From assembly GCA_012026655.1 (NCBI GenBank), contig JAAILG010001203.1, positions 1-64,000 of the forward strand: a stretch of 64,000 nt of DNA, given 5' to 3'. Shown in pieces: positions 1 to 64,000 of the stretch. Made by a program: the position numbers and the translations under genes. Source of the stretch: Hydrolagus affinis (lineage: Eukaryota). Within the stretch, counting starts at the first letter, position 1, and every line of letters begins with the position of its first letter. The notes below the pieces were generated by a model, which searched no databases, was not told the DNA's origin, and saw only the letters and a program-made list of their open reading frames with translations.

Positions 1-257
1 CCGCTTAAGCTCCTCCCACGCGCTTTATCTTGGATTAGGTGGCTAGTGGTGAACTAAGTGTGTGTATGTATGGAGCTTCCTCGACTGAGACTGTGCTTGT
101 GTCGCGGAGGCTGCCGGGAGACAAGAAGCGCGCAAGATTTAAACTTTTGTTATAGCGAGCGCAGCTTTCACTAAGCGCATGGGGGGGTACAAATAGAAAC
201 CCTCGTTATAGTGAAGTTTCGTTAACAGGGCGTTCGTTAAGCGAACGGGGCTACCTG
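1..257. mobile_element. Right end of a CpG-rich pogo/Tigger-like (Tc1/mariner) non-autonomous DNA transposon inserted into a SINE
   Basis: Ends ...CGTTCGTTAAGCGAACGGGGCTACCTG followed by TA (258-259), with subterminal CGTTA(T/A) repeats. A SINE body starts immediately after. The left end is outside the window. Confidence 0.6.
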
Positions 258-438
258 TAATAAAATTGGTAATTTCAATCCATGTTTGTTTTTGGGACAC
301 TGCTGTGCAAAATTGGCTGCCATGTTTCACCCACAAATATACAATCAATTCACTTTACAGTGTATTCTTTGAAGCGCTTTGAGTCATCTAGAAGATGTGA
401 AAAGCGCTATATCAAATTCAAGGATGATTATTATTATT
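258..438 (+). mobile_element. 3' half of tRNA-derived Deu-domain SINE
   Basis: Deu core GGGACACTGCTGTGCAAAATTGGCTGCC, tail GAAGCGCTTTGAG...GAAAAGCGCTATATC, ending in (TTA)n. Confidence 0.85.
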
Positions 439-1659
439 TAACAGCCATCACCTAGCCGTCCTGCTAGGCAACCACATGACGCTACTCTGTAAAAGCCGCG
501 GAGACTTTTGCTGCTAGCAACGGATGCGTAAGCTCATAGTTTGCTTACGACGGAGACAAAACCCAAGCAACCTGCCGCCTATGGCTGCCCTTGTCAGGGA
601 GGACAACATTCTTTTTTGTGTAGTCTACAGGCATTCTGCAGATTTACTGGATCAAAATTCTAACATTTATTAATTGAAAATGAAATACTGAAGATTATAT
701 ATGGCAATGAGATCTAAATTATGGAGACACAAACAGGGGTTTCCTTATTAATGATAACAAACTCAGAAATGCAGACACCAGAGATCTCTCCAAACCTCAA
801 GTGAAGGTTTTTACTATTTGCAAGTAGGCCTCTTTATTTAGGAATTCCGTTAGAAATTGATGTATTTTAGATCCTTATTGTCATGTGGTGTTCTCTGAAG
901 ATTGAACAACAACAACAAAATTACATTTATAGAGTTCCTTTCGTGTCGGGAGGATGTCCCAAGGCGCTCAAGAAGCTGAAATGAAATAACAACAACTTAC
1001 AGATATATAGCATCCTTCATGTATCTCTTGTAGGATAGTATCTGGAAGTGCGTCCATATGGTGGCTGATAAGAATTTGATGGTTGAAACAGTTTTAGTAG
1101 AGGTTGCACAAAGCAATGGCAGGCGCTTTATTAATGTGGCACGCTATTTTGTGTACAACATTTGGCTAGATCTATTTGACCTTGTTGGCCTGGCTTTTTA
1201 ATGCAGTGGTGTATATCAAATTACAAAAGCTTCCTATAGCTTTGAAAGGCTTGTTTGCAGGATTTAGCATAAATGTGCAGCACATTCATGGTTAAATTAA
1301 AATCAGCCAAAAGGATGGTTGTATTCTATTTGAACAAGCTACAGTGATTTTGCTATTCTTATTATTGTAATAGGAACTGTTCGCAGATGTTCAAAATGAC
1401 TGAACAATGTATGGTTATGATAATCACGGCAAATAAGGCTGCATGAAGAAATTCAAAAGCATAATGTGCATACAAATTCTTCTGCCTGGAGTGACCACCA
1501 TTTTTGAAACCATGTACGTAATACAATATTTAATTCTGTACCAACTTTTTTCAATTGGTCTATCTATCTCTTTACAAGCTGAAATTTGTGGCATGGAGAG
1601 CAGAAATTTCTAACATCAGTATTCCATTATGTAGAAAGTGTTAATTTCCCTATATGCAG

Positions 1660-2135
1660 CTTATGAAGGGAAAAGCCAGGAAGCTCGAGGAAGAGGGAGT
1701 TTCCATAGTCGAGCCTTGATGTAATGAATGCGTGGACTAGGGTTTCGGCTGCCTGAGGGATGAGGCAGTGGCGGAGTCTGGCAATGTTGCGAAGGTGGTG
1801 GTAGGCAGTACTGATCATAGCGCGGATATGGGGGAGGAAGGGTCGAACAAGATGCTCAGGTTCCTCACTGGCTTAGAAAGGTGGAGAGTGCAGCCATGGA
1901 TGCTAATGCTGTCAGCACCTGAGGTGCGGAGGCGCTAACGCGAGCCAATCAGGAGGGCCTCAGTCTTGCGGACATTCAACTGGGAAAAGTTGTCTCTCGT
2001 CCAGGACTCAATGTCAGACAGGCAGGCAGTCGGAAGGCTGGTAGTCCTGGAGTTGAGGGTGGAAGCAGAAAGGTAGAGTTGGGTGTCATCCGCATACATG
2101 TGGGAATTTACCCCATGTCTGCGGATGATGTAAAC
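1660..2135 (-). mobile_element. L2 LINE ORF2 fragment (RT C-terminal region)
   Basis: Minus-strand translation HLRNIARLRHCL...ETLVHAFITSRLDYGNSL; YADD motif near 2090. Confidence 0.9.
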
Positions 2136-2740
2136 GACGGAATGAAAGCTTCAGCAGGGAACGAGATGTGGGGAAGTGAAGGCCATTAGGGAGAGGTAAG
2201 TGAAAGAGGTGGGCTGTGAGAATAGAGAGAGAGAAATGGCTGGAAAGAAAACTGGTTTTTGCAGCAGCTGCTATAATATTAGTTGAATTCTGAGTTACTT
2301 GATGAGCTTGCATTGTTTATTCCTACGAACTGATCAACAATGTACTGTTATGTTAGAGTGCTTTCACGCACAATTTGCCAGCTGTCTAATTACATCTGTT
2401 ACCATCTCCTCACCAGTGCTCATTTTGTCCACTGATGAAGAACTTTCTTTTTCTTCATAGGTCAACCAGGAATGCCACAGCTAAGCTGAATTCCATACTT
2501 TTTCCTTGCTATTTACTGAATTAGATCAATTGATAAACCCAAAATTTACTTAAAGAAAACACTAACCATGCAAATTGATTTTGTTTAAGCTTCTAGTGAG
2601 GACATAACTTTATTTCTGTGGCTACAATGATGTTTCTTTCTTTTTCTTCTTTCTGTGCATCGGTAGGAATTTTTGGAATGATTTTATTTTAAAGTGATAG
2701 TTGTTGTAAATATTTTTGTTGAATTTCTGTATTGGTGTAG

Positions 2741-2923
<183 letters not shown>

Positions 2924-5141
2924 TAGATAGCGGGACCATGTAACCTCCCCCCACTCAAAAGGACGCTGTGAATTGAATTCAGTGAATTCTAGTGGAATTA
3001 TGTTTATCTGCATTGTCTTTTGGAATAGGTATTATAGTCTAAAATGGTGATCATGTTGCATGGTGACAGTTGAATGTTGTAGGAAAAAATATATGAACCT
3101 TAAATAATGGGGTCTATCATCAGTTGAGAGCTAACAAAAGTTCTCCTTTTATTAGGACCCTTTACAGCCTGTTGTAACATGGCTTGCAGCATCCATAAAA
3201 TCACAACCCACAAAATAACAGAGCACAGTATACTCCAGCCTCTGGCCAATGACCTTGGGGTTGTTGGAGTTTCTGTTTAGGTGAGCCATGCACAGAAAGC
3301 ACGCCACTCAACACAAGCAGCTCTCTGGAACATGTTCAGTAGTTTTTGGGGTTGTTGCTGGGATCTCTAGTGCACAGGAAGCTGGTCAATCAGCAGTGAA
3401 AGCAGAAGGTGCTTTACATCTCAGTGTGTGGTGTTCATATCTTATATCCAAACCAACATATACCGGGTTCAGACTGTAATGCATATGATAGATTTCGCTG
3501 TTAGAAATCTGTCACATTTAGCCAAAATTAATTTAATTCACTGAATCTTTGATAACTTGGGATTTAGGCATACATCATAGCACAGGCTGAGTTATTCCTG
3601 TCACCTTCAATGTAAACAAAATTACATTTGTAAAGCACCTTTCATGTTGGGAGGACATCCCAAGGCACCTTTAGTTAAATGTTTACCCTATCGCTCTCAG
3701 TAGAAAGCAGGGAGCATCTGTGCTGAGCACAATTTGATGGGGGCAGCATTAACCTTTCTGGACCAAACCCAGCAGCAAGGCTCCAATACATTGATTTGAT
3801 CAAAGTGATTCAAAGGGGCCATATCATCCCACAGAGATAGATATATCAATGTATACAATGTTGGCATGGCAACATCAATGATATTGAACATGTTAATTCA
3901 ATGAGAACCTTTTCAAACCAGTACAGATTTTTCAAAGACATATTTTTTAAATTCAAAAGTATGCTCTCCACATCAAAACATTTCGTCTGAAGATCAAATA
4001 ATCAAAAGTGGCAAAAAGCTTTGTAGGCTTTAGAAGACAGATATATTTAGAAATAGAAAATATATCAGCACCTTGGGACGTCCTCTCGACGTGAAAGGCG
4101 CTATATAAATGTAAATTTTGATTGAGTTTTGATTGATAAAGAATGTTAACTTTTGACTTTTGTGGTACTGCATTAGGATTGTTTTAGTTTTAAATAATGA
4201 TGCAAATTCTAGCTCAGGTGCAGCTCAGAGAAAGAATGTGTAAGTTTTCTTTCCTTGATACAAGATAAGGGTCCCAACTGTATGTGTGGGAGTGTTAGTT
4301 TTTTGTGTTAGTTTTTTGCAACTACGTACTTTGTTAAATTCCTTATTAAAAATAGACAAGCAAATAGTTGTTAGCCAATTTACTCCTGGATCCAGTTTAC
4401 TGATTCTCACTGTGTCAGCTACTTTGTTCACATCCTTCAAAATGCTGGTTTTGAACATATGTATCAAAATATTATAATGTTGCTATTGAACAGTTATCAA
4501 ACTCTCTCTAGCATTCACTGTACCATATTCTGTCAAACGGTTTCCTTGCTCTGCTGGTGTAAATGACATTTTTGCTGCCTCCTCATCTGACCTACTTCGT
4601 TGATGCTGGATATTTGGCACGTAGACATTGTGCCACCAACTAGATAGGTAGATAGCGAGCAATGATTTCATGCTCACAAGGTTACAGACAATTCCACCAG
4701 GAAACATTAACTGAATTCATCTAAGTGAGCTGCTGATAAATCAAGTTATTGGATGTCAGTTAGCACAAAGGTTTGGCTTGCAACAACACTAGATTGAGGG
4801 ATGAATGATTTGAACTTTCCAATGTAAAGTCAAATGGAATAAGATAGCGACAGAAGTGTTCAAATTGTGGGCACAAAAATATCATGAATGGGTTATTGTG
4901 TCAGTGTCAGAAAACAATCCTCTTTACTGAGGATGTGCTGTTATGTCCAGAAACACTTTTTTGAGGATGGATGGATGGGGGAGAGGGGCGGTTGAGGGAC
5001 AAGACACTGTTTACATTTTTCCAAGTAGCACAGTTGCTAAGGAGTCACCATCCTTATTGAAGCACATCTGTAAAACTTTTTTTTCTCTCGAAGAGGGATA
5101 CGGGCCAAAATTTAGTGATCTGAATTGAGGTTATGTACAAA

Positions 5142-5467
5142 TGTGGAGTCCTGTAGCTTAGTGGTTAGAGCACTCGCCTTAGAAGAGTGAGACCTGTGTT
5201 CGAATTCAGGCAGGTCAGGGCGAAATTTTGGGCAAGTTTCCTTGCTCCACACGCCTAATAATAATCCCTCAAAAAAAAACACAATAATAAAATTGGTTAT
5301 TTCAATCCACAACTGTTTGTGGGACACATTTTGTGTAATTAGCTGCTGCATTTCACCCACAAATATAATCAATTCACTTCACAGTATATTCTATGAAGCA
5401 CTTTGAGACATCTAGAAGACGTGAAAAGCGCAGTATCAAATGCAAGTATTATTATTACTATTATTAT
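5142..5467 (+). mobile_element. Full-length tRNA-derived Deu-domain SINE (~325 bp)
   Basis: A-box TAGCTTAGTGG, B-box GTTCGAATT, Deu core, L2-like stem-loop tail and (TTA)n end. Confidence 0.9.
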
Positions 5468-5825
5468 AAATCAGATATGTCAATATATTTTGGTACAATT
5501 CACGTCATCATGACATGAACGAAAGTGGAAGTAATGCTCTTCAAGAGCAGATACCTTGAGTGAATCAATGAGTAGAAACCAGCACTGTTGTTATTTTCAG
5601 TTCCTATATTCAAAACTTTGCCAAAAGCTTTGTTGTGAAAATTAATAAGTGCAGATGTGTCCTCAGTTATCAAAAATGTGTACCTTGTAAGCTTAAGATG
5701 ACTTTTTCCTCACCAAAGATTTGAATTATGTATTTCTCTGTATGATGAAATATTATTATTGAGTTTAAAACCCATTTTAGGGTTTGTGTGTTGAACACAT
5801 CGAATGGGTCTTGTAAAATGATAAG

Positions 5826-6200
5826 GACAACAAGAGCTTGCATTTATATAGTGCCCCTCATGTAGGGTAGCGTTCCAAAGTGGCAGAGTACCACGCCGAA
5901 CTAAGGGAAGGGGGGAGGTGTCTGTAGGCACAGTCAAAGAGGAAGGTCGTCAGGTGTGATCCAAAATTGGGTAAAGAAGGGGCAAGGCAGAGGGATAGAG
6001 GAATAGTGTTTCAGAGCATAGTGGCTCAATGGAGAGCACAAGAGACGTGCATAAGGCTGGAGCCAGCCGAGCACAGACAGTGGATAATGGGTTGGAGAGT
6101 ACCGGTAAGCTGCTTGGAGCAGTAAGAGAGGTGCTAGGACATGAAGGGATTTGAAAACAAGTGTGAGGATCTTGAAATAGATCAATTTGGCGATAGGGAG
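5826..6200 (-). mobile_element. Old L2 LINE 3' fragment
   Basis: Minus-strand IYFKILTLVFKSLH.LAP motif plus degenerate L2 tail. Confidence 0.75.
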
Positions 6201-8067
6201 CAGGTATAGCTTGGCGAGAAGTGGTAGAGTGACACCAGAACAGGCCATTCAACTCAACTAGTCCATACCAGAACAGACAGGATACTGGTTTAACATTATA
6301 ATGTTTGACAAGTCCCGAATGTCAAAACACCATTCAACCAAGGCTTCCTTTCTGGACTGTTTTTATGTACTGTAGTTAGGTCCACGTTTTATGCAAAATT
6401 GCATTACTGTAGCTCGTATGCCTGGAGCAATCTCAAGACAGCATCTGTTTACTATTCAAATGAAGGATAATGAGAGAAATGCATAAACATTCTGTTCACG
6501 TTCTCCCCAAATGTCACTCGGGGTCTAGAAAGCAAGACACCTGCTATCAATGCTTGCTCTCCTCAGTATAATTTCCTTCATGTTGTTTATCATTCTCTGC
6601 CTACCGAATCATGAGCCTTCTCATTATAGAAGGGGCCCATTGGTGCCACTATGTCTGTACTGGTGCTTGCTCCGTCACTGAAGTTATCCACTCTGTCCCT
6701 TTCCTTTATAATATTATTTTCCTTCACATATTGCAAATCAGTGGAATACTGTAGTTCGATTCGATTCTGTCAGAACCATTCCTCATTTTGAAAACTTTTA
6801 TTCAAATGTTCTTCAATGTTTTAGCCCCAAATCTGTATTTAATTTTATGTGCTGCAAATAACACCACATGTATCCAGGCAACTTTGATAAAATAGATATA
6901 AGATTTGCTCCTATAACATATTCAACACATGAGCTGACAAATCCACAGCAAACTTTACTTTAAGTAATGTGAGGAGACAAAACATCTTTTCCAGGAACAT
7001 CACCTAGCACAGACATAATAAACTGTTAACAATACTCCCTTGGCAGCTTTACAGAGCTGTCACCAAGTTATTGTGCACACTGATTCATCTTCATCACATT
7101 GACCGACTGTCTGTCACATGGGAAACTCTTCATGGCTTGTCTAAACTGTTGGATGTAGTTTCAATTGCAGCATGTAGTTTCATATCCTGAGCTCCATCAT
7201 TCATCAGGAACTAACTGAAAAAGATCCATGCCACAAATACATAATGCAAAATAACATTTCTATAGCACCTTTCACTGGACAGTCGGCAATTTGGACCCAA
7301 GCTTGGGGATTGCGATCAGGGAGACTGGAGAACCGGGAAGGTAGGATGGTGGTTGAAGATACAGTCGAAGAGAAGGGTCTTGAGACATGCCTTGAATGAG
7401 GCAAGATACATCATATGGGGGTTGAAGAAGTGCTCTTCGAGAAAACAGGAATGTTACTCAATTTAGCCTCGCTACCTGAAAACGTGTCTCATGATGTACG
7501 CTGTATCTCCAGAATGTAGACCACACTGATCCGCACAGGCATCTTCAGCTCTGAAGTGATGGCATGATGTACATAGGTGTCTTGCTGAAGATGCAGTTTA
7601 CTGTGCCACAAAGTACTTTTTTTGTCTGGCAACAACAACAATTTGCACTTATATAGAGTCTGTTGCGCATTGTCTCAATGTATCAAGGCACCAGCAATGC
7701 TAAAATTCTTTCCTGCGGAGGACTGTTTTAACTTCAGTGGAAAATGTTTCAGAACATTAGCATCTATAATGAAACGCTTGGGGATATTTTGTCATAGTAA
7801 CTGGTAATTTCTCACTGAACACACAGAATCGAGAGCCTTCTGAACAGTACGTTATCTAAATTAGGGGAGCCAAGCGTTTATCTAAAAAAAAGGAAAGGTT
7901 TGCAGTATAACAATCTTGATAGTCAATAAGAAGAGAAATATAAAAAACGAGTCTTAATTGCTACCGTTTTACTGAACCAAAGTGAATACATTGTTTAAAG
8001 ACCACATGTACCCTATCTGACCTTTTTCTTATTTCTGTTTAGCCGCATCCATCAGCATTAAACGTAG

Positions 8068-8304
<237 letters not shown>

Positions 8305-9933
8305 TAAGTACTGGCTTTAATTATCTGGGCATGTAATTTCACTGTTATGACTAATAGAAACTGAGAAAAACGAGTGCCTGATTTGAAGCTGCAATCTAAA
8401 TCGTACAGGGCAATGTGAGTGAGGGGATTGCACCTTGCTGCTGACAGGACAAGCAGAGTTTGAGCACAAGCCTCACTCCAAGCGATTGGAGGCAATGTAG
8501 AGTAATGGAGAGCATTTGAGGGTGAAGGGGTAAGTTTGAGAAAGTCGCAGCATAAACCTACTCTCCACTGCTGGTGGTAATCTTATTTGGTATAACAAAT
8601 ATTATATTTGTTATACCAAATAAGGTATAACAAGATGGGCTGGAGTGACAGGCACCAGATACTCAATACACAACCATGAGAGGTGATCTTAGCAAATCCA
8701 ACAAGGACACATAAGAGATTGAGTGACAGACAGTTGTGGAATTGTGGCTTGAAGCTCTGGGAAGCAGGTTGGTTTCTGAATGCCATAAGAGTTAAACTAG
8801 TGCTTGTAATACTGAGAATGTTTATAGCAATGCTATTTTTCAAATGTACATTCTTGCTTTAAGTATTAGAGTTGGTAAATGGTGCAAATTATTTTTCTTA
8901 AAAATATTACTCCCATCTTCCAAAATGGACAGTGAAAACTGGAAGCAAGAAGCATAAAGGTAAGGACTATGTTTCAATTTAAAATTAGGTAGTAGCAAAA
9001 GATTAGATAAATAGAAAATAAGTAGGACAGGGGAAAAAATAAAGGCTGACATTAAAATGTGTGAATAGAAGGAAAAGAGTAATGGCAAGACCAGAACAAA
9101 CAACTGTTTAATATTAATGTTTATTTAAATTATGATTTTGAATTTATTTTAGAGAATTAGTGGAACATTTACAGGACACATCTACTCCAGTAATTGAAGA
9201 GCTGTATTAGTGTAATGTTCATACTGTATTTTTTGGTGATGGTATGTGAGCTGAAAACAGAACCATTCAGGCTTATAGAGCCAGCAGTGCATGGGGTTAA
9301 TGACTGATCATCAAGATGGATTGAGAATTGGTTGGCAACATAAAGCAGGAGGACCATGTTGCAAGATAAAAGCTCTGACTGGAAGCAGGGTACCAATGGA
9401 GTTTCACAGAGAATTAATCTGTGCCTTTTGGTGATCATTATATTCAAAAAACAATATGGAAATGGAAGCTATCAGCAGTAGCTTTGCACTAGTGTTATTT
9501 GCAGGTATTGCCCCCATCACTGAGAGGATAGTTTGGAGATGTTCTCCTGGACAGCGTGATGGATGTCTCATACACATCCTGTTCCCCTCTCTCATCTCTT
9601 CATGCATACATATATAATTCTTTCTATTTACTGTGGACAGCTAGGAGATGATTGCTGCACCATTACGGAAATAAATTATATCTGGTCTGGATTTAGACTA
9701 TTTCTTAGCATTTCAGAATGTCCAATTTTTTAACAATTCTTAAATTCAATTTTAATTTGGAACCTGTTCTTCTGCAGTTATTAATCTTACCTACAATTGA
9801 TTAAGGTTGGGTTTAAAAATTGTTCAAAAATTTGCCAGCTCTGAAATGTTAAGAATGTGTCTAAATGTGCCAAATATAGACGTAGTTGGAATCTATACCT
9901 ATATAAAATTGATGTAAATGATATGTTGCATAG

Positions 9934-10113
<180 letters not shown>

Positions 10114-10980
10114 TGATTCACAATATCTGAGTTCAGAGTAATCATTCTCAATTACAATTTAACACTACTGAATGAGAGTATCAAAAATCTCCAATCTCTC
10201 TTCAAATGAACCAGCATTATTATTATTGTTGTTATTGTTGTTACATTGACATTTGAGCTGATAAAATTAATGACATAAAACAACAACCATATCTTGATGG
10301 AGTATGAAAGACAGGTTATGAATGGTTTTAACATTCATGCTTAAACATCCAATTTAATCATTAATCCCTTAACATTCCTGGCTGATTGCCTAATCTTTTA
10401 CCTGATCCATAATTTTCTGAGATCTTACTGCTCTTAATTTAGATATTTTTTATATGTGATTTCTGATACAGTGTATTCCTCATCTAAGCTGTGGGGTCGA
10501 TTGAGACAATTTAAATTTGCGATATTCTGTAAAGCATTCCTAAACTTCTTTAGCAATGCTTTAAATAAAGCAGCAGGTGGCAACCTTTTACAAGTACAGG
10601 TAGTTTATTTCTCAGAGTTCTAGTGCTAAGATTTTGTTCGAACTACATTACGTTTATATTTTATGTTTAATTTTGCTTTCCCAGGAGTGATCTGTATGAG
10701 AAGAGGTTAAATGCCATACTATTTTTGATTAGTATTATTGACTTTTTAGTAATCAGATCAGAGACTTCCAAATTAAGTGTGACTTTAGAAATTCTCCAAT
10801 TTGCTTTTTAAAACTGGTGGCTTTAAGGCTAAAACTATGAGACATTTAAATCACTTGAATTATATACAAAAGAGAAGTTTGTAAATATAGCCACTAATTG
10901 GGTAAGGAGCTCTCACAGCTGAGATGCAATACACAAATTTCAAATACTGTACAAACAAATTGTATTGTAGAGTACCTGAT

Positions 10981-11350
10981 TGTGGAGTTCTGTAGCTCAG
11001 CGGTAGAGCCCTCGCCTTACAAGCGAGAGACCTAGGTTCGATTCCCTGCATGTCAGGTCAGGGCGAAACCTTGGGCAAGGAGCCTTGCTCCACACGCCTA
11101 ATAATAATCCCTCCAGAAATAACAATAGTAAATTAGTCGTTTCAATTAGTCACTGCTGTGCGCAATTGGTTGCCGCGTTTCACCCACAAATATGAATACA
11201 CAAATTTCAAATACAAACAAATTGTGTTGTAGAGTACCTGATTGTGGAGTCCTGTAGCTCAATTCACTTTCCAGTATATTCTGTGAATCGCTTTGAGAAG
11301 ACCAGAAGACTTAAAAAGCACTATATCAAGTGCAAAGATTATTATTATTA
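10981..11350 (+). mobile_element. tRNA-derived Deu-domain SINE containing an internal copy of its own 5' flank
   Basis: A/B boxes, Deu core and tail present; 11195-11261 duplicates 10928-10999. Confidence 0.88.
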
Positions 11351-11463
11351 TAAATGTATTTATACAGTGCTTTTCATGTAGGGCAGTGGTTCCCAACCTT
11401 TTTTTGCTGCGACCCTAAATTGGCCACCGACAGGTCTTCCCGACCCTTGGGGGCAACTGCGTG

Positions 11464-11811
11464 ACAACAACAACAACAACAAATTACATTTATAGAGCGC
11501 CTTTCACGTTGGGAGGACGTCCCAAGGCGCTGCACAGGNNNNNNNNNNNNNNNNNNNNNNNNNNNNNNNNNNNNNNNNNNNNNNNNNNNNNNNNNNNNNN
11601 NNNNNNNNNNNNNNNNNNNNNNNNNNNNNNNNNNNNNNTGGGAGGGGAGTGTTTGGGCGGGGGTGAAACACGAAGGGGAGGTTGAAAAATTCGGGGTGGA
11701 ACAAAAGGCACGGTCGAAGAGGAAAGTCTTCAAACCGGTCTTGAAAGAGGAAAGGGAAGAAACGAGACGAAGGGATTGGGGGATAGAATTCCATAGGGTG
11801 GGAGCGGAGCG
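11464..11811 (-). mobile_element. Young L2 LINE 3' end nested in the hAT MITE (spans assembly gap)
   Basis: (CAA)n tail, stem-loop tail, and the ORF2 end SAPTLWNSIPQSLRLVSSLSSFKTGLKTFLF on the minus strand. Confidence 0.88.
11539..11638. other. Assembly gap (100 N)
   Basis: Run of N. Confidence 1.
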
Positions 11812-12579
11812 GTGACTGTAGCGAAGCTCAGCCAAGACGATATCTCCTTCTCTTTTGTGGACTCAGTGCAACTCGTTAGTACGGTCTTTCATACAAATTG
11901 GTTGGCGGTGTTGCCTCGGGCACTTTTCAGCATTAAAAATAAAAATTTCTGATGACCCTTCGCGACCCTGATTTGGGTCGGGAGCTGAGATTGGGAAACA
12001 CTGATAGGGAGAATGTCCCAATGTGCCTAGCTTTGTAAATCAATCAAGTTTCACTTTCTGGGCTTATAACACAGGTGATTCTTTTGACTGTATTAAAACT
12101 TTATTGTGCTTTGCAAACCAGTTAGGTTTCCTATCAAGATATTGATTACCTATTCTTCTGATTAGCACTATAATTCACCAATTATTAGCCAAATCTCTGT
12201 GATATAATTCAAAGCATTGTCACATGCAAAAGTGTCTTTATCAATACTGTTGCTTGACTAACAAGATCTATCTCCTCTCTTTCATTTCTGTGCAGATTCG
12301 CATGCTGTTACAGTAACCATGTAATTGGTTTCAATTTAGTTTCAAACTAAATTTTCTGTTTTAATTGATCCTTAAGGAGCAAAATAAGTTTAACATTTAG
12401 CTTAATTTTGTTTTATTCAGCATCTTGGGACATCGTCCAGACGTGAAAGGCGCTATACAAATGTAATTTTGTTGTTGTTGTTGTTGTTGTTGCACTTCTG
12501 GGTTTTTTAATGATCATTGTTCTGGAGCTTTTTTGTTAATTTCCTTCTCAAATTTTCTCTCCCCTTCTCAAAAGCTGCT

Positions 12580-13200
12580 TCCGCAACTACCTCAACCCCA
12601 AAGTTGCTGAAATCCTCATCCATGACTTCATTACTTCCTGGCTTGACTATTCAAATGCCCTGCTTGTCAGCCTTCCCAATTCCTCTCTCCACAGGTTGCA
12701 GATGATCCAGAACTCTGCAGCCCATGACCTCTACCGTTCCAAACTCTGTGACCCCATCTCCCCATCCTTGCCCGACTTCATTGGTTTCCCATCACCTAGA
12801 GGATCCAATTCAAGATCCTGGTCCTCACATTCAAAGCCCTCCACAATCTCGCCCCACCCTACATCCGTGATCTTCCAACACGTGCTCGCCCCCTCCGCTC
12901 AGCAGGCTGTGGCCTGCTCAATATCCCCCGACCCATCTGCCCCACCAATGGTGGGCAAGCCTTTAGCCACTCTACCCCCAACCTCTGGAACTCCATCCCG
13001 CAGACCCTCTGCCTCACCACCTCCCTAGCCTCCATCAGGTCCCGCCTCAAGACTCTCCTTTTCGATGGTCCCATCGCCAACTCCTATTCCCCCACTTCCC
13101 TCCCCATTCCCAGCTCAGGTGTGACACAGTGACTGTCTAGCACCTTGGGACATCCTCCTAACATGAAAGGCGCTATACAATTTTAATTTTGTTGTTGTTG
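12580..13200 (+). mobile_element. L2 LINE 3' fragment
   Basis: Degenerate LDYSN / LQMIQNSAA / PTLWNS motifs and L2 tail with (TTG)n. Confidence 0.88.
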
Positions 13201-13353
13201 TTCAGTGCCTTGGGATGTCTTCTCCACATGAAAGGTGCAATACAAATGTAATTTGTTGTTGACTAACAATGGGTACAGTATTATGGTTTTATTCCACTAT
13301 CCAAAATGAGCCTAAACAATGGGATGTCTCTTAAAATAATTGTTAAAACATTG

Positions 13354-13551
13354 TCAAAAACAGAAATCGCTGGGAACACTCAGCAGGTCAAGCAGCATCT
13401 ATAGAGAAAGGAAAAGTGAGTCATCGTTTTGGGTCCATGACCCTTCGTCAGAACACTTTCCTTTCTCCATGGATGCTGCCTGACCTGCTGAGTGTTCCCA
13501 GCAATTTCTGTTTTTGTTTCAGATTTCTAGCACCTGCAGTATTTGGCATTT
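13354..13551. mobile_element. Short palindromic Penelope-like-element derivative with hammerhead-ribozyme-like core
   Basis: ~63-bp inverted arms (13355-13418 / 13454-13516). The loop on the - strand reads CTGACGA-A-GGGTC-ATG-GACCC-AAAAC. Flanked by TTGTTAAAACA(T/G)TG direct repeats at 13340-13353 and 13552-13565. Confidence 0.7.
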
Positions 13552-13872
13552 TTGTTAAAACAGTGATTTCTGCATACAGTATCATCTTTACAATGGGGTT
13601 CCAAAGTTGTGTGGAAAAGACTTATTTTTAACAAGCAGCACAAAATACACATGATTGAATGTCAAATGAGATGGGCATCACAGCTGAGATATATCTTATC
13701 CTTATCTGAAATCCACCCGGATACATTTTCCTAAATTGAATGATAACAGGAACAGAATGCCCAGTTGATATTTCTCTCTCCAGAACACAAACTGTAAAGC
13801 CAATTCTATCATCTGGGCTGCTGTCTTTACTGAGATCAGCTAATTCAAACAATCCAATTTAGGGACTTGTAT

Positions 13873-14294
<422 letters not shown>

Positions 14295-15256
14295 TAGGCA
14301 ACGGTTGAAAATATTTTGGTGGGGTGGGCGCTGAGTAAAGCTCGGGTACGTATTACGTTATAATATATGTTATGTTATATTTTCTTTGCAAATCTGATTG
14401 GGGGAAAATGTTATGGTACACTTAATCATTGTGTAAGAAATAACATATTTGAAACTGAAAGAAACCCACAAAAAAGAGTCATTGACTACTCCTCTTGACA
14501 GATCAAGTACTGTACTATCATTTACTAAATGATTTTGTCTGGTGATAATATCCATTGCAAAGTGAAACTGTCAGCATTTAATTACGGCCAAAGGAAGGGA
14601 ATAGAATAAACAAGGGTGGGCTGATAGCAGTACCAAGCTGTACTTGTGTATTTACCAGTCTTTGTTGTCAGGAGTGATTAATAGTTATTACACCACCAAT
14701 TTGTAAAAGAAAAGTACATGTTCTTGGAAATGACCAAATTCCTGTCTGTAGTGATTTACAACAATTCTGGGAGGAGAGAAAGGAAATCAATAACAATTTC
14801 ATTTATTCCAATAAACCAGGATGCATTTACTGATTAGACAGACCCCAAATCCCACCTGACCTCAGCCTGCAGTTCAGAAACTCTTTTATTTTGCAATTCT
14901 TAAAACAAAGACCAAATTAAGACTTGAGATTAAGAATTTTCTACAGTTCGGTGCTATCTTATATTTTAAGGCAAAAATAGTCTCATTGGTTCAAACTAGA
15001 TGAAGTTTCTATTCTCCAGGACAGATGCTGTTCATTATTGTAACAGGTTGGTCGCAGTTATGATCTCGAGGTCAGAAGTTAAATGGAAGATCATTTAAAT
15101 ATTTGTGAAAAATATAAGTGAGCACGTTTACTGCCAGTGGAAATCTTTTACTGGCTACTGAGAGGAGGGTTTGGGTCAGTGTTTCTGTTAGGTTGGTATA
15201 CTGACTGGTAAACCTGGCTTCTGGAGCTAAATATTGCTTTGGCTTTTTATAAACAG

Positions 15257-15334
15257 AATTGATCTACAAGGAGGTGATGGATTTTGAGGAGAAAACTAAA
15301 AATGGTGTTGTGAAGGGACAGCCGTCTCCGTCAG
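15257..15334 (+). CDS. MAPK10: MAPK10 exon (E)[25 protein letters not shown](G/A)
   Basis: 78 nt, aaacag/GTAAAT boundaries; [16 protein letters not shown] matches JNK3. Confidence 0.97.
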
Positions 15335-16221
15335 GTAAATCCAGTGATCCTGTACATAGATAATAAACTAACATTGCTTGCGGTATTACTGCTGGACAAA
15401 CAAATTCAATCTCCTTGCTTTCTTGGTTAATCTTAATGACAAAACAACAACAAAATAGAGCACCTTTCACGTCAAGAGGCCAGCTTAAGTATGTTACAAA
15501 AACAGATATCTCTTGATAAGGTTTCCAGAGAAATGTCAGTTTCACCAAAGATTTCAGCCTTTTCTGTTATGATTGCAAGTAAAAAAATTATTTCCTTTCC
15601 GATTATCATTGCAAAATTCATAAATCTTTGTTCATTTACTCTGAATCTAACTAATTGTGAACTATTCTTGCAGAAAATGTTCTGCTTGTCCAGTGCAATA
15701 CTATCTCACAAACATACCTCTACAATCGGTTTAAAATGTGGCTCTAAACTGAGGTACTTGTTGCATAAAATACATAATCATAATATAAAATACATAATAT
15801 AAAATACATAATCATTACGCTTTACAGTAAAATCTGTGAACCGCTTTTAGGCATGCTGTGAATTGAAAGTTGACATCAAATGCATGGGGTATTATTATTA
15901 ATGTGTTGAATTTGTTACATTCTGTTTACTGAAGAGAAAATAATACAATAAGGGATATTCAGGCTTGCCTTCATATATTATAGTTTTTAATGTTAATCAT
16001 AAACATTACAATCTGGTAATAGTAAAATCCTTATTTATAAGGCATATTGCGATTTTGATCAATATTTTATCTTTAGTTTAAAACAAAAAAATGCCCCAAA
16101 TTGCTAACTAGTCGAAAAAGGTATTGGGGTTGAAAAAATAACACCCAGTGGAAAATGTTTTAAAAGGTAAAACACAATTATACATCAGGACATAAAATGT
16201 ATCTCATGCACGGTACCTTAT

Positions 16222-16650
16222 ACTCAAGATCCTCATCCTCACTTTCAAGGTCATTTACGGCCTTGCTCCGCCTATCTCTCTGACCTGCTGTCTCCCTATC
16301 AGCCTACCCGTCCCCTTCGTTCAGCGGGCTCTGGCCTGCTCCACATCCCCCACCTGAACTACCCTACCATCGGCGGCTGGGCTTTCAGCCTCTCTGCCCC
16401 CACACTCTGGAACTCCATCCAGCAATCCCTTCGCCTCGCTTCCTCCCTTTCCTGCTTCAAGACTGGTCTCAAGACCTTCCTCTTCGACCGTGGCTTCTGC
16501 TCCCCTCCTAACTCTCCCCCCTCTCCTACTCTCCTTCCCCCTATCCTGACCCCTCCCCCCCATTGCTCGGGTCCCGACCTAACTGTTCAGCACCTTGGGA
16601 CGTCCTCCCGACGTGAAAGGCGCTCTATAAATGTCATTTTGTTGTTGTTG
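16222..16650 (+). mobile_element. Young L2 LINE 3' fragment
   Basis: KILILTFK / SAPTLWNS motifs, pyrimidine-rich 3' UTR, stem-loop tail and (TTG)n. Confidence 0.9.
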
Positions 16651-17790
16651 TGTACAACCTGCTAATGTTTGGAAGCTTAGTTTCTACCTTGAAGTAGACT
16701 TGTAGCCGAAATGCACAGATTGGTGAGATGTATGTGGAAATTCCCTAGAATAGTAGCATTTTATGTCCCAATGGCCACTTTCCAGATGTGAGATTTCATT
16801 CCTCTGTAGTTTTCCTGCTGAGTACAATGCTTATCAGCCCCTATGTCGCAAAAGCAACCTCAGAATATTTGGGCATTGTTGTGGGAGGGGAGTGGGTGGT
16901 GAATTTAAAGCAGTGTATGGTTTTAGAATGGCAGTGATTTACCTCCTGTTCCTGAACCAGTCAGCATGATAAATTACAACAGAACAGGAGTAAAATGCAA
17001 GCCTTGCAGAAATGAAAATTTTTCACAACTGAAGCAAATTAATACTCTTATTTTTGCTCTTTAGAAACTTTTTTTTTTGACACTTAACATTTACCCATTC
17101 CTTTCCCTGGTGCAGAACTTACTTTGTTCCCAATTAAATGAGCTTGTAGTCAGCAATCATGAATAAAATGATTGGTAACCTAACATCTGTCTTCTTAGTG
17201 CAAGACTCTAATAACATGAGGCAAGTTTGCAGAGTTCCATATCTTCAAGGTGCATAGATTTATTAAAATTGTTGCATCAAATAAGCTTCCTGGAAAATGT
17301 GCTTTACTCTGTATGACTATTTAGAATTTTTTTTTAAATGATTAATGTTTCAATCATTCTCTGGAACCATTTTTCAGAACCAAGATTTATAACAGTGTCA
17401 GCTCCTTATTTTCTCCCAAATGATGGAGGATACAGGAAGGATATAAGAATGTTTGAGTGATACCCAGACCTTCCCCCACCCTCCCCCCCCTGCCCACCCA
17501 TTTAAGCCCCAACAAAATATTTAATCATGTAGAGGTGTCTTGCCTAGTTGGCTCCCCTGCAAATCAGCACCTCCTACAAATCAGCACCCCATTGTACCTG
17601 AAAATCCCAAGCTCTTTAGGGGCGCCAGTCCACCACCAATGATGGCGACGCTCGTTTTCTCCTTATCGAGAGAATGTTTGGGGCAATCAAGCGACTTCCT
17701 TTCTGTTGCCTTTGCTGCTGTTTGCGGTCGATTTGAAGGTAAGGCTTTTTCCTGGCTCAGATTTTATGGCTTTACTGTTCATTTTCTCAG

Positions 17791-17807
17791 CGCAGGTGCA
17801 GCAGTGA
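17791..17807 (+). CDS. MAPK10: MAPK10 last exon, short (p46-type) frame: (A)QVQQ*
   Basis: Proximal acceptor ttctcag at 17790; G|CG CAG GTG CAG CAG TGA, the canonical JNK short C-terminus. Confidence 0.88.
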
Positions 17808-17938
17808 ATAGCAGCGAAAGCCTTCCTCCATCCTCATCAGTAAATGACATTTCATCCATGTCAACCGATCAGACCCTGGCCTCAGACACTGACAGCAGCC
17901 TGGAAACTTCAGCAGGACCCCTCGGTTGTTGCAGGTGA
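17796..17938 (+). CDS. MAPK10: MAPK10 last exon, long (p54-type) frame: (G)[46 protein letters not shown]
   Basis: Distal acceptor cgcag at 17795; the C-terminus is near-identical to human JNK3 alpha2; adjacency to ARHGAP24 supports MAPK10 rather than MAPK8/9. Confidence 0.96.
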
Positions 17939-17980
17939 CTAGCCGCCTGCCTGCGGAACCCCCTCTTCTTTAGAACGTGA
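17936..17980 (+). other. MAPK10: Stop-codon readthrough signal UGA-CUAG and 14-codon extension X-LAACLRNPLFFRT*
   Basis: TGA CTA GCC GCC TGC CTG CGG AAC CCC CTC TTC TTT AGA ACG TGA. Human MAPK10 is an established UGA-CUAG readthrough gene with a similar extension. Confidence 0.88.
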
Positions 17981-20900
17981 TGCACCTACTAATTACTCAG
18001 CTCGCCTGTTTGGAAAATGAACTTCTCTTTAAAAAGGAACATGGATATACTTGATGCTCAATATTATGTCAGAATGCTTTGCTTATGTCTCATTTCCGAT
18101 GAGGCTGAAGTTCATTAAGAGTACTAGGCAGCACCACTTCACAGTATGTAAATATGTGGTTATAAATTTGCGCCCTGCTCCCTATGGCACTTGCTTTGAT
18201 AAGGCAAGGTGAGCAGAAAAAATACAGCATTATAGTTAAAACTAAATGCACTTTTGTCTCTTTAAAGATGCAATATGTGTCCATTTTTTGCCCTTCATGT
18301 ACTTGCTGAGTATAAACACATTGTATAAATATATTCATATGAATGGCCATATGTTCATTATTCCAAAAAGATCTTCAATCCCGGGATCTCAAAACCCATG
18401 CATTCTTGATAGAGATTAAGGGAATAATGATGTAAATAAATTGTTAATCCTTTTAGCACTGAATGCAACCCTTCTATCAGCAATTAAATTCCATAAATAG
18501 AATTAATGGGATACGCAGAACTACAAACCACTCCCTTATAAGCTATGAAGTAGACTAAATAAAGGGTAATGTTTAATAGGACATAAACCTTTCTAGCTGT
18601 CCTGTTTAGGTTATAGTCACAGTCTTCAAAATATCCTGAAAAAAATTGTGTTACAATCGCAGTTTTCATAAAAACTGTGATTTCTCTCAACTAACTTGAC
18701 ACTGAAAGGTGGTGTTTAAAATCTGGTTTGCTAATGCCATTTCCTGAACTAAATATAAAGCAATGATGACAAAATAAATGATGACAAAGTATCCATAAAG
18801 AGGATTATATGTTTTTACTCACTGGTTTAAATGCTTCTGCAGATGCTGGTGATAGCTCTTTAAACTGGAGTGAGCATCACACATTCAGTTAGCATTTGTG
18901 ATCTGAGTTGAAAGATCCTGGAATTAGTGTTCATACCGGAATTTGTAGTCAAATAAAAAAGACATACACATACAAATTAACTGCACACCTTGCCATAGTC
19001 AGCTGAACAGATTCTTTAGTTGCACTTGCCTGTAGATGTGCATGATCAAACTTCCAAATATATAACTGTAAAGTGGAAGGGAACATATACCTAGGTGTGT
19101 TGTAGGTTATTATGTGGTACATAATGTATGCAGCCAAGAACCTGCACAATTTTGCTGAAATTTTAAAACCCGTAAATGCTGAACCTGCATGGACCTGTGA
19201 TACGACTGCTCTGCTCACAAGTAAGCATTATTTTGAATTGCTGTGACATATGTTAATCAGAACCAATTTTATTAACGTTGCGTGTGAAATTGATACATAA
19301 GCTTAACTGCTGGATGCGGAATATTAGAGACCAACCTTCAGGACATCAGTGATGTGGACAGTATAGAAAACCACCTCAGTCTATACAATTGCAGGGAGTT
19401 TACCTTGGAAACTGTACTTTTACTGAGAGGAAAGATTGACGTTACTAATAAGGCCGAAAGCACAAAGGACAAAACTGTCAACATTGACAGCTTCAATCAG
19501 CTTCGGTCTGAATATAACTAACTTTGCAGAAGTCCTCTTTAGACAAAATGAATATTTCTTCAATGAAGATTGATAATGACTGGATAACAGGGTATCTAGA
19601 ACTTGGGACATCTTGATGAAATATTACAAAATCAAACTTAATTAATATTAGGTTTGGGAATACTCCATTCACTAATGTTAAATGGTTCTAAATTATCAAA
19701 GTACAATACAAATACAGAACAGCACAGCACAGAAAGAACTGGTGGTATTCTTGCTGACTTAGAAAATCAAAAAGTCATAAGATCATAAACAAAGAGAATA
19801 CCCAATCCTCCATCTTCCCATTATGGACTACAGCTGTTTCTTCAATGACTCCAGTATCCTTGGCCTCAACCACTCATTCTAGTACCCCATTCTATTCCTT
19901 TATTCCCTGTTGTTTAAAAAATACTTAACCCATTGGGTGTACTAAAAAAAAATAACATGTCACACCTCTGTCCTCTTGTTTGTGCTTGCTTTGAGTATAA
20001 GGAAGTATTATTATGAGTTTACTTTTTCAATCCTATCAAGCATGGTATGTGCTTGTAGACCACCTGGCCTGAGTTATTTCGTTTCAAGGCTGAAGAATCT
20101 TTTCAGGCCTGTCTAGTCATTTCTCTGAGTCCATCTCTCTAATGCTGGGACACAGCATGACATTAAAGAAAATACCTATTCTAAAATGAAACAACATCCT
20201 CTTCCTCTGCCCCTAATACACCAAGGGCAGATGAAATGTTTGAAGGATGAGTTTGAAGAGTGAGCCCATAAATCTTAGCAACTGTCTGGAATTTGACAAA
20301 TAAGCCATTGCTATTGACTATCATCTGTTTAACTGCAATCTCTCTACAAACAAGTGATGATAAATTTATGGAAAATATAATTTTAATTATAATGAAGTAC
20401 TGTATTTAGTACAAAATATCAGCCTACAAAACACTTACAAGTTTCTAGGCTTGGTATTTTCTGTTAATTTATCATATATAGCTTAATTTGAAGTGTAGAT
20501 ATTTTTCAGATTTGTGATGAGGCTGCCTGAAAATTTAATGCTATTGCCCTCTGCTGATCAGATTGTAGAGGCTCTGCTAGGTTAGAAATGCTAAGTTTGA
20601 TCCAGTTAGAATGAACTGTTCTTTTTTCACTGCTATTCAGTCGTCCTTGCGTTTGGTTTTATGAACAGATTTCTGATATCATTAACAGACTGATTGGGAT
20701 TCATTGTGTTTGTTTTTGTTAAATAGTTTGCATTGATCAGGTATATAGCTTCAACCTTTCTCCAGACCATTCTACAAAATGATGTTAGTGCAATCTGAAT
20801 TGGCCCTCACTGACATGATGATGTCAGGCACTCTATCAATGAATAGTGTCTCGGATTTTACCTTGCCCATCATTTTAATGATATTCAATTCTAAGCAATT

Positions 20901-23900
20901 GTTTTAAGCTATAGTATATGTTGTGTTGTGATGCAGCGGGACATCTTGGTCCTAAGTATGAGTGGTGCCTCATTGTGTGGCTCCCCGAAGGTTCAAAGTA
21001 CTGTCCAGGCTGGACCACCCCATCTTCTTTCCCACTCTTCACAGGATATCAGCACAGCCTCTGTGCAGTGCATTCCCACAGTGTGACTCCTATTGTAATC
21101 TGAATGGATTGGAGAGATTGAGCTGCATGTTTCCACTGACTCTCAGTGCTCCAACATGCATGGTCAACAAAGTTTCATTTAAATAATTATATAATTAAAT
21201 AATTGTGGAGGCTTTAACTCAATGCCAGTGATCGGTCTAAGCAATGATATCCGTGAGCGAGTTTTGATGCTACTACAGGTGGGAAAACTTGTCATCTCGA
21301 TACTGGTCATTGGTTCATAATGGCTGCTGGGCTGGAAGATCATGCACTGCTGTTCCTCTTAACAACAACAACCTGCATTCATATAGCTCTTCTCACTGAG
21401 TTAGTGTCCTAAAGAACTTGATGCACCATCAAAGGAGATACATAAAATAATAGTGTGATCGACCATTTTGATCAACCAGACTGTGTTTATTCTCCACATG
21501 CGGTCCCACTGCACGTATATCTCTCTTCTATCCCCTTCTGTTCCCTAAGCCTTGTATGCATCAAACTTTCTCTCAAGTATGCTGATGTTATTTGCGTCAA
21601 CCACAACATCTTCCCATGCGTTCCATAAATACTGCAAAGTAACTAAAACAGCAACTACAGAAGCCATGACAACCGAAAAGAGGCAAAATTTGTGATAATT
21701 GATCACAGATTCTATGTGATATTTATCACATTTAATTGGTTATGATTTATGCAAATCCTACCCCTACCCCCTACCAATTTCTCATCTTAAACCAATATTT
21801 CATCTCTTTCTTGGAACTTGCTTTTTACCTTCTCTAATATTTGGTGAGTCTCTGCCAAAAATAAACTTGAGTGCTATCTTATGATCCTGATTAGAAAAAT
21901 TACATATCGGTGTGAAAATTGTTGGGTGTATTATGTTGCATCATCGTTGTAGCACTATCAAAGTATCCTGCTGTACTATTGAACTGATCTAATCCAATCT
22001 ACCATCCAATTTCAGCATTCATTGGTATTGAGGAAACACTTATATTTTGCTGTAATTGTGCGATTTCTTTAACTCTTATTCTTATGTGTAAGTGCGTGTC
22101 CAGAAGGTCCACAGTACCCAATGAAACCCAGACCATGATTTTGTTGTGAAGGAAAATTATCCTGCCTGTGCTGTGCCTCCTACTCCATATGCTCAGTGGT
22201 ATAATGCAAACAATAAAACCCTCAAGCTGTTCTGAACAGTTTGTTTTTCCAGTAAGCAATGCAATTTCAATTGATATTGAAATAATGACTGACCAAATGT
22301 TTGCATCCAATGAAGAGCCAGAAATTAGCCATTATAATAATGTGCCAACACTCACAATGTGTGTGCCATACTGCAGTTATTCTCCAAAATATGTATTCAG
22401 TTTATTCCTAATCTATATCATCTTATTGGTGTAGACACCCACTCAAATAATCACTGCAGTCACAGTGCCTAAGAGTAAGCATTCCCCTTTCCACTCTAAT
22501 ATTGCCAGATTGGACTGAACAACTAGGAACAGTGCTGAAATCAAGGCTTGTCTCCAGCTGGGCATTTAGCACCAAGCTCTCGCTGAAGTGGGCGCTGTTC
22601 ACCTGACGGGCTCAGTTAATAAACAGACAACTGGAATTCAAATGCTCCCATTTTTGCAACCTGGTGGAGGTTAATTGAAGGAACTTCATAATTTGCTAGA
22701 TTTATTAATCATTGTGCTCCAGATGATCACAGTTTAACTGATACAGTCGAAAAGCAAGAGCATAGGTACAGATAAGATGATGAATGTCAATTTCAGTGCT
22801 TTAAAAAGACTTCTGGTCTTTTCTGTTGGGCTGAATGTTCACATGAGTATGCCTCAAGTAACGGACTATTAAGTCCATAACACTTCAGAAGGAAAGGGTT
22901 GAATTCAGCAATCCAGAAACTCTATAAGCAGAGGATATCCCAGTATAACATAGTGAAAGATGTGCTCTGGGGAGTTGTATTTATTTTCCAGCATAATATA
23001 ACTACATATAACTAAAGAATGATGTTGCAGCTACTCTTAACTCCTCGTCTTATTGCTAATGGCTTGTCTTTTAATATCGCTGGCATGACAAGATGTAAAT
23101 GGACAATTCTTTTCTGATTTTCCTGCAAAGGTACTTGCAAAACTGTTCACCCGCAAAGTTTCATGCAGACTGCATGGGTGAAGTTAGTTCCAGGTCATGA
23201 CTGTAGGTACAGAACATTTGTAGGATAGTTTCAAACATCACGTCTACATTTACAAGGTTGACGTTTTAAAATTTTAAAAAATAAATAATCACGCTCTGCA
23301 TGAATCCTGTCTGACTCTTCTCTCAAAAAGTCTATTAACTAAATGCCTCCTATGAATTTCATGGCACAAGTCTATTTAGAGTATGCAGAATATTTCTCTT
23401 TCTCAAGGTGTGTGAAGCATTATCTGGTTGTACTAACAATGCGAGGGGATTACTGTAAAGTTTCCAGAAGTTGTCAAGAGATTGTCAAACATTTTTATAA
23501 TGATCATCTTAAGCAGAATGTACGTCTCTTCCTCTCATACGGATATGGATTTTTATTTTGGAATTGTCGGGGCGGGCATATGATAAATTAATGTGGATTT
23601 TCAATGGTTCAAAGCCCCTGAATTTAAATGGTTTAAAGAGCCATAGCAATATCAAAGTGTTTCAGTTTTCTTCAGAGAAATCACGAGCCCCATCTTGAAT
23701 GTTAATGGGTGTTTGGGAGAGAGAGGGGGAGAGGAATGGCACTCCTGGTTTGCCCTGGAGAAAACTTATGAGGTGCGTTTGTAAGCAGTCACAATGGCAG
23801 AGGGCAACTAGCTGGGTTGCAGGAAAGAAAGAGATGGAAGAGAGTTTGAAACAAAAGGAGAGGGATTGGCGAACAAAGGACTAGGAGAGGAGTTGGAGGT

Positions 23901-24637
23901 GGGTGGGAGAGGGGATGGAGGGTGGAGAATCAAACTACCGAAATAAAAAGGGAAATTACCAAAGCCAGATAATGCCTTTCTAAGTGCTTTATCATTATTT
24001 GATTAACTGACCACAAAAATATTAGTTAACAAGATAGGTTGTTTAAATAAAAATTGATGACGTGGAAAACAGTGCAGTGAATCTCCCAATGCATTACCAT
24101 ACATATAGTCAAGGGGAATAGACAAGTCATAATTGGACTCAAGAGTACATGTACTCTTTGAATACATATTCTTGTCTTTCTGACCCTGATCGGGTTTCCA
24201 AACAGATTTTGCTTTGGGGAAGAGAATTTTGTAAAAAAAATTATAAATTCATTTAAAAAAATCTTGTATTCAGACTTCTCTAAACCATTTGTCAGTCTAG
24301 CTCAGAATGTGTTCATATGTCCAGATACTTTCACTTAATGGCGGTGCAATAAGATTTAATTCGGAGACCGCACCATCGAGCTGGGGTCAGCTGCAATCAC
24401 AACTGATATCTAATGTGATTTCTTTGTGGCAAGTTTGATTTTAAACAAACTTGGTTGGTTGTTTTTTTTGTACTGTTTGTGACCAATTTTGTTAAGATGT
24501 AAGGATTAGATATGCATCCGATCCCTACACCAGTGCTTTGTAAGATAAGCTTCTCAAGGCCCAGCTCCCAGGAAAGCACCTCAACTTTTAAAAATTGAGA
24601 TTTAACAAAAAAAAATCACTCAAGATTTTAAAGTTAC

Positions 24638-24775
24638 TGTGTATGTAGACAATATATGTATGTGATTAAGAAAAATAAAAGACCTTCAAAATGGGAAATA
24701 ATTTCTCAGTTGTGAAATGATTGATCATTTACATGGCATGTTGTCATCTGTGAAACGCATGACTGTTTTGTGAAT
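24638..24775 (+). terminator. MAPK10: Candidate distal poly(A) site of MAPK10
   Basis: AATAAA at 24674-24679, three TGTA motifs within ~40 nt upstream and TG/T-rich sequence downstream. More proximal AATAAA hexamers lie at 18435, 18773 and 18952. Confidence 0.5.
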
Positions 24776-24896
24776 TGCATCCATATCTTGGACCCGAGAT
24801 GAGGTGCTGGATTGATTTAGCTACTGATCATGTTAACAAGAAGGATGTACAGATCACAAGTTTACTTTGCCACTCAAAAGCAATGATGGGGCTTAA

Positions 24897-27800
24897 GGTA
24901 CTCGGGGTTAGTGTCAAATTTCAAAGAATATCATTATAAAAAAAATTCTTTTTATTTCTTATGTTTTAGGCAAGGATTTTGACAAAGTTTCTCGTGCATA
25001 GTATTACACCACTTTGTGTAATTTGCATATAATAAGAATAAAAGGAAAACTTGTTTCTCATTCTCATCAGAAACTGGAAAGAGCTTTCACTCTCATTTTC
25101 ACACATTATCATCCACACATAAGTCTCTTTGAAATGAGTGGTTTAGATTTTTTTCTTAAATATCAGTTTCAAGAGATAAATGGCAATTATTAATTTTTTT
25201 AATCCACCTAATTAAATATTCATGACTCATTTTCTCAATTAATAAACAACATTTTGCAAATCTAAACAATTAATTTCATAGCTTTACCTTTATTAAACAT
25301 CTGTGCAAAAAATCATTGCATTACATCACTCCATTCTGAAGTTATGACAATAAAGCTGATTACATTCATTCAAAAATCACTTTGAGAAAAACAAAGGAAA
25401 ACATAACCTTTTGTTTTAACATCATGCATTCACATTCTTGTTCAAATACATGTATTTTCAATATCTTTACAAACTAAGAAATAGCACAAATTATATCATT
25501 TTGATTTCATTGATTTGATGATTTATTTGTCTATCATATTTGTGAACAATTTAAACAGCAAGTATACAAATAATTCATTATTTGTATAGTTATTTATATA
25601 ACAAAAATTAGATAATGTGGTAACACATGACAAAGGCAAGCGGTGATGATGTGAAAGTCCCATAATTTCATTACATATATACACATAACAATATTCATAG
25701 GCAATATATACATAGAAAATACAACAATATATACATGTAAACAAATATTTATATTGAATAGATAAATTAAATAATTTTATTAAATGAATTGATTGATTAA
25801 TTAATTAATATGCTCCTGCTTCATATGATGTCCCTTTGCGCTCAGCGATTTGTTTTCCTCCCATTCCTTTCTCAAACGTTCATTCTTTTTCTTTTCAACC
25901 TCACATACATCCCTTTCTGCTTCCCTTATCCTTTTTATGTCTTCCCTATGTGAAGCAAGAGTGGTATATTGAACAACATGTAGGCTTAGAGATGAAAATA
26001 ATCTGTGGCGACTTTGCTCCGCACCAGTGTTGAACATCGAAGCAGCAAGATTGACTGCAATGCGGACAACATCTGGTCCTCTCCACTGGGACGTGGTACA
26101 CCTTTTTCAAATGAGAGAATTGAAACTCATTTTGATTTTGGGTGTACCCAGGGAGACATCTCTCAAGGAGTTTAGGATCACTCAGTCGCATGAATGTCGG
26201 CAAAAGAAGGTCTAGAAATACCTCATCTAGGTGGTAGCTCTTATCCTTCATTAGCTGCCTGTCCTTTTTGTATTTACAAAAGGTGTCAGGTGTGTCGGTG
26301 CAGTACTGGTGCCGGATCTCATCAGGTACTTTGCAGTTGTGATACATCACTGCCAATATCGCCCTCCTCATTTTCTCTACAGCCTGTTTTCTTGCTTCAG
26401 TATCTTTTACTGCTGCTCTGTCCCGCATTTCTGTACAAAGTACTCAGCTTCCCTACCATCCCAGTTTCCCCTGGTGTGAGCCTCCCAGCGCCCCTCCCGA
26501 CATACTTACCATCACTCAACTTTCCTGGTGTCCTGCTCTTCAATGATTCTAATCCCTTCCTCATTCTCTTCCCTATGTGCCCTATACAATCTAGCTTTTC
26601 CACTAAGTCCCCACCCACCACCCCTTATGCATTCTTCACTGTCTCATACGCCTTGCTGTCTCCATCACTTAGCATGTATTTGTATCATAGTTTATGTTTT
26701 TCAATAGACCTTTCCCACAATTTGTTTGCTGAGGCAGCTTCCATCCCCCCACTAGTCCCCTCATAATTAATCTTACATTTGTCCTTATGCCCAGCCCACC
26801 AATCCCTGTACTTTGTACTATCCCAGTCCCTCCTATGCCCAACATCCCCACAATACTTGCTCATAACTTCCCGATCTAAAACTTCCCCAGTATCAACCGA
26901 CAATACAACCCCCACCCCAGTCAAAGATATGAATCCCCTTTTGTGCCAAGCGCCATCGAATGAGACTGCCACATCAATCATCGAATCCTTTGTCACCGTT
27001 GGGTCCTCGTCTATCATCTGTTCCCACAGTTTTCCTGCTGCCTCTGCCATTTTGTGTTTCAAGTGCCTATAAAGACAGAAAAACACAAAGAGAGAGATAG
27101 AAAATAATGTTGTAATGACAAATAATTTGAAACAAATCATTGTATGACTATAAAAATGCATAATTACAAGGAAAACTAATGTAATAAGACTCACTCCTTC
27201 AGATTTTTCCTTGAAGCAACCATACGCAGCTGAAAAGCTGGATCGCTGATGGGTGGCGCAGTTCCAAGGATCGTCATATAATCCGCCATTCCTTGTCTGC
27301 CCAGGCCAATCTCCATTGCAGCGAGAACCAACCTCCTGTTTATGTTTGCACACTGGCCAGGTCCTGGTACATTTTTTGAGGTCCCTGAAGTGTTTGCCCA
27401 CCCACACTTGCTGCATATGAGGTGGATCTGGCTGCAAAGGCCATCAGGCCTCTCATCTTGGATGGAAATATCTCCACCTTTGTTTAAAAAAAGAGAGAAA
27501 AAAAGAAAAAATCATGAAACTATATATAACATGTACACTGCCCAATTTATTTTATCATCTACATTTAATATTTCATCAATGTGAAAAATCTACATTGGCT
27601 AATATCTCCCAATGTTTGATCACGGGCTGACACAGTGCCTACATCGATATACATTATTTAACCTTCCATAAATTTCAAGCACGTAGGATCTAACTTGAAT
27701 TACACGTTTCATTTCTGAGACATATGCACATTTGATAAAATGGGAAGAATTACAAGATATTGCCATTTCCAGTCCATGGCCAATGCAACAATCATGACAA

Positions 27801-28598
27801 GCTCTTGTAATTGCACGAAAATTTGCATGTCCGATATCAACAATCAAGAGCACATAAATGTTGCACACCAGGTCTATTATCAGAAAATTCATTCATCGTA
27901 TAGGTATTCTGATGGTAAAAAGCATAGAAACTCACCTTCTGCACAACTGTGAGCATCACTGATGATGTCAGTTAGCACACCTCTCTCTATAAGATATTTG
28001 GGTAATCCTGTCCCATCCTCCATGCACGAATTTGAAGGTGTGGGACTGCACTGAAGAACTGATGCCATTCCAAGTTTTCTTGCGCTTGGCGTAAGTTCTG
28101 GTGTTTTGGGGGGTGTCAACATTTTCTCCTTGCTGTCTTTTTAGAACATGGTATTGAACACCAGCAAACCCCTTCCTCACCTTCCTACCTGGATTTCTGT
28201 ACGAATTTCGGCCCATGGTTATTGAATATTACAGATGTAAAACAAAGAAGCAGATTATAGCAAAGTTTGCAATGACAGGAAATGGCCTATAGATGGAAGC
28301 ATATATCAGAGTACTCAACTAGGTTGTACCTTTCATTAAAAAAATCAAGAAAAAATATTTAAAAATAGTGATTTTATGACTTTTTTGACAAATGCTCCTT
28401 GCAAAATTAGAACTCGGTTTCAAGGTCATGATATGTAAATTGACTGAGTTTTTTTTTAATTTTAATGACTTTCTGAATTGATTTTTCACTTGAAACTTCA
28501 GCAAAATGTTGAGAACACATCAAAGTGTTGTCATCAAACACATTTTAAACAAAAAACTGAAAAATTATTTTTCACTCAAAATTTGGGTCTGGAGTACC
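24897..28598 (-). mobile_element. Full-length Kolobok-type DNA transposon (3.7 kb), decayed
   Basis: TTAA at 24893-24896 and 28599-28602; termini GGTACTC...GAGTACC with an internal CAAATTT/AAATTTG match; internal DDE transposase gene. Confidence 0.85.
25805..28216 (-). pseudogene. Three-exon DDE transposase pseudogene (exons 28216-27936, 27477-27195, 27066-25805)
   Basis: Both introns are GTGAG..AG with compatible phases. Motifs: RKGFAGVQY, SARKL, LICSKC, INRRLV, VSFDGAWHKRG, CKINYEGTSGGME, SDGDS, LDCIGHIGKRM, GRLT, HQYC, CLPGYTQNQNE, terminal GTSYEAGAY*. At least 3 in-frame stops (26685, 26625, ~26108) and about 4 frameshifts. Confidence 0.88.
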
Positions 28599-28715
28599 TT
28601 AAGCCCAAATTTACCTTAGTACCTTAAGCCCCCCCCTTGAGGGAGGGGGAAGTAAGCTGGGTCTCCTTGGAACTGAATTGGCTCCAAGGTGATAAGTTTG
28701 GCAACAGGATGTACG

Positions 28716-29035
28716 AATAATCCTTGCATTTGATATAGCGCTTTTCACATCTTATCAACGTCCCAAAGCGCTTCACAGAATACACTGTAAACTGAATTGA
28801 CTGTATATTTGTGGGCGAATCGCAGCAGCCAATTGCGCACAGCAGTGTCCCACAAACAGTCGATGATTGAAATGACCAATTTATTATTGTGGTTTTTTTG
28901 GAGGGATTATTATTAGGCGTGTGGAGTAAGGAAACTTGCCCAAGGTTTCGCCCTGACCTGCCTGGTTTTGGACACAGGTCTCACCAGCTTGGTCTCCCCA
29001 GCTTGCAATACAAGTGCTCTCACCCTAAGCCACAG
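28716..29035 (-). mobile_element. Full-length tRNA-derived Deu-domain SINE
   Basis: Reverse complement of the 5142-5467 family. Confidence 0.88.
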
Positions 29036-29076
29036 AAGCTTAAGTATTGACCCCACCCTTTGTGGTGGTCTCGGTT

Positions 29077-29352
29077 ATAATAGTAAATCTTTGTGTTGAT
29101 ATAGCACTTATCATGTCTTCAAGACGTCTCAAAGCACTTCACAGAATATACTGGAAAGTGAAAAGACAGTATATTTTGTGGGTGAAATGCAGCAGACAAT
29201 TGCACCCAGTATTTCCCATAAACAATTGTGGATTTAGTGATAACAGTATTATGATCATTCTTTATTTTAAAAGATTATTGAGATTATTAACCCTGATCCG
29301 CCAATCGATTAACAACTGGGTTCCGATTTACTGCATATGGAGTAAGGAAATC
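29077..29352 (-). mobile_element. Older Deu-SINE copy
   Basis: Degenerate tail and Deu core on the minus strand. Confidence 0.7.
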
Positions 29353-30531
29353 TGCATAATGTTGCTGTCTGGGAGAATCTGCCTGGGAAGCCAACCCAAA
29401 TCCTCAATACACACTAGACTCTACAGATAGTCCAATTCCATTGGCTTCCCATCCCCAGTGAATCAAATTCACAATTCTCATCCTCACGTTCAAATGCCTC
29501 CGTTGCCTCAACTCTCCTTATTGTGACCCCACAGCCCCTGGCTGCTGTCTCCATTCAGCATGCATAGGCCAGTTTTGTCTTCCTGCCACCCTCTGAAACT
29601 CCATCATAGGGTTCCACCATCTCTCTCTTCATACCAAAGCTCCCTTTAAGACCAATCCCTTCAACCAAAGGTTTCAGCCAACTTCCTCTCCCATACCACC
29701 AAATTTCAGCCCCCCCCCACCCCTCTCATCGCCTCCCAACTCATGCTCCCAGTGAGATGCTTGAAAGAATTGGGATGTTCTCCCAATATGAAAGATGATA
29801 TACAAGTGTGAATTGCAGTTGGGTGTATTCTGCTGAGAATGACAATACGACATTATGGAACAAAGCAACACACCAACAAGAAGGTTTAGGTAATCCATCT
29901 GTTATTTTTTTTTATATATAAAATATGTACACTTTTTTTGGTCATGAACAAGTAAAATGGTAAAGCAAGTAAAGCGGAATCACACAAGTCAATATTTGAT
30001 CTTTAGAATCCCTCTTCCCAATAGCCTCTGTACCTCTCAGGATTCTCTCATCCCCTACAAGAAGAAGGGATGGGATGGGGGGGGGGGGGGGGGGCTTCAA
30101 AAAAAACATTGAATTACAAAAAAAAACAACCATACCACGATGCTAAAATAAAATAGCTTACATTAAGTGCAGGGTAAAAGCCTTGATAAAAAGCTTGATT
30201 GCAACACAACAATATTAATTTTTGCAGTTTAAATACAAGACTTTCATTGAAGTTTTCCTGTTTTGCTTTGAAATACATAGTCTTACAGGTGCCACTGATT
30301 TTGTTTTTAAGCTGTATACACAACCAGCTGTAACACTTAACAGTAATATAATTACACAGGAGCTTACAGGTTATAGTAACGTGGTAAGTACACAACTAAA
30401 ATACTGGCAACTCATGTTGAAATGTACTTTCTTTTCCTTCAAGGTGTTTAATGTTATTGAGTGCTATCTCCAGACAGGTGACCAGTCACCTGGTTTTGTA
30501 CTCTATAGCCACAGTCTCAATGCTTTGACCT

Positions 30532-30775
30532 TTATTGTATCCAGATGGTATTATTCCTCTCTGGTCTTCTTGGCTCCACAGTCAGGTCTCCAAATGTTGA
30601 GAAAAACTGCTCCATCTCCTTCTGTAACATTTCATTCCGTTTCTCTGCGTCCTCCCGGGCACGATCGGTGTTCCTCATTTTGATTTCCACCATAGTGTAC
30701 TTCTTCCTCTCCTGGTCCAGCTCCTCATGCAGCACCATCAATTCAGACTCCAGCTCTACGTTCTTCTGCTCCACA
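30532..30775 (-). CDS. ARHGAP24: ARHGAP24 last coding exon (coiled coil / filamin-binding C-terminus) (S)[12 protein letters not shown]...[24 protein letters not shown]
   Basis: Acceptor gttatcag; the C-terminus ...NTIWIQ matches human ARHGAP24. Confidence 0.96.
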
Positions 30776-30849
30776 CTGATAACAGCATAAAACGTGATTA
30801 ATTAAGAACAAGCAAGGAAGATGGCAAAATATTCAATGCTGATAAATAA

Positions 30850-31225
30850 TAACAATCCCCCAATAATAATAATCCTGATATTTGATACAAAGCCTTTCAT
30901 GCCAGGAGAACATCTCAAATTGCTTCGTAGGTTTTACTGTAAAATGTAGTGACTGTGTAATTTGTTGGGAGAAACCAATTGCCATCAGTGAAGTCATTAC
31001 TTGATTGACTGTTTGTGGGTTGCAGACAATGTAGTGAATGACCAATTATATCTGTGGGTTCGTTGGTTAGGACACCAGGGAGAAACTCCTTTCTACTTCC
31101 GAATAGTGCCAATGGGATCTTTGACAGCCATCTGAACAGGAAGATGTGACCTTGTTATTTTATTTCATGTCTCATACAACAATGCAGGACACTCTGGCAC
31201 TGTTTTGAAGCATCAGCCTAGATAG
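30850..31225 (-). mobile_element. Old long-form Deu-SINE (SacSINE1-like), degenerate
   Basis: Minus-strand CTGTTCAGATGGCTGTCAAAGATCCCATTGGCACTATT and GAGTTTCTCCCTGGTGTCC, similar to 33328-33789. Confidence 0.65.
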
Positions 31226-31971
31226 TGTGAGTTAAATATGATGGGCAGATGTGGACTGAAAGTTCATGGCATTAACTTTGGACAGTCAGTTTAACACAGT
31301 GAATGAACATCCATATAGCATACACAATAGTTACAAATATAATAGGCAGGAAGAGGCCATTATTATATTATTATAGCTAAAGCCTTCTGGGGCAGCACAT
31401 TTCACATTTTCACAATACTGAATTAACAGGTAGGTTAGCAAATAAGGTAACAACAACAACAAAGTTACCTTTGTATAACACCTTTCAGATCGGGAGGATG
31501 TCCCAAGGTGCTGGAGTAAGTAAGGTGTACATAACAAGGTACTAAATATGTTAAGATCAGTTTTGATCAGGTTGTAAAGTAGAAGATCAAAAGAACAAGA
31601 AGGAGAACATATAATAAAATAATAATAAAATAAATTATCCTTGTATTTTTTATAGTGCCTCGCCATGTCAAAATATTTGAAAAGCACGTCATAGGATTCA
31701 CAGAAGACAGTGAACAATAGTGTAGAGAGTAGTGATTGTACTTTATAGACAAAATGATGGAAATATGGAATGCTTTTATGGAATGCTTTTGTGCCCCCGC
31801 CTGTCTCTCCGACCTGCTGTCTCCCTAACAACTAGCCCATCCCCTCCGTTCGCTTCCTCCCTTTCCTCCTTCAAGGCCAGTCTTAAAACCTTCCTATTTG
31901 ACCTTACCTTCTGCTTCCCTCCTAATTCTCCCCCCTCTCCTACTCTCCTTCCCCCAGGAAAGCTTGTGTGG

Positions 31972-32255
31972 TAATAATAATTAAAATAATCCTTGTATTT
32001 GATATAGTTCTTTTCGCACCCTCTAGACATTTCAAAGTGCTTCACAGAATATACTGTAAAAGAGGGATTGACTGCATATGTATGTGGACGAAACGCGGCA
32101 GCCAATTGTGCCCAGCAGTATCCCACAACAGGCATGGATTGAAATGACCAATTTATTATTGTTGTTTTAGAGATATTAATAAGGTGTGTGGAGTAAGGAA
32201 GGTTGCTCAAGGTTTTGCCCTGCCTGGAATTGAACCTAGGTCTCTCGCTTGTAAG
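31972..32255 (-). mobile_element. tRNA-derived Deu-domain SINE
   Basis: Tail, Deu core and B-box on the minus strand. Confidence 0.85.
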
Positions 32256-32522
32256 TTGGTAATTGGAAAATGTCACAGTCAGGATATGGAAAAACTTTGT
32301 GACATTGGGGCTGAGGTATATTTTTGGAGTGGATGGAGATAACAAGTTTATATTTTAAACTGCAAACACTATGCAAACACCAAATATATGTTGAGTCAAT
32401 GCTATAGATTGGTCTGCCTTTGTTGGATGCCTCAGTTGTCAAGTCCACATGCCTGTAGTTACCCTCTCTGTCAGCCTGCTGGTATCTTACTGTAAACAGT
32501 TCTCATGGTTAACTGGCATAGA

Positions 32523-32935
32523 AAATAATACTAATAATAATTGTTGCATTTTAAATAGCCTTTCACATCAGAAGGATGTCTCAAAAAGCTTCAAAGGCTT
32601 TAAAGTCCAGCGACTGCATTTTGTGTGAGAAAATGTAGCCAAATAATCACAGCAATGTCCGACAAACAGCCAAGAATTGAACAGCCAAGTTTATCTGGGA
32701 GAATTGTTGGCCAGGACATCATGAAAAAAACTCTTCTCTTTTCCAAAGAGTGCCATGGGATCTTTAACATCCATTTGAATAGGCCAATGGGACCTCCATT
32801 TAACATTTCATCCAACAAGGCAGCTCTCCCGCCACACTGCACTGGGGCATCAGCCTAGCTTGTAAATTCAAAGTCCCAACATAGGGCATGAATCCACAAA
32901 CTTCTGAATGTGAGACAAGAGATCTAACTGAGCTG
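32523..32935 (-). mobile_element. Old long-form Deu-SINE (SacSINE1-like)
   Basis: Minus-strand GGATGAAATGTTAAATGGAGG...GGATGTTAAAGATCCCATGGCAC. Confidence 0.7.
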
Positions 32936-33327
32936 ATCTAACAAGGCTGATTTAGAAAAGCTAATAATGGACAACTTATTCATGTGACATCAGCCCTAGT
33001 TACAGCTGTCTCAGTGCCCATGTTGCATTTATATATATAAAACTTGAGCTAGAGAGAGATCTGTTACAGCAATTAGTGACGTGTAGATATACTTATTTTA
33101 AAAGACATGTTTAAAATGGCAGGTGTGTACGTATGTTTGGAAGTATAAGCTGACTTGATGAAACCCTATTTACATCTTATTCCTGTGTATTTTTGAAGCT
33201 TTTTACCCAATCAAAACATTGTGTTCTGTTACATAGATTCACCGTGTCTCCGGCATGCGCTGCACAAGCTAGAGGTCACTTAACCGAAACCTGATCAGTA
33301 TGACCTTTTGAATCACCACCCTACTGT

Positions 33328-33756
33328 AAGGTTGGCTCAGCGGCACGCTCTAGTCTCCGAATCAGATGGTTGTGGGTTCAAGCCCCAAATCTGGACTTGA
33401 ACGCACGTAGTCTAAGGTGACACTCCAATCCAGCACTGGGGGTGGGGGGGGTCTACATTGTCAGAGGTGCAGTCTTTCGGATGTGATGTTAAACCGAGGT
33501 CCATCTCGGTTTTTGAGAGGATGTTAAAAATCTCATCACAATATATGAAAAGAGAAGGGAGTTTCTCCTGGTGTTCTAGCCAATAATCCCCCAAATAAAA
33601 TTGACCATTTGTGTCATGGCTGTTTATGGGACATTGCTGAGCACAATTATGCTGCCACATTTGCCTAGAAGTACACAGTCACTTCATTTCACAATAAATT
33701 CTGTGTGCTATGAGACATCCTTCCAATGAGATAAGGCACTATAGCAAATGCAAGGA

Positions 33757-33789
<33 letters not shown>
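33328..33789 (+). mobile_element. Long-form tRNA/Deu SINE (SacSINE1-like, ~460 bp)
   Basis: Head TGGCTCAG...GGTTCAAGCCC; full Deu domain (GTCAGAGGTGCAGTCTTTCGGATG..GTTAAACCGAGG); L2-like tail with (TTA)n. Confidence 0.8.
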
Positions 33790-34225
33790 GTCACGACCCT
33801 ACAGTCACCAACCTTTGAAAGGTCCACCTGATATGAAATCATATATAAAATATCAGGAATTATGTATTTATTTATTGCTATAATAGCATGCTGCTCAGGA
33901 GCGGTAAGGCCAGAGTAAACCAAGGTAAACATAACCACAACCCTATAAGCCAAGGGCCAGGCTGCTCATCGTACTGTGCTGGGAAGGTCTCTTTACAGTT
34001 TCATGCTTAGCATCATTGATGTACGTCCAGCACTGAGCAACATTTCTAAAAATATAGTAACACAAGCTTAAAATTACATCTCAGCTGCTCTATTAAATTT
34101 ACATACAGTACTCACTCCTATTCATTTGTGAAAAAAAATTATTTTGCTCACACCACATGTGGATAATGTCTACAGTTGGATGCAAATCAATCAAATCATT
34201 GATTTCAAAGGTGCTGTCAGCTCAC

Positions 34226-34325
34226 NNNNNNNNNNNNNNNNNNNNNNNNNNNNNNNNNNNNNNNNNNNNNNNNNNNNNNNNNNNNNNNNNNNNNNNNNNN
34301 NNNNNNNNNNNNNNNNNNNNNNNNN
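34226..34325. other. Assembly gap (100 N), followed by an L2 fragment (34326-34500, -)
   Basis: Run of N; adjacent minus-strand PTLWNS / LKTPLF L2 motifs. Confidence 0.95.
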
Positions 34326-34710
34326 TGCCGATGGTTCCATCGAAGAGGGGAGTCTTGAGGCAGGACTTGGAAGGAGGCCAGGGAAGGGGCGAAGCAGAGG
34401 GACTGTGGGATGGAGTTCCAGAGGTTGGGAGCAGAGTGGCTGATGGCTCGCCCGCCAATTGTGGGTCAGGTGGGTCGGGGGATGTGGAGCAGGCCAGATA
34501 ATGATAGTTCATCATCAGGGATTCGCATTGATCAGAAAGGAATTCTTTTGAGCTTATATTTAAGACTTAACAATTCAGTGGGTTTAAGGAGCAGCAGATT
34601 GCGTAGAACCTAACTGCAGTGTCTGATGCTGATATCAAAAGACCCAAAATGGAAAAAATGTTTCATTTCCCAGAAACAAAAGTGATCTTGCGCACTGAAA
34701 AGGCACCTAC

Positions 34711-35794
34711 CTTTTTATCCTTGCTTCATACTCAATCTTCTGCTTGGTTACCTCTTGCTTCAAGCTTGCAACTAGGCTGTGCAAAGCACTGTGATTGCCC
34801 GTAGAAGCATTGGAGACAAAAGTGTCGCTGTTATCGCTGCTATTAGTCCCACGGCTACTGCGACTGCCCCCGCTACTTCGCTCGTACTTGTTCTCATATT
34901 CCGTCTGAAGGGACTGCTCTTGTGCTGGTCCCTCTAAAGCTGGGTCCTCATAGTTCCCCACGTAAATATCTTGGTCTGGACAGGTGGTCGTAGAGGAGCG
35001 ACAGGAATTGGAATTCTCTAGCAGAGAGATCTCACAGGATGAGGTGGACCAAGTGGCACTGTCCACGCTTTGCTTGTCGTCACAGTTTGAAAGTAAAAAT
35101 TGCTGCTGAACATTGTCATAGGTGGACAGTCTGTTCTGTTGCATAGATTCACCGAGTCCCAAGTCCTTGCACTTACTGTCTCTCAATGTAACATACCCAT
35201 TGGGCATCCAGGCTCCAATTCGGTTGTTCAAAGAGGAATTCATCATATCTGCGCTGGAAATTCCCATTCTCACGCCCCCATTCTGCACACTGCCGGTCCC
35301 CATTTTAGTCCCAGTTCCTTTTAGCGATGAGTTCCTTCGAGCCTGCAGGCTTCCGTTTGGCAATGATTGCATTTTCTCCTGGTTCTCGGCAGGACTGCTG
35401 AAGGAGCCGTTGGTGACTATGCCACTACCCTTGGAATACGCGGGATTCTTCTTCACCATAATAGGAGGGCTTCTGTTAACATCCACTTTGCTCAGGCTGG
35501 TCCTGGGACTCCCCGATCTGTTGCTGCTGTTCAGGGCAGTCGGAGATCCACACTCATTACTTGCTCTTTGTGGCGGTTCTGAATTGTCCCAGGAACATTG
35601 ACGAATTGCCTCAGGCGTTGGCTTTTTGTTCTCTTTGTTCAGAGGCTGTGGAAACGTTACCGTGGATTTCTTTGGCATTTCATTGTTGTTGTTGCACCCA
35701 TCCTGCCTGGTCTGAATCTCCTCCCCTTCTTTGGGAAATAACGTGCTATGCTCACTTATCAAGACCGACATTAATTGCTGAACCAGAACTGTAC
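34711..35794 (-). CDS. ARHGAP24: ARHGAP24 large exon (1084 nt): end of RhoGAP, Ser-rich spacer, start of coiled coil
   Basis: (G)TVLVQQLMSVLISEH...RLSTYDNV...SATWSTSSCEISL...HSALHSLVASLKQEVTKQKIEYEARIK(S); ttgcag / GTAGGT boundaries. Confidence 0.97.
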
Positions 35795-35904
35795 CTGCAA
35801 AAGGGATATACATTTTTAATGATTAATTCCCTGGAATAGCATACAATAAAACATTGGTTAGTCTACAGGTTGAATTCATATGACGGTTATTACACTGGAC
35901 TCTT

Positions 35905-36543
35905 GTCCATACATTCGTCACATCAAGGCTTGACTACGGAAACTCGCTCCTCGTCAGCCTTCCCAGCTCTTCTTTTCACAAGCTGCAGATCATCCAGAAC
36001 TCTGCAGCTCATGTCCTCTCCTGCACCAAACTCCGCGACCACATCACTCCGCTACCCTCATCCGGCTCCATTGGCTCCTCAATCCCCAGAGGATCAAATT
36101 CAAGATCCCCATCCTCACTTTCAAAGCCATTCACGGCATTCCCCCTCCTATCTCTCCGACCTGCTGTCCCCTATGAACCTCCCAGCCCACTCCGTTCAGT
36201 GAGCTCCGGTCTGCTCCATGTCCCCCAAATGGCCCACCTGACCATTGGTGGATGGGCTTTCAGCCTCTCTGCCCCCACACTCTGGAATTCCATCCCACAA
36301 TCCCTTCACTTTGCGTCCTCCCTTGCCTCCTTCAAGGCTGGTCTCAAAACTCTCCTCTTCGATTGTGCCTTCTGCTACCCTTCCAAATCTCCTCTCCTAA
36401 TTCTCTCCCTTCCCTTCCCCCTACTCTGGCCCTTCCCCATGCTTGGGTCCTGACCTGACTGTTCAGCGCCTTGGGACGTTCTCCCGGCGTGAAAGGTGCT
36501 CTAGAAATGTAATCTTGATGTTGTTGTTGTTGTTGTTGTTGTT
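35905..36543 (+). mobile_element. L2 LINE 3' fragment
   Basis: LDYGNS / LQIIQNSAAH / APTLWNSIP motifs and (TTG)n tail. Confidence 0.9.
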
Positions 36544-37069
36544 GGACTCAGTGCTATCGGTTTGGAACTGAGTCAAATACCTAGGTTTGATCTTAGGTCA
36601 AAATGTAAGTATGCATACAAAATATATAGCCACTTCACTTTACAGTAAAAATTCTGTGAAGCCCTTTGTGATTCCTCCAGGCTTGAATAGCAGTATATTG
36701 AATGCAAGGAATTTTTGATTTACGTAGGTCTGTACTGAGTTAGCTAATCAGAGCCATGCTATTGGTAGCAGAGATACAATGTGCCTCAGTGCCACAGGCG
36801 AGAAAGGAAATAAACTGTCTCTCTTGCTTTCTTAGGATCAACTGTGATGTCCTCTGGTCTGAATTTCAAAAGACCAAGCTTGAAATCTCTTATGTTCTTC
36901 GGCTTAAAATTTAAGATTCTGCTGTGGGTAAGATGTGTAAGTTCCGCTGTGTGTAAGATTCAGTGCCTTGGGACGTCCTCCAGATGTGAGAGGCACTCTA
37001 AAATATAATTTTGTTGTTGTGTGCAACTTTAGAATATTATTCATTCGTATCTTGCAAGCTGATATATTG

Positions 37070-37461
37070 TAATAATCCTAAGAATATGTGCATTTGATAT
37101 AGCGCTTAATCACATCTTTGAGACATCTCAAAGCACCTCGCAGAAAATACTGTAAATTGAATTGACTACATATTTTGTGTGTAAATCACAGCAGACACAG
37201 TGCACAGTTCAGTAATGCACAGTAATGTCCCACAAGCAGTTGTGGATTGGATGACCAAATTTTTTAAAAAAAAATTAATTATTACACCCAGAAAAGTGAT
37301 CCACCAATCGAATAATAACCGGGTTCCTACCTATTGCTAGGTAAACAGAGGTGTGTAGAGTAGGTAAACAGATGTGAGTAGAGTAGGTGAACCTGCCTAA
37401 CGTTTTGACCTGTCCAGAAATCGAACCTGGGTCCTCTCTCTTGCGAGGCGAGTGCTCTAAC
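37070..37461 (-). mobile_element. tRNA-SINE variant with an additional internal segment
   Basis: Same head and tail as the main family plus CCTCTGTTTACCTAGCAATAGGTAGGAACC, similar to 61830-61985. Confidence 0.7.
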
Positions 37462-38003
37462 GTCCATGTGTTTATCACCTCCCGCTTGGATTCCTCAAAC
37501 ACACATCTTGCCGGTCTTCCCGGCTCCATCATTCAAAACATCCAACTGATTCAGAACTCTGGGGCCCACGTACTGACCCGTACCCACATCTCACCAGTTC
37601 TGGCCAGGCTCCACTGGCTCCCAATAATCAAATGGATCAACTTCAAGATCCTCACACTCTTGTTCAAATCAGCTCACTCCCTGGCACCTCCCTCTCTCCA
37701 ACCTCCTCACTCCACCACCCGATGCCTCTGCTCGATTGGCACCAGGCTCCTGCTTGTCCCTCACACTCTCCACCCCACCACTGGAGGTTGCTCTTTTAGC
37801 CTCTATGCCACCAAACTATCGAACACTCTCTCTCAATCCCTCCGCCATTCCCCCCCTCTCTACACCCTTTTCCACCCACTTTGATTGTGCTTTCAGCCAC
37901 CTCCCGCAAAACCCCCCAGCTCAGAGTCAGTTTGTTGTACTGTTTAGCGCTCTATGACGCCTGGCATGAAGGGCACCTTATAAGTGCAAGTTATTGTTAT
38001 TGT
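37462..38003 (+). mobile_element. L2 LINE 3' fragment (second subfamily)
   Basis: VHVFITSRLDSSN...LHWLPIIKWINFKILTL translation. Confidence 0.88.
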
Positions 38004-39692
38004 AACCAATACGGCTACTCCACGTTACAGTACTTGGTTTCCAAACTAAAGATTAATTTAAAACTGGTTTCAAAATTTAAGTTGATCTTCACTTTTAAGA
38101 AAAAGACAGTTTAAGAGCACAGATTTTGGGATCCAGCCAGGTGTCAGCCTAGCTCAGTGATATCATTCTCACCTGAGTCACTTTGTGGGTTAAATGGCAG
38201 GGCATTGGGATTAAAAGATCTGCCAAGATGTAATAAACTAGTGTAACAGGCTCAATGAGTTGAATGGCCTTTTCTTGTACTCAATGTGATTTATATCCTT
38301 TCCAATTATACTTGTTTATTATAATATGAATGATATAGCTTCATATGATGTACTTAAAGCGATTACACTAGTCACTGTGTACTTTGTAGGTGAACTACCA
38401 TGGAGAATATAAAGGAGATTCCTGGGTGCATTTTGATGGCTTGAATATTGTCCCATTGAATGCCAGAGTGTTTAGTTAAAACAATCCCCTCTTCCCCAGC
38501 CCTGGCCCCTTGTGTGGGGATCAAACTCAGGTTTTCAGCCTGGCGAACTGACTAAAACGTGACATGAAGATTGTTTATTATATTCCCTTTAAACTCATAT
38601 CCAGATGGCAATAATTATGCACTATTCCAATACATGGGAATTCCTTTAATTCCCCAAGCAATCTTAGATGTCATTTCAATTCATTTTAATTAAAGTTGAT
38701 TTAATTTAAGTTTTAATAGGCAGCAGTGGCTTTCGAACACAGTGGCTTATCTTACAGCACCACTGCCAGTTTGTATATTTTATACCTCAGGAGGTTTAGT
38801 GTATGAATCGTATTGGCTGAGGGTGTAATTCTATTCAGGAATGTTGCAGAGGGCCTCGTCTCTTGTATATGACACAGTTAGAAAAATCAGTTCCATCTGG
38901 ATTTTCAATTTTCTTTTCGATTTAAGTAAAGTACATTTTCTGTACCTTTAAATGGTACTGCATTTATAACTATACAGCCTGGTCAGATCACCACCTCCAT
39001 TACAAGTATCAGAACTCAGACTGTTATGGATAATTTTGTCAAAGTTTGACACAAGGCTGTACGTCTGTGCTGTACATTCCAATGGCTTTCTTTTTTATAA
39101 ATTTATATTGATCTTACAGGAACACAAACACATGCAATCAAATTAATATTGTTCCCAACACTTTAGCTCTGCAGAGCATTCCCACCTGAATCTTAAATTT
39201 ACTCAACTAACATAGTATTTCGGTGGGTCCAGATATTGGCAAATTTTTAAGTTTCAATTTTGGTATTGAAACCGATCTTAAATATCATTTTCCAAAGCTA
39301 CAGAAAACCAACTTCAAAGACCAAATCCAACACTTTGCCAAATTCTGCACCGTCTGAAATGTTATCTAAGTAGAGTAAACCTGGATCCAGGTGGGTGTTC
39401 CATACATTTGTTCTAAAGCAGAGAAGACAAGACACCACTGCAGTTGTTTGCACCATTTACTGTCAATTGATGAGAGAGGGCCAAGTTCATCCCAAAGCAC
39501 AGTCCCCACCTTCTTAAGTACTATGACTAAATAGAGAATGGTCAGACTTTATCTCTAAGCCTCCCTCCAATGGCAGGGCAGAGAACAGTAACAATGCAGA
39601 TAAGCAACAAGCAGCGAGCTCTATGGTTGGGTCATGACCATTGCTATATGTGATTGATTAGCAGAAGAAAATGATTCACGTCTGAAATTTAC

Positions 39693-39814
39693 CTTCCATA
39701 ATAGTGACTGGATCCTCAATCTTTGGTCGCAATATGTTTGGACCAAACACTGTCGCCAGATTCTGTACGCTCATTTTGTTTATGTCGGAATAAGACTGGA
39801 CCTCATCCAAGAAC
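39693..39814 (-). CDS. ARHGAP24: ARHGAP24 RhoGAP exon (R)[40 protein letters not shown](G)
   Basis: 122 nt; contains the RhoGAP motif NKM..NLA.VFGPN; canonical splice sites. Confidence 0.96.
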
Positions 39815-40015
39815 CTGTGAAGAAGCCAAACAGAGTTTACATAGAGCAGCTATGTTCTATATCTACATAGCTACATGGCTCTGTTCACTGCACGGCACAT
39901 GCACTGTCACATAACGCATTAGTTTGGGAAATGTGCTACAGTAGGGGAATTATTACTTTTTAAACCATATTTCCATCACTGAATGAAGATCAATTAACTT
40001 AATATACAGATTTAC

Positions 40016-40089
40016 CTGCAAGTATACTTCAGCAAGTTGAAGTTGACTGGGGGAAGCGTCCTCACTTGTTTAATTAGTTCCTTCATCCC
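40016..40089 (-). CDS. ARHGAP24: ARHGAP24 RhoGAP exon GMKELIKQVRTLPPVNFNLLKYTC(R)
   Basis: 74 nt; tttcag / GTAAAT boundaries; phases fit. Confidence 0.95.
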
Positions 40090-41317
40090 CTGAAAGAAAT
40101 GGAAAGAACCGATATCAAATTACTTAACAACAACAAGAAAAATTTCTAGAGTGCCTTTCACGTCGGGAGGACGTCCCTTAAGATATTACCGTTAATAGGT
40201 TGTTGATGGATTAATTGAACATATGCCTTCATAACTTGGTAAATGAGCAATTTGAAACCAAGGTTAAAATTATAGCAATGATAGGAGTTGGTTTACAGTG
40301 CTTTTCATGCATTGTGATTAGAAGCATGTCTGGATGTGCACATTTTGGCTGCTACCCCTGATCTAAGCTGTCCCCATCCTAAAATGCCCTCTTTTCTGTC
40401 CCCCTATTCTCCATTAGTAACCATGTCTTTAGTTAACCTAGCCCCCCTCCCACCCACTGACTCAACTTGTCTTCTACTCCTCCTGAATCCAACCTCTAGC
40501 TTGGGTGCAAACCCTCAACTGCCAGTGACTTGGGATGTCCTCCTGACCAGCAAGGTGCTATATAAATGCAATTAGTTGTTTTTATTTCTGCATTGCACTA
40601 GGCATTCCTTCTTTCAATACTAAATAGTGTAACAGACCACAGAAAACAGGAGATTTCTAAAAAAAAAACCTTTCCTGGCATACTGAGCAGATTCAGGGGA
40701 GTGTAATCGGCAGATCACAGGTTAGAGTGTGAGACAAAGTACTGAGGATGAGAGGCAGGAAGATGTGCTGCATTGTTCACCGAGAGGAGTAACGTCAACA
40801 GTGAAGGCTGCGAGGGGAGGTAGGCCACAGATTGGATTGAGTTAGTTTGTATTTTCAATATGCATTATGTGATTTACTTGAAATAAATTTAAATGAACTT
40901 TATGTTGCATTATATTTTTAAGTTTTAAATATTATCCATTAACAAACAATTATAGAAAGAATGGAGTAAGTAAATTATTTAATGAAACAGCAATAATGCT
41001 GATTTCCCTTAAAATCAACTGATGGGGTTAATTTTCTTTAACAGGCAGAAGAGCCCTTTATAACAGGGCAGCATCACTCCTCACTCCTAGCTGCTAGTGC
41101 GAAACTAGACTTATAGTTAGTGCTATCCACAGTAGCTACATCCTCCTGTACACACTAGTCTACATACATTTGTCACAGAACACATGCATATAACACATGC
41201 AAGTTAAATAAATATGTCCATAGATAGATATGGAGAGAAGGAAAGTCCAAGTGGATGAAGTCAGCTATTGCGTAAATCTCAGGATCAGTTCAGAGGAAAT
41301 GCAGATGGAATTCTTAC

Positions 41318-41450
41318 ACTCTCTTCTTCCTTGGTGAACAGTTTGGCAGAGGAAAGGAACTCAGCATATTTAGCGTAAGGGATGACAGGCTCAGGCAGCT
41401 CTCGCAGGTATAGCTTCAGTAAGGAAGCAACAGTATGCACATCTGTATTA
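41318..41450 (-). CDS. ARHGAP24: ARHGAP24 RhoGAP exon (S)[44 protein letters not shown]
   Basis: 133 nt; [12 protein letters not shown] motif; ttacag / GTAAGA boundaries. Confidence 0.96.
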
Positions 41451-41679
41451 CTGTAACAAAGCATACAACAGATTATTTCAAAGCAATCCATCAGATAGGT
41501 CCCGGGCCTCTTTTAGAAATGGAAACTTTGCCTGCATATGCTAGCAAACCCACCACTGCTAATAACAAGGGTTAGATTTGAAAGATCCCAAACACTGCCT
41601 TATAACTGGTCTGCATTGTATTTAATTTGTTAAGTATTTGTTAATGTCATTGAGGATATCTTGCAGTTTTGTAGTGATG

Positions 41680-43492
41680 ATAATAATAAAATTGGTCATT
41701 TCACTCCACGGCTGTTTGTGCAACACTGTTGTGCACAACTGGCTGCCGCGTTTTGCCCACAAATATACAGTCAATTCACTTTACAGTATATTCTGTGAAG
41801 TGCTTTGAGACTTCTAGAAGACATGAAAAGCGCTATATCAAATGCAAGGATTATTATTATTATGACACATTTAGCTGCAGATCAGATTTGATTTTTTGAG
41901 TTTATTGTAAAAGATTTCATAGTGGGATGAATAATGTATTGCTTCCATGGATAGTACTTCAAATAAAATTGGTCATCCACTTCATGGCTGCCTGCGCGAT
42001 ATTGCTGTACGCACACTGGCTACTACTTTCACCCATGAAAAACTAAATACATATTCACTCCATTTTACAGTATATCCTGTAAAGCACTTCGGAATATCGT
42101 CTTCTGATGTGAAAGGCGCTTATACTAAATTTAAATAATATTATTACACATGCATAAAATAGAACATATGTATATGAAATTATTTTTCCTGCAAGTAATT
42201 ATGGAGTGTTTACTTGCACATTTACTTGATGAACTTTGTATTCTGTTCTTGCAATAGAAAATAAACAAGAGAATTTCAGCTCCACCAGAGTAACTACAGT
42301 GTAATCTGCCACAGAGTAGATTCTGTCTGCCATTACTGATGGACAGACAGTGTTTGTAGTCTCTGATCTGTCAACAGCAGAGCAGCCTTGGCTAGTTATC
42401 AATCAGTCTTGCACACTTGTTGACACATTCTCTTGTCATGGTGATTAGATAGCATTATACTCTGGCTGTTAACATGTTGTGCAATCCAACAAATTGGCTA
42501 GTCAACTAGATGGTTATTCTAGTTATATGGTTATAACAATCCAGTCAGCACCAAACCATAACTTCATATAAACAAGATTATGCATTGTTTCATTCAAATC
42601 ATTAAGAATTTATAAAGAACGTAAAATGTACAACATATTTTTTAAGTTCTACAGTTTTTGTTTTGTTTTAAAAAGTACTGAAGTTATGAAGACAAACCCC
42701 ATAAATACTGTATAACTTGATTAAATTATAATAATCGTTGCAGGATAGCTTTTCAAAGTATAATAATCCCTTTTAAAAATCATGATTGATCACTCAATCC
42801 ACGACTTTGTGGAGGCACTGCTGTGCATAATTGGCTGCACTGTACAGTATAATCTATGAAACGTTTCAGATGTCTAGGGATTATTACATTATTATTATTT
42901 GATACAGCACCTTTCGAGTCAGGAGGATGCTTCACAGTCGTTCAAAGGATGTGAAATGCGGTGACTGTACTTTTGTAAGTGAAAGCGGCAACCAATTTGC
43001 ACACAGCAATGTTCTACCAAAAGCAATGAAGTGAATGCCTATTATTTTTAATTCTGGAAATCGCACCCATTCAGCTGAAAAAGGAGGAAAAGGTAAATGG
43101 AATGATTAGCAAACCATGGGAAAACTATTGTCAAACATACAACACTTGTGTTATGAAGAATAAACAGATGAGGTGACCTTGGATTCCATGGTCTTGCTTG
43201 GTTAATTAATCCACCAACGATTCCATGCTGAATGCATTCACCCCACTGTTCACAATTCAACAATCTAAATCTTGTACTGTAACCTGTGTCATCTGAAAGC
43301 AAGCAGCAAGTTTATTTTTCCCTGGAGGATAAAATACCCTATAAGATTAAACACTGCTGAGTGCAATTGGCTGATGCGTTTCACCCACAACTGTACAGTC
43401 AATTTACTCTACAGAATATTCTGTGAAGCACTTTGAGACATCCAGAAGATGTGTAAAGCGCTATATCAAATGCAAGGATTATTATTATTATT
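41680..43492 (+). mobile_element. Cluster of 5'-truncated Deu-SINE copies (~41680-41862, 41963-42146, 42780-42900, 43350-43492)
   Basis: Repeated Deu core plus tail segments, separated by unique sequence. Confidence 0.75.
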
Positions 43493-43829
43493 AGTTGCCA
43501 ATACATTAACCCATTCTTACCCCTCCCTCTGTTACAAATAAAAGAGCGAATCTAGTGTATTTTTGTAAAAATAAATCCAACTACTATTGTTTCAGAAGCT
43601 CCTCCTGTTTAATTGTACACTTTGCATCTGAATAGGGAGTGATGTTACATTTTGCTGTTAATAGTGGTGTTACTGCATATATTAAAATGATCACACCTTT
43701 AAAAAAAAACTTGACTTTGGAGCTACAAAGTGCAAGATGATCATTTATTTTACTAGTCTAGATCCAGCTCCAACATTTACTAGAACATACTCTTTATTCA
43801 GTAGTCCTCATTTACATTCATTTGTCCCC

Positions 43830-45875
43830 ATCTCTCTTTTCTCCCTCTCATCCACCATCAACATAACGAAACCCACCACCTGCTGCCTCAACCCTCTCCT
43901 CACTCAATTGCTAATCACCCAACTTCCCCTCCTCTGCCTACTGTTGGCAGACACTATTAACCAGTCCCCCTCCTCAGGATCAGACCATTCCCCCTCAAAA
44001 CTACTGTCATCATTCCCCGCCTTAAAAAACTTGCCCTCGATCCCTCAAACCTTGGCCACTACCCAACTACCTGCCCTTCCTTGCAAACGCTCTGGAATGC
44101 ATTGTTTCCAACCAACATCATGCTCTCCTTTCCACACCCTAATCAAAACACTTCAGTCCAGTTTTTACGCTGCCCACAGTACAAGAGACAGCGTTTGTAA
44201 AAGTTACAAATTATGTCGTCTCTATCTGTGACCAGGGCTCTCTCGGACCTCCTCATCCTCCTGGATCTCTCTGCCATGTTCGACACAGTCGATCATGCCA
44301 TGCTCCTCCACCACCTGTCCTCTTATCATCCAGCTCAATGGGACTGCACTTGCTTGGTTTGAGTCCTACCTTACAAACCACCTGCACTACATTTCTGCAG
44401 AAGATTTTTCTTCGCACTTCATCCGGTCACCTGTGGGGTACCCCAAGAATGCATCCTTGGCCCCCTTCTCTTCCTCATCTACATGCTCCCTCTCAGTGCT
44501 GTTATCCGCAGACACCACTGGAGGATAACTTCCACATGTATGCGGATGACACCCAACTCTACTTTTCCACTTCCAGCTGCGACCCCCAGTACCCCGATGT
44601 TCCGACAGCTTGTTGGGCATCAAAAGCTGGTTAAGTGCACATTTCTTGCAGTTAAATGTCAAAAAGACAGCAGCCATACTCTTTGGCTCCCTTTGATGCC
44701 TTCTGTCCCACGGTTCTATCCTTCTCAACCTATTCGACCTACCGTTAAAACTCTCCAAAGCCATGCACAACTTAGGCATTGTGTTCAATCCCAGTTATCC
44801 TTCCTCCCCCACATCTGGTCCCTGACCAGCACTGCATTCTTCCATCTCCGCCACGTTGCCCATGTTTGTCGGTACCTCACCCAAAAACCTGCCAAAACCC
44901 TAGTCCATGCCTTTGTCACCTCTTGGCTGGACTTCTCACATGCCCAACTTGCCAGTCTCCCCTCCTCCTCCACTGACAAAATACAGTTCATTCAAAACTC
45001 CGCCATCCACATTTTCACCAGCACCAAGCTTCGTACATGGATTACGCTAGTCCTTGTCAAATGCCACTGGCTCCTTGTCACAGAGTAGATCTACTTCAAG
45101 ATCCTCACTCTAGTGTTTAAATTCCTCCGTTCCTTGGCACCCTATCTCTCTAGCCTCCTCTCCCCTCACAGCACTACCCGCTGCCAAGGAAGGACTACTG
45201 GCGTTCTAACTGTGTGTCTGTTTGACATTGAGTCCTGTACAAGGGACAACTTCCTCTAACTAAACGTTAGAAAGACAGAGGCCCTCCTGATTGGCTCGCG
45301 TCTGCGTCTCCGCACCTCAGGCACAGGCAACACCAGCATTCACGGCTGTACTCTCCATCTCTCGAACCCAGTCAGGAATCTGGGTGTTTTGTTTGATCCC
45401 GAACTGTCCTTCCTCCCCCAAATTCTTGCCATGACTGGTACTGCGTTCCACCACCTCTGTAACATTGCTTGATTTCGCCACTGCCTCACCCCCCATGCTG
45501 CCGAAACACTCGTCCACGCATTCATCACAACAAGGCTCGACTACGGGAACTCTCTTCTACTTGGCCTTCCCAGCTGTAATGTTGTTGTTATTGCTTCCGC
45601 TCTAGTGGGTCCAACCTCCTCCTTGTCTCCCGAATTCCATGCTCCAGTCAGTAGCCATGCCTTCACCCACTACGCCCCAAAAGTTTGGAACTCCCTCCCC
45701 CAACCTCTTTGCTTCATCCCCCTCCTTCCCCATTTTCAGGTTGTGCCTAAAGACCTATCCCTTCGACCGTGTTTACGGTCACCTTCCCCTTCCCCCGGTC
45801 TCGGGCTCTGCTATTGTTAAGTACTCTGAGACCCGCCCGGCATGGAAGGTGATATATAAATGCAAGTTGTTGTTG
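43830..45875 (+). mobile_element. Composite of decayed L2 LINE fragments including the RT core
   Basis: LLDLSA.FDTVDH (~44260), FHMYADDTQLY (~44530), a second overlapping fragment at 45200-45575 and an L2 tail at ~45875. Confidence 0.88.
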
Positions 45876-45924
45876 CTCTGTTTCATTGCTCTGTTATTCT
45901 TTAGTATCTTGTGTAAGTACTTGG

Positions 45925-46288
45925 GCTTGTGTATGCTCAGCTAATGCTGAAATGCAGCATTGGGAGGGTGTTGCATTGTCGGAGGTGCTGTCCTTCAGAT
46001 GAGATGTTAAACCAAGATCCTATCTGCCTGTTCAGGTGGATGTTAAAGATCCCATGGTACTATTCGAAAAGAGAAGGGAGTTTCTCCTGTTGCCCTGGCC
46101 AACAATCCCCCAAACAAAAATTGGTCACTCGTTTCATGGCTGTTTGTGAGACAATGCTGTGCACAATTTTGCTGCCACATTTGCCTACAAATACACTCAC
46201 TCCACTTCACAGTAAATCCTGTGATACGCTTTGAGACATCTTTCTGATGTGATAAGGTGAAATGCCAAATGCAAGGATGATTATTATT
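45925..46288 (+). mobile_element. Long-form Deu-SINE (SacSINE1-like), head truncated
   Basis: TGTCGGAGGTGCTGTCCTTCAGATGAGATGTTAAACC...GTTCAGGTGGATGTTAAAGATCCCATGG. Confidence 0.8.
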
Positions 46289-46914
46289 AAAATGAATTCT
46301 GCTAGAAATTGCTGTAATAAACAGTCTTTGATTATTAAACTCCACCCGGCCTGCCCCACCATCAGTAGTCGGGCCTTCAGCCTTTCTGTCCCACCCTCTG
46401 GAACTTCATCCTACATGCCCTTCGCCTCACTCCCTTGCCTTTTTGAATGCACACCTCACGACCCTCCTCTTTGACCATGCCTTCAGCCACCCCTCCTACT
46501 CTCCATCCTCCCTGATCCCTATACCTCAGCCCTGGTTCTATTCACTGATTATTCAGTGATTCAGGATGTCCTCCTGATGTGAAAGTCACTTTACAAATGT
46601 AATTTAAAGTATGTCATGTTATGGTACCACGCATTAATTATCCTGTTTTCATCTAGCTCTGACTATACTCACACCTACATATACAGACACACACCACACA
46701 GACCTACGAATATACATATATACTATCCAGCAGAAATCTCTCATTTGAGAGAGCAATGGGGAATCTAATTCTGGAATTCTATCCCCCTGCAATCATCGTT
46801 TCATCCTCTAATCAATTTGAATTTAAATCCAAACCTGGCATTATCCAAACACTTCCAGATTGAACTGTTTCTCTGCTTTTGACTATTCATTCAAGTTCTG
46901 AATTTCAAATAAAA

Positions 46915-47275
46915 TAAAATCTTACATTTACATAGCGCCTTTCACGTCGAGAGGACATCCCAAGGTGCTGTACAGTCAGGTAGGGACAAGGGCAGTGGGG
47001 GAGGGTTCGGGGCAGGATGAAGAAGAGTAGAAAAATTGACTGTATATTTGTGGGCGAAACGCGGCAGCCAAATTGCACACAGCGGTGTCCCACAAACAGT
47101 CATGGAAGTGGAATTAGGGGAAAAGGGGGGGGAAAGATAGCAAGGGGAGGGGTCGGGGTAGGGGGAAGGAGAGCAGGAAAGCCGACTATATATTTGTGGG
47201 CGAAATGCGGCAGCCAAATTGCGCACAGCAGAGTCCCACAAACAGTCATGCAACTGGGATTAGGAGAAAAGTGAG
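46915..47275 (-). mobile_element. Chimeric repeat: two Deu cores interleaved with L2 3' UTR, ending in an L2 tail
   Basis: Deu core at 47038-47106 and 47184-47250; L2 tail at 46915-46980. Confidence 0.7.
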
Positions 47276-47924
47276 GGAAAGAATATGGAACACTCCATGA
47301 AGAAGCGTTTGTGTAGAGTCTGCAGAACCCATTTGAACTGTTCACACAGTGCTGATAATCTCTATCTTTTACATGTGAATGAAGTCAACTGTGGGAGGGA
47401 TAAGTTGGAGAACTAACGTTCTCACAGGCAGCAAAGCAGTTAAAGAGTAGATTACATCTTTCATATTTCCAAGTTTCCTACCTCACCCTTGGTACTGAGT
47501 AAGATGCCCTACAGAGAAGACTCATTTGAAACTACTCTTAAGCATTTCTGGGCAGTTGACTTGCCCTACTAGTGTTGGGAGATTGTGGGAACTGAGGTCA
47601 AAGTGTGATTTGATGTTCACCTACACAATGTTCACTTATCTCAAAGATTGTGTTTAGCATTAATCTTAACTGCAATGCAAACAGTGCAACAGTTTAAACT
47701 CTTGTCACTGGTAGTACTGCAGAGCACAGTAAGATGACTCTTATCGTTCTATAAACTTGCAATAAATATGTTTGTTATTAAGCTTGTGCCAGGTCAATGG
47801 TACTGTTCTTGCTTGTTGTTATACATCCACCTTCCTGATTGGGCCTATAAACTAAAATACCAAAAAGCGGATGTTTACTTGGATGGAAGTCCTTTATTTC
47901 TATTTGTTCTGTATATTTTATATT

Positions 47925-48365
47925 TAAATTCAAGATCTTCATCCTCATCCTCACTTTCAAGGCCATTCACGGCCTTGCCCCCGCCTATCTCTCTGATTTG
48001 CTGCCTCCCTATCAGCTTGCCCACACCCTCCATTCAGCAGACTCAGGCCTGCTCTGCGTCCACCGCCCTAACTGCCTAACCATCGGTGGCCGGGCTTTCA
48101 GCCTCTCTGCTCCCACACTGTGGAACTCCATCCCGCAGCCTCTCCACCTTGCTTCCTCCCTTTCCTCCTTCAAGGCCGGTCTTAAGACCTTCCACTTCGA
48201 CAGCCCCTTCGGCTCCCCCACTAACTCTTCCCCCTCTCCCTCTCTCCTTCCCCTTCCCCCTATCCCACCCTCCCTCCTCGCTCGGGTCCCGACCTGACTG
48301 TTCACAGCTTTGGGACGTCCTCCTGACGTGAAAGGCGCTATATAAGTGCAATTTTGTTGTTATTG
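47925..48365 (+). mobile_element. Young L2 LINE 3' fragment
   Basis: GGRAFSLSAPTLWNSIPQPLHLASSLSSFKAGLKTF plus L2 tail. Confidence 0.9.
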
Positions 48366-48699
48366 TTAAAAAATACTTGCATAACGTTATTAAAGCCAAG
48401 TGAAAATCAGAGGTAAAATCATAAAACAGCCCTCATTTTGTCCCAGCTCTGATTCTAGATTCAGTAAAAATGGAAAAACTAATGCAGGGGGCTTTTCCTA
48501 ATTTTATAACAACAGTCAAGTTCCATTTATAAAAATAATACTCCTTACATTTCATATAGCGCCTTATTAGAGCTTTGAGGCGTTTCAAAGCATTTCACTG
48601 AATATACTGTTAAAATAAATGGACTGTATTTTGTGATCAAAACACCTACAGATAGGATAACATCTCAGAGTGCTTTACAATGATGGGTCAGATGACAAG

Positions 48700-49375
48700 C
48701 AGCAGGAGTGAGAGCGAGCGAGGGGAACGGTGACCATAGGCACAAAGAGATGGGTTTTAGGAAGGAAATTAAAGATAGAGAAGGCGCAAAATATAGAGAT
48801 TAAATTCCAGAGGTTAGATGTGTACAATATGCAGGCCTGACCACAGATAGCGATGTGGAAAGGGCAGGGGAGGTACAGGTAATCTAAGTTAGCCAAGTGA
48901 AGAAGATGACGAAGAAGATTAGAGACAGGGAGGTGGTAAGATATGAAGGGATTTGTAGGAGGGTGAGGACCTTGCATACTGAAAGATTGGTAGCTCATGG
49001 GGCCTCTCAAGGATTAGACCGATGGGTATGTGGAGTTTGCAGGCTTCACTCTGAAACTCACTGGAATCTTGAGGAGGCCAGAGCCAGAACTGGAAAGACA
49101 TTGGTACGAGCCTAAGAAGGTCAGTTTAATCTCACCCGATACCTCAATATTAACTATACTATAATTGTTAATACCACGGAGAGATAGGGAGGAGCGAGGG
49201 AGTGAATGGATTTGAATACAAGTTTTGAAGTCGATCCGTTCGGTGACGGGGAGCAGTGGTGCCTGGTCAGAATTGGTGAGATGGGGCTACAGAGTTTGAT
49301 CCAGGTAAGTATGTGGGCGGTAGAGTTCTGAATGAGCTGGATTTTTTTTGAATAGTGGAGCTGGGGAGACCGGCA
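48700..49375 (-). mobile_element. Decayed L2 fragments
   Basis: KIQLIQNSTAHILT / FKSIHSLAPPYLS on the minus strand. Confidence 0.7.
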
Positions 49376-51277
49376 ACCATTAATTACCACTAATACCGGT
49401 ATTAACTACCACTAATACTGACCTGTAACTACTAGTGTCACATCATGGTAACACATCTGTTACAGATAACATCAATGTGAGCCAACCTATAGTATGGCTT
49501 TCTCTTCCACGTACTGATAAATGTAACGGTCTGTGGGTCTAGCGTACATTTGACAATCCAACTCAAATCCCTTCAGAAATCGCATACTAGCAAAACCTAT
49601 TTCCTGTCATTCACACAACAATCGTTCCATTGTTGCCTTTTGATCGGAACCAGTCTGCAAGTGGTTTCCTTTTATAATTTCAGGAATTGAGTGGTAAGGC
49701 TGTCAGAAGTAATTACATGGCTTGAGGTGCAGCTTCCCGGTTTAAACAATAATATATGAAATGTGGCACTGCAGAATAAACATGTGGATCATTTGGTTAT
49801 CACTCGGATCAGACAAAAGGTGAATGAAAGGTCAAAACCAAGCTAATGTATCAAAGTGACCCACAATTCAATAAGAGATACAGGAAAGTCAGGCTTGGCT
49901 TGTTGGAACTATCACAGTTTCCACCCCGAAAGGCAGGGTTGTGAGCAGGATGCAGTATTTCAAATAACCCTGCGTAAACAACAAGGCTGAGTTAGCCCAG
50001 GTCTGGGGATCAGATAGCACTGCCTGAGCAGGACCAGAAAGCTGGCTGAGCAGGAGCAGAAAGTTGTCTTGACAATGCTGTAAAATAGTTCTAAACTTGA
50101 GCTTAACTTTTGGGGTTCAGGAGTCTGCTTGCAACTCCCTGTTCTCTACTCTATGAATCTAGTTCATGCCATTTCAGACACTTACGCTGAGCATCTCGGC
50201 AGCTGCATGTAGACTGATAGATTTCCCCACAAAATGTCTCTCTTCGCTTAAAACCATCCATGTTTAGATGTGGGAGGGCGAAGACACTGATGCTCCAAAC
50301 TTGGATCAATTTACAGACCTGGTAGGTGAAAACACTGTTTTCCCTGTTTCAAATTCAAGGTATCGCAAACAATACAATCAGCTATTTAAAGGACAAAGTC
50401 CTTTTGATTATTAACTAATAGTTTTAAGATGCACTCAATTGTGAAATTTGTTGGGTTTTAACAACAAAAATTTGCATTTATACAGCATCCTTCACATAGA
50501 GTAACATCTTGCAGTGCTTATGTATTAACATGATTTGTGCAGTGTTTCGGAGAGCCAAAACAGTACAATGAATGCAGTGAATGAATTAGCATGTCACTGA
50601 TAGAAATCAATGTAGGCCTGCAACTTCGATTGCCCATGTTCCATATTTATACCGTCATGGAAAATCCATAACAAACAATAAAAAGATTGTTATTTTTAGC
50701 AATCGACCTGCAATAGATGCCTGAGTCATAGGCTGTGTTGATTTCAGCAGCTGTCATTAACGTGGTAATGATACAGATCTAAAGTTGCATCATTGTGGCA
50801 TAGGGACAGAACTGGAGGGTGGGACGGTATTTTTTAAAATTACTCTTATGCTGTCACATTGACTTAATTTTCACTTGTAGTGGTATCATCATGGTCAAAA
50901 TATCCTATACCGCTGTTTCCTTGTCTACTTGGTTGCTGGATTTACAATCCAATACAAAATTACATTTGTGTGATGCCTTTCAAGTTGGGAGGACGTTTCA
51001 AGACGCCCATCAACAATATTGTTTTTATCAAGTTGCCATTAAACTCTATTTACAATAAAATTACAAGAAAGATACAAATTCAAGTCCTTTATATTTTATT
51101 ACATGGTATAGATGTGACAGGCATTATACAGGTATAATTTTGTTATTGTTTCGATGGGTAGAGGTATGATTGAAGAAAGCTCTGTGGTCTATCAGATCTC
51201 AGTCTTCCAGGACATCTCACAACCATCTTCTGAATATAGTATCAGAATGTTTTAAATGAGAGCAGTGTCCTAGCATT

Positions 51278-51385
51278 GTGGAGTCCTGTAGTTTAGTGAT
51301 AAGAGCTTTCACTATGCAAGCGAGTGAACCTGGGTTTGATTCCCAGGCAGGGCAAAACATTGGGCAAGTTTCCTTACTCCACAGT
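51278..51385 (+). mobile_element. SINE head fragment (tRNA-derived)
   Basis: TGTGGAGTCCTGTAGTTTAGTG...GGGCAAGTTTCCTTACTCCAC. Confidence 0.75.
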
Positions 51386-51431
51386 TAACGATTTGGACCT
51401 GCACGGGTGGGGGGGTGGATTTCTCTATATG

Positions 51432-51649
51432 CAGTAAAAGCCCGTTTATCTGGCACCCTCAGGACCTGGCCAATGCTGGTTAAAGCGCGTGCCGGATATT
51501 CGAAAACGCAAAAAAAACATTTTTAATTAAAAAAAATTTAATGCATTTTTCCGGATAAATTCCGGTTAATCGAATGAGGACTTTTTTGCGCAATTCCGCT
51601 TAAATGGAAGCTGTGGTTGAACGTATGCCAGATAAACGGGCTTTTACTC
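51432..51649. mobile_element. 218-bp pogo/Tigger-like MITE
   Basis: Perfect 23-bp inverted repeat AGTAAAAGCCCGTTTATCTGGCA (51433-51455 / 51626-51648); CAGT start; TA on the right flank and TG on the left. Confidence 0.85.
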
Positions 51650-52829
51650 TACTATATCCAGTGACAGACAAAAATACTAACATAAAGGGTCTAAAATGCA
51701 TTATTCACAAACCAGACATGTTGGGTTAATTGCAACTTCTACAGTACTTTGGAAAGATCAGACAGTGAAATTCCCTGGCAATGAATCCCAAGCCTTCACT
51801 GTCTGGAAAAAGTAAATGGCTACCAGCTTTTTTCAAGACTTTGTTGCTCAGCATTCACAACTCACCACTGCCTATTTCAGAATCCAAAATTAGCCCACTG
51901 CATGTAAAATTTCACACAAGGAACCTTTCTACATATCACAAATTAAGCTCCCATGTGTCCCTTTCCCTAGAACAGATCCAATACTACTGTCAATGCATCC
52001 ATCTGTACCATATTCCATGTACCACATAGTTGTCTGATTAGAGACACCCACATGAGTTGATTGGAAACACTCCATATGGGTTTCTGATCTGTCTCGAGTT
52101 AATCTTTAAGTTTTTAATTATGTGAGTTTTATTCCCCTCCTCCTCCACACATTGTACCCAGTTGGCGAGTCATATTGGGGGAGTTTGTGAATACCTGTAC
52201 TGCCGTCTCCTTTTTTACTCAACCGGTCATGCTTCACTCGACTCAATCAGTCAAGCCCTATTCTATTTTCATCATGTTTCCATATTTATCATTTTCCAAC
52301 CAGGTCATTACAGCATAACTCACTCCCCAATCCAACATCCAACAAGAACAACAAAATTACATTTGTATAGTGCCTTTTACATCAGGAGTACATCTCAAAG
52401 CACTGAGTCTCCCAACACTCCCCAAGCCACCTTCTCGTCCTTCGCATACTCCACTCCACCACCGGAGGACAGCCACTACACCCCAAATTCTGGAACACTC
52501 TCCCTCAATCCCTCCTTTCACATAGGGAGGACATCCCAAAGCACTGAGACTTGCTCTTCACTGCCCCTTTTCAAGTCCTTTTCAAATGAAAACCTTCCTC
52601 GTCGACCTTCTGCAGCTACCTCCCCCCGTTCAAAGTCAGGCTCTGCCACTGTTGAGCACTCTGAGACGCTGCCCGGCATGGAGAGTGCTATACAAGTACA
52701 AGTTGTTGTTGTTGTCCTATAGTTGGAACCCTGAACATCTGTTGCTTTTTTCCTGTGACCAGTAGATGGGGCGAAAATCATTAACCTCACTGGCAAATAA
52801 TACAGGAAAACAAAATAGCAAGTTACAGC

Positions 52830-53056
52830 ACGCAAAGAGACCATTCTGCCCATTGTGCCTGTGCTGCCTCTGAAAGAGCTATCCATTTCCGCCCATACTC
52901 TTTGCTTTTCTCCGCGCAATTTAATATTTCTTCTCTTCAGATATTTATTCAATTTCACCTTCTAATTTAATACCGCTTTTGAGGGAGCCAGCACAAACAT
53001 GATGGACCAAATGGCATTCTTCTGTAATGTAAATCTCTGTGGTTCTATAGTTCTAA
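52830..53056. mobile_element. Two CR1-like 3' end remnants in opposite orientation
   Basis: ACCATTCTGCCCATTGTGCCTGTGC (-) and GCACAAACATGATGGACCAAATGGC...TTCTATAGTTCTA (+) resemble chondrichthyan CR1 tails. Confidence 0.55.
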
Positions 53057-53155
53057 AGGCTTGCATGATTTCTGTATCAATTACGGATCCACGTAGGACA
53101 TCCACATTCTGACAACTCTGCATAAAAAAATTCCCCTATGTTATTTTGGCAATTA

Positions 53156-53430
53156 TGCGGAGCTCCTGTAGCTCAGTGGTTAGAGCACTCGCTTACAAGC
53201 ATGAGTTCGAATCCAGGCAGATCAGGGTGAAACCTTGGGCAAGCACCCTAATAATAATCTGTCCCAAAAAGCCCACAATAATAAAAATTGGTCATCCGAA
53301 TCCAACACTGTTTGTGGGGCATTGCTGTGCGCAATTGGCTGCTGTGTTTCGCCCACAAATATACAGACAGTACACTTTACAGTATATTCTGTGAAGCTCT
53401 TTGAGACGTCGATAAGATGTGAAAAGCACT
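53156..53430 (+). mobile_element. tRNA-derived Deu-domain SINE
   Basis: TAGCTCAGTGG A-box, GTTCGAATCC B-box, Deu core. Confidence 0.87.
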
Positions 53431-53728
53431 GATCGAGCAGTGGAAATAATTTTTATCTCTTTACCTTATCAAAAACTTCATAAGGACTGGCACCACTATC
53501 TGGGCTCCTCTCAATCCCCTCTGTTCCTGAGAAAAAAGCCCTATTTCCTCACATTTAAAATAAAACACTTTTTTAAAAAATCATCTCAGAATGGCGGCAA
53601 TGCTGGCAAGGTAAACACTTATTGCCTTGCGAAAGTGGTAGAGTTGCCTTTCTTATCAAACCAGTGCCATGGCTTGCTAGGTCATTTCAAAGGACAGTAA
53701 AAACAACCAAGTAATGTGGAACTGCCAT

Positions 53729-54195
53729 TTTGGCTGCAGCCAATTGCACACAGGAGTCCCACAAACAGTCGCGGATTGAAATGACCAATTTATTATTACT
53801 TATTTCTTGAGGGAATAATAATTATTATCAGGCATGTAGAGTAAGGGAAACTTTCCCAAGATTTGGCCCTACAGGGAATCGAACCCAGAGCTCTCGCTTG
53901 TAAGGTGAGTGCTCCAACCACTGAGCTACAGGACTCCACATGTCTGTGGACTGCACATGTGCATATCCACATACATATGTTAAGACATCTATGTAGATGT
54001 CTGACACATATACAAAACCATTATCATGCTTAAGTTCAGTCTGACCATGGATGGCAGATCCAATGTCCAGTGTAATAATAATAATAATCGTTGCATTTGA
54101 TATTGCGCCTTATCACGTCATTGAGACATCTCAAAGTGCTTCAAAGAATATACTGTAAAGTGAATTGACTGAATATTTTTTGGCGAAAATATTTT
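53729..54195 (-). mobile_element. Deu-SINE pieces (head and body 53729-53940; tail 54075-54195) within an older degenerate repeat (~53590-54325)
   Basis: Reverse-complement matches to the main SINE family; the flanks resemble an older shark SINE/CR1-tail repeat. Confidence 0.7.
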
Positions 54196-55304
54196 GTGTA
54201 GACAATGTTCTTCCCTGATGGGCATTAGTAAACCAGTTGTAGTTGTATAAACTGCTGCAAGGTCAAATTACCAATTTTATTTAATTTAAATTACGCAACT
54301 GCCATAGCGAGATTTGAATCCAGGAGTTTTCTTCTCTAAGTATCTCCTCCGTGATTCTTCTGTATACCCTCTATATGGTCTAGACATCCTTCTTACTTTA
54401 ACTGAGTAATAGATATCAACATCAAAGATGCCTTATTAACTTAAGAAAACTCGCTTAACAGTGCGTGACGGGAGGGTTTATACATTAGCTGAGGCATAAT
54501 CGTATCGTGGAGCAGCGAAATGTTGTAAGAGACAGTCAGAAATACACATTAAGAGAGAAAGGATTGTGATCATTAGAATCTGCGGCAATGAATCACATGA
54601 TGCCACACTCTGTACCAAGTTTCAGATTGGAATAGTTTCAAGCATCAGCAAACTAATGCTCTTGCACAGCGACTCTCTTGCTTTGTTGCCCTTGGACTAT
54701 TCTTTGCTGAAATCAGTCTGGTTTAAGTTTGGGTCAAAGCAGATCTGCTTGGAGCTATGTTTAACTCAAGAGTGGACTGATTTTCATTAAGGGCTCTGCA
54801 CTATGGATTTGATTAACTGTGATACAAACCATTGGAAATCTTGACTGAGCAGTACATTGTGTCTTGGGGGCATGACAGCACACTGTGTATGTGTCACAGT
54901 GACACAGTCACCACTGCCGACAGACTTACAATTGGATACAGTGGGCTGGATTTACCTGCACAAGTCAACTGGAAAGTTTGTTTGGTCTCTTTCAGCACCC
55001 TTCACAGGCAACATAACTGATCCAAAGCAGACCTAGACTCCATTCAGAGCATTTGAAAATGTCAGTCTGAAAGTACATTACACGTTTTCAGGTTGGCAAC
55101 GTACACTATGTTCACTGTAGCCAAAATGCAGATAGAAATGACCAGCAGAATATTCATGGCTAGCTATATGGTAGTTGTGTCATTTTCCTCTTTGTGCATT
55201 ACATTAGGTGAATCACATCCACCCCAGAGACCCTCCAAATTGCTTGCACCCTCACCTTGTTGAACGTTTGTCTCAAAACAATGTTTTGTATTTTTTTTAA
55301 ATGC

Positions 55305-55628
55305 CATAGCTGTAGCTCAGTGGTTAGAGCACTTGCCTTACAAGTGTGAGACCTGTGTTCGAATCCAGGCGGGTCAGGATGAAACCTTGGGCAAGTTTCC
55401 TTACTTCATACGCGTAATAATAATCCCTCCCAAAAAAAACACAATATTAAAAATTGGCATTTCAATCCATGACTGTTTGTGGGACACTGCTGTGCGCAAT
55501 TGGCTGCCGCGTTTCACCCACAAATATACCGTCAATTCACTTTACAGTATATTCTGTGAAGCGCTTTGAGACATTTAGAAGACATGAAAAGCGCTATATC
55601 AAATTGAAGAATTATTATTATATATTAT
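55305..55628 (+). mobile_element. Full-length young tRNA-derived Deu-domain SINE
   Basis: Near-consensus head, Deu core GACTGTTTGTGGGACACTGCTGTGCGCAATTGGCTGCCGCG, and tail. Confidence 0.92.
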
Positions 55629-56366
55629 AAAACCTTCCTCTTTGACCACACTTTGGTCATTTTTTGATTGCCAAGCCAGGATTATTAATCACCTTGGATC
55701 ATTTTCACAACATGAAAGGAGCTATATAATTGTAAATTTGTATTGAACTATTTTTCTATACATGCAAAATATACACTAGTTATTTTATCACAAGGAACTG
55801 GATTAATATATTTAACCAGGCTCAAATATTTTTCTATAGTAACTCCTATTCCCTTTGCAGTCAAGTATGTCACTAACCAATTAATTAAATTACAGGCAAT
55901 TTTCTGTCTGCAATGATTGATGTGGTTTGCTTCTGCTTTTTCAGGAGCCCATCTGGTTTGGTCAACCACCCTGTCCTAAACTTGAACAATTATAGCATTC
56001 TCTGCAGATGTCCCATGTGTAGCTGACTGTTTCTACTGTTCTCTCCAATATCTCCTTACTTAACTGTCTCCAACACTGCACTGCACAGACTTTGATATCC
56101 TTTCCATGTCTCAAAGCTGTTTGTCAAAATATTTCTAAATCCGATTAATCCATGCTTAAACACTATACGCTTTACAAGGTGGGGTGTTGTACTGTAGTAT
56201 TGTTCATTTTGTTAAAGTTAGCATTACATACAAATATGCTGACTCCTGGGGTAATAACATAGGAATCAGTTTCACCTTTTGTGAAGAGCTACCACTTTCA
56301 GGGATAATAAAGGGGAGAAGAGGGAGCAAAGTCAGTAACCGCTGTCCGAAATAGTTCTCCTACTTC

Positions 56367-56622
56367 GTGGAGCCCAGTAGCCTTACATGCAAGAGACCTG
56401 GGTTCGATTCCAGGCAGGGCAAAACCTTGGGCAAGTTTCCTTACTCCACTCGCCTGATAATAATTCCTCAAGAAAAAAAATTTGATTATTTCAATCTATG
56501 ACTGTTTGTGGGACACTGACGACCGGCTGCCTTTCACCCACAAATATAAAGTCAATAAAGCACTTTGTGAAACGTCTAGAAGATGAGAAAAGCACCATAC
56601 TAAATGCAAGGATTATTATTAT
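56367..56622 (+). mobile_element. Deu-SINE with internal deletions
   Basis: B-box GGTTCGATTCC, partial Deu core, tail. Confidence 0.8.
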
Positions 56623-57553
56623 TACCTATTTACTTATTAAACATTTATTACCTATTATTTATTAAATGCTATATTTTTCTATCAAAGTATAAGGTAGGTG
56701 CAAGTTCAACAATAAGATATTTAGGTGGGTTGGAAGGGAGCCTAAAACTTTAATTTAATCACCTTCATCAAATCAGCCTGATGCCCACTTCATGCTTTAT
56801 CATGGTGGATACTTTAATAGAAAGTAGTACAATGCTTGAGGGAGACGCGGACTGAATGACTTGCAGTACAGTTTGAAATCTTATTAGCTGCAAGAGCTTT
56901 CAAAACAAATCCAGCAGAAAGTCACCTCATCTTCTCATTTGCAATCTCCTTGAACAGCACAATGGGGCTGTCTGGATCAGTATGATGTCTGTGCGTAATG
57001 GGCTTAGAACAGTCTCTCTATGGTATGGACTTTTACTACAGGCTCCAAAGCAGTTATAAAAGAATGCTTAAACAAGTTGCTTAATGTAAACTAGTAAATT
57101 GTTCCAAATTAATGGGATGTAACTGCTGTACAGGATAATGAGCAGGAAAAACAAAATGTTTGGGTTTAAAAGATCTATAAAGATATTGTGTGTACTCATA
57201 AATACTGTTGCAGATTCATAAACCCAGCAGCCTTCTGCCAACTGCTACTGGATATACATTAGGGTGGAACAGTTTTCCTATAAAAATTGCAGTATATTTT
57301 GAGCTGAAGTAGCTGTTTCCTGTGAATCAAATGTTGGTGCCAACCAATACAAGCCAGGACACCTCTTGTGGGCATTTACAAGTGAAGGAAAGTTCAAACT
57401 GCGAAGTTAGGATATTAGGAATAGACAATGTTTCAAGTTGATTCAACTAGACATTCAAACGTTAGCAAAAGTCTACTTCAAAATGTTTCCTAATAGTACT
57501 GGAATCTACAGAGACTAATACCGTGCCACAAACAGAACACTGCATTTCCTTAC

Positions 57554-57761
57554 CTGTCAAATAACGGCTTCTCCCCACAGTCAAAGGCCTCCTGTAACTC
57601 CTTGACCAGATTGGCCTGACCAGGTAGTCGAAAGAGACCCTCTTCCTTCAGCCCTCTCTGGCGGATGAAGTCTACACACTGCTCCACAAGCATAGGTGCC
57701 ATGCGAGTACCGTACCTACGCTCATACCGTACAGTGTCTTCCAGCTTCTGGCCAAAGATAC
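57554..57761 (-). CDS. ARHGAP24: ARHGAP24 first RhoGAP exon (G)[68 protein letters not shown](S)
   Basis: 208 nt; contains the arginine finger EGLFR; caatag / GTAAGG boundaries. Absent from the ORF track, translated by hand. Confidence 0.96.
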
Positions 57762-58848
57762 CTATTGAATCAGGAACAAAACCGGGTTACCCAACTCGCA
57801 GTAAACAATTTGTATAGCGATTATACCTGAGAAAGTAACAGATGCAGGATAGCAGTGCTTCAAAAGGTAATGTCAAATGAGCTAACCATTCCGATCCACA
57901 TGGTTAAGGCCCGCAAACAAATAGCTCTGAGGACGCCCTGAGCCAATGTTTACTGAAAGAAAAATGGGGTTTGATTTGTAAAATTTCCAAAAGGATTTGT
58001 AAATAGCAAGTCTTGCTGATTTGAAATGGATCCTCTCTGGAATGACATTTGAATACAATTTTCAATTTTGATTTAATTGAAATCAAATTTTGTTCAAAAA
58101 ATTATGGGCAAATTATGCTCCTTGTAAGGAATTTCGTCACAATGTACAAGGCTATTTACAAATCCTTTTACAAAGCTCACAAGTTAGAGCCCCTCCACCC
58201 GAGTGTTGAATAATTCCGATTTCTAAAATCTTCAGCATACAATGGGGTGGAAACAACAATTTGCAACAGGATTCAGTACTATTAACTCAAGAGTAGCCAT
58301 GAGGGAATCCTACCAAAATGTGTAACACAGCACAGATGACTTGAGGGATTTCTGCTCCGAAGTACCAAAAGCAGACATCGGCAATTCTATGAATCGATTT
58401 GACAGACTGCCAATTACCAGCAGGATTCTCCCGTTGGTGCATCCTGTTGTAAAGTGCTTCCTACTGGACCCCATGTGCCTATGTTTTTGTGTGGACACAG
58501 GTATGCCCGCAAGTGTATGTTTGACCAGCGGGCAACAATTTAGCAATTAGCACAAAAAATAAATTGCTGGTGTATTGTACCCTTTCCATAACAATATCCA
58601 TATGCTTGGCTCTCCATAGAGAACACACTTTCAACTGACCACAAAGCATCTTTTACATTGGCTGAACCATTCAACTACTACAGTGGAAGCAGCTTAAACC
58701 CATGTGTGCACACACCCACACACACACACACACCCATACACACACCGCAAAGACACACGCACTTACTATTTTATAAAGAACAGCAACACACGCAATAGAC
58801 GAAATAGACAAAACTGTGAAATCAAACAACCATCCTGCAGAAACTTAC

Positions 58849-58960
58849 CTTTTCTGAAGCTGAAGCATCGCTTAATTTTCCTGTAGGTGGTTTTAGGGAG
58901 GAAAGTGGGGTATGTTAAAGCACTGGTGGTGCAGAATATGATATTCTTATTCTCAGGCAT
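58849..58960 (-). CDS. ARHGAP24: ARHGAP24 alternative first coding exon of the PH-less short isoform: MPENKNIIFCTTSALTYPTFLPKTTYRKIKRCFSFRK(G)
   Basis: ATG in GCAATGC context; donor AG/GTAAGT; phase 1 joins exon 57761; PKTTYR.IKRCFSFRKG matches my recollection of the human short-isoform N-terminus. Confidence 0.9.
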
Positions 58961-59800
58961 TGCAGAGTGCTGAGTTCAGGCTGCACTGCGTATGGTGTCC
59001 ATATGTACTACTCTTCAAACTGGAACAGTTACTATGATTATCAAGTTAAGAGGATGGGTGGGGGGAGGGATTAAAAGACAACAGTTTACATTCAATTGGG
59101 CATTGAAGAGCTGCCTAAAAATCCCATCAGTGTCCTCAACGTAGTGGCAGATTACTTGGGGGTCGGAGGAGGAGGTGATTTAAATCTCTCAGTAAGGCAC
59201 AGCTTCAGCTCTCCAGTCTGTGTGCATCGCTCGCTGCTTACAGTAGTGAGGTGGAAAATATTCGGTCAAAGGAGAACTGACTTTCACTTGACTTGTAGCT
59301 CCCGTCACACGCAGTAGCTTTACAGCAGTCAATTAAAAATCCCTCTGGCATGTATAGGTAGAGTGCCAATCCACTAAACCCTGAGAGAGTGGATTCAGGT
59401 TTCATCCCCTGAGTGGCTGCTTTCCTTTCATGTTCGTTCCAGAGTCTTCCTGCTCTCCAGTCATTAGTCAAAGAGTGCAGACCTTTTATATCATTATAAT
59501 CTAATCGGGAAGAGAATCTCACAAGCAGACATGCATGAAAACAATCAGAGGAACTTTTCTCCTCCTCTCCCCACCATTTACCTTATTCCTTGGATTAGTG
59601 TTAACTAGCCAGTGAGCACACCTCCCAGCCCCCTTCATAATCCAGTACACAGTTAACAAACAATGTGATCACATGCAGGTAAATAATTAAAAGAGGGGGT
59701 ATTTCTTGTTTGTTATCAGAGAGGTACTGGAAATGATTGCTTATACAATACACATTTTCTTCCAGTTCCTTTATGAATGTATAGTGCTGACTGAGTGCTT
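58961..59800 (-). promoter_or_regulatory. ARHGAP24: Putative 5' UTR / internal promoter of the short ARHGAP24 isoform
   Basis: Repeat-free stretch directly upstream of the alternative ATG exon with locally retained CpGs (59160-59320). Boundaries are inferred. Confidence 0.45.
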
Positions 59801-60804
59801 CCAACACAGGCAGTGACAAGACACCTCAAGTGGTTTCTGTTGATTTAAAAATAAGCTCTTGTTGAACTGTATGAATGGAGCATTCGTAAGACAGCTCCGG
59901 TGAACTATTCAAGGCACTGGCTCATTATGAATTCCATAGTTAAACTGATGGCCCATTTATAGACCAAATTGCCACAAGCTGCAGACCCCATTGCAGCAGA
60001 TTCCGGTACAGATTTGGAGCAGCAAAGTAAACCAGGAAGTACACCAGGCTGCCTCCAGACTGAATTAAAGAGGCAGCTTTCATTGGCATATCCAAACACA
60101 GCATCACCTCAACTAGGGATTCCATCTTCAACAATGAAAGAAAATGAAAAGTATAACCAAAGAACGAGGCAACAAGGTAGCGACCATAACGGAGGCAGGG
60201 GTAATTCGCTTGGATCAGTTACCCTTTTCTCAAGTCACCCTTACTGAGCTGCTTTTCTTTCTCCTACTTACAACAAGAACAACATTGGAAGAGTGCCTTT
60301 CACCTCAGGAGGATGTCCCAAAGTGCTGAGCACTTAGGTTGTTTTTTGTTCTTTTTGGTCAGTGGAAATGACATGTGGAAATCTATTACTACGCTTATAA
60401 TAATAGCAGACCAGAATGAGCATTCCACGTATCATTGGCAGCCACATATCTAAGCTTTCCTGTGTCTGGAATGGAGTGCACACTTTTTCCTTGGAGGAAT
60501 ACACCCTGCTTACCTAATTCCAAGTAAGTATTATGCACATGGGCAAGAGCTAAGGCTTTTTAGAGTTATATTGGGTGTGTAACCAGCTAGTAGTTCATCA
60601 TTGAGAGCACTGTCTGGCAAGCTTCCTGCTGCTTTTTGGTACTGAACGTAACTGTTCAGCACCTTGTGACGTCCTCCTGACGTGAAAGGCGCTCTACAAG
60701 TGTAACTTTGTTGTTGTTGTTTTGTCCGGCTAAGACCATCCTATGAGTCAAGAGTTTGGGCTTACAGAATTAATAGAGGGCATTAGTTGTGCAACAGTTC
60801 CATT

Positions 60805-61190
60805 AGTTGACTTCAAGATCCTCACATTCATTTTTCAAATCCCTTCACTCTCTGGCACCTCTCCACCTCCCCAACCACCTGGCGCTTCCGCTTGACTGGA
60901 CTGGCCTGCTCATTATCCCTTGCACCCTCCACTCCACCACTGGAGGTCACACTTGCAGCCACTATGCCCCAAAACTCTGGAACATTCTCCCTCAATCCCT
61001 CCGCTTTGCCCCCAGTCCCCTTTTTCAAGTCCCGCCTGAAGCCTTTCCTCTTTAACCGTGCTTACGGCCGCCTCCCCGCCCTCCCGGCTCAGAGTCAGGC
61101 TCTGACATTGTTAATCGCTCTGACATTCTACCATGCATGCAGGGCGCTAACAGTGTACTTCTGTGGAGTATAAGTGCAAGTTGGTGTTGG
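60805..61190 (+). mobile_element. L2 LINE 3' fragment
   Basis: FKILT / FKSLHSLAP / YAPKLWN motifs. Confidence 0.8.
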
Positions 61191-61827
61191 AAGCACAGAG
61201 CTTGAGCAGCAGCTGCTTACATCTCCGCTTACTAATCAAGATGGTCATTTGTTTATACTCTTTCTACCCCTGTCACTTTGTCAGTTGTAACTTACAGCAA
61301 TTTTGATTCCCCTGAAGACATTCTAGCTTTAATAGTTAATCAATCCAGGAAGGAAAATGACAAACAAGATGTCCCCAAATATTCTAATTTGCAAATTATG
61401 GATTGGACAGGTCTGAGTGATAAAAGTACTAATTCTTAGACCCTACTGCTTCTAACAGACTGGATTACTCGTAATTTATAGTCCAGGAAATCTAAAATCG
61501 GCATAAAAATCTAACATACATAGTTAACATCCATCAGTGATTAATATTCAATGACCACTGGCATAATTACACAGAAGGAATTCATTCAGCACAGCTTACA
61601 GTCTAATTAAGGTTGCTACAACTGGAAAGGGGCCATTTTGCAAAGATTATGCCCCAAGGCCACATGTATTTATTGTTGTGGATTATTTAAAGCAATGTTG
61701 CAACATTGTAAGGCTGTTCAGTGCTATAGTAGTCACTCTCTGCTTTCTGAGACTGTGTACTCCACAGAGGTGTATTTTCTCACTCTAAGGCTGTGTTGTC
61801 TACAGTAGTGTATTTCTGTACTGTATC

Positions 61828-61990
61828 TGGAGTCCCATAGTGTAGTGGTTAGCTCGCTCACTCGCTTTGCAAGCGAGTGGACCTGGTTCAATTCCTTATA
61901 GAGCAAAACTTTCGGCAAGTTTCCTTAATCCAAATACCTCTGTTTACTTGGCAGTAAATTGGAACCAAGTTAGTTGACTGGTAGATTGCT
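61828..61990 (+). mobile_element. tRNA-SINE variant head with Nin-domain-like segment
   Basis: TAGTGTAGTGG / GGTTCAATTCC boxes, then CCTCTGTTTACTTGGCAGTAAATTGGAACC. Confidence 0.55.
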
Positions 61991-62149
61991 TTCCGGGGGT
62001 AATGGTTTCAGCCTTTGTGATTATCAAGTGATCTGGTCTTCTCGGATATTCCTTGTCACCAGGTTACCCTGCTTGCTAGCTGAGAGTGTGATTGCTGTGC
62101 AATTAGAAGCTTCTACATTATCAATAAATTCATGTACCCAGGTCTCCTA

Positions 62150-63270
62150 TCACCTCAACCCTCTTGGTTCTATCCTAGACTGGTTCAGATACTATCTTTC
62201 ATACTATCTCCACCACGGATTTTCCTACAACCAACCCATCACCGTCTTGTGCAGTGTTACTCAGGGCTCTCTCCTTGGTCCTCTCCTCTTCAATATCTAC
62301 ATGCTCTTTTTGGTGAAATCATCTGAAGACATGGGGCCAACTACCACATGTATGCAAATGACACTCAATTATATGTCTTTGCCTCCATCCTTGACTGTAG
62401 GACCACTGGAGAATCTGTCGGACACCAAATCCCAGATGAGAGCTAATCTTCCAGTTGGATGTCAGAAAGACCAAGACCTCCTGATTGGCTCCTGTCATTG
62501 CCTCCACACCTCAGGCGCTGACAGCATCAACCTCTATGAATGCACACTCCATCTTATGGAGTCAGTCCAGAACCTTGGTGTCTTCTTTGACCCTCAAATG
62601 CCTTTTCTACTCCACATACATGCCATGACTCACTCTGCCATCTCCCACTTCCGTAACATTGCACGGCTCTGCCACTGCCTCTAAACTCAGGCCGCTGAAA
62701 CTCTCATCCACACATTTATTACATTCAGGTTTGACTATGGCCAACTCCCTGCTTATCGGCCTCACCAATTCTTCCCTCCACAAGCTGCAGATCATCTAGA
62801 ACATTGCAGCTTGTTTCTTCTCTTGCATAATTCTATCAACCCTACCATTGCCTGGCTCAACTTGCTACCATCCCCCAGAGGATAACATTCAAAATCTTTA
62901 TCCCCATCTGCAAAACTCTCTATAGCTTTCCCATCCACCTCTCTGACCTGCTAACCGTTTATCAACCTGTCCACTCCCTCCGCTCAGCAGGCTCTGCCCT
63001 CTTCCATGTCCCCACCCAGCACGCCCTGCCATTGGCAATCGGGCCTTCAGCCACTCAGCCCCCATCTTCTGGAACTCCAATCCACATTCCCTTCACCTCG
63101 CTTACCTCTACACCACAAGACTCTCCTCCTCGACTGTGCCTTTGACCATGCTGCCACCCTGTCTGCCCTCCACCTTCCCTGATCTTAACCCCACAATGCT
63201 AGGTTCCTAATCCTTGACTGTTCAGACGTCTTCTCGATGTGAAACACGCTTCACAAATGTAATTTTGTGT
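62150..63270 (+). mobile_element. Decayed L2 LINE (RT to 3' tail)
   Basis: VTQGSLLGPLLFNIYM, NLGVFFDP, HFRNIARL motifs and degenerate tail. Confidence 0.88.
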
Positions 63271-63344
63271 TGGAAGGCAATATTAGCTACATTGTCAGAC
63301 CGTATATTCTCCATAGAGCGATTATGTTGTAATTCAACTTAACG

Positions 63345-64000
63345 TCAACAAGAGGAGGTCCTCCTGATCGGCTAGCATCAGCGCCTCCGCACCTCAGGCG
63401 CCGACAACATTAGCATTCAAGGCTGCTCTCTCCACCTCTTGAAGCCAGTCAGGAATCTGGGTGTCTTGTTTGACCCCGAAACGTCCTTCCTCCCTCATAT
63501 CTGCGCCATGACCAGTACAGCTGTTCACCACCTCCGTAACATTGCCAGACTCCGCCACTACCTCACCCCCAATGGTGCCGAAACACTCATACATGCCTTC
63601 ATTACATCTAGGCTGGATTACGGGAACTCTCTCCTCATCGGCCTTCCCAGCTACTCCCTTCACAAGTTGCAGATTATTCAGAACGCAGCTCATGTACTCT
63701 CCCGCACTAGGCCCCGCGACCACATCACTCCCACCCTCGTCCGTCTCCACTGACTCCCCATCCCCCAGAGGATCAAATTCAAGATCATCGTCCTCACTTT
63801 CAAGGCCATTCATGGCCTTGCCCCCGCCTATCTCTCCGACCTGCTGTCTCCCTATCAGCCCGCCCGTCTCCTCCGCTCAGCAGGTTCTGACCTGCTCCAC
63901 TTCAACCGCCCTAACTGTCCCACCATCGGTGGCCGGGCTTTCAGCCTCTCTGCTCCCGCACTGTGGAACTCCACCCCGCAATCCCTTCGCCTCACTTCCT
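63345..64000 (+). mobile_element. Young L2 LINE ORF2 C-terminal fragment (runs off the window)
   Basis: VRNLGVLFDP...ETLIHAFITSRLDYGNSLLIGLP...LH*LP with a single TGG>TGA lesion at 63751. Confidence 0.92.

Follow-up and report, generated by a model that had tools for sequence, protein, structure and literature searches.

A UGA-CUAG stop-codon readthrough context at the p54 stop of MAPK10 (JNK3) in the chimaera Hydrolagus affinis

The window considered here, which is the whole 64,000-nucleotide stretch of Hydrolagus affinis DNA that was analysed (GenBank assembly GCA_012026655.1, contig JAAILG010001203.1, positions 1 to 64,000 of the forward strand), contains exons of a gene that, judged by protein comparison, is the orthologue of MAPK10, which encodes JNK3. 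Five of these exons (Table 1; the last counted here to 17938, the end of its stop codon) have GT-AG-type boundaries, and their spliced product is identical at 196 of 196 residues to a UniRef JNK entry of Callorhinchus milii, A0A4W3HEB5. MAPK10 was the top PDB match for all four exons tested, with a small lead over MAPK8 in two of them, and in the case of the last exon PDB held no long MAPK8 tail to set against that of MAPK10. Named protein homologues among the matches listed were MAPK10 or unspecified JNK, at 81–98% identity. An earlier note made from the letters of this DNA had identified the gene as JNK3, and these comparisons bear that out.

Further upstream, a 72-nt exon resembling alternative exon 6b of the kinase domain precedes an intron (2886–8107, forward strand) whose donor, GTATCCTT, is of the U12 type and whose branch sequence, about 20 nt ahead of its acceptor, is U12-like, both recognized by the U12 donor and branch consensus. 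The U2/U12 arrangement at JNK exons 6a/6b has been described (PMC1874599), and the intron fits it. The partner of the 6b-like exon was not found within the window and probably lies upstream of it, and the C. milii entry contains neither of the alternative exons.

Tail-to-tail with MAPK10, on the reverse strand, lies a RhoGAP gene (30535–57786) with a C-terminal coiled coil, the stop codon of which is a TAA in an ordinary context. This neighbour is probably ARHGAP24, which lies beside MAPK10 in human as well; a paralogue search with its exons returned distant RhoGAPs only. Between the two gene ends is a broken Mutator-like transposase (25949–27511, reverse strand) that matches Pfam PF20700 in two frames (E 2e-19 and 5e-13), while its third piece (25949–26443, same strand) gave no Pfam match. 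Two intronic Rfam tRNA matches, at 10986–11056 on the forward strand (45.2 bits) and 53864–53935 on the reverse strand (49.8 bits), are probably the heads of tRNA-derived SINEs, and many degenerate LINE reverse-transcriptase-like fragments were seen by eye throughout the window. Two 100-N assembly gaps, 11539–11638 and 34226–34325, are both intronic and clear of the readthrough site. Downstream of the MAPK10 stop, four AATAAA hexamers on the forward strand, at 18435, 18558, 18773 and 18952 (0.5–1.0 kb 3′ of the stop; the next is at 21860), are candidate proximal poly(A) sites within 18435–18957.

Table 1. Features of the MAPK10 locus and its neighbour, in window coordinates
Feature	Position	Strand	Basis
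MAPK10 72-nt alternative kinase-domain exon (exon 6b-like), then U12-type donor	2814..2885	+	tblastn with named JNK3 proteins
MAPK10 coding exon, kinase C-lobe	8108..8290	+	PDB bits: MAPK10 118.8, MAPK8 112.9, MAPK9 93.9; splice sites
MAPK10 coding exon	9962..10086	+	PDB bits: MAPK10 74.4, MAPK9 69.7, MAPK8 69.4
MAPK10 coding exon	14103..14166	+	21/21 identical to A0A4W3HEB5; splice sites
MAPK10 penultimate coding exon	15257..15334	+	PDB bits: MAPK10 38.5, MAPK8 37.1, MAPK9 31.9
Upstream tandem acceptor, p46 frame, end AQVQQ, stop 17805–17807	17791..17807	+	in-silico splicing
Last coding exon, p54 frame, acceptor 17796, end GPLGCCR	17796..17935	+	46/48 identical to PDB 3tti MAPK10 C-terminus
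CCR palmitoylation motif; last two codons TGC-AGG	17927..17935	+	sequence; CCR palmitoylation known from mammals
Possible 7-bp stem, CUAG in loop (17931–37 with 17944–50)	17931..17950	+	folding against shuffles
5′ splice-donor-like site over stop context, cut after 17934	17932..17942	+	U1 matches 8/11 plus one GU
Putative UGA readthrough site, the first stop	17936..17938	+	sequence reading
CUAG core readthrough motif	17939..17942	+	sequence reading; motif definition from PMC4132726
13-codon extension LAACLRNPLFFRT	17939..17977	+	GRAVY 0.64, two Arg, one Cys
+5 to +15 readthrough-enhancing context, as in human wherever compared	17943..17953	+	oligonucleotide and mutation labels
Second in-frame stop, UGA	17978..17980	+	sequence reading
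RhoGAP exons	near 57553–57786, 41288–41512, 34710–35822, 30535–30801	−	domain and protein searches

The last coding exon of MAPK10 opens with two acceptors 5 nt apart on the forward strand; use of the first (17791) gives the p46 form, and use of the second (17796) gives the p54 form, in which the TGA at 17936 is in frame. Only p54 mRNA is thereby placed in the frame that ends CCR-UGA. Because this stop closes the p54 frame and the p46 stop lacks a CUAG context, readthrough would be open to p54 transcripts only. The p46/p54 splicing of JNK3 is described in bioRxiv 10.1101/2020.11.17.387191, and a dual-frame region has been reported as ancient in MAPK8, MAPK9 and MAPK10.

Directly read on the forward strand, the p54 stop TGA is followed at once by CTAG, and thirteen sense codons separate it from a second TGA, an arrangement that the earlier note had given exactly. 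Readthrough would thus add 14 residues, namely the recoded UGA and the 13 codons. The TGACTAG motif alone is no evidence for this, as the 7-mer is not enriched in the window (four matches against 7.96 expected, with 95 of 100 shuffles reaching four). Its position and context do exceed chance: given the base composition around it, CTAG directly after a stop has a p of about 0.003, and the p for the next stop in frame to come after exactly 13 codons, estimated from 20,000 starts placed at random in the local 3′ UTR, is about 0.027.

The GC content of the extension (0.62) exceeds that of every one of 982 UTR windows taken from the following kilobase. By thirds, it is 0.77 and 0.69 in the two that make up the first 26 nt and 0.38 in the third, the 13 nt that lead up to the second stop, so that a clean GC step at the second stop was rejected; the richness sits in the signal part of the extension. 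The peptide is short and of low complexity. Its hydrophobicity is unexceptional, with 27% of 1,221 stop-free 13-codon UTR windows scoring as high, and an amphipathic helix was rejected on a helical moment of 0.10.

Readthrough of MAPK10 and its conservation across vertebrates are already known and have been in print since 2014. The gene was identified by PhyloCSF, on which it scored above 99.96% of UTR controls, and its extension was reported to be invariably 13 residues long and conserved to the mammal–lamprey ancestor (Loughran 2014, PMC4132726). Across 73 MAPK10 sequences in the same report, CUA always followed the stop and CUAG did so in 68, the codons UGC-AGG were invariant before it, and the eight nucleotides after CUAG showed conservation chiefly at the level of nucleotides. 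The chimaera extension has the same length of 13 codons, in agreement with the human length given in the earlier note, and that note's suggestion that the recoding predates the split of cartilaginous and bony fishes holds as well, having been superseded by the older date at the lamprey split.

The match to human extends well beyond the core motif. A human MAPK10 stop-context oligonucleotide (PMC12233894, supplement), compared by eye with 17926–17948, is identical at 23 of 23 nt, and nine of nine wild-type letters past CUA in the labels of a human deep-mutagenesis data set (+4, 5, 7, 8 and 11–15) likewise match the window; a single label in that preprint (bioRxiv 10.64898/2026.07.14.738498) reads 5G>T, whereas the oligonucleotide and three other labels have C at this position. 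Chimaera and human are therefore the same at 28 of 28 contiguous bases, from −10 to +15, which is as far as the human comparison extends. All 11 bases of the +5 to +15 context are included (+5 to +10 by the oligonucleotide, +11 to +15 by the mutation labels), and the last two sense codons of the chimaera, UGC-AGG, are those reported as invariant in vertebrates. The stretch confirmed as human (+1 to +15) encodes LAACL, which secures these five residues of the human beginning, LAACLRNP, that the earlier note had given. The feature is the chimaera orthologue of the published, mutationally mapped human MAPK10 readthrough site, and the note's description of the context as one of readthrough is upheld by its identity to a human context tested in reporters.

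How much readthrough such a context supports varies about tenfold among reporters. A fused dual-luciferase construct of human MAPK10 gave approximately 14%, an activity that was lost on deletion of CUAG (PMC4132726), and a four-gene group including MAPK10 gave 6–17% (PMC5868278). Other values for human MAPK10 are approximately 4–5% (PMC12233894) and, in a single-copy reporter, 1.2% and 1.76% (Toledano 2026, bioRxiv 10.64898/2026.07.14.738498). Fused reporters were found to overstate readthrough of OPRL1 (PMC5513072), and the best-controlled MAPK10 values are low, at 1–5%. In the deep-mutagenesis preprint, mutations at +5 to +12 cut readthrough strongly and effects reach +27, so that the signal spans nine of the thirteen extension codons, and PhyloP drops only past the second stop. 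UGA-CUAG is depleted at human stops, with 23 seen against 39 expected (PMC5868278), and its retention in MAPK10 therefore implies selection. In the 2014 report, full-length HA-MAPK10 was poorly expressed and TargetP gave no targeting motif in the extension (PMC4132726). Mapk10 is not named in the text or three supplementary files of a mouse-brain ribosome-profiling study of readthrough (PMC6392083), and no report of endogenous extended JNK3 or of its function was found in the literature searched, which lay mostly outside subscription journals.

With these data in hand, we consider it very likely that readthrough occurs at the MAPK10 p54 stop in this animal, and a small share of its JNK3 would probably gain the 14 extra residues. 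The UGA-CUAG core, together with the AGG codon in the P site and the bases at +5 to +15, would let a near-cognate tRNA outcompete the release factor, which in reporters of the human context loses in roughly 1–14% of events. In the neurons of this animal, a few percent of p54 terminations might accordingly be expected to read through, with Trp, Arg or Cys (or Ser) inserted, in line with the residues reported at UGA in mammals (Trp, Arg, Cys or Ser; PMC4973966).

No trace of the extension was seen among the named protein homologues listed. Among the best 120 of 260 matches, 109 were named homologues (the 11 others, which had no usable name, were set aside), and 92 of these end in CCR, 17 carry unrelated tails, and none carries the extension; the query coverage above 77% of some of them reflects spliced tails rather than readthrough. 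The omission from standard annotation, which the earlier note had anticipated, includes the C. milii entry. Curated human MAPK10 records probably include the readthrough extension. For the present genome, an annotation correction is in order, as its protein entry stops at CCR.

The bases around the stop might serve purposes other than readthrough, and their resemblance to a 5′ splice donor is the most tangible of these. TGC-AGG-TGA could be a cryptic donor for alternative last exons, or one masked by a hairpin, with the conserved bases serving splicing and readthrough incidental, a reading that we regard as improbable. The U1 duplex at 17934 (−8.1 kcal/mol, where four real donors range from −8.3 to −10.0) is about equal to that of the weakest real donor, and the 17 divergent homologues part from the others right after CC-R/S, five of them with Ser instead of Arg, which would place the junction inside the Arg codon. 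Moreover, conservation at the nucleotide level falls on the 3′ arm of the possible stem (+6 to +12). However, the 17 tails are unrelated to one another save for two close species pairs (two killifish and two seals), many are labelled “hypothetical” or come from ab initio models, and one, in a MAPK10 gene model of Albula, continues into the neighbouring RhoGAP exon in antisense. Also against a donor, the invariant C of CUA is a mismatch, and 26 of 828 GT sites in 2900–18500 bind U1 within 0.5 kcal/mol of this site or better. No credible homologous alternative last exon was found in 17981–30600 for any of the 15 tails whose length allowed a search. Masking by a hairpin was rejected, as the cost of opening the donor-like site (5.5–7.6) falls within that of real donors (0.8–8.1). 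The 7-bp stem across the stop is itself not significant against shuffles (z −1.63 over 37 nt and −0.08 over 68 nt), and it should not be able to persist once the stop occupies the A site; no stable stimulatory structure was found 3′ of the stop (z +0.88 for 17939–18040 and +1.19 for 17945–18010). A 7-bp stem is also short as a substrate for ADAR, which counts against A-to-I editing of the UGA, the A of which does lie at the edge of the small hairpin loop. Selenocysteine insertion would likewise start from a UGA, but no SECIS family match was obtained in the whole window at the gathering score or in 17700–26000 at E up to 5, and the Rfam search gave no other element at the stop. Human readthrough, for its part, needs a short local context only and depends on CUAG, and the same source notes the 7-nt pairing across the stop while RNAz gave no conserved structure (PMC4132726); recoding by selenocysteine or editing is thus exceedingly unlikely. 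We conclude that the donor-like context is mainly an annotation trap that misleads some gene models, with tails that are spurious or lineage-specific.

Two further alternatives concern what the readthrough signal does and what selection acts upon. The signal might be a conserved relic, or active in cultured mammalian cells only, with neuronal readthrough at background in this animal, as the tenfold differences among reporters and the failure to find in vivo detection in the literature searched would allow. We give this little credence, considering that all 28 compared positions and the length of the extension have been kept between chimaera and human and that UGA-CUAG is otherwise depleted at human stops. 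More weight belongs to the possibility, still a doubtful one in our estimation, that readthrough is real and that the RNA signal or the act of reading through is mainly what is selected, the peptide being largely a by-product or a short tag that destabilizes or diverts a few percent of JNK3. The +1 to +15 signal, the effects of which reach +27, takes in all of the identical codons for LAACL, and the identity of these residues therefore cannot part RNA from protein constraint. The primarily nucleotide-level conservation of the eight bases past CUAG and the concentration of GC in the first 26 nt point the same way, and a precedent for a destabilizing tag exists in the readthrough isoform of MTCH2, which has been reported as unstable. 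Against this stand a 13-codon length fixed across vertebrates, a coding-like PhyloCSF signal (both PMC4132726) and a PhyloP drop that comes only after the second stop (bioRxiv 10.64898/2026.07.14.738498). Fixed length and PhyloCSF favour a functional peptide, and the claim of the earlier note that the peptide is under selection is in this respect partly supported, while the chimaera sequence does not by itself show such selection. A natural variant that is identical to human near the stop could be useful in parting RNA-signal constraint from peptide constraint.

If the p54 stop is read through, as we think very likely, the extension would change the C-terminus of JNK3. In mammals, JNK3 is palmitoylated on the cysteines of its CCR end, a modification on which axonal vesicle targeting and retrograde injury signalling are reported to depend (bioRxiv 10.1101/2020.11.17.387191; PMC11417247), and the extension directly adjoins this motif. 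With the tail, the palmitoylated Cys-Cys pair would no longer stand at the free C-terminus but inside the chain, a third Cys would follow five residues on (and a fourth if UGA is decoded as Cys), and the new end would be hydrophobic and basic, with two Arg and a Leu-Phe-Phe. An effect on palmitoylation or on membrane or vesicle targeting is plausible and would be consistent with the known palmitoylation of CCR, and no paper on such an effect of JNK3 readthrough was found in the literature searched. The role that we tentatively favour, while considering it no better than possible, is that a small fraction of JNK3 would differ in its S-acylation or in its residence on vesicles. Arguing against such a role, the tail is moderately hydrophobic and not amphipathic, TargetP is blank, and few molecules would carry it. 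More speculative still is the idea that readthrough acts as a switch on the lipid anchor of JNK3, in which an internal cluster of three to four Cys would be S-acylated differently, altering residence on DLK/JIP3 axonal vesicles, and that this switch has been kept since before the split of sharks and bony fishes. Were it true, stop-codon recoding would be linked to retrograde injury signalling, and it is the function alone that would be new.

Compared with the known tandem splicing of JNK into p46 and p54 and the S-acylation of p54 JNK3, the chimaera gene has both the 5-nt tandem acceptor and the CCR end, and readthrough would add a third possible C-terminus, to the p54 form only. Compared with the readthrough described for MAPK10 of human and other vertebrates, it is the same gene with the same TGC-AGG-TGA-CTAG, the same 13-codon length and the same possible 7-nt pairing, so that the difference is one of species only, for bases compared from −10 to +15. 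AQP4, OPRK1, OPRL1, MDH1, LDHB and VDR share with MAPK10 the UGA-CUAG core and the near-cognate tRNA mechanism. The JNK3 tail ends in FRT, which is neither a PTS1-type nor a CaaX end. In contrast, LDHBx and MDH1x have been shown to be targeted to peroxisomes (PMC4973966), and AQP4x has a demonstrated function in its perivascular location (PMC6392083), whereas the role of the JNK3 tail is a proposal.

Follow-up and report, generated by a model that had tools for sequence, protein, structure and literature searches.

A decayed Kolobok transposon in a holocephalan genome and its relatives among sea-urchin transposases

The 64-kb stretch of DNA analysed here (called the window) contains a 3.7-kb element at 24897-28598, bounded by TTAA|GG…CC|TTAA, which is almost certainly a fossil of the Kolobok superfamily. 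The reading that we prefer, with a probability of roughly 0.6, is that it is a dead copy of a Kolobok with one gene and two introns, whose low-copy family likely entered the chimaera lineage when it was transferred horizontally, long ago, from a marine invertebrate of echinoderm type.

The element lies, as the first-pass annotation had it, between two convergent genes. Its neighbours are the last exons of a JNK-family gene on the plus strand, which ends near 17938 and which we take from its motifs and synteny to be MAPK10, and of ARHGAP24 on the minus strand, which ends near 30534. The large ARHGAP24 exon is 97% identical to that of Callorhinchus milii, 77-80% to those of rays and 63-69% to those of bony vertebrates, and the host is therefore a holocephalan. 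Very abundant repeated fragments, presumably SINE-like and L2/CR1-like, occur across the window (28712-28984, 29074-29279 and about 60 other intervals).

Structure of the element and of its transposase gene

The features are listed below in the order of the window, with the evidence in brackets; A and C are organisms whose sequencing runs were mapped on the window.

24888..24892, no strand: GGGGC, palindromic with the right flank beyond the target-site duplication and possibly common to other copies (indirect contig-end evidence)
24893..24896, no strand: left target-site duplication TTAA (sequence)
24897..24921, plus strand: left (3') terminus, with the 7-nt perfect terminal inverted repeat (TIR) GGTACTC and an AAATT box (sequence, organism A contig depth)
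24897..25804, minus strand: AT-rich (25% GC) 3' non-coding and subterminal region with polyA-signal-like hexamers
27066-25805, minus strand: exon 3, with catalytic D, CCHC finger (one Cys lost), D, CxxH, second finger, E and helical C-terminus (tblastn, Pfam)
27194-27067, minus strand: intron 2, 128 nt, GT-AG (join colinear with sea-urchin proteins)
27477-27195, minus strand: exon 2, with the CxxC of the N-terminal zinc site and an INRR motif (PF20700, E 6e-13; tblastn)
27935-27478, minus strand: intron 1, 458 nt, phase 1, after the HxC motif (GT-AG; position common to related invertebrate-type elements)
28216-27936, minus strand: exon 1, with a basic N-terminus, HxC and one frame change near 28140 (weak but colinear tblastn matches to homologues P0171, P0172 and P0176)
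28217..28598, minus strand: 5' non-coding region and right terminus GAGTACC (sequence, organism A contig depth)
28599..28602, no strand: right target-site duplication TTAA (sequence; junction bridged in the run of organism C)
28603..28632, no strand: outside patch in which the right end recurs as short inverted and direct copies, among them a second GTACC-TTAA (sequence)

The minus-strand, three-exon gene proposed earlier was recovered by tblastn, by PF20700 and by its GT-AG introns. Both introns run from GTGAGT to a pyrimidine tract and AG, homologues align colinearly across both exon joins in tblastn, and the order of the PF20700 profile is kept, exon 2 matching positions 31-117 and exon 3 positions 121-242 (E 5e-20), with a weaker piece (270-294) also in exon 3. 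It is fair to say, as had been said, that exon 2 emerges only after splicing: it lies in a 106-aa stop-to-stop frame with no start codon near its beginning. The announced DDE triad (DGAWHKRG, DGDS, QNQNE) and C-terminus (GTSYEAGAY) are present, and the Cys/His zinc-binding N-terminus is visible as sequence motifs, HxC in exon 1 and CxxC in exon 2.

Four frame changes (near 28140, 26423, 26125 and 25865) and three in-frame stops (26685-87, 26625-27 and 26107-09) interrupt the gene, three of the frameshifts and all the stops falling in exon 3. The spliced frame, thought earlier to be reconstructible, reads through as a protein of 610 aa with 7 X at the breaks, which aligns end to end with echinoderm proteins. 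The residues D220, D319, C345, H348, H434, H445, C448, C454 and E503 (numbering of P0171, a Lytechinus variegatus homologue), invariant or nearly so in 110 homologues, are all kept. In the CCHC finger that follows the first D, which is intact in all close homologues, C, H and C are kept and the second C has become V in this decayed copy. Judged from its sequence, the copy is full-length but dead, given its 4 frameshifts and 3 stops. Over 27972-28176, a contig of organism C matches the window with 0 substitutions but 17 gap letters; the frame break of exon 1 may have arisen very recently or be specific to this assembly.

At the ends of the element, the first-pass annotation had described TTAA|GGTACTC…GAGTACC|TTAA around 3.7 kb, and both TTAAs and the perfect 7-nt inner inverted repeat GGTACTC/GAGTACC were found at these positions. 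Of the 760 pairs of TTAA sites that lie within 3 kb of the gene, this one ranks best; a pair with at least 7 bases and an RR start was obtained in 35 of 1000 Markov resamples, and the ends taken alone are moderately significant. The call is further backed by the AAATT box, which aligns further inside both ends and is also present in the termini of relatives, and by the rise of contig depth in the bins that hold both ends. The non-coding parts of the element have 25-33% GC. The claim that neither a KolX gene nor long direct repeats are present held, in that 14 other frames of the element, searched for KolX or another accessory gene, gave no Pfam match below E 0.1 and the longest direct repeat is 32 nt; a badly decayed remnant of a second gene may lie in the non-coding parts. 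Rfam gave 0 matches in 24000-30000, and no second copy of the element was found within the 64-kb window. The piggyBac superfamily was ruled out, the termini being RR..YY and not YY..RR and the transposase matching PF20700. Transposase-only Kolobok families with a CCHC finger, known as the Kolobok5 and solitary families, to which the element is compared below, are probably what RepeatMasker classes as 'Kolobok-Hydra'.

The hallmarks of Kolobok, as defined by Kojima & Bao (2022; PMC9587614), are present in the element: a TTAA target-site duplication (for the window copy only), 5'-RR...YY-3' termini with a short TIR (GG...CC, 7 nt perfect), and a DDD/E core with the C/DxxH signature and a zinc finger before the last E. 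Neither the AG/AGGRR ends and T2-type catalytic motifs of Kol0/T2 (the element has GG ends and is unlike Kolobok_1_XT and 2_DR) nor the long terminal direct repeats or accessory nuclease or helicase of KolobokP, D, E and H were seen. Like the element, the transposase-only families with CCHC after the first D (PMC9587614; Kolobok_24_HMa, Kolobok_1_LHu, Kolobok_3_DeSi, Kolobok_3_Aplcal and Kolobok_1_AdSt in Data S5) have a TTAA duplication, GG..CC termini, the motifs DGxWxxRG/DGDS/CxxH/QNxNE, two zinc fingers and no accessory gene; compared by eye with these invertebrate families, the element differs in its vertebrate host and in having only 7 perfect TIR bases. Its motif set had been called mainly invertebrate and unlike the vertebrate T2 type, and a by-eye comparison with Data S5 agrees: DG(T/A)WxxRG/DGDS/QNxNE is found in Hydra, ant, tick, Aplysia and rotifer families, and frog and fish families carry DGxxDxPG-like motifs. 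According to the available part of PMC6004289, the Kol0/T2 elements of Xenopus and fish (Kolobok-1_XT, XKol) share with ours a TTAA target, RR termini and a vertebrate host, but have AG/AGGRR ends, a length of 6.8-13.9 kb, a KolX gene, other catalytic motifs and no CCHC.

An AlphaFold model of the intact homologue P0171 (pLDDT 92) is closest to ISCth4 (IS256/Mutator), then to the Hermes (hAT) and P-element transposases, with E values of 4e-4 to 5e-2 at only 10-12% identity and TM 0.2-0.5. These matches fit the C/DxxH group, to which the three belong, and do not choose between cut-out and copy-out chemistry. By analogy with the superfamily, a spliced mRNA would have given a zinc-binding transposase of ~610 aa with an RNase-H fold; this protein would have bound the short termini that start with GG, cut the element free (cut-and-paste is taken as the default) and inserted it at TTAA, the 4-nt stagger leaving the target duplication.

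Relatives of the transposase and origin of the element

The best named matches of the exon-3 fragment are in Diadema and Lytechinus, at about 50%. The read-through protein is 48% identical to L. variegatus P0171 over 619 columns and 46% to D. setosum P0176, its end-to-end identity with echinoderm proteins being 39-48% (with X at breaks). Two annotated host proteins with a 'Mutator-like transposase domain' (PF20700), XP_072169249.1 of Diadema setosum and XP_041472696.1 of Lytechinus variegatus, are 46-48% identical to it end to end and share its inserts, its C-terminus and its clade; they are annotated as intact, unlike the broken window copy. A profile search was headed by Lytechinus, Diadema, Strongylocentrotus and Holothuria, with arthropods far lower. 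There was no vertebrate among the organism-labelled matches listed (20 proteins in the exon-3 search, 70 in the profile search); vertebrate members may be among the 150 best cluster representatives, which carry no organism labels.

Relatives are also encoded at 80 metagenome loci, with about 33-39% identity in the best 30 and nearly always 30-39% among those of comparable length. At the DNA level their similarity to the element is short only (77% over about 100 nt, 85% over 40 nt). TTAA|GG...CC|TTAA elements of 3.0-3.4 kb, and with them the GG start, were found at 12 of the 80 loci, and in 22 of the 37 loci tested, many of them near-copies, a phase-1 intron stands where the element has intron 1. 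The element had been thought to represent a possibly undescribed single-gene family. It does have one gene, but this is not new: a single-gene, intron-containing design was rejected as a novelty, related invertebrate elements sharing both the one gene and intron 1. In four relatives (L061, L062, L070 and L077) the first catalytic D is immediately preceded by a long acidic insert rich in D, E and S, and several copies of such a transposase are clustered at L061. Among viral contigs, no relative was present in 13 pattern matches.

Rows for the trees were chosen for their similarity to the window protein, which was entered with X at its breaks, and outgroups were added. The window protein grouped with 8 echinoid proteins with support of 99/97 (LG+G4, 21 rows), 97/96 (mixture model) and 90/97 (14 rows), and in the same three trees it was sister to D. 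setosum P0176 (97/95, 98/94 and 90/93). Holothuria fell outside this clade in four analyses, the fourth being a 50-row quick-search tree with the same placement (SH-aLRT 99 and 94). AU tests, in which the groups were taxonomic but were tested after the first tree was seen, rejected a clade of all named echinoderms that excludes the window protein (p 0.003 and 0.018 with 21 rows, unnamed rows also being forced out; p 0.031 with 14 rows) and were borderline for an echinoid-only clade (p 0.072 with 21 rows, 0.047 with 14). The nearest protein is about 1.1 changes per site away, so that no sampled species is a recent donor. Diadema alone contributes three deep lineages to the clade, and ancient paralogy is therefore real within it.

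We lean towards horizontal transfer from an echinoderm-type invertebrate into the chimaera lineage, rather than vertical descent, as the history of the element, because of its nesting among sea-urchin lineages, its patchy distribution, the diet of chimaeras and a precedent. Chimaeras eat echinoids, which the available part of PMC13602110 reports from 18% of C. milii tracts. The precedent is Harbinger-Snek, described in the available part of PMC8437027 as transferred from sea urchin to sea krait. It too is an element of a marine vertebrate with its nearest relatives in sea urchins, but it belongs to another superfamily and shows ~90% DNA identity and a massive expansion, against 47% protein identity and few copies here. 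Transfer had been put forward earlier as a candidate explanation; the nesting in the tree speaks for it, and the transfer itself is unproven. Counting against it are the 46-48% identity of the closest invertebrate protein, a distance compatible with a split of deuterostome age, the borderline AU result for an echinoid-only clade, the deep lineages of Diadema, the under-representation in protein collections of vertebrate transposases with introns and stops, and the seeding of the later searches with sea-urchin proteins.

The same dead copy could instead descend vertically from an old deuterostome lineage that survived in holocephalans, other chordates having lost it or carrying it masked or unannotated. 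We regard this as the less probable history, to be taken seriously all the same. The identity of 46-48% with its long branches, the deep paralogous lineages within one sea-urchin species and an intron 1 that is ancient across the sub-lineage are all consistent with it, and patchy distributions of vertebrate transposable elements often reflect ancient loss, according to the available part of PMC9004415. It would however require several lineages to pre-date the echinoderm-chordate split, since the window falls inside the echinoids and the holothurians outside; no named chordate protein is among the matches listed; and holocephalan genomes are reported, in the parts of PMC4350176 and PMC6817897 available, to be poor in DNA transposons.

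Other copies, shared insertion and sequence outside the ends

Parts of the element occur in 12 sequencing runs, each with at most 41% of its words and none listed as RNA. Of these, three DNA runs (organisms A, B and C) were mapped on 22000-31000 at 85%, together with one RNA run, and classes of pieces were grouped by eye from 24 pieces of ~200,000 records, one SINE-overlapping piece being left out. The flanks are present in organisms A, B and C, with 75/4536, 33/3210 and 0/469 differences respectively (0-1.7%; pieces shown), and none of the three can therefore be a donor. A near class of element pieces (24/1160 differences in A, 4/651 in C) is read as the same insertion as that of the window, and a far class (33/501, 24/384 and 57/1074; 5.3-6.6%) consists of other copies of the family. 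The right junction is bridged in organism C, with 32 letters inside and 139 outside; a flank contig of organism A enters the left end by 21 letters, below the bridging threshold. Among the joints and loose ends listed, which SINE matches at 28716-29279 filled, there was no empty site, no splice joint and no flank or TTAA duplication of another copy.

Mobility of the family is seen in these dispersed copies, that is, in pieces about 5-7% different in three organisms and in a depth at the ends above that of the flanks. In organism A, where depth is not to be equated with copy number, it is ~37 in the flank, 56-87 over exons 2-3 and 320-350 at the ends (about 9x the flank at 24929, in the left end, and about 8x at the right end). 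Two different contigs cover the same exon stretches in this organism, the 26125 frame break is missing from one contig class in A and B, and the 26107 stop is missing from both organisms. As far as depth goes, organism A has a few coding copies and more ends, and this excess of ends over the coding middle suggests non-autonomous derivatives. In the three DNA runs, contig depth over 25010-25310 is 14-60 times that of the flank, above the ends of the element; a higher-copy sub-repeat, part of a MITE or AT-rich noise are possible causes. In one metagenome of a fish gut, 34% of the words of the element are present, probably as host DNA, against almost none in two runs of the same study.

Flanks that are the same at 0-1.7% and other copies 5-7% apart point to an old, low-copy, extinct family. 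It would have arrived, undergone a modest burst before the sampled chimaeras split, and then decayed neutrally, its spread having ended, we infer, several times longer ago than the split of the sampled species.

Two features overlooked in the first-pass annotation lie beyond the element. The inverted match runs 4-5 nt past both TTAAs, and, 25 nt further out, the right end is repeated as a 14-nt copy with a second TTAA. The outside patch is also present in the junction contig of organism C and is thus not an assembly error; it is likely a templated repair scar at a broken end. With the patch removed, the target reads as a 14-nt palindrome. The element may then be real but have a longer target or longer ends, either because GC-rich palindromes around TTAA are preferred or because an outer terminus takes in GGGGC and the second TTAA, and we consider this unlikely. 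A palindrome extending 4-5 nt past the duplication is rare in the window, 5 of its 440 TTAA sites having 4 such outer bases and 1 of 440 having 5. The flank contig of organism A stops at 24917 and the pieces of organisms B and C reach 42 letters from 24929; these stops fit a shared 30-mer starting at 24888 and hint, indirectly, that other copies share GGGGC. Some relatives (loci L009, L011 and L034) carry CTTAA inside the TIR, where it lies 8 nt inside the true duplication. Against longer ends, no duplicated target flanks them, related elements end in plain TTAA|GG with unrelated flanks, and the contig ends are indirect evidence that could have other causes.

In the RNA run, minus-strand reads cover exons and introns alike at 0-3x, and five molecules start at the T-run at 28449, probably by internal priming. 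We read this RNA as read-through or pre-mRNA and not as proof of expression. The strand of the RNA switches about the left end of the element, all at very low depth, with plus-strand reads on the MAPK10 side and minus-strand reads over the whole element and the last exon of ARHGAP24. Two other readings, domestication of the transposase gene and contamination of the assembly by invertebrate DNA, suggested by the spliceable gene between host genes, the invertebrate-like protein and the trace minus-strand RNA over the element, are very improbable and largely refuted, the former by the seven breaks, the intact ends, the several copies and RNA that spans the introns too at or below 3x, the latter by the right junction bridged in an independent run and by chimaera flanks in three organisms.

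Novelty and significance

No published description of this family, or of a prey-to-predator transfer into holocephalans, was found in the open literature. The main text of Zhang et al. 2020 (PMC7070016) has no Kolobok, shark or chondrichthyan term, and the supplements of Kojima & Bao (PMC9587614) have no Callorhinchus, Chimaera, Hydrolagus, Diadema or Strongylocentrotus term. Within the open literature searched, the element is probably the first-noted vertebrate member of the CCHC, transposase-only Kolobok branch. It belongs to a known superfamily, of which it is a new member, and carries a credible, old signal of transfer; neither its mechanism nor its architecture is new.

Taken as a whole, the preferred history would run as follows: an invertebrate-type Kolobok, introns included, passed from a sea urchin or other benthic echinoderm prey into the chimaera germ line, spread briefly and died, perhaps with an extended, GC-rich palindromic TTAA target. 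We give even odds to this scenario in full. If true, it would be a prey-to-predator transfer into a lineage almost devoid of DNA transposons.

The vertebrate Kolobok families that we found described are of the KolX-bearing T2 type, and DNA transposons are described as nearly absent from chimaera genomes. The presence in a holocephalan of a CCHC-type Kolobok related to those of sea urchins extends the hosts of this lineage to jawed vertebrates and provides a case in which transfer from an invertebrate to a cartilaginous fish can be tested. Insertions that chimaera species share at orthologous positions can also serve as phylogenetic markers and, in a group that evolves very slowly, as neutral clocks.
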